DNA of 64,000 nt from Bugula neritina (taxonomy: Eukaryota > Animalia > Bryozoa), in the NCBI GenBank assembly GCA_964035545.1, contig OZ037765.1, positions 1,488,001 through 1,552,000 on the forward strand. Reading direction: 5' to 3'. Of this stretch, positions 1 to 64,000 are shown one piece after another. Below the pieces are notes generated by a model. That model was not told the DNA's origin. It made no database searches and was given only the letters and a program-made list of their open reading frames with translations. The position numbers and the translations under genes are program-made. Within the stretch, counting starts at the first letter, position 1, and each line of letters starts with the position of its first letter.

Positions 1-50
1 TATACTCTTGAAGCCTTTGTCTACATGAATATTGGTTGCTTGTTGAACAG

Positions 51-2682
<2,632 letters not shown>

Positions 2683-2793
2683 ACTGTGTAAACTAACAAC
2701 CTGCTTAGTTTTTAATTCTATTCATATTAATAAAATTTATTATATTGACTTATCTTCAAAAAACTGTCAATGGTATAGTATATAATAGTAACA

Positions 2794-2900
2794 GTGGTCC
2801 CAGTAGTGTAATGGTTTATAGTGTGCGTGCTCGCATGCCGGAGGTCTCAGGTTCTGAATCGCAGTGGGAGCAAAAGTTCTATAGTAGCAAGTTTAGTAAA
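2794..2900 (+). mobile_element. tRNA-derived SINE relic, family A
   Basis: A-box-like tagtgtaatgg and B-box-like ggttctgaatc. The core ggaggtctcaggttc..aatc.cagtggg..caaaa.tt.tata is shared with 37613-37715 and more weakly with 46205-46283. Confidence 0.6.
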
Positions 2901-4100
2901 TTTATTAAATTAAACTTTAGTATACTGATTGCATATTTTGTCAGCTAACTTTTGGAGTGAAGCTTTTATACCAACACGCCGCCCTTTGTTTATTACATAC
3001 CATTATAATGCTCCCTTTAGAGCAAGGACTAAAACAAATACTAAAAATGATATCATGCATGATGCTATATAAAGCTTGGAAACAGGTTTACTGCACTTGA
3101 GAAGTTTAATCAATGTCTAAAATTTTAGTCTATATAAGTACTTGAGAATTTTATAAAATATAATTTGGGTTTTTTACCCATAAATCTCAAATATAAATAC
3201 TTCTATAATTGTGTCAGCTTTTCTGTTATCCCATTAAAAAGTCTCAAAACTTCCATTATGCTGCATCATAAACTTTGAGTAAATTTATAGCAAATATTTG
3301 GAGCATCAGTGTATGCAGTATTATGCAAACATTCATTCTTTTAATGCTATTATCAAGTCAAGTTTTAAATCTGTATCTAATATAAACTCTTAAATTATCA
3401 AATAATTATATATATTTAGTTTTGTACTACAAATGTAGTTTACATTTTAATTCATTGCAATATAATTATATCAAATTAAGATGTGGGTGCATCATTTTAG
3501 ATTATTTTGTATCTAAAAGTAAAAAAAGATACTATGACATTCACATCGCCTTGAAGCACATTTGTGAGTCACATTCATGTGTAGTTACTCTATGTTTTAA
3601 GTTCTATAATATTTGCAAAACTGAAAATTCCAAATCATATAATATTATTCGCAAATTCTACAAGCTGCTAACACATAAACTTACATAATAAATGAAGCTA
3701 TACTTGAAAATTACTTAGCTACTAGCTTTCCAGGATGGGTACTCAAAGCAATTTCAATTATGCAAAACTTTGTTTTTATAAAACTACTGCAGCAATATTA
3801 AGCTTAAATATATTCAACGACAAATAAGCAAACATAATTTTTTCAATTGCTAATCTTTTTTAATTTAAAGAAACTCTGCTTTAGTAAAGAAACACATGAA
3901 TTTATTGTTTAACTTATAGAAATATTATTCTAATCATAGCAGCATGTGGTACATAATACTATGTTGTTAGTTGTTACCAGACACAAGCAATGCTAGATGT
4001 TGATGCTGATGTACATATAATATGATAAACTTCTTCAATAAACCAAAAGCTATAAATAGTTTCTTAGTTCTATATTTATAACAAAATGTATTTAGAAAAT

Positions 4101-5116
4101 TTAAACTCTTATTAATAATAGCAGCAAGCTAAAGCACATTAAAGCAATCGTGATGTCACTAGAGGGCATGGCTCCAGCTGTCGTGGTCACAGCACCTGCT
4201 GTTGTTGTCACAAAACTTGTTGTTGTACTTACTGCGGCAGTTGTTGTAGTTGCTGCAGGAGTTGTTGTAGTTGCTGCAGGAGTTGTTGTAGTTGCTGCAG
4301 GAGTTGTTGTAGTTGCTGCGGCATTTGTTGTAGTTGCTGCAGCTTTTATCGTAGCATGTGAGTAGTGAGGGAGAGCTAGCATTGACAAATAGCCACTAGT
4401 CAAGAAAGTAGCCAGAGGGCTGGTGAAATGTCCTCTCATTCTAATTAGCTGATGACTCATCCACAGCAAGCTCAAATCATGTACAATCTTCTCACTAAAA
4501 ATTATTATCAAACATTTGTTCTATGTCATTAAACACATCAAACTGCCAGTTAAATAAACTAACATTATTCAGGATATCATTAGTAATTTTAAGAAAATAC
4601 ATATTCAATGTTCAGTATACAAAACCAGCACATATTTTGCAGTAGCGTTTGAAAGGCAAATAACACAAACTTTATTGGAGAAGAATCAATTTCTGTTTTC
4701 AGTTGCTTGTCCTCGAAACCATGCATAGCAAAATCTGCATAACAACAATCTTCCATGTTCAGATCCTCTATAAAATAACAAAACAGTAAACATTTTAGGC
4801 TTAAAGACAGTCCAAGCTTATTAAATGCATAATAATATATAAATAATAATAACATGAAAATTAGTGATTGTTGTAAACTTTTTTACATTAATTAATAATT
4901 GCCCAAAGAAATGTTTTCATAAAATTAACATTTTTTAAGTTTCGACACCACAGTATAGAAGTGCAGCAGCTTACCAGAAAGAGGCTGAGGATCATAAGAG
5001 TTACCTGTTTCTATAGAAACTTCAAGCAGTTTGTCCAATAAACCTTGTTTGGGTGCACATCCCCCAACTGAGCAGACGACTCCCAAGGTTATTATCACTG
5101 CCAGCTTGTACATCAT
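4101..5116 (-). CDS. Orphan secreted, Thr-rich, probably GPI-anchored protein (~210 aa); exons 5116-4975, 4767-4671, 4494-4101
   Basis: Signal peptide MMYKLAVIITLGVVCSVGG. Phases 1 and 2 join to 633 nt in frame. It has a (PAATTTT)n stalk and a C-terminal small-residue plus hydrophobic tail GAMPSSDITIALMCFSLLLLLIRV*. Confidence 0.75.
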
Positions 5117-5850
5117 GAGCAGTTCTTCTCAATACATTTACTTCAGCAAGGCTTCAGCCAAAGAATGACCGAATGATGCGTTGATGAGCCCAAGCATACC
5201 ATTAGCTTTTTATTAGAAGCATAAACTATAACTGCGGTGGTTTTGAACACTATCATAGCATCGGTATGCTTCATGCTTATTAGTTGATGTTGCGTACCAA
5301 ACTTTATTTTTAGCGGAATGATTTGTACCCTCAGCTGTTGTATATGTTACTTAGTCATATATACCAGATATGTTGATTATACTCATTGATGCAATGATTC
5401 TGATAAATATATATTGCATACTATATATATTATATGTTTTTACTGATTTATTATACTTGCAAAAGAAGTCATTTATCTTATTGTGTCTAGCTGATAAACA
5501 GAGATTTATTTCGTAGCATCTCTTGACTTAAATGTTGTCTAAAACTTGATAATAGTTGAAAAATATATTAAAACATTTACATAGCATATTTATTATTTTA
5601 ATTAGTTTATAAATGATAATAAAAATTAGATGCTTCCCGATACAATCTCACAACATGTATACATATAAAATTTTTGCTAATAAAGATTTTTGTATAATAC
5701 ATGACTAAAACTCTGTCAGATTGTCACTAAAGGGGGAGGGGAGGATAATTGATAAAACAGCTCAATAAGGAGCTCTTGAGTTATCAGACTTGATAATAAT
5801 TATGGCAATTGTATATCATTGAAGCTCTGAAAATAACACATTGTTTGAGT

Positions 5851-8800
5851 CTATAACAAGTCAACATCATTTGAACGAATTCGAGTAGTTAACCATGTAC
5901 TTCTCATCTGCCAGTAGTACCATCTGAATACTGTTTCTAGGCAATCATCACCTTTTCCAATTTTCTCAGCAGTCTAAAAATAAAATATAATATATAATTT
6001 ACTAAAGCACTATTAGATTTTAGAATTACAATAAAACGTAATACCTTTTACATATTGGTTATAAAACATTCACTTGAATATAGCTAAGCGCTTAGTAGAG
6101 AAGTTTATCTTGCTGTAATGGTCAAAGTAATTTCAAAAGACACAAATATGATGTAGAATATTGGTCGCTGCCCAATACAGCTATTACGCAATAACATTAA
6201 GAGTATTGATTAGAAAGTTTCATTCATTAATTACTTACCATTCTGCCTCGCCTTGCATTTTCTGGATCAATTAGTTTGAAGTGTTCTTGTGACTCATCTT
6301 CAACATATGAGAGTTCTGTGCCAACTGAGATGGGGTAGTGGAAGGAAAAACATAAATTCTTTTTACTATTTCTACAAGACACCAGATATAAATTCAAAAC
6401 CGGTTTAAAAACGCATTATACGCCAAAAAATAAAATTATGAAAGTTGAACATCAAAGAAATAATTTGAAAAGTTGAGCTAACTATATACAAATATACTGA
6501 ATACATATAAGTAGTATAATAGCAAAGAGTTAGCTGCAACATTCATCATTTCTATTTAAATGCTTGTTTAACTTTTGTGTGCTAAAACGTGGATGCGTTC
6601 CTCTGCAAAATATGTTATCAATATTTATGAGAAGATAACTTCAAAAACAATTTTAGAAGTTAGAATAGTTGCATATTATTTATGATAATAAACCTTAATA
6701 CATGCATATATTATGCATTTTCATAAATACTTATACATTCCTTCACATGATTATACAAGCCTCTATATACTTATACATGCTTATATATGCTTATACATGC
6801 TTATACTTACAGAAACACTGGAAATGACACATAGCAATCATCAAAGCCATAGTAAAATGACTTTATAAAACAGGTTGCTCCAAACGTCTCGGCTAAAATC
6901 ACAGTTATCACTGCTGCTAGAAATGGGGTAATTTGAGGATTATCTGCTCCTTCCTCCAGATTTGTTAAAAACTAAAAAATTGGAAATTGAAATAATTTTT
7001 TTATTATATTAAATAATTTTTAAATAGACTAAGAATAGTTTGCAGGGCTAAACATTTTTGTCATAACAGTTTAAAACTGGGTGATCAACTTTATAAAATG
7101 ACGTACGTAATTAAAATGTGAAATTACAATATCCATTATTTTCATGTTCATGTTTATCAAACCTGTACCTAACTTTTAACGAAATATTTAGTTATTTTGT
7201 TTCTGAGAATAACAGTTAAAACAAAATTCATTAATTCAAAAGTAGCATTAGGCTTTTTATTCATGGCTTTTCCATTATCAATTACAGCTACAAAATTAAA
7301 TCACTCAATAAATAAAAATTAAAAAGTACAGTTAACTTACCTCTTGAAAAAGATAGATATTTTTTTCATTAACATTTCCCAAATACTGATAAACTACAGA
7401 AATAATGCACTCCATGGTGTCACTGTTGGTTAGGGTGTATCTTGTACCTTGATCTGTAAAGTTATAGGAACATTTCATAAGCACCAACTAAAATATTATT
7501 CTATATGATTTAAAAATCGAATCATAATATAACAAAGCAACTTACTTGAAATTTTATCCTCAACTGATTTGTCCACTTTAGACTTTAAAAGTTCATATTT
7601 ATCATAAAGCTCTCTGTCACTCAGGTTGTTCTCTTTACATCTATCTTCTATGAGTAGCACACCTAAATCAAACATTGCCGTAAATTTAGCTGTTGAAGAA
7701 ATTTTAGCAACTGCTTTGAAAATATCATCCTTTTTTATTTCACAAATTAAAGTGTATAAGCACAATTAAACATGTAAAATATGCAAAATTAAGAGACCAG
7801 CTTTTTATCATTGTGCAAAATTTAAATGTTAAATTTCTCAATAATCTAACTTTGAATTTTTTTGAAAGATTGTTGATGCTGTTAAAAAATAGATCACACA
7901 CTCTCTGTTTTTCATGTATAAATCTTAACTGCTGTTTCAAACCGAACTTCTGCAATGAGCATGTCTACAATTAAGCTTTGCAATTTCAAACTATTTATTG
8001 TCTCCTAATAATTGCATGAAATTATGCAACTATCCAAAGTGTGTATACTGTTTACTAAAGGTGTTGTAGCCAATGAGCAAGCTTACCTTTATGCAGAGGA
8101 AGTTTAAATGCTTCCTGATTTTTATACATGGCCTTAACACTTTGTAGTTTCAATGCTCTGGACAGCTGTTGACTCAACTCCCTCTCCTGGGGGGAAGATT
8201 TGCTGAAATAAAAATCAAAAAATATTCACAAACGTGCAAAGTGCAAAAAGATGCACTTTATTTATAATGTAAACCTCAAGATTTACAATCTTTACCAGTA
8301 TGAATTTACTCTTATACGTTTATGGGACTTTACATAATCTATGCTACAGAAAAATAAACTATTAGGCTACTAGGTGTTACATCATTTATAAACATTTTAA
8401 TTTGCATATCGCATCTTATATAAACTGTATTTTTCCAGTGGTCTTATTTTATGCTATATATTCAGCTAATATTAACATAATATAACATTATGTGTTTAGT
8501 ACGTGAAGATACCAATAGAGTAAAAAGTGGACAACTCCTGATATCAATGTTCTCAGTGAAATTAAAGCATATCTATGTGCATTACCCACCTTCCTTCCTG
8601 GCTCCTTTCATAAAGCTCATCGGCTAAGCAATGCCCTTCAACATTGTCTTCTGATAGGACAAGATTCTGAGATCCTGGCCCCAGAACATTGATTATGTCT
8701 GTTACGCTAGATGACTCATTTTCTTTCTTTAACCTATTTATAGCTTCATCAACTCTTTTTATTTGATCTTTTCTAGTTTCAAAAACTTGTTTCCAGCAAT

Positions 8801-10063
8801 CTGTACTCTTAACATTACAATGTGGCCACCTGTAAAACCAATACTCATTTTAGTCATTAAAACAAATCTGGTTGGAAAATGCTGAAAACTATCTATAAGA
8901 ACTAATATAATAGATACAGAAATTTTTATGATAAAGTTTTTATTCTTAAAAGGAAAAATTATCTGTAAGCATTATGATTCATTTCAAACTTTCAATGCAT
9001 GCTTTTTAGTTTTAGTGTAGCTAACAAGGAAAAGGATGAAAACTGTTAAAAGTAAGAATAACCAAATATCGCAGCTGAAATTCATGTTTGCACTTTTTGT
9101 AATCGAAAATAATAAAAATAAAGTTACAAAACTAAATTCTATTCACATCTGTATTAAAGTAACTACAACTACTAGTTGCAACATCAAACTGGATTGTCAT
9201 GTCATTACCTTAGTAATTTAGACTTAGATACAATAATTATTATGGCAATTTTGAGGCTGGAGATATCATAAACTACAGATAAAAAGATTTACTATAATAT
9301 TTTGCAACATTTCTAAATTTTTCAGATTTTGTTATATAATGTATCACCAAACTTAGTTTTATCAAATCTCAAAAAAATTTTGATGCAATTTTATTAAGAG
9401 ACCCACTATTAAATTATATAAATAAAATGATAATAATAGGATATACATGTTACTTACTATAGGTAAATGCAATTATAAGAAAAAAATTTCATTATTTATA
9501 TATGTTTTTATAAGTGATTGTGCAAACTAATTCAAAGAATAAATATTTAAACATTAATTGGTTTGAGTATTTTTTGAAAATTATTGAAAGCTAAATTTAG
9601 TTTAAACTTGCCTAATAAGTATCTGCTAATCTCTGAAGCTATGGAATTGTGTAAATTAAATCAAGGACACCGTTAAAATAAAATATTTAAAAAAATCTTT
9701 ACTTTTTAGTTTTGCACTAACTTATTGAATATAAACATCCAATAGTTAACTTGTAATTTTTAAAATTGGCTGCCATTTGTCATTACGTTAGAAATTAAGG
9801 CACAGTTCAGAAATATGCTATTAAAAAAGAAGTATTATATAAATCTTCAAGTCTTTAAGTTTAGGTAAAAGGTTGTGAGTTTAGAAAATGATTGATATTA
9901 TTACTTACCTATTGAGGAACTTTTTCTTTAGGTGGTTGTTTCCATTCTCAACCAAGTCATACGCTCTGACACACGTGAACTTGAAATTTAACAAGTCAGT
10001 TTTTGTTAAACCGAAATCTCCAAATAAGATGTAGTCCAGTATTTCAGCAGGTAGGGTTTCCAT
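5851..10063 (-). CDS. F-box protein, divergent FBXO21-like (~401 aa); exons 10063-9909, 8829-8590, 8343-8296, 8202-8087, 7662-7546, 7453-7341, 6971-6811, 6371-6239, 5973-5851
   Basis: N-terminal F-box METLPAEILDYILFGDFGLTKTDLLNFKFTCVRAYDLV followed by KKKFLNRWP..W.QVF..R. KGVLLIEDRC and ITPFLAAVITVILAETFGA resemble the FBXO21 middle (transglutaminase-like) region. Nine GT-AG exons sum to 1206 nt with no internal stop. Confidence 0.75.
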
Positions 10064-11348
10064 GGAGCTGAGTTGGTTGCTGACTTCTCTTCCAGAAGAA
10101 CTGAACTGAACTGCTTTCGAGCTGCTTTTATAGGTGGCCGATTACATAATAATACTCTTAGTGCAGGTTGTACAGAACAAAGACATTCTCCAAGGTTCAT
10201 GTTGTGTAATTATACTTTATTGTTAGCATTGAAAATGAACCAACGAATTAAATATTGGACACACTTGTTTAGGTGTATCCAGTCATCAACAATAGATTGA
10301 GCATCAGCAGTAAAATTTCCTTGAACAATTAATAGAGAATGAAACTGTTTCCAAAAGTAGTATTTAAAGTGAAGCCAGTACATTTTACTCCCAAAAGACT
10401 ATAATTATGATGTAATCTCCTGCCACAAGTGGTGTACTGGTGTTAGATAATTATATACTTATTACAGCTTATTTCACATTATGATCTCCTTCACCATCTG
10501 GTCACCTTACTCCGAATATCAAATCTAAAATTTATAATTTATTACTTCTATAAAATCATAGCATACATTCTGGCTATACTGAACATGGACAAAAATCATT
10601 ACATACTGCCAACAAAGTGTTAGATTTTACATGAATTTAGAAAATATTTTTACAAATTTTGATAGAAATATAGCACCTATAACAATGCAATACGTATGAT
10701 TTGATTTATAATTTAGTACGCATAAGAATATAGTGCACAATGTGATTTAAAATACAAGAGATTTTATTTGCTATGACTATGTAAAATATATCAACTAAAT
10801 TTTTTCTTTTAACTTTCATTAAAAATCTACAGCACTGGAAAGCCATAATGCAATTAATATTTCTCCAGCAGCAAGCATAAACATGCAACGTAGGTACTTA
10901 GCATGGTAAAACAAATATTTATATCTTATTGCATAACTGTTTTGTATAACTGCTTGAAATAAACCACTGTAATAAAATTTGATAGTTTGCATTCTTTAGT
11001 CATCTTTAACTAATTTGATTTCTAAACAAGGATATTAAATTATCTAAATTATTTAGAGCCAAACTTCATACATATAATATTTACATCTTTTGAGCTTCTC
11101 CATTGCTTCACTGCTGCTTCATTTGCTTATGTAAATATTATATAATAGTATTCAGAGTCCATGAAAACAGCATAGAAGTGATAATTGAGACCAGTAGCTG
11201 ATAAGTTTTATATTAAAGCTTTTACTTGAACCACAGAAGCCTAATTTAGGGCTTTTGAAAGCTTTTCAATCTACCACTGATCAAGTCATAACTAAATACC
11301 GACATCTACAAGGCTTTGTCATTCTATTTGATTATGGTTTCGAATTGT

Positions 11349-11427
11349 GGCTGGTCAATACGAAAAGATAACTCACGAAAATCGTCACACGAATTTCGTG
11401 TGATTCTCACGATCGTGTGGCCAGGCC
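11349..11427. repeat. Short palindromic element, possible MITE relic
   Basis: Perfect hairpin tcacacgaa-t-ttcgtgtga (11385-11403) inside imperfect inverted ends ggctggtcaatacga / tcgtgtggccaggcc. Confidence 0.4.
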
Positions 11428-11825
11428 AGTAACAGCAAAAGGCAATCCGGTAAAATTTCTCAGCCAGATTGAATTTTTGACTGAAAATCATGAAAGTATA
11501 AACCAGCTTTTAGACCTAGTATTCTATAATTTATTTGATCAAGTTAGTAGCGTCAAATGTAGCAGCATAATGCTATTGGATTTGCATATTCAGTATTGTT
11601 GATACTAGAATAGCTTGAGTGACTCATTTTGGTTTCTATATTGTAGAGTTGTCTTCTTATATTAATTGACGATTAACTGCATGCTATGGTTTGATTTGAC
11701 TCACGCCAAGCTTTTCCTTAGCTACATGCATCTGCTTGTAATCTAATTTTGAACATTGCTAAGTTGAAAAAATTTCTATTCACTCATTAGAAACTAAATT
11801 TCAATCGCCCTGCATGGTTTGAATT

Positions 11826-11904
11826 ACCCGTGCCATTATTACCTGTGCCATTATTACCTGTGCCATTATTACCTGTGTCATTATTACCTGTACCATTTTT
11901 ACCT
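11826..11904. repeat. 15-bp tandem repeat (acctgtgccattatt), ~5 copies
   Basis: Direct inspection. Confidence 0.9.
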
Positions 11905-12813
11905 AAAATATATTTAGCTGTTTACCAGAGATTTGAGTTCTGGGAATAATACTACAGCTGTAAAACAGTCTAGTAGAATAACTGCTTCTGGGATCTCATT
12001 TTATTACTTGGGGTTCGAATAAACAAGTCAAGATATGTTAGAATAGTAAGCTGGTACTATATTACTGGTTTTGAATATTTCCTGCTCCAATTTGTTTACT
12101 GATGTAGGAATGTGTATTGTAAACTATAACAATTACTGTGTTTTATTGTGTTTTATTATAATAAAATAGACATTTTTCTCAAGGAAGTCAAATGCTAAAT
12201 ATTTGTTACATTCTTACACTTACCCACTTGTACTATTATATTTACTTCTGTAGCGTAGCTATTGGAGAAGAAACCCACAAACACCTTATAGCCATTTTAA
12301 TAACTACAAACTTGCTAACATTACATTTAAAGTCAATTACCTAATGTACAAGACTTTCAATGGTTGCCTTCTCCCTTTTCATAGAGAAATTTTATTTAAA
12401 TTAAAATGAAGCTTCATTAAATGTAAATAGTGTACACATTCAAAACATCAACATTCTCATCTACGTATTTTATACTGTTGTTAGTTTTATTTATTTTATA
12501 AATTTATTTTATTGAATAATCAAATATTTATCAAACTAATGAAAGAAAAACATGTGAACAATATCTAGAAAGCTAAAATATTAAAATATCAAGTAGATGT
12601 TATTGCAGTGGAAACGAAGCTGGTTTCAGTATATATATATAGAACAAGTACAAAAAGGTGTTTGCAAACTGCGTGAAAGTTGTTTGATAGGCTTTTTATG
12701 ATATAACTGGGCAGGTATGTGTAATATATTTGGAAGGTCCATGAGTCATAGTTGGCATATCTGTGAGCTCTATTTTCATCTCATCATGTAGTTGAATACA
12801 TAGTTTAGTTCTT

Positions 12814-15800
12814 TTAATAGAACGAAAAAGCCAACAGGACCCCTAAAATTGTAAATAAAGCAAAACATTTGAAAACAAGGATTACTGTTATGAATGGCCA
12901 ATGACCAAGTAAATCTAACTGAGTTATTTTATCAAGTTTTATGAAACCATACGATAGCTATTTACAAGCAAATAGTTTATTATAAAAACAATTAATAGCA
13001 ATTATACATTGGAAGACATTTTCTATTTTAGGATCAGTTGAGTTTAGTGATTAGAGCACCATTGCCTATTAAACGTAAAGTTGGTGATGCTAGGAAGGGC
13101 ATCCAATCATAACTGCTCTTTGTCACCATAGAAACTCTTCCTTAGTCTGCTTAAAGAAAATCCTTTCCATCACATCACTGTTATAAACCCACATGAGTTT
13201 TTGTGAAATATTCAGCTTACAAAAAAATATAGCATTCTTCTCTCAAAAGCAAATATGAGGCTGCATAGAGGTGATGGTGATAATTATATATGTATTGAAG
13301 TTTTACAGTACATACAAAAGTTGTATTATATATAATTACATAGAATATGGGTATCATAAAAGAAAAAAGTGGATTGTATTTAATGTAGTAGTTTACCGTA
13401 GTGATGTAATGTAGTAGTATACTGTAGTTGTGTAATGTAGTAGTATACTGTAGTTATGTAATGTAGTAGTATACTGTAGTGATGTAATGTAGTAGTATAC
13501 TGTAGTGATGTAATGTAGTACTATACTGTAGTTATGTAATGTAGTACTATACTGTAGTTATGTAATGTAGTAGTATACTGTAGTGATGTAATGTAGTAGT
13601 ATACTGTAGTGATGTAATGTAGTACTATACTGTAGTGATGTAATGTAGTAGTATACTGTAGTGATTTAATGTAGTAGTATACTGCAGTGATGTATAAATG
13701 TAGTAATATACTGTAGTGATGTAATGTAGTAGTATACTGTAGTGATGTAATGTAGTAGTATACTGTTGTGATGTAATGTATAGTAGTAAACATACATGTT
13801 AGAGTCAGCAGATATCCAGCACGGCTTGAAGTAACGGCAGCATTGTCACCACCTACTGGTCCACCACCACCACCACCACCACCACCACCATTGTCATCGT
13901 CGTCGTCATCAGGGCTAATGTCTTCCACAACTAAAGTAAAGAAAGTTAAGCTGATACTATTAGTCAAACAGGTAAAAGCAGCTTTTTGCTAAACTTTAAA
14001 ATTCCAATTAATTTTAACGCTCAATAGTTAAAAGAGCTATTGCGTGGTAACACATGAGATAGTTATTTCATGGGAAAGCTTATCTTGGTAAGCTATATTT
14101 GCTTTATTTGTTATTGAGCATTTAAAAAAATTTAATATAATTTAAATTAATTTTACACACATGCAGAAATAAGTGTTTTTTGTAGTAACTTTAAGCAATA
14201 CGTAACTCACCAAATTCTTTTGACAAGAATGTGAATTTCTGGGCAGAAATCATCGGTTTCTCTGTATGTTGCTTAATCGTTCCGCTGTAGGCACCTCGAG
14301 CAATGAATGCATAAAATCCTTCCCTTAAATCTTTCCACTACAATCCAGCAACTTTAAATATAAAAAAAACATGTAGCAAGTAAATAGAAAACCAATCAGG
14401 TATACTTGCATGTGTAACTCTAATATTCATAGTGTAAAAAGATTTTAAATCAACCAAAAATATGTTCCGCAAATTTCAATAAAAATTATTAATTGGTAAT
14501 AAAAGTAAAATACAGCAAATTTTAATATTTATCTGATAAATTAGGAGTTGTTTTATTTCTAAGAATCAAAGTCCTTGCCTTTTTTACAATTCGACAAGGT
14601 CAGACCAAAGTCATAATGATAGTTAACTATCTAATCCAAACTACTTTGAATTCATTAAGCCATTTTAACTACCGTCCTCACAAGAAAAAAAATAGTTTTG
14701 TAAAAGAACTTATGGGCATTTAATTTTAAGATTTTGAAGTTACTTCCCATTTCAGAATTCATATTTTGTAGAGAAGACAACTCCCAACAAATTTGGAAGC
14801 ACAACATTTCAGTCTACTATAAAAAGTTTTTAAAAAACAGATAAAACCTAATAAATCTAGCATATGAAAGACCTTAAGCTATATTGCACTGACTTCAAGA
14901 TTGGGTTAAGTTCCTATTTTTAAATTGTTTCTTTCAAAACACTTTTATCTCAACTTCCTCTTTTCAAGCAACATGTCTACCAGTAGAGCGTCATACCTGA
15001 TTGTTGTCATTTTGAATCTGTACTAAAGCTTTCTCATTGTCATATTTGAACTGACAAGTCATGATGCCATCTTGCATTGATATCCTAACTTCATCGATGT
15101 CTACAACACTTCCATTGGTTGCAGTTGGTTCACCATACGTCTCAGCGTAGAGGTTCTCCACTTTCAGCGTGTCACCGTCTTTAGCGCAGGCAATAATGGT
15201 GACATCATTCTATTGTGTAATATTTGAAATAAAAGTTTCATAGTCAGAATAAAAAAATACTCATATTTTATTACTCATAAATTGAAGTATTGGGTACAAC
15301 ATCTATATTCACACTTTTTCAAATAAAAGTTAGATTGAGTGTGTTTACTTATTTAGAATGACATTATCGTAACTTTTTGTTAGAGTTTAGAGTTTGCTAA
15401 GACAACGAGAATTTTGCTTACCATTGTCTGTCCCGGACTGATTCCTACAGCTACATAACCTTCTCCATCTTCCAGAGACCCTTGCAGCTGGATAGTTACC
15501 ACTGAAGAGCTATCATTGGACCATTTCAGGATGAAGTCATCGCATTCGCCCTCCTGTAAACGGCATGAACTTGTACTAGCTTGTATACTAATCATAAGGC
15601 AGCATTACTGTCTACACAGGAAGGCGTAGCTGTAGCTTAGAAGTTACAGCACTGGCTTGGTAAACACAAGGTCGGTGGTTTAAATCCCAGTAAACGCTAT
15701 CTGTAATGTTAGGCAGGGCATTAAGTCCCATTTGCGTATTTGCCACAATAGAAAACAAGTCCTTAGCCTGCTTAAAAACCTTTCCATCAGGGGTTCTCAC

Positions 15801-17303
15801 AGGAATGGGGACTATAAACTCACAACAAGTTTTTTATCATTTCTAACACAACTCTAAATCACCCTTAACCAATATTCTTATTGCATAGTCTATCACAGTT
15901 TCTATCATATTCTATAGATATCTGATGCCTACCTCACAGTTATGGTAACAGCTACTGGTGGTGGAACAGCCTGTGTCATCAATCTCAGAAATGTCAACAT
16001 ATTGAGTAACTTTCTCATTGGGTACTTTGACCCAGTATGTGTTGAGTTGTTGAACAAATGTGGCGCTGTAAGCATCATAAACCAAGTAGTCATAAGCTGT
16101 AATCTAGGTCAGCCTTTCAAAGTCAATGAACTTCCTTATAGGAGTCATGCGGTGCATTTAGCTATTCATTTATCAAAAACAAAAACATTTCTTATGCTCT
16201 TTGGGATTAGAATATTTTACTAGCAATAAATGAATCTCAAGAATATTAACAAATTCAAAGGTTTATTTAAAATGACTTACTAAAAGACAATGTTGCCCAC
16301 ACCACTATCAGGGGCGGTCCATGTTAATACAATCTCATCTCTTTGGGGGTCTGAGGAGCTGAAGTTTAGTGTGTGAGTCCCTCCCTACAAACAGGCAACT
16401 CTTCTATGAAACCTTGCTGAAGGTACAACAAAGTTTTGTGCTTTGATTTCTATTACATGTTAAAAAACTATCATTCTGAGACTTGGCCTCGGATAAACTT
16501 TGCTATCTGCACATTAATGGCCCCATCATTATTTCCTTGTGAGGGACATCTATATTGTCTACTTTCTCAAAAAACTTATTGAGGAAACAAAACAAATAAA
16601 AGTTTCTAGCTTTGTGATCATTTAGTAGCAAAACCACAAAATTTCATGAAAAAGCTGACTCACTCCGACACATTGAGTTTTAACATAATCTTTGTCCATT
16701 TCATTTGCAGCCATAAACGAGCCAACAGCTGTTCCTTCTTCATCATCAGCAGGGAGTGCCATGACGAGGAAGCCAGCAAATGGCTGACTTCCTTTCAAAG
16801 TAACTACAAGGAGAAATCAATTTATTATACAGTACATAATAATATGCATTTAAAAACTGCGCTTATAAACACACATCGATTCATACACATACGAAAACAT
16901 GCTATCCTATGAGACTAGTGAATCTGAAAGATTCAATTTGATCAGAAAATATAAAAGCATATACTATATACAAAAATATTAGAGCATAAAAGCTAGATAG
17001 TGCAATAGAAAAAGCATTAGGGTATATGAGCAAAGAAGCGGACATGTTCATTAAACCTGAAGTTGATAGAAATTCCTTCAGCAGACTAATAATTGACATA
17101 CCCGTTATAGATTCTCCTTCACTGTAGGTATCCCGACTAAGTTCAATGCCGTACGGAGATTCGGTAGTTTGCGCTGCAGCTCCATGGCCTGGCATCATAG
17201 AAGAGTTAGTACACGCATCACTTCCTGCTCCAGTTGGATTTGCATGAAGTTTTCTGATGGACAGCACAAGTAACAACAACACTGCGTCCTTCCAGTTCGC
17301 CAT
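12814..17303 (-). CDS. Reeler + DOMON domain protein (FRRS1/SDR2 ectodomain-like), GPI-type tail, no cytochrome b561 (~404 aa); exons 17303-17102, 16803-16664, 16384-16281, 16065-15933, 15553-15422, 15209-14997, 14337-14211, 13930-13796, 12842-12814
   Basis: Signal MANWKDAVLLLLVLSIRKLHA. Reeler motifs AC..MMPGHG..PY, FAGFLVMA..VGSF, WTAP..GNIVFYATFVQ..YW. Linker GCSTTSSCY. DOMON GYVAVGISPGQTM..IIAC..DGIMTCQF..FIARG..IKQH. Acidic/Gly spacer and tail DNAAVTSSRAGYLLTLTWVLLAFSFY*. 1215 nt in frame. Confidence 0.88.
13035..13130 (+). mobile_element. SINE relic, family B (gttggtgatg..ggaagggcatcc core)
   Basis: aaagttggtgatgctaggaagggcatccaatcataactgctctttgtca resembles 50687-50738 aaagtcgttggtgatgtctgaaaaatcatctgatcataattgcttttgtgtca. 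Confidence 0.45.
13381..13790. repeat. 26-bp minisatellite (gtagtatactgtagtgatgtaatgta), ~15 copies, at the start of the last intron of the Reeler-DOMON gene
   Basis: Direct inspection. Confidence 0.93.
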
Positions 17304-18228
17304 TTTGTAAGAAATTGAGCTGCCCTGTGACAAGACTAAGCAAACAACCTGTTTGCAAGCAGAATATCCGACGTGTGCATACAATTCATTGAGTTTGAAT
17401 AGAATGAATAGATATATAAATCAATATCATTCTTGTGCTTTGTTGTAAATCTATAGCATAGCCTTAATGTATTGCAAACTAAAACATCTGACAGCCTTGA
17501 TTAAGCATAGCTTTGCGTCCTGTGAAGCAATAAATTTGTTGAAGCTATACATTAAAAACAATGAGTAGGCCTTAGGGTTTTTGGTCTGTAGCCTAGATTT
17601 TATTGCTCGAAAATTTTGGGGTTTAGCAGGTAGATAACCAAAGATTCTTATTAAATCAGAAAAACGTTGCAACTTACATAATTCTAAAGTTGTTCTGGGG
17701 TCTTCTTTCTAAATTCTGCAAAACAACTCAAAACATTACTAGAGTTGCCTTTATTTTTATTTCAATTGAGACCTGTAAATTATATTTCATTCTGTGCAGG
17801 AAAATGATTAGATTATTAGTGTAGAAGTTTTCTAAACTGAACTCAGTAAACTAGAAGCACTCTGTAGCTGCAGCAATTTTGTGTAAGATGATAGAAATAA
17901 TTTTTATATTACTTTGAGTTTTTTTAAACCTGAAAGTTGCAGTTTCAAGCAAAAACTTTAATACAGCCTCTACTCTTTAGATAGAATCATATTGAAATCA
18001 AGCCAAGGCACATATATTCCAGAAGGGATATTAGGCCATTGTTATTAGGTGCAATCCTACACTTTGTAAACAAAACTAGCTATAACATCAAAAGAAAGTA
18101 TACATGCATGCAGTAGCAAAGCCTCTCCTAATGTAAATACAATATAATATTTAATAACAATAATACCAGGATGAGATGACCTAGATTCTAGTTGTTTAAC
18201 TTCTGACCTAGAAAGGCAGATGTGAGCT

Positions 18229-18451
18229 AGCTAGGTGAGGTGATATCAAGAGGGTGAGCTAGGTGAGGTGATACCAAGAGGGTGAGCTAGGTGAGGTGAT
18301 ACCAAGAGGGTGAGCTAGGTGAGGTGATACCAAGAGGGTGAGCTAGGTGAGGTGATACCAAGAGGGTGAGCTAGGTGAGGTGATACCAAGAGGGTGAGCT
18401 AGGTGAGGTGATACCAAGAGGGTGAGCTAGGTGAGGTGATACCAAGAGGGT
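18229..18451. repeat. 28-bp minisatellite (agctaggtgaggtgataccaagagggtg), 8 near-identical copies
   Basis: Direct inspection; one mismatch in copy 1; no spacers. Confidence 0.95.
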
Positions 18452-18924
18452 CTTGTGTCATAATTTGATTCTTAGCTACTTTAAGCTACTAACCTACATT
18501 ATAATATGTGCAGTAAAGATTTTCACAGGGATGGGAGGTTTAAACAAACAGGAGCTTGCATGTTAAGGATTTGTATTCCCTGTGGACAACTCAAAGCTGC
18601 AATCCATTGCCTCTGCAGATACACTCTGCTACTGCAGATTGCTGTTCTGTTGCTATAGCGATCTAGAGCAGGATCGGATGTTCTAGAAACATGCTTTTTA
18701 TCATTGTGAATTTTTCAAAATACTAAATTTACCATTAAAAAGGCTTTAGAGCTTCACAAACTAAAATGCAAACTTAAACGTATGCATGTGCGATATATAT
18801 GCGAATTAAACTACTCTAAGCCCATATAGGATATAGGCTTAAAGTAGTTTAATATAGAATCAAATTCAGTAATTAAAACAGCTGCACTGCAAATAAATTA
18901 GCAAAATTGTGAGTTATTCTGTGC

Positions 18925-19172
18925 TTACATTGTCACATGATTCCATTGTCACATGGTTACTTTGGCACATGGTTACTTTGGCACATGATTACACTGTCAC
19001 ATAGTTACATTGTCACATGGTTACACTGTCATATGACCACACTGTCACATGGTTACACTGTCACATGGTTACACTGTCACATGACTACACTGTCACATGG
19101 TTACAATGTCACAAGATTACGCTGTCACATGGTTACACTGTCACATGGTTACACTGTCACATGGTTACGCTG
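18925..19172. repeat. 16-bp minisatellite (acatggttacactgtc), ~15 copies
   Basis: Direct inspection. Confidence 0.93.
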
Positions 19173-19987
19173 CTTTAGTGTAGTTGGAGTGACTAAAACA
19201 GGTATTGCTTGTTTTGTATATTGAACAGATGTGCATTTCCTGTTTCTAAAAGAATTATCTGCTGCTACTGCTGCTGCTTACAGGTAGAGGACACAATGCA
19301 ACCAAGTTGGCAAGTACCAATATAATATGTGTATATTTATGTAATCATTAGATATTTTATCTTATAACCTATTCTTTTCTAACAGAACTAAGGTTGAATC
19401 AGCTATAATCAGTATACCTATAGTATAAATACTAATTAGTATAATTGATATACTCATGAAAGAGCTTTATCGTTAATATTATATGCAGTGTATCACTTTG
19501 TGGAAGATGTTTTGTTAAGACACGTTATTATTGCAAAAAACTATGCATGTACCACATTTAATGGCATGACTGTTTTGCTTGTATATAATAATAAAAATGT
19601 TATCGAGGGCAAATTTCAGCATTATAAGTGTAAATTGGCAACATTAACTTATTTCTTGCAAGTCCTTTATTTTTTTGAAAGTCATTTTTCATAAACTAGT
19701 TTTGAGCCACATGGCTATACATTTCAAAATATCCAACTTAACATATACATTGCAACTAACTATACAATTCCACATACTGTATCATATTAACATGGAGTAT
19801 GACATTGAAACTATAAATAGCCAACAAGCTAGGTTTGGCTTGCCTTTAAGCATCAGTGGTGAGGTAGTAAAGTGCTGGGTTTACTAGAGCAAAGTGACGG
19901 CTGCCTTTCACTCATCTCAACTAAATTAATTTATAATGTAGATAATTTTGAACAAAACCCTTTTTGATATCTTTTGGAAATGCAAAT

Positions 19988-22900
19988 ATGATAGTATGTA
20001 GTTTAGGTGCTGTTTCTTGGATATTTATAATTCAACATGTTTCCGGGTATAGTAGTGGAGCCCCACCAATTGTCTGTCGCAACAATACCATGGATCCTAC
20101 GTCAGGTCATGGCCCGGGACCTAGCACCAACCCCCCTTATAGGATGCTAATTGACTCTCAGACTTATTCTCCAGGACAACTGATCAACAGTGAGTGATTT
20201 ATTAATCAAGGTTTTGTTTTATAGTTAGCTTTGTTGTTGTCAATACATTGTGTACTATTTATATATTAATGTATACTAATATTATTTCTGTACTAATATA
20301 TACTAATATTATTTCTGTACTAATATATACTAATATTATTTCTATACTAATATATACTAATATTATTTCTGTACTGATATATACTAATACTATCTCTAAT
20401 ATACTAACATATACTAATATTATTTCTATATCATTCTATATTAATATAATATTATTTCCTATATACTGTTTCTTTACTCTGATATACCGTACTAATAATA
20501 ATTTTATAATTTCTACTAAAATCAGTTCTACAATACTATATATATACTAATACTATATTTTGATTCTATATTTCCTTTCCCAAAGATTCAACTATGCTAT
20601 AATGTATAATTAATTTCTTTAAAAAGCTCTAATAGGCTTCCCACCTTTATATTTTTTCTGTTTACCCAACTCTGACACTATCACTGCATCTTAATGTATG
20701 CTTCAGTCACGCTTACCTACAAACTTAATAAACCAAGAGCCAATTTCCAAGGTTTCCTAGTCATAGCCTGTAGTTCCAACGACCCTACGGCCAGGCCTGT
20801 TGGCTCTTTCACTGCATTCAACACAAATCAACAAGATCAAGTGAAACGATTATGTCGTGGAAGGGTCAGTCATTGGTTTGTCTGTATGTGTGTCTGTCTG
20901 TGTGCCTGTCTATGTGTCTAATGCACGTTGTGTCTGTCTGTGTGTCTGCCTGTCTGTTTGTCTCTCTGTCTGTTTGTTTGCATGTTTTTTGTCTGTCTGT
21001 CTCTGTGTGTGTCTGTGTGTGTCTGTGTGTCTGTCTATCTGTCTACTTGTATGTCTCTCTGTTTGTCTACCTGTTTATATGTATATCAATCTGTTGAGTC
21101 TTTCTAGTTTGTTAAATTAAAGTTACAGCGATTTGAAAAGCAGCCTAATAAACTAATATCAAAGTGTTGATAACTTCCAATGTGAAACTATGTCACACTT
21201 TTAAATTTTTAGCCTTTAGAGAATTTTACTTTTTGTTTCAGAAACGCTGCGAGTTATATTGCTTATTTTTCAATTGGCATTCTTCTCTAATTTTGAGATA
21301 AAAGAAGTTGAATGTTCTATTCATGACTAACTCGTATTGTTTAATGAAGTTTAACTTTCTGCTTGCATTACACAAGTTGTTGAGTTTATATGTATCTAAA
21401 CCAATTTAGATTGCAAAGTAATGCTAACCAATTTAAAAGTAAAATATAACTTTCGAATTTAGACTTTATTGAACCTTTTTATACAGGGCATAACACAGAC
21501 CAGTGAGTTCAAAGTAGGTCCAGCAAAGCGCTTTTTCAAATTGCAATGGACAGCACCTAGTGGTAACTTTGGTCAATTACAATTCTAGTGAGTATTTTAA
21601 AGTAGCCTAAACATTCTAGTTGCTTTATTATTAAAATTGTTAATTAGCCAAAGTTTTTAATCTTGTTTTTCTCATTCTATATTTAAAAAAGCATTTGTGT
21701 TTTATATTTTTTGTGATAATAGCATTCTCCAAGTCGAAAGAAAGCAATTTGGAAAATTTATTTTGTGTTACATTAGTTAGTTTACTCTTCAGTCAGCAGG
21801 AGATAAGTGTCGCTTAGCAGACCACAGGTGGCAACTTTTAACTTCAGATAGAGATGTGTGACAATAGATTAATTAAAGACAGAAAAAATTTTAATAGAAA
21901 ATTACAGAATGTATTATGTTGTTATTTCATGTATTATATACTATATAAGACTATGCCTCGAATCTATAACCATCAAATGAATTGACCACACGAAACACAA
22001 CCTATGCCTTCCGCGGTTTGAATTCCAACACCAAAGAGAATGTAAATTTCAGTGATCATGAAATTAATAGTTATGAGAAGAAGTAAAAAAAAATTTATTA
22101 TAAACCTTGAATATGATTTTGTAAATTCAAAATCAGTTTGGCAAGCGTACTTTTCAAGGACATTATTTAGGTGATAGAATACAGGGTGTCAGTTGCCATG
22201 ACAAAACCTGTCACTTGGTGAATTGACACAACCAGTTTGTAAAAAAGAAACTGACAATCACAGCTAAAAGAATTTGTTTTGCAGTGCCACAATTGTGAGA
22301 ACAGTGAAAAGATTTTGGAAAAAAATTCCAATGCAGCAGATTGAATACCTTGCACCAACAACTACAGTAACACCAACCACCACGGTACCTACAACTACTA
22401 CATTACCAACAACTACAGTACCACCAACTACCACGGCACCAACAATTACAGTACCAACAACTACCACAGCACCAACAAGTACAGCGCCACCAACTACCAC
22501 AGTACCAACAACTACCACTGTACCAACAACTATCACGATACCAACAACTACAGTACCACCAACTATCACGGTACCAATAACTACCACGGCACCAACAACC
22601 ACGGCACCAACAACTACCACGGTACCACCAACTATCACGGTACCAACAACTGCAGTACCAACAATTACAGTACCAACAACTACCACGGTACCAACAACTA
22701 CCACTGTGCTTACAACTACAGTACCAACAACTACAGTACCACCAACTACCACGGTACCAACAACTACCACGGTACCAACAGCTGCAGCACCAACAACTAC
22801 CACGGTACCTACAACTACCACGATACCACCAACTACCACAGTACCAACAACTACCACGGTACCAACAACTACGACGGTACCAACAACTACAGTACCTGCA

Positions 22901-25900
22901 ACTACCACGGTACCTACAACGGCACCTGCAACTACCACAGTACCAACGACTACCACAGTGCCAACAACTACAGTACCAACAACTGCAGCACCAACACCTA
23001 CTACTGTACCTACAACTACAGTACCAACAACTACCACAGCACCAACAAGTACAGCGCCACCAACTACTACGGTACCGACAACTACCACGGCACCAACAAC
23101 TGCAGCACCAACAACTACAGTACCACCAACTACAACGGTACCAACAACTACCACGGTACCAACAACTACAGTACCAACAACTACCACAGTACCAACAACT
23201 ACAATACCAACAACTACCACGGTAGCAACAACTGCAGCACCAACAACTACCACTGTGCTTACAACTACAGTATCACCGACTACCACGGTACCAACTACTA
23301 CAGTACCAACAACTACTACGGTACAAACCATTACCACAGTACCAACAACTATAGTACCAACAACTACCACGGTACCAACAACTACCACGGCACCAACGAC
23401 TGCCACAGTGCCAACAACTACAGTACCAACAACTGCAGCACCAACAACTACTACGGTACAAACCATTACCACAGTACCTACAACTATCACAATACCAACA
23501 ACTACCACGGTACCAACAACTACCACAGTACCAACAACTACCACGGTACCAACAACTACCACCGTACCAACAACTACCACGGTACCAACAACTGCAGCAC
23601 CAACAACTACCACGGTACCACCAACTACCACGGTACCAACAACTACCACGGTACCAACAACTACCACGGTACCAACAACTACCACAGTACCAACAACTAC
23701 CACGGTACCAACAACTACCACGGTACCAACAACTACCACGGTACCAACAACTGCAGCACCAACAACTACCACTGTACCTACAACTACAGTACCAACAACT
23801 ACCACGGTACCAACATCTACCGCGGTACCAACAACTACCACAGTACCAACAACTACCACGGTACCTACAACTACCACGGCACCAACAACTACAGTGCCAC
23901 CAACTACCACGGTACCAACAACTACCACGGTACCAACAACTACAACAGTACCAACAACTACCACGGTACCAACAACTACGACGGTACCACCAACTATCAC
24001 GGTACCAACAACTAAAGTACCACCAACTACCACGGTACCAACAACTACCACGGTACCAACAACTACAACAGTACCAACAACTACCACGGTACCAACAACT
24101 ACGACGGTACCACCAACTATCACGGTACCAACAACTAAAGTACCACCAACTACCACGGTACCAACAACTACAGTACCAACAACTACCACTGTACCTACAA
24201 CTACAGTACCAACAACTACCACGGTACCAACAACTACCACGGTACCAACAACTACGACGGTACCAACAACTACAGTACCTACAACTACCACGGTACCAAC
24301 AACTACAACGGTACCTGCAACTACCACAGTACCTATGACTGCTATAACATCAACAATTGCAGCACCAACAACTTCAGCACCAACAACTACAGTACCACCA
24401 ACTACCACGGTACCTACAACTACCACGGCACCAACAACTACAGTGCCACCAACTACCACGGTACCAACAACTACCACGGTACCAACAACTACAACAGTAC
24501 CAACAACTACCACGGTACCAACAACTACGACGGTACCACCAACTATCACGGTACCAACAACTAAAGTACCACCAACTACCACGGTACCAACAACTACAGT
24601 ACCAACAACTACCACTGTACCTACAACTACAGTACCAACAACTACCACGGTACCAACAACTACCACGGTACCAACAACTACGACGGTACCAACAACTACA
24701 GTACCTACAACTACCACGGTACCAACAACTACAACGGTACCTGCAACTACCACAGTACCTATGACTGCTATAACATCAACAATTGCAGCACCAACAACTT
24801 CAGCACCAACAACTACAGTACCACCAACTACCACGGTACCTACAACTACCACGGCACCAACAACTAGCGTGCCACCAACTACCACGGTACCAACAACTAC
24901 CACGGTACCAACAACTACAACAGTACCAACAACTACCACGGTACCAACAACTACGACGGTACCACCAACTATCACGGTACCAACAACTAAAGTACCACCA
25001 ACTACCACGGTACCAACAACTACCACGGTACCAACAACTACAACAGTACCAACAACTACCACGGTACCAACAACTACGACGGTACCACCAACTATCACGG
25101 TACCAACAACTAAAGTACCACCAACTACCACGGTACCAACAACTACAGTACCAACAACTACCACTGTACCTACAACTACAGTACCAACAACTACCACGGT
25201 ACCAACAACTACCACGGTACCAACAACTACGACGGTACCAACAACTACAGTACCTACAACTACCACGGTACCAACAACTACAACGGTACCTGCAACTACC
25301 ACAGTACCTATGACTGCTATAACCTCAACAATTGCAGCACCAACAACTACAGTACCAACAACTACAGTACCAACAACTACCACGGTACCTACAACTACAG
25401 TACCAACAACTACCACAGTACCAACAACTACCACGGTACCAACAACTGCAGCACCAACAACTGCAACACCAACAACTACAGTACCACCAACTACCACTGT
25501 ACCTACAACTACAGTACCAACAACTACCACAGTACCAACAACTACCACAGTACCAACAACTACCACGGTACCAACAACTATCACGTTACCAACAACTGCA
25601 GTACCACCAACTACCACGATCCCAACAACTATAACGATACCAACAACTACAGTACCACCAACTACCACGGTACCAACAACTACAGTACCAACAACTACCA
25701 CTGTAACTACAACTACAGTACCAACAACTACCACCGCACCAACAACTACAGCACTACCAACTACCACGGTACCAACAACTGCCACAGTACCAACTACTAC
25801 AACGGTACCAACAACTACCACGGAACCAACAACTACCACGGTATATACAACTGCAGCACCACCAACTACCACAGCATCAACAACTACAGCACCAACAACT

Positions 25901-28900
25901 ACCACGGTACCAACAACTGCAGCACCAAAAACTGCAGCACCAACAACTACAGTACCTACAACTACCACGGTACTTACAACTACTAAGGTACCAACAATTG
26001 CAGCACCAAGAATTGCAGCACCAACAACTACGGTACCACCGACTACCACGGTACCAACAACTGCAGTACCACCAACTACCACGGTACCAACAACTGCCAC
26101 GGTACCAACAACTACCACAGTACCCAGAACTACAGTACCAACAACTGCAGCACCAACAACTACCACAGTACCAACAACTACCACAGTACGAACAAATAGC
26201 ACGGTACCAACAACTACCACGGCACCAACAACTACCACGGTACCAACAACTACAGTACCACCAACTACCACGGTACCAACAATTACAGTACAAACAACTA
26301 CCACAGCACCAACAAGTACAGCGCCACTAATTACCACGGTACCAACAACTACCACAGTATCAACAACTACCACGGTACCAACAACTACAGTACCACCAAC
26401 TACCACGGTACCAACAATTACAGTACCAACAACTACCATAGCACCAATAAGTACAGCGCCACCAACTACCACGGTACCAACAGCTACCATGGTACCAACA
26501 ACTGCAGCGCCAACAACCACAACAACAGTCACTACTACTGCAACGCCCACCACTACTACGACATCCACTACTGGTACAAAACCCACTACTGCTACGACAC
26601 CCACTACTACTACGACACCCACAACCACAACAACAGCTACCACTAAGACAACACCCACCACTACTACAACACCCACTACTACTACGACACCAACGACCAC
26701 CAGAACACCCACCACTACTACGACAACCAAGACCACCACAACACCCGCCACTACTACAACACCCACTACTACTACGACACCAACGACCACCAGAACACCC
26801 GCCACTACTACAACACCCACTACTACCACAACACCCACCACTACTACAACACCCACTACTACTACAAGACCCGCTACTACCACAATACCCACTACTACTA
26901 CGACACCCACGACCACAACATCAGCCACCACTACTACAACACCCACCACTACTACAACACCAACTACTACCACAACACCCACCACTACTACAACACCCAC
27001 TACTACTACAACACCTACCACCACCACAACAGCCACTACTACTAAGACATCCATGACCACAACATCAGCCACCACAACTACAACACCCACCACTACTACA
27101 ACACCCTTGACCACCACAACACCCGCCACTACTACAAGACCCACTACTACCACAATACCCACTACTACTACGACACCCACGACCACAACAACAGCCACCA
27201 CTATTACAACGCCCACTACCTCCACAACATCTACCACTACTGCAACACCCACTACTAGTTCAACACCAAAAACCACCATAACACCCACTACTACGACAAC
27301 ACCCACGACCACAACAACAGCCACCACTACTACAACACACACCACTACTACAACACCTACAACTACTACTGTACCAACGACTACAACAGTTCATACAACG
27401 GCCACAGTACCCACAACTACCACAGTACCAATAGTTGCTACATTACCTAAAACTGGTACGATACCTGCAACTACCACTGTACCAACGACGAGTACAGATT
27501 CTCCAACTCAAACTGTGGCTACAACTACAACACTCACTACTACCACGTCACCTACCACTACTACAACACCCACTACTACTACGACAAACAACACTACCAC
27601 AACTATCACAACACCCACAACCACAACAATACCCACAACTACTACAACACCCACTACTGCAACAACACCCACCACTACTACAACACCCATTACTACTACG
27701 ACACCCATTACTACTACAACACCCGCCACTACAACAAGGCCCGTCACTACTAAAGCACCCCCAACTACTACAACTCCTTTGAGCAACACAACACCTATCA
27801 CTACTACAACACCCACTACTGCTACAACACCCACTACTAGTACAAAACCCACTACGACGACAACACCCACCACTACCACAGCACCAACAACTAATACAAC
27901 ACCAAAAGCCACCACAACACTCACTACTACAACAACACCCACGACCACAACAACATCCACCACTACTACAACACCAACCACTACTACAACACCCACTACT
28001 ACCACAATACCCACAACTACTACAACATCCACAAAGTCTACAACACCCACGACCACAACAATGCCCACCACGACTACACCACTCACCACTACCACCACAA
28101 AACCTATCACTACTACGACACTCACTACTACTACGACACCCACCACTACTGCAACACCCACCACTACCACAACACCTACAACTAATACAACGGCCACTAC
28201 CACCACAACACCTACCACTACTACAACACCCACTACTACTACAACACCCACGACCACAACAACGCCCACCACTACTACAACACTCACCACTACCACAGCA
28301 CCAACAACCACATCAACAGCCACCGCTACTACAACACCCACAACTACTACAATGCCCACTACCGCCACAACACCTACCACTACTACAACACCCACTACTA
28401 CTACGACACCCACGACCACAACAACAGCCACCACTACTACAACGCCAACTACTACGACACCCAAAACTACCACAACTACCACAACACCCACAACCACAAC
28501 AAAAGCTACTACTACAACACCCACAACTACTACAAAACCCACTACCACCACAACCCCTCTCACTACTACAACACCTACCACTACCACAACACCCACGACC
28601 ACAACAACAGCCACCACTACTACAACACCCAGTACCGCCACAACACCTACCACTACTACAACACCCACTACTACTACGACACCCACGACTACAACAACAG
28701 CCACCACTACTACAACGCCCACTACTACGACACCCAAAACTACCACAACTACCACAACACCCACAACCACAACAAAAGCTACTACTACAACACCCACAAC
28801 TACTACAAAACCCACTACCACCACAACCCCTCTCACTACTACAACACCTACCACTACCACAACACCCACGACCACAACAACGCCCACCACTACTACAACG

Positions 28901-31900
28901 CCCAGTACCGCCACAACACCTACCACTACTACAACACCCACTACTACTACAACACCTACCACTACGACAACACCCACGACCACAACAACAGCCACCACTA
29001 CTACAACACCTACAACTACTACAACACCCACTACTTCTACAACACCCACGACCACAACAACGCCCACCACTACTACAACACTCACCACTACTACAACGCC
29101 CACTACCACCACAACACCTATCACTACTACAACACCCACTACTACTACGACACCCACGATCACAACAACAGCCACCACTACTACAACACCCAGTACCGCC
29201 ACAACACCTACCACTACTACAACACCCACTACTACTACGACACCCACGACCACAACAACAGCCACCACTACTACAACGCCCACCACTACGACACCCAAAA
29301 CTACCACAACTACCACAACACCCACAACCACAACAAAAGCTACTACTACAACACCCACAACTACTACAAAACCCACTACCACCACAACCCCTCTCACTAC
29401 TACAACACCTACCACTACCACAACACCCACGACCACAACAACGCCCACCACTACTACAACGCCCAGTACCGCCACAACACCTACCACTACTACCACACCC
29501 ACTACTACTACGACACCCACGACCACAACAACAGCCACCACTACTACAACGCCCACTACTACGACATCCAAAACTACCACAACTACCACAACTACCACAA
29601 CACCCACAACCACAACAAAAGCTACTACTACAACACCCACAACTACTACAAAACCCACTACCACCACAACCCCTCTCACTACTACAACACCTACCACTAC
29701 CACAACACCCACGACCACAACAACGCCCACCACTACTACAACGCCCAGTACCGCCACAACACCTACCACTACTACCACACCCACTACTACTACGACACCC
29801 ACGACCACAACAACAGCCACCACTACTACAACGCCCACTACTACGACATCCAAAACTACCACAACTACCACAACTACCACAACACCCACAACTACTACAA
29901 CACCCAGTACCGCCACAACACTTACCACTACTACAACACCCACTACTACTACGACACCCACGACCACAACAACAGCCACCACTACTACAACGCCCACTAC
30001 TACGACACCCAAAACTACCACAACTACCCCAACACCCACAACCACAACAAAAGCTACTACTACAACACACACAACTACTACAAAACCCACTACCACCACA
30101 ACCCCTCTCACTACTACAACACCTACCACTACCACAACACCCACTACCACCACAACACCTACCACTACTACAACGCCCACCACTACTACAACACCTACCA
30201 CTACGACCACACCCACGACCACAACAACAGCCACTACTACTACAACACCCACAACTACTACAACACCCACTACTTCTACAACACCCACGATCACAACAAC
30301 GCCCACTACTACTACGACACCCACTACTACTACAACACCCACGACCACAACAACGCCCACCACTACTACAACACCTACCACTACGACAACACCCACGACC
30401 ACAACAACGCCCACCACTACTACAACACTCACCACTACTACGACACCCACTACTTCTACAACACCCACGACCACAACAACGCCCACCACTATTACAACAC
30501 TCACTACTTCTACAACACCCACGACCACAACAACGCCCACCACTACTACCACACCCACTACTTCTACAACACCCACGACCACAACAACGCCCACCACTAC
30601 TACAACACCCACTACTTCTACAACACCCACGACCACAACAACGCCCACCACTACTACAACACTCACCACTACCACAGCACCAACAACCACAACAACAGCC
30701 ACCACTACTACAACACCCACAACTACTACAACGGCCACTACCACCACAACACCTACCACTACTACAACGCCCACCACTACTACAACACCTACCACTACGA
30801 CAACACCCACGACCACAACAACAGCCACCACTACTACAACACCCACTACTTCTACAACACCCACGACCACAACAACGCCCACCACTACTACAACACTCAC
30901 CACTACCACAGCACCAACAACCACAACAACAGCCACCACTACTACAACACCCACAACTACTACAACACCCACTACTTCTACAACACCCACGACCACAACA
31001 ACGCCCACCACTACTACAACACTCACTACTTCTACAACACCCACGACCACAACAACGCCCACCACTACTACCACACCCACTATTTCTACAACACCCACGA
31101 CCACAACAACGCCCACCACTACTACAACACCCACTACTTCTACAACACCCACGACCACAACAACGCCCACCACTACTACAACACTCACCACTACCACAGC
31201 ACCAACAACCACAACAACAGCCACCACTACTACAACGCCCACTACTACGACACCCAAAACTACCACAACACTTACCACTACTACAACACCCACTACTACT
31301 ACGACACCCACGATCACAACAACGCCCACCACTACTACAACACCTACCACTACGACAACACCCACGACCACAACAACGCCCACCACTACTACAACACTCA
31401 CCACTACTACGACACCCACTACTTCTACAACACCCACGACCACAACAACGCCCACCACTATTACAACACTCACTACTTCTACAACACCCACGACCACAAC
31501 AACGCCCACCACTACTACCACACCCACTACTTCTACAACACCCACGACCACAACAACGCCCACCACTACTACAACACCCACTACTTCTACAACACCCACG
31601 ACCACAACAACGCCCACCACTACTACAACACTCACCACTACCACAGCACCAACAACCACAACAACAGCCACCACTACTACAACACCCACAACTACTACAA
31701 CGGCCACTACCACCACAACACCTACCACTACTACAACGCCCACCACTACTACAACACCTACCACTACGACAACACCCACGACCACAACAACAGCCACCAC
31801 TACTACAACACCCACTACTTCTACAACACCCACGACCACAACAACGCCCACCACTACTACAACACTCACCACTACCACAGCACCAACAACCACAACAACA

Positions 31901-33382
31901 GCCACCACTACTACAACACCCACAACTACTACAACACCCACTACTTCTACAACACCCACGACCACAACAACGCCCACCACTACTACAACACTCACTACTT
32001 CTACAACACCCACGACCACAACAACGCCCACCACTACTACCACACCCACTATTTCTACAACACCCACGACCACAACAACGCCCACCACTACTACAACACC
32101 CACTACTTCTACAACACCCACGACCACAACAACGCCCACCACTACTACAACACTCACCACTACCACAGCACCAACAACCACAACAACAGCCACCACTACT
32201 ACAACGCCCACTACTACGACACCCAAAACTACCACAACACTTACCACTACTACAACACCCACTACTACTACGACACCCACGATCACAACAACAGCCACCA
32301 CTACTACAACGCCCACTACTACGACACCCAAAACTACCACAACACTTACCACTACTACAACACCCACTACTACTACGACACCCACGACCACAACAACAGT
32401 CACCAGTACTACAACGCCCACTACTACGACACCCAAAACTACCACAACTACCACAACACCCACAACCACAACAAAAGCTACTACTACAACACCCACAACT
32501 ACTACAATGCCCACTACCGCCACAACACCTACCACTACTACAACACCCACTACAACTACGACACCCACGACCACAACAACAGCCACCACTACTACAACGC
32601 CCACAACTACTACAAAACCCACTACCACCACAACCCCTCTCACTACTACAACACCTACCACTACCACAACACCCACGACCACAACAACGCCCACCACTAC
32701 TACAACGCCCAGTACCGCCACAACACCTACCACTACTACCACACCCACTACTACTACGACACCCACGACCACAACAACAGCCACCACTACTACAACGCCC
32801 ACTACTACGACATCCAAAACTACCACAACTACCACAACACCCACAACCACAACAAAAGCTACTACTACAACACCCACAACTACTACAAAACCCACTACCA
32901 CCACAACCCCTCTCACTACTACAACACCTACCACTACCACAACACCCACTACCACCACAACACCTACCACTACTACAACGCCCACCACTACTACAACACC
33001 TACCACTACGACAACACCCACGACCACAACAACAGCCACCACTACTACAACACCCACAACTACTACAACACCCACTACTTCTACAACACCCACGACCACA
33101 ACAACGCCCACTACTACTACAACACTCACCACTACCACAGCACCAACAACTACTACAACACCAAAAACCACTACAACACCAACTATTACCACAACGCCAA
33201 CAACTACTACTGTGTTAATAACTACTCCTGCAGCAAAAACCACCACCATTACAAAACCAACCACTGACATTCCTGTAGTCTGTGCTACAGCCACATCTTT
33301 CTCACAAACTTCAAATATACTAATTGCTCTTCTTTGTGTTTTGTTTCACTTTGCAATCAATAATTATATTGCTCCACTATAA
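19988..33382 (+). CDS. Reeler-domain giant mucin with GPI-type tail (~3,852 aa); exons 19988-20189, 20707-20864, 21487-21587, 22285-33382
   Basis: Signal [20 protein letters not shown]. Reeler [59 protein letters not shown]. Then ~3,650 aa of VPTTT(T)/TPTTTT repeats in one 11,098-nt exon, ending [35 protein letters not shown]. Total 11,559 nt, divisible by 3. Confidence 0.87.
20272..20432. repeat. 27-bp intronic minisatellite (tatactaatattatttctgtactaata), ~6 copies
   Basis: Direct inspection. Confidence 0.85.
20878..21075. repeat. Degenerate (TGTC/TG)n microsatellite just after a splice donor
   Basis: Direct inspection. Confidence 0.9.
22347..33260 (+). repeat. Coding tandem array of the mucin stalk (15/18-nt units with higher-order duplications of 123, 426 and 969 bp)
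   Basis: Marker cctatgactgctataac recurs with ATG at 24335, 24761 and 25310. Markers attacaacactcac (30491/31460) and tatttctaca (31081/32050) recur 969 bp apart. Confidence 0.92.
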
Positions 33383-35019
33383 TTATTTTTCATTAGACTT
33401 TATTCACCAGTTCCATGAATATTGTTAATATTCCTGTCTCTTTCTTCTAGTAATATCTTCCAGTTTTCAGCAACTTTTTTATGATAAATATATATATTTA
33501 ATTAGTTTTATTTTCTAAATCTTTCAAATTGTTTTTCTTATGTTTTTTAACTCATTGTGTTTTTAGTAATTTTAACGGTCCTAGTCTTCACTAATTGCCA
33601 TTGGAACAACTCACACTCCTGTTCATTTGATATACTTATACACCTGTATTTTATGGCTATTGTGGATTATTCTATTGGTTGCATCATGTCTATTTTCTTT
33701 TACTACCAATTTTACAGCTTCATCAATAAAAAGGTGTTGGCTAAGTTATGGTGCCTTTATTCATCTAATTGCCTGTAACACTTCACAGCTGAAGATTTAC
33801 ATATTATGCTTCCTTGTTTGTGTTCTGATTTGCAACAGGTCTTTGGTCCTATTATAACTTTTTACAAACTTAGCTATTGCACATGAGTCAAACTTGTTTT
33901 GTTAAACTTTGCACCCAGTTACAGTAACTCATTGTTTATAGCCTTTCCATGTGGACAGGTTTTGTTGGCCGGAAATAACTTTAATGGTAAGTCTTTTTAG
34001 TGGACCTGAACCAGTTATTCTTCGGCTTTCATTTTTTATTCGTCCTTTTTGTACACCCTACAATTAATCTTTGCATGCAGTGACCCTCCTATGCTTTTAG
34101 TCAAATGACATCCACTGAAATATATGTTAATATTCATTGGTTCACATCACTTTTTGGGGGGTAACGGCTGTCCTCCAGCAAACCTTCATCACAGAAACTC
34201 CATTGATTTTGCTTTGAATCACAGTTCAGTTTAGACATGTATAAATACCAATATCAGCAAAGCTGGCTGTTTATACGACACTAACAAGTCATCTCACCAC
34301 TGCGAGCGCCTAACTATTAATCTCAGTTTTTGACTTTTCAGAGCTATAATATGCTGGAGTGTATACAGCACTGTCTATTATACTGCATGATGCCCTACAG
34401 TATGTATGTTATGCAAGCATACATGTGAAGTTATCTCAGAACTGTGTGAAACTATTATAGTCCCAGCAGCTGCTTTTCACCCTAATATTTGTAATAGAGA
34501 AATGTTTCTTATCACTAGCCAACAGTGTTTGATGCTCATGTTTTTGCTTGCAGTGTTCTACGTATTCCCTACTTAACCTCAGCGACTAGTTGACATGTAG
34601 CAAAGATAAAAATGCGACTTGCTGAAAATTACTCTTCACTGTCAAAATTCAGAAGGATCACTAAAAATCTTGCATATATAGAAGGATTCTGCAACAAAAG
34701 CAAATAAATAAAAACAGCTAACAATAGCTACAACACAATAATAACCAGATTTGTTAGAGTATTACAAAGATTTTCAAACTTGACATAATAGGCAGTTTTA
34801 ATCGAACTACTGTATCTGTGGCTTGATGAGAATGAGAACTCTGATTAGTTTGATTTTTAAAAAATTAGCTGCTGCTAATATTCAAAAGTTTAGAAGTTGT
34901 CCTCTAGTAGAGTTACAAAATACCTCTGACCAATAAGGTGAGGGCAAATAACACTATTCTATCTCTACAGTATGAACAGTCAGGTAACTTACTAAGTTTA
35001 TGCTAGAGGTGCTGGCATA

Positions 35020-39925
<4,906 letters not shown>

Positions 39926-41182
39926 AATGAACTCAACCCAAACTTTATGTAATAATAAATTCAAATAAATTATTTGTTAGCTCGTTTAGTGACACATTTT
40001 TAAACATAGCAAATTTTTCCATCTAGCTATATCATTTTAGTTTCCAATAGTTAAAACAAAATGCATTTGTCCAAATCAAAATTATTATATGCTATCATTG
40101 ATTGCAAAGCGACAATCATACCCTTTTGTATATTTGCTAAAAAATAGAAGTAAAGTTTTAACTATTTAAACTTTTGTTTTGATGCACCAATTTGCACTCT
40201 TCAAACAGGCCTTGGTAAATATATGTGTGTGTGGAGATTATTTTTAGTTCTTGAATCTGAACCCACTAGTTGATAGCACAACTTCTATAAAATCATTTTT
40301 AAGTGGAGATAACTTTAGTTCAAATGTACATTTTTTCAGAAGATTTAATATCAGCATATTAAATGGTTATAGTGTATGGTGCACAAGTAAATATTGAAAA
40401 CTGTAGCATTCACAGCTCTATTTATAATTAAGATATTTCATTTTTTTCATAAAAGGTTAAGGTCAGAAGTTGGGGTTAGAGTTCAAGACAAAAGGTGACT
40501 AGTTATAAAAGCAATTATAATTAATTACACAATAATGCACAGTGCATCAGTCGGTCTTTTCAGCTCATTTGGCATATTTACTGCACATTTTTATTCAATT
40601 TTCTGTTCATTTTCATGTTGATATTTATTGCATATCTACCTAAAAGGTATATATTTGAGCTTGTCAAGAACTGGTCTAGCTGTACATAAGATGATTGCCT
40701 CTCCTTTCTTATTTTATGGGCAATCAAGAAACTCAGCTATAATGGATGGTTACATAATAACATAACATATTGTAGATGATATTTCTTAGAGAAATCAAAG
40801 TAATAAACTAAAAGTTAAATTTAAGAATATTTTTAGCATCTTAAATGTGCATTAATCCATTTTCTTATTATTCTTGCAAAAAGCTACTGCTAATTCTCAT
40901 TATTAAATAAACTTATCATCTTCACTCTTAAAGCAGATTATATCTGGTTATTTTACAATTTACAGGGAAACAAGTTTTCATTTGTTTTTTTACTTCTTGC
41001 AGGGACCATTTTTAAAGCTTACTTTTCTATATAGTTTTAAAATTGTTTTAAAACCTCAATTAGTAGAAAATTCCACAGTCTCATAATGTAAAAACAATTT
41101 TCCCATAACTCATACATAGATATGTGAAACATAGAGGTAGCAGTTTACATTCTTTTGTTGCTTCAATTGATAAAACAAGGTG

Positions 41183-41248
41183 TTCTATTGGTCAGAATGT
41201 TTGACGAGGCTTTCTATTGGTCAGACAGTTTCTCATTTGCTATATAAA
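41183..41248 (+). promoter_or_regulatory. Candidate promoter of sulfatase copy 2: duplicated inverted CCAAT motif plus TATA
   Basis: ttctattggtcaga at 41183 and 41212, and tatataaa at 41241, ~60 nt before the ATG. The reverse motif tctgaccaata lies ~95 nt upstream of the copy 1 ATG. Confidence 0.45.
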
Positions 41249-41303
41249 CTCATAAAGTATGTTATATTTTTATTTGGTGTCAAGTTGCAGGTGTATAGTC
41301 AAC

Positions 41304-44300
41304 ATGTTGTTGTTAGCTCTAGTTGTGCTTGGTGTGCTGTCTATACCCCTGAGTGTATCGTCAGCCAAACAACCCAACATAGTATTCATTCTAGCTGATG
41401 ACTTGGGTTATGCTGATATCGGATATCACGGAGGTGCGGGTCAAATTAAGACACCAGTTTTAGATAAACTAGCATACGATGGAGTGAGACTAGAGAACTA
41501 CTATGTACAGCCAGTGTGTACTCCAACTAGAGGGGCTTTACTAGCAGGTAAGATTGATTTCAACACAAATGTATGGTTTTTGTGGTGCAGTAGTATTTAG
41601 CAAAGAGTTTCAATGCCTAATAACTTTGTTACTCTTTGTATTTTTCAAAAAGCCTATCAATTTTACAGTTGAGTATTTTCAACAGCAATGTTACATGTTT
41701 TGCAGGTAGACTGCCTATATACACAGGACTACAGCACTTAGCCTTGTTTCCAGCCCAACCATACGGCCTTCCTCTCGAACTACCAACTCTCCCTCAGAAA
41801 CTGAAGGACCTGGGATACTCGACCCATGCAATTGGTAACTCATTTTTTCATGCTGCAGCAATCTGAAAACTTTTGTATTAGCTAGTTGTATGTAAACTGG
41901 TAACCATTGACAGCCAGTTTGCTCTTGCTAATCAACTGTAAAAGTAATGTTATTTGAGATTATCATCTATAAAACTTTTATTTGTTTTTAAAACTTTAGA
42001 CCTTCAACTGCATAGGTAGATCTTTAATGTCTAATTTCAATTCATTTTATCGTAGTAACAAAATAATTCACGACTTCTTCTAAAATATTTTTCATCTACA
42101 ACGCAAGCTGTCATAATTTTTGTGCCACATTCTAAGCTTTAGATCTCATAGCATATTCTAAACTGGAAATACTATCTACTATCTACTACTATATTGAAAA
42201 CTTAGAGGGTAGTATACAAATTTATTTACTTAATCCTGATAACGGCTACATTTATATTTACATTTGTTATTTGACAATGCTCTTTAAATACACGCAAATA
42301 CAGCAGTAAATGGAGCAGTAAGAACTGAGCCTATCTTCAACAGCGATTCCAGCTAAAACTCTGTTAATTTATTCAAAATGTGTTATTAGTACGCAACTTC
42401 AAAAATGTTTCCAAAAGTTGAAACTTGTAAATGTTTATAAAATTAATAGCTATGTATGTAAAGTTTGTAGAGCAGTTGCAGTAAATGGTTTTGAAAATAG
42501 GCCCTTTATAACTGTTAATCCTGCAGGTAAATGGCACTTGGGTTTCTATAAGAAGGAATATTTACCTGTAAACAGAGGGTTCGACACTTTCTATGGCTAT
42601 TATCAGGGGGCAGAAGACTACTTCAATCATACACGTGAGTTGAAGGTTAAACTGTGATGTATCTCTCTAGTTGTTGACTATAATATAATATTATGGTAAT
42701 AATATATCAAATTTTATATGATATTATATGGCCTAATATAGAGTACAAAAGCAACCTATAATATAATCTTCTATTACATAATAATAATATTATATATTAC
42801 TATTATGCGACACTATATAATATATTAAATTTTATATAACTTTATATAACACTGTAATATAATATTATATTATACTATAATATAATAATGGTGTGTAATA
42901 ATATAACATCACAATATATAAATATATATAATAATACTGCATAATGTTATGTAATAATACATTATATAATGTTATATTATACTATGTAATAATATATTAT
43001 GTTATTGCACAATATAATATATTAATGGTATGTGATAATATTACATCACAATATATATACTAATACTGCATAATAATATATAAGATTATGTAATAATATT
43101 GTATAATAAATACTTTCAGTCTGTCTGAACCAGGATTGTGGACTTGATTTGCATAATGGCACAACTCCTGATTTCAACAAAACTGAGAAATATTCCGCCC
43201 ATGTATTCGCAAAAGAAGCTTCCAGAATAATAAAGCAGCAGGTAAAGCAGAAAGCAAAGCAGTCACTTTTTATGTACTTATGCAATAGACTATAACCTTT
43301 GCTTTTTGCAAGTACTACAGTACTACAGGTATTAGAAACAGGTATTGGCTGCTTGTGTTATTTTGTTCCATAAACTCACCCCAGTGTAAACAGGAATAAC
43401 CTGATTCAGTCGCTGTAAACAATGTCCTACATTCTGACCCTGTACTGTCTAATCCACATGCAGGGTGAGAATATGTGACAAGGTGACTTTCACCGTATGT
43501 ATGACTGAGTTTGGTCAGGTGATTATCAGATATATTGCTATAGCAGAAAACATCATGTAAATTAGATTTGTTAGTTTTTAATATACAACAAGTGCTCATT
43601 GACTAAAAATAACTTGCTAAGTTGGAAAATTGAGACAACATTAAAAGCAACAATCTCCACACACATTATGTTGAGAAGGATTTATATTTTACTAAAATTC
43701 TAATTTATAGATTTTAGCATGTTGTAGCATATAAAAGTAAAAACAAAACATAAATTAAAGTTATAAATACAGTGAAATACTCATTATTTTTTTAATATTT
43801 TGTGATACTATAAAAATAATAAAATATATTAGTTTCAGTATTTTACCATATTATAAAAATATTATCAATATTAGTTTCAATATTTTACCATTTTATAAAT
43901 ACATCACAAATATTAGTTTTAACATTTTGCCATATTATAAATATATTATAAATATTGTAATGAAATAGTAATTGTTGGGTCAAGTCTGCACAGATTGAGA
44001 ACAAAGCTTAATAACTCTTTGCATATTGTTTTATATTCCTAAGAACATAGCCTAGAGCAATTTTAGTGCCAATATTTTCATTAAATCAAAAATGTATTTA
44101 CTATTTACTATTTCATATGTATGTTTAAGGCTTAATGTTCCCACATATTCACATCATTATTAATTACAAAAAGTATGTACTAACCAATCAATATTAATGT
44201 TCACATATTATTTCCAATTGTTGCTATGTCCTATTCATTGACCGATTGCGCAATATTTGTGTAGGATTTACCTACCACATGATTTGCCTGTGTGTGGTCA

Positions 44301-46887
44301 CGAGATATGGCCTTATTTTCACGCGTCTGATCGCGACTTATCAACTGATTGACATGTATAGATAAATATTAATCTTGTGAAACTTGTTTTAGGCTAAGGA
44401 TTCATCTCCCATGTTCCTGTATCTTCCATTCCAAAATGTCCATCAACCTCAGCAAGCACCTTCAGAGTATGAAACTCAGTACGAGTTTATAGAAAATAAA
44501 CAGAGGAGAACTCTAGCTGGTGGGTATATGCCCAGATTTATTTTCTAAAATAAACACAAAACTTTTATATTATATTTAATTCAGATAGTATAAGCACATT
44601 GAGTAGACAACTTCGAAAATAAAAAGCCTATAAATCATTCAACAAACCATTGCATATAATGGTGCTATTTCTTTCCTATTTTAGCCCAAGTATCAATTCT
44701 AGATGAAGCCGTAGGTAACATAACAGATACTCTAAAGGCAGAAGGAATGTGGAACAACACGATAATAATATTCTCCAGTGATAATGGTGGGATGGTGCAG
44801 GCTGGGGGAGGTGTCGGCTGTAACTACCCTCTTAGAGGCAGTAAAACTACGCTATGGGAAGGAGGTAAGGCTACGTTATGGGAAGGAGGTAGGGCGGATA
44901 TGGGAAGGAGATAGGGCGTTGTATTGTAGAAAAAAAATTAGTTTGAGAAAGGTTTAGTTTAAACACACAAAACATTTTTTCAATCAAAAGATTAATTGAT
45001 TTATTTCTCTGCTTTAAATAATTAATGTCTAAGAAATTCCATTAGTTTTTTTCAATAATGTCTTTGAAAAATAGATTACCTAAACATTTTTGCACTTGTA
45101 TATATTTCTTGTGAGAGATTGTAAAGGTTCTAATAAAGTTTTTCAACTCCATTAGGAGTTAAAGTGGCGGGATTTGTCTCCTCTCCACTCCTCTCGGCAC
45201 CGAAGACAGTGTCACATGAGTGGATGCACGTCTCTGATTGGTACCCCACAATACTAAACTTAGCTGGAGGTTCTACCGAAGGACTCACATTGGATGGGTT
45301 TGATCAGTGGCCTGCCATCTCCGGTTCGGCTCCCAGTCCAAGAAAGGTTTGGGGAATAAATTGCTTCAATTTTGCAACACATGTCAAAGTCATAAAAGCA
45401 GAAGGTTGCTAGTTGTTTGTTAGTTGTAAATTAATTTTGTTGAGTAACTTTTAAAAAGCATCTTTAAAATTTTTACAGGAACTTCTGCATAACTTTGATC
45501 CACTGATGCCAAAGTTTGGATTCAAAAAACGAGGTTCTCCATTTGATAACAGACAGACAGCCGCTCTAAGGGTTGGAGATTATAAAATAGTAACAGGACT
45601 ACCGGCTCTGTCTAACTGGTACAAGCCAGACACTGTACAAGGTATGTAGAGTTATCTTCTCCTATTAGGAATCGAATTTATTGTACATACTCTCTAAATA
45701 ATGCTGCTATGAGGTCATTTTAACAAACTTAGTGTACTCAAGGCTACAAGTAGCGTGCCCTAGCTATTCAAACACTTGTCTTTATCAGCTTCTTAACTGT
45801 GGGATTCGAGTTTTTCGTTAATTGAAAATTCATGACGAAAAAATGAAAACTTTTAATATAACAGGGTGATGTTAGGTGAAGCAGATGTTTTGACATCGTG
45901 GAGGTTCTTTTCAAAATTGACAAGGAGAGAATTCAATAGCAAAATTAGTTTAAATTAAATTCTATTTTTTTAACTAGCACATTAAAACCTTATTGCTAGC
46001 CTAATACTTATTTGCAAAGTTTGTTTTAGCTATTATATACATACTTAAATTTTAGTCTGATACATTTCAAAGTTGTTAAATTAGTTTAAGTAGAAATTAA
46101 TAAATTGTTTAATAGCTGAAATGTATAAGAAAACAGCAAGTTTAATTCCAGTAAAGGATAAGGTAGCTTATTGTAGGCATATGCAAGGTATGTGGTGTTG
46201 GGATTCCCCAGTAGCCTCTATAATGTAGTGGTTAGTTTGCCAGGTGGAGGTCTGCCATTCACAATGGGAACAGAAGCTTCTACAGGGTCATATTAATATT
46301 TTTGTAGAGACTCAAAAGACTTTAACCTCTGAAGAAGTTATTGAAAGGGAATTCCACTTATTGTCGGAGTCCTCTTTCCTACAGAATATTTTCTTGTTTA
46401 ACATAACTGCAGACCCTTACGAACGCAACGACTTGTCTAAGGTTTGCCTACAGAGAGCTTACAATATTTATTTTAGATTGCTTTTTATGTTCAGTAATTG
46501 GTTTATAAAAGTTGATTATTAAGTTAATAGACAACAATGCAGTGTAACAATGCAGATAGATGCTAATAATTAAAACTATAGGGCACAATTAAAATATGCA
46601 CAGTGCTTGTAGTTTATAGAAACGTATTTAAAAAAAGAATTTAGTTCAGTAATTTTTTAAAAACAACCTCCATTTTTAGATTACTTTTCATTTCAATTTT
46701 TAACATAGAAAATGCTGCAATGAATAAAATAACTTTTAATTTGTAGAAAGAGCCAGAAGTAGTGGATGAACTACTGAAGCGACTAGCTGAGTATGAAGAG
46801 AGTGCTGTGCCACCCCTCCATCCTAAAGCACAACCAAATGAAGCAAATCCAAGTCTACATGGTGGCTCTTGGGAACCCTGGCAATAA
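41304..46887 (+). CDS. Arylsulfatase B/I/J-like sulfatase, copy 2 (~512 aa); exons 41304-41547, 41706-41834, 42527-42634, 43120-43241, 44393-44519, 44685-44864, 45156-45346, 45479-45641, 46308-46441, 46747-46887
   Basis: Same 10-exon structure and motifs as copy 1 ([28 protein letters not shown]); 1539 nt in frame. Confidence 0.93.
46205..46283 (+). mobile_element. Degenerate SINE relic, family A
   Basis: cccagtag..tgtagtggtt..ggaggtct..aatggga.ca.aag.ttcta matches the layout of 2794-2900. Confidence 0.35.
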
Positions 46888-47647
46888 TATATGACACGAT
46901 ATTAATCATGATTTCAGTGTGATTTAAAGAACTATAATTACATATAAAATAGGAATCTTTGAAGAAAATGCTTTAATTTTTCAAATCATTATACAATTTG
47001 CTAAAATGTTGTGTTTTATGAATTTCCAAATTGTAATAGAACAATTTTGTCTATTAAGATTAATTATACATGATGATTGAAATAAAATTTTATCAAGTTA
47101 AATTTTTGTTTGTTTAACTTTTTGCTTGCATCAAGCTACCACTTCTAATAAAAAGTAGTCAATACCGGCATAAAAATGGCATAACATTTTTTATCTAGCT
47201 CCTACTTAAAATACACGGGTATAGAGAAAAAAATTGATTTTTAAAGCTCTTATTTCAAGCCTATTATATAAGGCTTAATTCACTTATGGGATGTCATAAC
47301 GCATGCTACTAAATTTGAATGCAAATACTCTATATTCGCTTTATATAGCACCCGATGACATTTGCTATACTCTTTAAAACTTGTAAGTTTCAGTATAATA
47401 TATAAAGATGAAATTTATAATGCTAATAATAACATTATGTTGTTGCGTATTTCAAAAGCTGTACGCTATTGAAAGCAGGGTCATATTTTTGTATTGTTTA
47501 TGGAGTTGTACTTTCATGTAAAAGCGACTCGACTCGAACATTTTTATTTATATTAATGCTGATGTGATTAGTCAAAGATTCAGCCATCGCATTGGGTAAG
47601 AAAATTCTATAAATTAACACTATTGGTCCGTGTAGAGATTATGAGTT

Positions 47648-47662
47648 GTTGTCCTTAGTGAC
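47648..47662. promoter_or_regulatory. Candidate RFX X-box upstream of CFAP96
   Basis: GTTGTC-CTT-AGTGAC is an imperfect X-box palindrome in a locally GC-richer patch ~1.25 kb before the ATG; a 5' UTR intron acceptor is likely at ~48871. Confidence 0.3.
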
Positions 47663-48906
47663 CACTTCACCCCGACGGGCTATCACTGCATGAAAATTAT
47701 TCACGTTGAAGTCCAACAGTGATAAACAAATTAATAATACGTGAACTGCGAATCTAAACATTTTGCTTTAGGTTTTAACTTCTCCTAACGAAAAATTAGA
47801 GTAGCAGTATTAATTCTATTTTTATGGTAACATTGTTATTCCACAGTGACTCTGACAGCGATTTACTAAGATTAACTAGTCACTAACAGTTAACTACTAC
47901 TAGTAATTTAATTAGTATTACTTAAATTGTAATACTAATGGTAATTGTTTTTATCATTATAAATTTTAGATTTATAAGTATATTTATTGTATTTTTTTTT
48001 GTAAGCCATCTGCGTTGTGTTTATTAGTAATAATTATCAGATAACTATCATTAATATTCAGGTTGAGGTTGACTTTATTGTAATTATAATTGTTGCTAAT
48101 ACTAATACTAATAGTAATAGTAATACTAATATTGATCTTGAAGTTAATATCATTGTCATCATAAATAACTATTATGTTTTTGAATTTATTGCTAACACTT
48201 GGTTATTGTAATCAATAATAAAATATAGGTAATTGAAATATTATTAGTGGATAACCATGTTGTTTGGTGAATGAATCATGAGTGTTATTGCAACTGTAAG
48301 TGTTACTTGTAAAATTTTGATTATGATCATAATTGTAATGCTAAATATTTGAAAGCAAAATTAATAATGATAACAATATTTATTGTGACTGTTATAACTA
48401 CATTCATCTAGTTACAAATGTTTTATCAAAATGATAGATGAATTTAATTAGTTTATGGCAATTGATCATAACTATTATAAATACGATGCCAACAAACAGT
48501 TGAATGTCAATTTTAATTTAAATCACTCAAATTTAACAGAACTCATGCACATATAACAATTGTTCTAATATGAAATCACCATTTTCAATAACTCATATCT
48601 GTTGTTACCCATTTTGTAAAATCTGCTTTAATTTTAGCTCATCAAGCTACAACTTTTTTTCAATGTATGTTCAGGCTCTGCAAACAAAGCTAGTACCAGC
48701 ATATTTGTGTCATAATGTAATCATTTTATTTGTTTTCAATTATTTTTGCTAGCTTAGAAGAAGTCAAAATTTAAACACAAGTAAACAGTTTGAATGTTGA
48801 TTATTAGAAATTGTGAACACAAAAAAGTAATTTTTTAAGAACATTATAATTATTAAAATCAATTTCTGTAGTTTGTGTACATTTGGTATTTCACAACCTA
48901 CACAAA

Positions 48907-51900
48907 ATGGGTGACAAAGGAGGGAAAAGTGATATGGACCGAATGGGTATATTCCAAGAGATGAAGTACCACACTATAGGGGACAAGTACGCAACTCCTG
49001 GCGGTAAATATCTTTAATATATTTCTGGGGTAGCGGAATGTAAGTTTGATCCATACAAAGTAGTAAAATAAAATCAAATTAGTAATTGTCTATTGACTAT
49101 CAGATTTATTGCCAATTGCAGTAACTTTGAAAATGTATTCCGTTACAATATATTATGTAAAACTATTAGTGAAAATTTAACTAAATAATTTTATATAACT
49201 ATTTTAACAAAAATTAATTAATGTTGACAGTACATGTTTTATCAAACAGTTTATTATAAATAATACTGAGCAATGCAGCATGCAAACAGCATGCAATATG
49301 CATTTCAAAACTTCACTAAATATGGGATGAGTAACCAACAAATAAGTTTTTGGGTTCGACATTTATTTACAGTTTCATTCAACGCGTCTGCTGGCAAGGG
49401 TAAGCAGATGCTGCCTGGGGGAGTCAAGGAAAAGTGCGCCAAACAAGACGGGTATTTCAATGACAAGTTCCAGCGAGTGTTTGAGGGGGAAGCGCACTCT
49501 GACCCTATCAAAATGAGACGTCAGCATAGAATGAAAGAGGCGCAGAAAAACTTAGGCAAACCATTTCTACCGAGTAGCGGGGATAAAAAACCGTATGTAA
49601 TCAATTGTTTTGTAATCTGTTTTATGTAGTTGTGTCATGCTTGTTTTAGTTTCACAAATAATGAGAATTTACAAACACACTCTTTAATATAGTCTTGAAA
49701 TCCTAATATATATTATTATATTATTATATATTACTGGTCATGAATGAGTCTATGTCAATATTTATTATAGAGCTATAAAATTTAACTTCAATTGCATATT
49801 TTATTTTCTGTCAAGATTGGAATTTTAATATTTACAAGATTTAATTACTGAGCACCAAAAAACTAAACTCCATGTCAAACCAGGATAAAATTGTTTTATA
49901 TCACAAGATAAAATGATACCTTTTTTAGACATTTTTATCTTTTCAAGTTGTAAAAAATGTGTTCATAGTACTTTATTATAAGCAAATCTTAATGTTTTAT
50001 AAATACAGCTTTTATGTTGTTTTTTTTTTGTTTTTACAAATCATTTCATCAGCTCACATTATATACTCGTATATGTTTTTCTCTATCTTGTAATTCTATA
50101 AATCTTCAAAATGATATGCAACCACATTCTACTGCTGATTCCAGGAGTGGCCTTGGCAATCATTTTGGCACCCTGGGGGGTCCAGTGCCCGCCTTCAGTG
50201 CCCAGAATAAGACTGCTGGAGCATACAAAGCCCCGAATAAGAACTTCTACACGAACCCCGGTAAGAAGGGCACCGGCTACGGCTACCTCACCGTCACTCT
50301 GGGACAGCATCCTAAGCACATGACTGAGCCCTACAACCAAGTTGCTCTTCTAGATAAGGTAGGCTGTCCAGTTCAGCGTCCCGTATATTCTCGCTATATA
50401 CTTGAGAAGTTTGTTGCGCGTGTTGCGCGTATTTTACTTAACTATTAGATTCCCCAAAGGTCTGGTCAGACAAGTGCGAACATAGTGAGAGTTTACTCAT
50501 ACTCTCCCATGCATTATAAACTCTAGTTCTATAAGAAAAGTAGTTTTGCTTGTGTCGTATTCTTTTCAACTTCTCTAATAAGTTGATCTTTCAATTCACT
50601 CAAAAGTCCAATACCCGCGTTATTCAGGTCTAGTATTTAAAGCACTGACCTAGCATGACACAAGGTCATGGGTTCAAATTTAGGCAAAGTCGTTGGTGAT
50701 GTCTGAAAAATCATCTGATCATAATTGCTTTTGTGTCAAAATAAAATGTTCCTTTCCAGCAATATTGGCCAGCGCATGGAACCACTATCAGAGGTCCTCT
50801 CAAGTGTTGTGACTTTAACAAACTAGCAAGTTTCATGCAGACAATTATATCTGCTGCTCACCCTGTAGTATATTTCTAGTATTGGCTTATAATATTAATA
50901 TGTATTTGGACATTAACAGCAACCAATAAAGGCAAAGCTAATTTGTGTTGAGAAGACAACTCTATGTTGTTTATGAAATTCTACATCGCACTAAAATAAA
51001 ACAGTTATTAGTAGTTTATTTCATTGCTACACGTTTTATAATATTATAATATATTTTTTATTTATTGATATCATAGTTATATTGTTCCGTCAAATATAGC
51101 TTTTATTATTGCACTGTACTGTACTACATTAGTTATGTAGTATTGCTATTTTTATTGGAATCTCATTTAATAATACATGGAAAATAATACAATATTGTAT
51201 ATAGCAATATTATAACATATGCATATATCATTATAAAAACACATGTATATGAAATTATTATCAAATAAAAGGATTATCTTTGCATCTAGAAATATCTCAT
51301 GACATATATATTATTAAATGATTAAGCTATAAAATAATATAACTTTTCATGTTATAGCAACTGCAAGATCAGTCCAGATCCAAGATGAAGGGAGGTTCGT
51401 TCAAACTCAACATGCACCCCAAGGCCTACTTTGATGAGAAGCCATTCACCAACGACAAACCGTTGCCACCGGTCAAAAAGCCCGCTCCTTCTAAACCCAT
51501 TACTGTTCCCTTCAAACCAAGTCACCCATCTAAGATAGTAAGAATAATATAATAGCCTATTGCATACATTTATATTATATATTAATACCTTGCTATACTC
51601 TCTATATATTTCTATATTTAATGTTTATCAAGTATTGGGTTTCAATTTTTTTCCTTTACTTTGGTTTCCAATGCTTTATTTTGAAATAATACAAAGTAGA
51701 ATTGCCATTTCCTGACTCGACTTTAAAGGAAAATATAAACAGAGAATGATATTATTTAAATGATAATTTTTAAAAACTTGTTTTTAGACTATTGTAGTAA
51801 TATATATTGTTTTATATGCGATTTATACTGTCCATATCAGTTTTATGGTCAAACTACAATTTGGATTCTTTTAATAACAAAAGTTAAGAATTAATTTCTA

Positions 51901-54768
51901 TGCCAGCTTCACATGTATGAACCAATGACTTGGTGAACAGCAGTATACACTCAACATTGTAGTATTTCCGTAACAGATAGCCTGTGTTTATAGCCTGCCG
52001 GATGTAAAGCCGGGACATTTGAGACCTACCCTACACACTCCGTGGATCCTTATGGTAAACACTACAAGAGACCTGTGCATGTGGTGAACAAGACCGGCAA
52101 GACGTACATCCCCAACTCTGGGCCTAAGACTGCTCCTATCACCTCCATTATCAACCAGAATGTCATCAAGTGAGTTCAATAGGGTGAAGGTCACGGGGTC
52201 AACATTGTGTTGCTAGGTTACAGATTGACTGTGGCATCCCAGCGTATATGCATACGTATAAGGCAACAAAGTTGTTGCGAACATTAAACCAAATTTTTTT
52301 GAATCTACTAAAATAGGAAAAATAATTCAATTTAGGGCCGACAACTCCAAATATAAATTAATCTCCTACACTAGCACTACTCTCATTTCTATCTAGAAAT
52401 ATCAAAAGTAATATTTATAGCACTGGACTTTAGAAAATATGGGCAAACATTTCCAGGTCAATTTGTCTTTTAAAAGTATATTGTCATTAGTTGAAAAACT
52501 GTAACTGCTTCTAGCTTACATTAAAAGAAGACAACTTCTTACCAATGTACACAGTAAGATAAAATAGCCAGCCTATTTGAGAAAATAGTTGATAGAGCAA
52601 GCCTTCTTAGACAAGTTGACAAAACCCCAACATGCAGCATGGTGAATACGAGTAAATACAGCGGCTAGTTGAATATTCCTGCACTCATTTATTATGTTAA
52701 ACCACAATTGTTTAGTTACCATTTCTTCTATTCTATATCTTCACAGTTTAAACACCGCCACCGTATTTTCTAAGTTTCTTTATTTTGCAAGGCAGATGGC
52801 TATGCTTACTTTTAGAACTAAAATCTTATCAAGCCGTTTAAAGTTTAAAGTAAACATTATGCTATATTAAAGAGTTTTACCAGCTAATTTGGCAGACTGC
52901 CAAATATTCTGCATTCATAAAACAGGCTCAAATCCTGAACAGAAACAGTGTACTTGGGACTCTACAGGGCATAGTATAATCTATTAACTAGGTGTATTAT
53001 CTCATGGTGTTTGTTTATGCTTCGTCTAGTAAACATCTGTCAGCTATCTCTCATATTCCCATTCAGTCCTACTTATTCACCTTGCAAATCCACCTTGCAG
53101 ACCCACCTTACAATCCCACCTGACAATCCCACCATAAATGCCACTACTACTAACACTACTAGTACTACTAGTACTACTAATGCTACTACCACTACTACTA
53201 CTGCTACTACTGCTACTACTGCTTTTACTACTACTACTGCTACTACTGCTTTTACTACTACTACTGCTACTACTACTACTGCTACTACTAATACTGCTAC
53301 TACTAATACTGCTACTGCTACTACTACTTCCACCATCATCACTAGTACTATTACCAGTACTATTGCTACTATTAGTCTAATATTAGAGTCACTAATTTTA
53401 GTGTTTCTTCATTCATCTACACAGAAATCTCAAAGCATATCTTAAAACTCCTATAACTGAAACTAGCAGCTAGTGCTATGGCATAAAGCTCCAGTTAGGA
53501 CTTTAGTTTTCATATTAGATACGAATTTGTCATGACACTCTCAATGTATGTTTATACACTGGTACTGTTAGTATTGGAAAGTATGTAGTTTACTATGCAC
53601 CTTGGTACAACCACCCGTTTCTTATGGCGCTAATAGTACATGCATGTACTCAACATTCGTAGCAGCAGAAGACAGTCTGTGAAATTTAGAGTTTTCTTAG
53701 AAGTTTAGGGAAACCCCTCTACTCCCTTCCTCTATATACATGGTTACACATCCTAGGAAATATAGCCAAGAGTTTGAGTTTAAAGGTGCTGGTTTATGGA
53801 TCAAACTCCAGTATATTTAGTTGGTGTAACAAAGGATAGCCTAAGTTCTTTAATTGTCTGTGAATCCTTGTTTTTTATTAATATCAAAGTTTTTTCTGCT
53901 ATATCTGTCATGCACAACATGGGCGTTTCCCAATTTCTCCTACACGCCCCCCCCCCCTTTACCCAGGCTGTTCTTTCAACCCTCGAATTTTTTCTAAGCA
54001 AGTTTAAAATAACTATTTACAGAGATTGAGTGCTCCATTCCCATTTCTAATGCAAAATACTCTCCAGTATTTTACTTGACTTTTTAAATACATGTAATAC
54101 CAAAATCTGATCTAGACACCAATTTAATTCACATTCAATTTTATTAGATTTTAGGTTAAATACTAAACCTTAGGCTAAAGCTTAAAAGCTGTCTTGTCAT
54201 GAAAACTGTTGAATTCATCTTTTAATGAAAATCCAATCCACAAATTAGATTTACCTAAAAACTGAGGCCTCATCTTTAGAGACTAATGTCCAAAGACATG
54301 TTACGTAACCAAGTGTACTATGACCTCAAGTATTGGGACAGGTCCAGGGGGTCAACCTAGTTAGACACATATTTGAGATAACACCAGCTAGTACTGCTTT
54401 GTTATAAAACACGAATGTTATCTTCACCTTGTGCACACAGCTTAAAGTCTATATTATACAAGGGGCACACCTACCTATTGTACTCAATACAAAAGCCAAC
54501 CAAAGTCAATACCTCTTTTCAAGTGTAGTGGACTCGACTAAACATAGTTATCATTGTAGTGTTTAAATTCAAACTATATTTACCTGCTTCTAAAGCTTTC
54601 ACTTACACATTTATTAAATGGGACAGTTGTTAGTAAGCCATGCTAATAACCTTTAAGTCTTGTAGACATGCATGTATTACATATTGGTAATCAATAAACT
54701 CTGTCTGTGATTGTAGGGCTGTAAACAGACAGAACTACAAGACTGTCCGTTCAGTGACTGTCCACTAG
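48907..54768 (+). CDS. CFAP96: Cilia- and flagella-associated protein 96 (C4orf47/UPF0602), ~312 aa; exons 48907-49003, 49373-49592, 50145-50358, 51358-51537, 51994-52169, 54717-54768
   Basis: GGKSDMDRMGIFQEMKYHTIGDKY; KQMLPGG..GYF..F.RVFEGE; KNLGKPFLPSSGDKKP; KNFYTNPGKKGTGYGY; GGSFKLNMHP; PFKPSHP..GCKAGTF..YP.HS.DPY. 939 nt in frame. Confidence 0.92.
50626..50740 (+). mobile_element. tRNA-derived SINE relic, family B
   Basis: A-box-like ggtctagtatttaaagc and B-box-like gggttcaaat, then a core shared with 13035-13130. Confidence 0.45.
53140..53375. repeat. (CTA/CTG)n trinucleotide repeat in CFAP96 intron 5
   Basis: Direct inspection. Confidence 0.9.
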
Positions 54769-55951
54769 ATCTGAAATCAGGACACCACTAGTACATGACC
54801 AATCAAGAAATTCTTCTGATTTCGTAACTGGATTACTTAGATATCTCAAACTCCAACAGATAACCGGCCAAATCCATGTGAACTTTGCCCAGGAAGTTCT
54901 GGAAAGACAAATTTGTACAAATATTTTATGCTACCTAAAAGTGACTAAAACTGAACATTTAAAAGAATGTATTCCCAATAATGCGACTATAATAATATAT
55001 ATGTAATCTACATATTGTGCAGATGATATGTGAGAGACTTTTAGTTTACCTTTATTATATCACTAATAAATTCCTTAACCATGTTGTCTAATTTCATTTC
55101 AATCATCTAAATTCTAAAACATGTGTGAGCACAATAACACATGTTTACAAGGTTTATAATTTATACAGTAAACCATATAATATTCAATTGGATATTCAGG
55201 TTTGAAGTATAAGTGTTTTATTTCACAAAGATAAAATGAATCAAAGACCCCACTAAAGTCAACACTAATCTTAATTTTGCATCTTGTGATTTGATCAACA
55301 ATTTGGCAAGTGAACTGCTGCTAGATATATAGCGCTGCTGCCAGATAAAACCTCCAGTGGGACGCCACTTTTGGCATCCTCCCAAATCTTGTGAAGCACA
55401 ATCTTGGCATCCACCCAAGTAATATGGAGGCATATTATCAACTGGAAAGGACAGAGATGGTAGTTTAGAAGGGGAGCACTTTTCAATAACCTTCCCACAA
55501 AGAATAATTCACCAACAATAGTGTTGCCACAACTCAAACAGCTTGAAGCAAATTCACTTGAGATATGAATAAACTAAACAGTGTCCTTGAAAAGGCCGTT
55601 AGCCCAATACCACTGCTGAATGGGGGAAGGGCTGAAATATATCACAGGATTATTTTATCATTTCAAAATAGTTTATTTTAGAAAACAATACAGAGTAGTG
55701 AAAATGACAGAAAACAAAAGAAAGTTATAAGACCTGAAATCTCAAGCAAACAAACTCTAAGTGTTACAGTAAGGGACAAAAACACTACAATGGATGCCAT
55801 TTGCATAGTTAAACTGAAAACAATAGTCTATTTGGTCTGTAGTCATGAGAGTAAATCACGTTTACATTCATGTGCGTGTACTTGACCTATTATCTCTTAA
55901 GAAAGTCTTTGGTTGTAGTTGAAAGTTTTATTACCTAGTTTATTGTATTGC

Positions 55952-56791
55952 TCATTGAACTTTGCTCAGTCGTTTCTTTTCCTCTGTTAAAGATGGAGCA
56001 GCTCTAGGTGGTGGGTTAATGTAACTATCATAGAAAAACTTTGCAAATAAAACAAAGTAGCTCAAATACATTACGAATGAATAGCCAATGTTTCTCATTG
56101 AAATATCACAGTAACGGCCTTGTTTTTTCATCGAGTAGACGTAAAAGTTTATTAGGCAGCCTACCACCATTTGAATAAGCTGTAACAGCGTGATAAGCAT
56201 TCGAATCTGATTGGGAACGCGTATCTTCATGGCTCGAAGTGTGTAGTAGGAGTACATAACCGCATGAACAGCGAAATTCATACAAATAAACCAGCGGCCG
56301 TGAGAGCTTTTCTCCGTGAAGCTGTACCAAGTGTAGAGAAGAACGGTGATATGGTGATACCAATGCAGAAATATAAGAGGCTGCTTTCTCAGCACAATGA
56401 ACACTGTGTCTCCCAGCTCTATAATTTTTGACAATGTGAACAGCCCTGTCCAGAACTGAGTGGCCGGGTGCTCCATGTAGCTGGCAACACACGAGGAGTA
56501 GTACAGCCCTTCGTACCGCAGCACGTGGATGATTTCTGGCCACATTCTAACTGTACCAATCACACTGAACAACGCCAACATACCACTCCACAAGGTGAGG
56601 GCCGAACTGAGGCCGTACTTTTCTTTTCTCTGCATTATCCACTGACCTCCAAATATGACGACTACGTACACCAGAGACGACCACACGGAGAGCATGTAGT
56701 GGTTCTTGACAAACTGCAGCAGAGTTCCGCTGTCTATTGACTTTTCAAACTCAAATACAGTCATATTGAATGGCTCTACGGTACCTGCCAT
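55952..56791 (-). CDS. ELOVL6: Very-long-chain fatty acid elongase, ELOVL6-like (279 aa), single coding exon
   Basis: FTLSKIIELGDTVFIVLRKQPLIFLHWYHH, NFAVHAVMYSYY, ITLLQLIQM, MYLSYFVLF..FF and a basic C-terminus. The ATG at 56791 is preceded by a splice acceptor at 56802-56803. Confidence 0.93.
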   Translation of the reverse strand: MAGTVEPFNMTVFEFEKSIDSGTLLQFVKNHYMLSVWSSLVYVVVIFGGQWIMQRKEKYGLSSALTLWSGMLALFSVIGTVRMWPEIIHVLRYEGLYYSSCVASYMEHPATQFWTGLFTLSKIIELGDTVFIVLRKQPLIFLHWYHHITVLLYTWYSFTEKSSHGRWFICMNFAVHAVMYSYYTLRAMKIRVPNQIRMLITLLQLIQMVVGCLINFYVYSMKKQGRYCDISMRNIGYSFVMYLSYFVLFAKFFYDSYINPPPRAAPSLTEEKKRLSKVQ

Positions 56792-58384
56792 CTTGTATTC
56801 CCTGCAAGAAGAAACTCTAATAGCTGATGAAACTGTTAATTGAAGCACTAAACTGTCAGTATAAGTGTCACATAGTGGTAGACAGCTTCTAAGCAGATCA
56901 CAGAGTTAACGGCCCCTATCTAATAAAATTGGGACATAATTAAAAAATGGCTAAGTAAACAGGTAACTTAAAGCAAGAGAATGTGTAAAAAGAATACAAT
57001 TGAAACTTTTTTACAGACACTTTTAGATAACAATTGTTAACATTGAAACGCAAGTTGTATAAATTTATTATAGTTTTTTCAAAATAAACTATCTTTAGCT
57101 AAATGCTAACACACTGGCTGCTGCTCATCAACGCAGGTAAAACTGAAACTTCGGCAATCAAATGTTTAACACGAGCAGAAACGACTCATTTATCAACAAA
57201 GTCAAATTTTAGCATGGCACAGTAGAAACCATCTTCAACTATAGTACTCCTACTACTACTACTACTGGTGACTGGTGACTAGCACAGTAGTGCCGTAATC
57301 ATAGTGATGGTTACTGCAGCAGTCAGTGGAAGAAAATGAAAGTCAAGGTGTGAAAATCAATGTCACATATAATTAGTATGATAGTCGTATTGAATGAATG
57401 TCAGCAGCAACACACAAGGAGTAAGTGCACTGGCATACATTCTAGCAGCATACATAATACATATGATACAGCAATACTTATTACAATGCTAGATTCAATG
57501 TAGATTTAAGTTTAACAGTGTCAGCTAACCACGAACACCTAAGCTACATTAAACTGAAAGAGTGATGGCTACTAAATATATTTTTTAAGGTAAAACATAA
57601 GTCTAACGGTAATTGTAATCACTAATCAGTGAACCAATAATCATATTTATAATTATAATAATGCCACATCTTTAAAAGTACTTGAAGAATTTTGAATTGG
57701 ACTTGAAAAATAATATTATTAATAATAAAAACTATCAATCCAGAAAATAAGAAATAAATTCAAACTCAAAATATGAATTATTAGTTGTCATACTCAGACT
57801 TTACTCACAATACTACTATTAGTACTACTATTACTATCAGTATTATTTATACTTTAAGTTTAACTTATGATAATCAGTAATCACAATCACAATGCCGATG
57901 GTTATGGTAACGATATTACTAATATTATAACTAATACTAACAGTAATAGTAATACTGACAGTGACTCGACATTTCACTTTCAGATTTACTTTTAGACTGT
58001 CACGGTCATTTAAGACTAAATTTCCACGAGTTAAAATTATACCAACACTAATAGTAATACTAATAGTAATACTAATACAGTATTGCTAGTAGTAGTAGTT
58101 ACAGTAACTAACAATAACATTAAATGACTAAAAAGTATATGTAATAGCTACTAGCACTAGTAATACTAATACTAATAGTAATACTAATAGTAACAGTAAC
58201 ACTAATAGTAATAGTAATTTACTAACAGAAACTATATTAATATTTATTCATATTGTTCTCATTTGTGATTCAGATTTTAATTCTTATTCTTAACTAAACA
58301 GTGACACTAACACTAACAGTAAACACTCTGGTGATGAGTCAATTATCAATATCACTATCAGAGGGCTGAGACCAGCTCCAAGAA

Positions 58385-58600
58385 CTACAGTAGAACTGAA
58401 CGTAGTACTAGTAGTACTAGTATTACAACTGCTAGTACCTGTGCTACTACTAGACCTAGTAACTGTAAGTCACTAAGTAGTAGTACTACTACTACGTCTA
58501 CTAATACTAGTAGTAGTACTACTAGTACTGTAGTAGTAGTCGAAGAACTACTACTACTAGTACTACTACTACTACTACTAGATGAAGATGTAACTACAAA
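58385..58600. repeat. (CTA/TAG)n low-complexity repeat
   Basis: Direct inspection. Confidence 0.8.
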
Positions 58601-59050
58601 AAGCAAAACATACTATCAAAGCTATAACTACCTATTTCAATCAAAATAAATACTACCTAATTCACTACAAAGTATAATCCTGCGTGCCAGGCTTCCTTCA
58701 ATACCATGTGCCTGTTGGGTACGATAGTGAATACTGAATAGGTTTTCAATTTGTGTTGGTGATAACAACGAATAAATTTACTTGACGCCCAACTTGACCC
58801 CATACCGACCAATGAACTCAATAATTATTAACTGGAATGGGTACGATTGTACTTTGTAATGTAACCTCGTTGCCGATTGGCTTTGTGAGCCCGAGCATGC
58901 TCTTTTTCTAGCGGGAGAAAATAGAGCCGGTCGTCCATCATTTCGATTGAGTGAATCTCACTTTTAAACTTTGTTTTTTGTCCTGCTTTATATCTGAAGC
59001 GACTATATTTTTATTTAATTGTGTTTTCTATCACCTCTACTTCGTTAAAC

Positions 59051-60970
59051 ATGTCGAATTCTCCGTATCCTAAGCAAACTAAGGGTCAAAGAAGCAAGAC
59101 CACTGAGTCTCAGTGTTGTGCATACAGTTGCCGCAACTACCAGTACAGCAGTTACATAAAGACAAAAAAAATCTCTTTTCACAAGTAAGTATATGGCTTT
59201 AGTTACAACAATCAGTGAAAGTAATACATGAACTAGCGTAACAGTAGGCTTAATAGTTGTGGTAGCGGTGCTGCTGCCTACTAGTAGTACTAGTACTAGT
59301 AGTACTCTACTACTACTACTAGTAGTAGTAATACTAATAGCTAAGCCTAAGGCTAATGGCTAATGTTATACTTACAGTATCAGTATGATAGTACTACTAC
59401 TACTACTACTGCTGCTACTACTACTACTACTACTACTACTACTAGCCTACGGCTACTACTACTGCTACTACTACTACTAGCCTACTGCTACTACTAGTAC
59501 TAGTACTAGCCTACTAGTACTACTACTACTAGTACTACTACTAGCCTACTGCTACTACTACTACTAGTACTAGCCTGCTACTACTACTACTAGCCTACTG
59601 CTACTACCACTACTAGCCTACTACCACTACTAGCCTACTACTACTACTAGCCTACTGCTACTACTACTACTAGCCTACTACTACTACTACTACTAGCCTA
59701 CTGTTACTACTACTACTACTAGCCTACTGCTACTACCACTACTAGCCTACTACTACTACTACTACTACTAGCCTACTACTACTACTAGCCTACTGCTACT
59801 ACTACTACTACTAGCCTACTACTACTACTACTACTACTAGCCTACTGCTACTACTACTACTACTAGCCTACTACTACTACTACTACTACTAGCCTACTGC
59901 TACTACTACTAGCCTACTACTACTAGCCTACTACTACTACTAGCCTACTGCTACTACTACTACTACTAGCCTACTGCTACTACCACTACTAGCCTACTAC
60001 TACTACTACTACTACTAGCCTACTGCTACTACTACTACTACTAGCCTACTACTACTACTACTAGCCTACTGCTACTACTACTACTAGTAGAGCGCTACTT
60101 TGGCAATGCAGTTATAATTGAGTGTTGAACTAATATCTTTATTGTGTCATCTACTCAGGTGTCTCTTGCTTATATTTCAGATGTAATATACGCCTGTCCC
60201 TATTTGTGTTATTTACAGACATGTTTGTATTACTGGACTTGTATGTGCCATTGACACAGTATTTGGGTTGGTGGAGAAACTGTTGGTGCCTAAAACGCTC
60301 GACTATCTGCTAATGTATAAATTTTCGCAAGACCATTTAGAGCTGTGGTATGCTATAGCTCTAAACAGCTATGCATGAAGCCCAGTCTGCATCCACTTAT
60401 GTTAACATGTTTATTTGTTCTCTTACTCTCTTATCTCTTTCCTTCAGGTGTTCGGTTTTTCACTTTGCTTTGATAGGTGCAACTAAGATGGTCGGTTGGA
60501 CCAACTGTGTTGAAAAGTGAATTTTTTTGCATGAGCTTAGCGGTTAAAATGCATGCAATATGAAGTATATTTTATTAACTTTTGAATACCAAGAGACAAA
60601 GATAATGAATTTTCAAAAATTTCCAAAACTGTGGTGTCAAAGCAATTGTGCATTTTTTAATTAAATGACTTTTTTGGCTTAATTGCATGCAAGGTTTTGC
60701 TTGTGTTCTAAAAAACATCATTTTTTCTGGGTAAACATAATCCAATCATTAATTGTGAACAGGCAATTGATGCCCAAGCATTTTTTTAATATCTGTTTTA
60801 GGTGGATGGAATAATAACGCATCTGTTACTGGCTTTCAGTCTATCTTTAGAAAATTGGTGACCCGATGTGGTGTACATCCAGGCAACTCAGGAAATTCTA
60901 AGCCATTAGATAGCACAACTGCTATTCATGGAGACATCATTAGGCATCGAAAATCATCATTTCTCCCTTT
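59051..60970 (+). pseudogene. Fragmented P-element transposase: THAP exon 59051-59183 and catalytic-region exons ~60219-60347 and ~60802-60970
   Basis: MSNSPYPKQTKGQRSKTTESQCCAYSCRNYQ..KKISFH(K)|gtaagt is the start of a THAP C2CH domain. HVCITGLVCAIDTVFGLVEKLLVPKTLDYLLMYKFSQDHLEL and GGWNNNASVTGFQSIFRKLVTRCG..GN match THAP9/P transposase YLLTYKFSQDHLE..GG.NNNP. The middle of the transposase is not seen. Confidence 0.82.
59279..60088. repeat. Compound (CTA)n repeat punctuated by 'gc' and 'ctg' within the P element
   Basis: Direct inspection, ~800 bp. Confidence 0.95.
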
Positions 60971-62612
60971 TAAATTTACTCATTGAAGTATATTATGACT
61001 TATTTCAGCACCACATTGCTAAACTAACAAATATTGCTATGCACAAACTAAATTTCAGGCAATGTAGCAACAAAAGTGTACTGTTTAGAGGCCAGTAATA
61101 AGGATGTGGGTAATTAATCGTTAAGAAGTTATTACAACAGTATTTATATTATAACATTAGATGATAACAAATATTGTTATTGCAATATAATATTATTTTT
61201 TGTTTATTCTGTAATTCTATTGTAATCACTTATTGCTTTCAAATTAGCACTTGAAAACAGAATTTAAAACTTTGAAAGGTTTAAGGAAATCTGTTACTTG
61301 TCTGTGTTGTAAAGCTGTGTCTTACCACCGGTTTTTTTATATTATTTATAAACTTTTATACTTGTTATCCTTACTGCCAGTGTTCATGTACTAAGGCTGA
61401 AATTTGCTTTGCTGTTGCTTTTCATTTAATTTTGACTAATGTGTTGATCTAATCAATAAATATGTAATGCATTTGTTAGGTTATTAAAGTCATTATCATA
61501 TATACTTGAGGTACATGCTTTATAAAATGATAATTAGTCATGAAATTACAAATACCAAAAGTAAAATAAACAAAATAATTGGTTCCTGCTTCACATTGCT
61601 GAATTTTCATTATTTTTTAGTGTTAACCTCAATTTATAAGCTCTAATAGCTTGCATTTATAATGGATTTTACTACTACTGCGTGCAAAACAAGTAGGCGT
61701 GGTTAAGTTTTCCATGTTAAGGCGGAGCTAAACTATTTGGCCATGCTAAAACGTCCTTGGCCTCTCCAGGTCTATTCCAGCTCAGTGATACCGACCTTCA
61801 GTGGTGCCATACCAACGGTACCCGCAGATGTAAAACTGTTATGTCCCAAATTGAAAAGTCTTTGCATTATTTGCACGCAAAAAAATTATTTCATGCAATT
61901 TTCTCATAAATAAAATTAAAGTACAATAATCAAATAAAGTTATCTAAACAAAAGTTATCTGCTCTTTTATTTGCAAGGTATGATAGCTTTGCTCCCTGTT
62001 TATAACAACCAAATTATCCCGTGGTAAATCTTCGCACGTTTTAAATATAATTATCATAGTGATAGTCATCGAAATCGGGTTCAGTTTCAGGTGTGTTCAA
62101 TGTGAAAAACCTAGAAGTGATGCCTGTTTTGTTTTTAAAAGATTTGCAAAGATTACATATTTGCCTTTTCTATTACTATCTAAATGCGTATCATAGTTCA
62201 GATTGTTTTTTAATCCATCGTGTATCAGTAATCAGTATGAGTATCACTATGACTATGACTATCACTATGACTGATACTACAACTATGAGTATGACTATCT
62301 CAATCTCAGATCTGACTCTCAATCTGTTGAAGACCTTTTATTTCAACGAGTTGCCTTTGTTATTCAATACCCTTACTATTTAATTAGAATAGACAATAGC
62401 TCTGATTTTCTCCAAACAGTATGAGTATTTAGGTGCACAACATTCACATTGTTTTTCATTTCAAAGCTCCAGGTCTTACGGAAGCTCCGTGTTAAAATTT
62501 TAAGTTACATTCATTTTGGTTTTATAAAGTTTAAATATGAAAATGTTTATGATCATAATATTTTGTACATATTTTTATAGCTACTTTAGTGGGTTCACTC
62601 TCTTCAAGCATA

Positions 62613-63524
62613 ATGAACATTTCTCTATACGCCAAAGTAGAAGATTCTTCCTCAAGCACTTCCTCATCTCTTAAAGTTTCGCCCCCATACATCTCAGAGT
62701 CAAATGGAGCCAACAGACTTGAGTGAGTAATAAACTACAAAGGTATAAGCAAACTTGCAGCTTTATATAAACAAAAATAACTTTTCAATTAATTATGCTT
62801 TTATTCTGCTTTTGTAATATTTTAGATTCAATCAAGTATTTGGTGCTGGAGCCACGCCTGTCTCTAATGAATCCATTTACAGTTCTGTCTGTTCCTCATT
62901 AGTAAGTGGATTTCAGTTATTCTAGTACAACGGACTTCGGCAACAGCAGTAAAAATATTTGTTATCAGAAATGCTATGAGTCTTGTCAGTTGTTGATGAG
63001 TTAAAAATAAATTCACTGGCAATGTTAGCAGTATTTCTTGTTTATCGAAGTGAATCAATCTATCAAAGTGAGTCAGTGTATCAAAGTGATTTAGCTTCAG
63101 TCATTGGTTTGCAGGTGGAGATGTTGGTGGAAGGGTACAACACATCTGTAATACTGACAGGCATGTCCAAGTTGTCTTCCCTTGACATCATAGCAGGTGG
63201 AAGTACTGATGGAATATTTTACCAGTCTCTAAATGGGGTGTTTCATGGCACAGATGAAGGTATTGTGTAACCACTGGCAATGTTTTCTCATCTCTGTTGT
63301 TCTTGTGGGTGGAAGATTGTAAAATCAATATTGTTATTTTATTTTCAATAATCTTTTTAGTGCGAAGTCAAGATCATGAGAGATTTTCTAGTCTCGGGGC
63401 GCGGAAAGACTCCACCATAACCATTAGTCTGTTTGAAGTAAACACAGACAAGGCTACAGATCTTATATCGTCCAGGAACAATATCGGTATAGAAGAAGAT
63501 GCTGAGCATGGTGATTGGTTGAGG
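62613..63524 (+). CDS. Kinesin motor-domain-like protein with a degenerate P-loop, 3' end outside window; exons 62613-62722, 62826-62901, 63115-63259, 63361-63524
   Basis: NISLYAKV; EFNQVFG..NESIYSSVCSSLVEMLVEGYNTSVILTG; GIFYQSLNGVF; ITISLFEVNTDKATDLI; IEEDAEHG. These are kinesin motifs in the correct order and spacing, and exon phases 2, 0, 1 are consistent. Confidence 0.72.
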
Positions 63525-63900
63525 GTAAGTCTTGCTCCCAGGTGATTGGTTGAGGGTAAGTCTTTCTCCCAGGTGATTGGTTGAGGGTAAGTCTTGCTCC
63601 AAGGTGATTGGTTGAGGGTAAGTCTTGCTCCCAGGTGATTGGTTGAGGGTAAGTCTTGCTCCCAGGTGATTGGTTGAGGGTAAGTCTTGCTCCCAGGTGA
63701 TTGGTTGAGGGTAAGTCTTGCTCCCAGGTGATTGGTTGAGGGTAAGTCTTGCTCCCAGGTGATTGGTTGAGGGTAAGTCTTGCTCCCAGGTGATTGGTTG
63801 AGGGTAAGTCTTGCTCCCAGGTGATTGGTTGAGGGTAAGTCTTGCCCCCAGGTGATTGGTTGAGGGTAAGTCTTGCTCTCAGGTGATTGGTTGAGGGTAG
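63511..63900. repeat. 31-bp minisatellite (gtgattggttgagggtaagtcttgctcccag), ~12.5 copies, spanning an exon/donor junction
   Basis: Period 31 from 63511. The unit is the last 14 nt of the exon plus GTAAGT...CCCAG. Confidence 0.95.
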
Positions 63901-64000
63901 GTTTTGCTACATGGTGGTTGGTGAAACTTTACCATATTATTTGTGCTGATTAGCTAAAAATATTAAAACTAGATATTGAAGAATTTGGTGATGTTTTGTA

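Follow-up and report, generated by a model that had tools for sequence, protein, structure and literature searches.

Single-Reeler proteins of arthropods, for example Noduler and Hdd11, have been proposed to act on the surfaces or biofilms of microbes. The mucins MUC1, MUC4 and MUC16 carry very long Pro/Thr/Ser-rich (PTS) tandem repeats, which are encoded in one large exon and change by unequal crossing-over, and these proteins are tethered to the membrane. Trypanosome mucins are GPI-anchored, short and devoid of a folded head domain. In vertebrate REELD1, which comprises about 500 residues, a signal peptide and a single Reeler domain precede a disordered region rich in Ser, Thr and Pro, and the C-terminus carries a membrane anchor; REELD1 is not known to have a function, and in the literature searched it occurred as a gene name in lists only. 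PIXR is a secreted Reeler protein of the tick gut, and its silencing changes the gut biofilm (PMC5543126). In choanoflagellate Sema-FN1, a membrane protein with a variable, S/T-rich and probably O-glycosylated stalk, an N-terminal Reeler domain is located at the far tip, and Reeler domains form weak homophilic dimers (PMC8011033). The reelin-N domain of F-spondin is cited as heparin-binding and weakly dimerising in passages of PMC8011033 and PMC3117680.

The locus described here was found in a window of 64,000 nt, which is the whole stretch of DNA that was analysed. We favour, as a reasonably likely interpretation, a protein-coding gene of a Bugula neritina-group bryozoan whose product is a surface protein with a Reeler tip, a Thr/Pro stalk of ~3,650 residues and a GPI-type anchor. 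As in Noduler, Hdd11 and PIXR, one Reeler domain directly follows the signal peptide; in contrast to the target, these proteins are soluble, comprise about 150-250 residues and have neither stalk nor anchor. By its size and its predicted anchor, the target falls outside this class of small, soluble, single-domain arthropod immune proteins, which are induced by microbes and bind them, and a search of 1.84 billion representative proteins with exon 2 gave no close sequence relative among them. With MUC1, MUC4 and MUC16 it shares a giant PTS repeat region in a single exon, whereas the SEA or NIDO-AMOP-vWD modules and the signalling tail of animal membrane mucins have no counterpart and their transmembrane helix probably has none. 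Sema-FN1 differs from the target by Sema, PSI and FNIII domains between head and stalk, by SEA, a transmembrane helix and a cytoplasmic part, and by a stalk of 20-600 residues. F-spondin and reelin contain a domain of the same family in the same N-terminal position, but belong to the large matrix proteins that are secreted, carry spondin/TSR or reelin repeats and lack both mucin stalk and anchor. The layout of REELD1, taken as a lead only, resembles that of the target, although REELD1 is far shorter. The FRRS1/SDR2 type (Reeler, DOMON, cytochrome b561) is not matched, as the target passes from the Reeler domain straight to the PTS array.

Gene model and splicing

Splice-site arithmetic yielded four exons on the plus strand (19988-20189, 20707-20864, 21487-21587 and 22285-33382) with GT-AG borders throughout. 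The donors are GTGAGT, GTCAGT and GTGAGT, each acceptor ends in AG, and the exon phases 0/1/0/2 are mutually compatible. The features of the target and of its neighbour are:

14994..17300, minus strand: neighbour gene with Reeler and DOMON exons, head-to-head with the target, of the FRRS1/SDR2 N-terminal-half type
19988..20189, plus strand: exon 1, with start codon, signal peptide and N-terminal part of the Reeler domain; aligns to paralogue exon 1
19988-20047, plus strand: predicted signal peptide of ~20 residues, probable cleavage before YSSGAP
20707..20864, plus strand: exon 2, middle of the Reeler domain (Pfam PF02014); entered in phase 1 and left in phase 0
21487..21587, plus strand: exon 3, Reeler strands preceding the last one (beginning GITQTSEF), assigned by paralogue alignment
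22285..22357, plus strand: start of exon 4, completing a split Tyr codon, with the last Reeler strand and linker (24 residues), assigned by a profile of paralogue strands
22353..26503, plus strand: stalk array A, (V/A)PTTTT-type units
26522..33210, plus strand: stalk array B, (PTTTTT)n
33211..33382, plus strand: membrane-proximal end and putative GPI-type signal, assigned by manual GPI-signal rules
33725..33730, plus strand: AATAAA, a possible polyadenylation signal 343 nt 3' of the stop

The summed exons comprise 11,559 nt, corresponding to 3,852 codons plus a stop. The stalk frame is open in the window from 22274 to 33382 (+) and, counted from the acceptor at 22285, gives an exon 4 of 11,098 nt. 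The longest frame in 200 mononucleotide shuffles had a mean of 197 codons and a maximum of 404; the observed frame is far above chance. The first-pass annotation had proposed a single uninterrupted 11.1-kb stalk exon and a head split over four exons, and both were recovered with the borders that it gave. The observation itself is confirmed.

Left unspliced, exon 3 would continue directly into a TAG stop, and the giant exon would be without a signal peptide. An internal start at the Met of MQQIEY was rejected, because the resulting protein would lack a signal peptide as well. The arithmetic of borders and phases and the comparison with paralogues support splicing of the four pieces, and hence a predicted single gene with signal peptide, one Reeler domain, a very long Thr/Pro stalk and a GPI-type tail.

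Reeler identity and charge of the head

Exon 2 alone matched positions 42-79 of the 131 positions of the Pfam Reeler model PF02014, with 22.7 bits (curated cut-off 21) and an E value of 1.5e-4. Note that scoring was done exon by exon and not on the joined domain; scored singly, exons 1, 3 and the start of exon 4 were below Pfam significance. Exon 1 contains the N-terminal pattern G-A-P...C...M-x-P-x(1-3)-H-G within GAPPIVC...MDPTSGHG...YSPGQLIN, and the start of exon 4 contains the C-terminal strand A-T-[FIV]-V...[FY]-W; the order of these elements is correct. The four pieces are collinear with other Reeler genes of the genome, and the exon ends are identical. Compared to paralogue exons 1, exon 1 gave E values of 5e-6 to 3e-3 in a local database and of 1.5e-3 genome-wide, and exon 2 matched a paralogue with an E value of 1.2e-3 genome-wide. 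Exon 3 and the corresponding short exons of four paralogues align over their full lengths (best E 0.009). The start of exon 4 aligns to the paralogue L021 across the passage into the Thr-rich part. In addition, and as leads only, the 30 nearest named ESM Atlas clusters of exon 1 are all Reeler clusters, and the nearest clusters of exon 3 are Reeler with a score of 0.87.

Pfam matches on paralogue exons end at positions 115-119 of the 131 positions of the Reeler model. It can therefore be deduced that the last Reeler strand is always located on the next exon in this family. With a profile of this strand from seven paralogues, the start of exon 4 ranked first (E 0.0014; runner-up 0.43) among the 2,410 six-frame fragments of the window, a test that is partly circular, because the training segments were chosen by a pattern written after the target had been seen. 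Taken together, these comparisons show that the predicted head carries Reeler identity. The head is basic: counted exon by exon, 19 Lys and Arg stand against 6 Asp and Glu, which corresponds to a net charge of about +13.

The stalk, the tail and the integrity of the gene

The ~3,650 residues of the stalk are 67% Thr and 15% Pro and include 3 Cys; for the whole open frame, the counts are T 2478, P 564, V 206, A 163, C 3 and D+E 4. Residues other than T, P, V, A, S, I, K and L number at most 13 per 400 residues throughout the open frame, so that no globular vWD, CysD or SEA module is embedded in it. The two arrays are long Pro/Thr/Ser-rich tandem repeats of the mucin-domain kind, with DNA periods of 18-51 nt. 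Modules of gel-forming mucins (vWD/C8/TIL, CysD, cystine-knot) are absent: exon 4 encodes 3 Cys and has no window of ordinary composition. Those of classical transmembrane mucins (SEA or NIDO-AMOP-vWD) are absent as well, since no non-repetitive stretch precedes the last 60 residues.

Array A has DNA periods of 18, 33 and 51 nt, and an offset scan detected blocks of 426, 549 and 975 nt at 23837-25400 that are 98-99% identical. Array B has a period of 18 nt with about 371 units, and the same type of scan detected a 969-nt tandem duplication of 99.2% identity at 30305-32316. Mismatches between neighbouring units of array B are concentrated at third codon positions, with 52% there versus 11-14% at positions 1 and 2. 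This excess of synonymous differences shows coding constraint on the array.

In the 33-residue C-terminus, small residues are followed by a polar spacer and then by a hydrophobic end, with no basic cytoplasmic tail. By eye and manual rule, Ala at 33290-33292, in the sequence A-T-S, is the best omega candidate, and FSQTSN behind it forms the spacer. The hydrophobic end of 21 residues is encoded at 33317-33379 and the stop at 33380-33382; the uninterrupted hydrophobic run spans only 14 residues, is followed by NNYIAPL, and the protein ends 7 residues past it. By inspection, this pattern fits a GPI-type signal. A short transmembrane anchor, or no anchor at all, is possible. In the former case, the architecture would be the same, and the C-terminus would cross the membrane as a helix and leave a cytoplasmic stub of 7 residues. 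The 21 residues of the hydrophobic end are sufficient for a membrane span; however, no basic stop-transfer residues stand behind the run, two Asn break it, A-T-S and a 6-residue polar spacer lie upstream at the distance usual for GPI signals, and small paralogues possess closely similar types of tail. We consider a transmembrane helix improbable and retain the GPI-type signal as the preferred assignment.

A further alternative is that the Reeler exons and the Thr/Pro frame never occur in one mRNA, or that the repeat is an unexpressed expansion that is open because of its composition. Indeed, stop codons are rare in A/C-rich repeats of ACN and CCN triplets, and the opposite strand is also open over 1,693 and 1,928 codons. 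Furthermore, no RNA evidence was found, and the collections searched contain no annotated protein with the head or a junction peptide. Several observations speak against such a defective model or dead gene: the clustering of mismatches at third codon positions, a frame that opens exactly with the missing last Reeler strand behind a good acceptor and in the phase demanded by exon 3, and its closure with an anchor-type tail that is not repetitive. Interruptions occur in the minus-strand frames, which also lack ends of this kind; they were rejected as a by-product of composition. Together, these features make a dead gene or a wrong gene model very improbable compared to one intact gene.

Paralogues, relatives and possible role

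The Reeler exon structure of the target is common to its paralogues, and the neighbour on the minus strand shares it too; the equivalent of exon 1 in this neighbour matches PF02014 positions 2-34. The target is situated between this FRRS1-like gene and arylsulfatase genes. Among the paralogues, L021 (C1:13.64 Mb) has an acidic head, from which about 55 residues of Thr-rich linker lead to a GPI-like tail, and in L012 (C1:17.64 Mb) a linker of only some 10 residues precedes what is the beginning of a similar tail. Both have polar-then-hydrophobic ends like that of the target and are devoid of DOMON or b561 exons, which are present in the Reeler gene L022. These two small Reeler genes with GPI-like tails are located on the same chromosome. 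In L020 (C1:5.5 Mb), the Reeler domain is followed by an 800-residue S/T/N-rich stalk, a SEA-like part and a transmembrane helix. In L027, it is followed by a PTS stretch of ~200 residues and a CBM_14-like chitin-binding module (E 1.3e-3, below the Pfam cut-off). In length, the target stalk exceeds the linkers of the small paralogues L021 and L012 by a factor of 65 to 350. Its head is basic, in contrast to the acidic head of L021, and is only about 35-45% identical to those of the paralogues.

As the design of an anchored mucin stalk that carries a domain is recurrent in this genome, the target appears as the extreme of a local series and not as a singular invention. The interpretation in the first-pass annotation is partly supported: splice arithmetic and paralogues speak for its architecture as one gene, and the recurrence of the design is an addition to it. 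Its more specific proposals, a cationic Reeler head (exon 2 above the PF02014 cut-off, last-strand profile at rank one, basic residues in excess) and a Thr/Pro stalk free of vWD, CysD and SEA, agree with the results given above. Its statement that this layout is not a described mucin class stands after a limited literature search and a comparison with 1.84 billion representative proteins. In this literature search, no description of a Reeler domain with a giant mucin stalk and a GPI anchor was found. Among the representative proteins, exon 2 detected no relative apart from one weak match of 37% identity, a protein of NCBI assembly GCA_001632505.1 that comprises 270 residues and carries two Reeler domains. 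The latter was rejected as an orthologue; phmmer with this protein recovered only exon 2 and the exon 2 of the neighbour.

No orthologue of the target is visible in the collections searched. Word searches with residues 1-40 of exon 4 gave no match among proteins of 110-350 or 2,034-6,471 residues. An exact look-up of two ORFs of the window gave no match in protein collections from which this genome's own records are possibly absent. Neither the exon 2 peptide nor the start of exon 4 was found in collections that include at least part of the Bugula neritina draft proteome.

If the preferred model of a GPI-anchored surface protein is correct, the signal peptide would take the product into the secretory pathway, and the C-terminal signal would hold it on the outer face of the membrane with the Reeler domain at the far end of the stalk. 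The stalk may be densely O-glycosylated and extended in a mucin-like manner. Mucins extend by ~0.25 nm per residue; assuming full O-glycosylation, the length of the stalk could lie between several hundred nm and about 0.9 micrometre. The protein might then contribute to the glycocalyx as part of a brush or barrier. Its basic tip may bind polyanions, for instance sulfated glycans or polymers of bacterial surfaces, by analogy with F-spondin reelin-N and with the small Reeler proteins of insects and ticks; the heparin binding of F-spondin reelin-N fits this assumption. An antimicrobial, antifouling or adhesive role is a conjecture drawn from the same analogies. With respect to origin, the target probably goes back to a small Reeler protein with a GPI-like tail, whose short, Thr-rich linker was expanded via unequal crossing-over. 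The blocks of 426-975 nt with 98-99% identity mark the array as dynamic.

Alternatively, the product might be a shed or secreted matrix component of cuticle, brood chamber, larval adhesive or mucus, with a tail that serves transit only or a GPI anchor that is cleaved, and with a head that binds matrix polymers. Shedding of membrane mucins is common, the layout of L027 is of the matrix or peritrophin type, and papers on mollusc shell matrix proteins are among those that mention both 'Reeler domain' and 'mucin'. However, the target has no chitin-binding or cross-linking module, its stalk exon encodes 3 Cys, and its tail matches an anchor signal; we regard a matrix role as rather unlikely.

Going beyond the preferred model of an anchored surface protein, the cell coat of the Bugula group could be a lineage-specific kit of folded domains on (PTTTTT)n stalks with lipid anchors, in which stalk length is tuned by unequal crossing-over. 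The target would then form a micrometre-long outermost layer, whose polycationic Reeler tip catches or repels bacteria, be they foulers or symbionts. This proposal is speculative and, in our estimation, unlikely; if it were true, the target would be a tethered anti-biofilm mucin of a class not described so far, and its tip would help to decide which microbes reach the epithelium. Altogether, the target looks like an extreme, unannotated cell-surface mucin: its parts and its logic of domain, mucin stalk and anchor are known, and it is not a new kind of system.

If expressed as modelled, the target is a natural test of a Reeler domain held far from the membrane. As the genome offers Reeler linkers of about 10, 55, 800 and 3,650 residues, the effect of stalk length could be tested. 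Fouling, larval settlement and bacterial symbiosis are studied in Bugula as a model; a very long, basic-tipped surface filament is therefore a reasonable candidate for the host side of these interactions. Long-read assemblies expose giant mucin genes missed by draft assemblies and annotations. For example, the public Bugula neritina draft contig VXIV02003391.1 is collinear with 45489-64000 of the window at about 87% identity (compared over 10 kb on either side of the ELOVL gene) and, by extrapolation, would end within the stalk array. The genome also contains a (PTTTTT)n open frame of 19,701 codons.

Predicted exon structure and the junction between head and stalk

The first-pass annotation had placed three small exons upstream of a giant fourth one and joined them into a single gene:

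19988-20189 (+), exon 1
20707-20864 (+), exon 2
21487-21587 (+), exon 3
22285-33382 (+), exon 4, the giant exon

The three upstream exons have good borders: their donors read GTGAGT, GTCAGT and GTGAGT, and every acceptor closes with AG. Their phases are compatible with one another and with that of the giant exon, and the exons add up to 3,852 codons. Intron 1 contains a 27-nt tandem repeat of 6.4 copies (20256-20430), and intron 2 begins with a long simple repeat of the TGTC/TGTG type (20870-21060).

The tests that follow were run on single exons. Exon 1 starts with a hydrophobic signal sequence and further on contains the motif MDPTSGHG; its look-alikes in the ESM Atlas (score 0.91) were Reeler in 30 of 30 matches. 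Exon 2 passed the Pfam Reeler cut-off on its own (model positions 42-79). The look-alikes of exon 3 (score 0.87) point in the same direction and are a lead only. All four exon pieces align with counterparts in other Reeler genes of the genome, with identical order and exon ends. In these paralogues, the Pfam Reeler matches end at model position 115-119 of 131. The last Reeler strand, A-T-[FIV]-V...[FY]-W, starts the following exon regardless of what comes after, which is DOMON, a PTS region plus a chitin-binding module, an S/T-rich stalk plus an SEA-like part, or a short linker. The giant exon starts with exactly that strand, after a split codon giving Tyr. When the window, cut into 2,410 six-frame fragments, was scored with a profile of the last strand from seven paralogues (target left out), this start ranked first; its E value of 0.0014 (runner-up 0.43) is somewhat flattering, because the training segments were picked by a pattern written after the target had been seen.

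One rival reading is that the gene is silent or mis-joined. Left unspliced, exon 3 runs immediately into a TAG stop, and the giant exon alone has no signal peptide; head and stalk therefore make sense only jointly. We consider the predicted four-exon model very probably correct.

Composition and growth of the stalk

The window is AT-rich (~30% G+C) except at 22-33 kb, where the plus strand is rich in C and A. In this interval, a single open frame (22274-33382, +) encodes 67% Thr, 15% Pro and some Val and Ala, with only three Cys and four acidic residues. Any 400-residue window of the stalk contains at most 13 residues other than T, P, V, A, S, I, K and L, and the stalk therefore conceals no folded module. 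The earlier claim that Cys-rich modules are missing was thus borne out by the three Cys and by the lack of any window of ordinary composition. The stalk consists of two repeat arrays:

22353-26503 (+), array A, (V/A)PTTTT-type units, DNA periods of 18, 33 and 51 nt
26522-33210 (+), array B, (PTTTTT)n units, period of 18 nt, ~371 copies

Adjacent units match in just 73-76% of their DNA. In array B, they differ in 52% of third codon positions and in 11-14% of first and second positions, the pattern expected of a translated repeat rather than a satellite. After shuffling at constant composition, no open frame exceeded 404 codons. Blocks of 426, 549, 969 and 975 nt recur with 98-99% identity, which points to recent growth of the array through unequal exchange and to a length that probably differs among alleles.

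Relatives in the same genome

At least 11 further Reeler matches were found in the genome. Those that bear on the architecture, together with the largest repeat frame, are located on C1, C3 and C9:

G000:C1:13641100-13643160 (13.64 Mb, +), L021, Reeler, ~55 Thr-rich residues, NSG-TRH-hydrophobic tail
G000:C1:17641400-17643130 (17.64 Mb, -), L012, Reeler, ~10 residues, start of a tail like that of L021
C1, 5.5 Mb, L020, Reeler, 800-residue S/T/N-rich stalk, SEA-like part, transmembrane helix
G000:C9:7761500-7763200 (+), L027, Reeler exon (PF02014, E 6e-8), then an exon with the last strand, ~200 residues of PTS and a CBM_14-like module
G000:C3:13017936-13077038 (-), giant single open frame, 19,701 codons (~59 kb) long and almost entirely (PTTTTT)n, its two ends contained in L031:5937-9998 and L032:2-1039

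The small Reeler genes L021 and L012 share the four-exon organization of the head and carry polar-then-hydrophobic C-terminal tails, of GPI type by pattern; no DOMON or b561 exon was found near them. The L021 tail is interrupted by an intron (...NSGTRHAGILLAVR|GALAVYCGLL). The chitin-binding module of L027 stays under the cut-off (E 1.3e-3), and by its predicted layout L027 is a peritrophin-like Reeler protein. Judged by their predicted domains, the genome contains a graded series of the same Reeler-on-stalk idea. Units of (PTTTTT)n are common in this genome: a 200-residue piece of the array yielded 2,183 first-look candidates, the C3 frame among them. The C3 frame begins after '...CTPSIFVASETAATSP', has the hydrophobic tail '...IIVQGNLITFLFIPFGFMISYLCFYFLFHF...' at its end, and far exceeds the studied gene in size.

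The head had been described as cationic, and the mature form indeed carries 19 Lys+Arg versus 6 Asp+Glu (counted exon by exon), five of the basic residues falling in the final Reeler strand, which adjoins the stalk. L021, the closest small paralogue, has ~6 basic and ~10 acidic residues by a hand count on its exon pieces. The charge therefore belongs to this gene and not to the family.

Protein ends, proposed working and surroundings

The probable signal-peptide cut VSG|YSSGAP agrees with that of L020 (VLS|YSSGG). The final 60 residues are non-repetitive. In them, the small residues A-T-S are followed by a polar spacer of six residues and then by a hydrophobic end, and no basic tail precedes the stop; AATAAA lies 343 nt past the stop. 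Judged by inspection, this tail fits the usual rules for a putative GPI signal. A transmembrane anchor instead of a lipid one is a rival reading, as is a product shed as a matrix or adhesive component. In the favoured reading, the product would enter the secretory pathway and be held by a lipid anchor on the outer leaflet of the membrane. The Thr/Pro stalk would carry heavy O-glycosylation and be stiff. Mucins extend by ~0.25 nm per residue; at this value the stalk would reach up to ~0.9 micrometre, far past ordinary surface receptors, and a brush of such proteins would keep out particles and cells.

Binding of polyanions by the basic Reeler tip would be expected by analogy. One precedent is the reelin-N domain of F-spondin, which PMC8011033 and PMC3117680 cite as binding heparin and associating weakly with itself. 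Another is PIXR, a Reeler protein of ticks that influences the gut biofilm (PMC5543126). In choanoflagellate Sema-FN1, as in the gene studied here, a Reeler domain tips the far end of an S/T-rich stalk (PMC8011033). Every component of the layout is already known, and so is its logic; the literature pairing Reeler domains with mucin or GPI-anchored, judged mostly by titles and abstracts, describes no Reeler-tipped mucin. The chief value of the gene is as a way into Reeler function and the bryozoan mucin coat.

The neighbouring genes are as follows:

~14994-17300 (-), Reeler-DOMON gene of FRRS1/SDR2 type, head-to-head with the studied gene, one DOMON exon plus Reeler exons that match PF02014 at 2-34 and 36-83
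35020-46500 (+), downstream, two tandem arylsulfatase-like genes, first exons near-identical (MQSLY...)
downstream, ELOVL gene, single exon

With the b561 exon of the paralogue L022 as query, no cytochrome b561 exon for the Reeler-DOMON gene was found in window 1-19900. An intron in the arylsulfatase-like region contains a long (CA)n tract (~36070-36360).

In protein sequence, the ELOVL gene shares 97% identity with 'ELOVL6 [Bugula neritina]' and 70% with a protein of Watersipora subatra. The draft contig carrying it (VXIV02003391.1, NCBI GCA_010799875.2) aligns collinearly with 45489-64000, at only ~87% nucleotide identity; the window therefore represents a close relative or sibling lineage distinct from that assembly. 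The window has ~3 kb extra (58810-61788). By extrapolation, the draft contig ends somewhere within the PTS array, which would explain the absence of the head and the junction peptide from protein records: the start peptide of exon 4 was found in no protein of 110-350 or 2,034-6,471 residues. No orthologue was seen, the sole match of exon 2 among 1.84 billion representative proteins being a distant two-Reeler protein. A short open frame at 53011-53445 (+), possibly one exon of a further small surface protein of mucin-like type, encodes a Thr/Ala/Asn-rich run ahead of a hydrophobic stretch (IATISLILESLILVFL).
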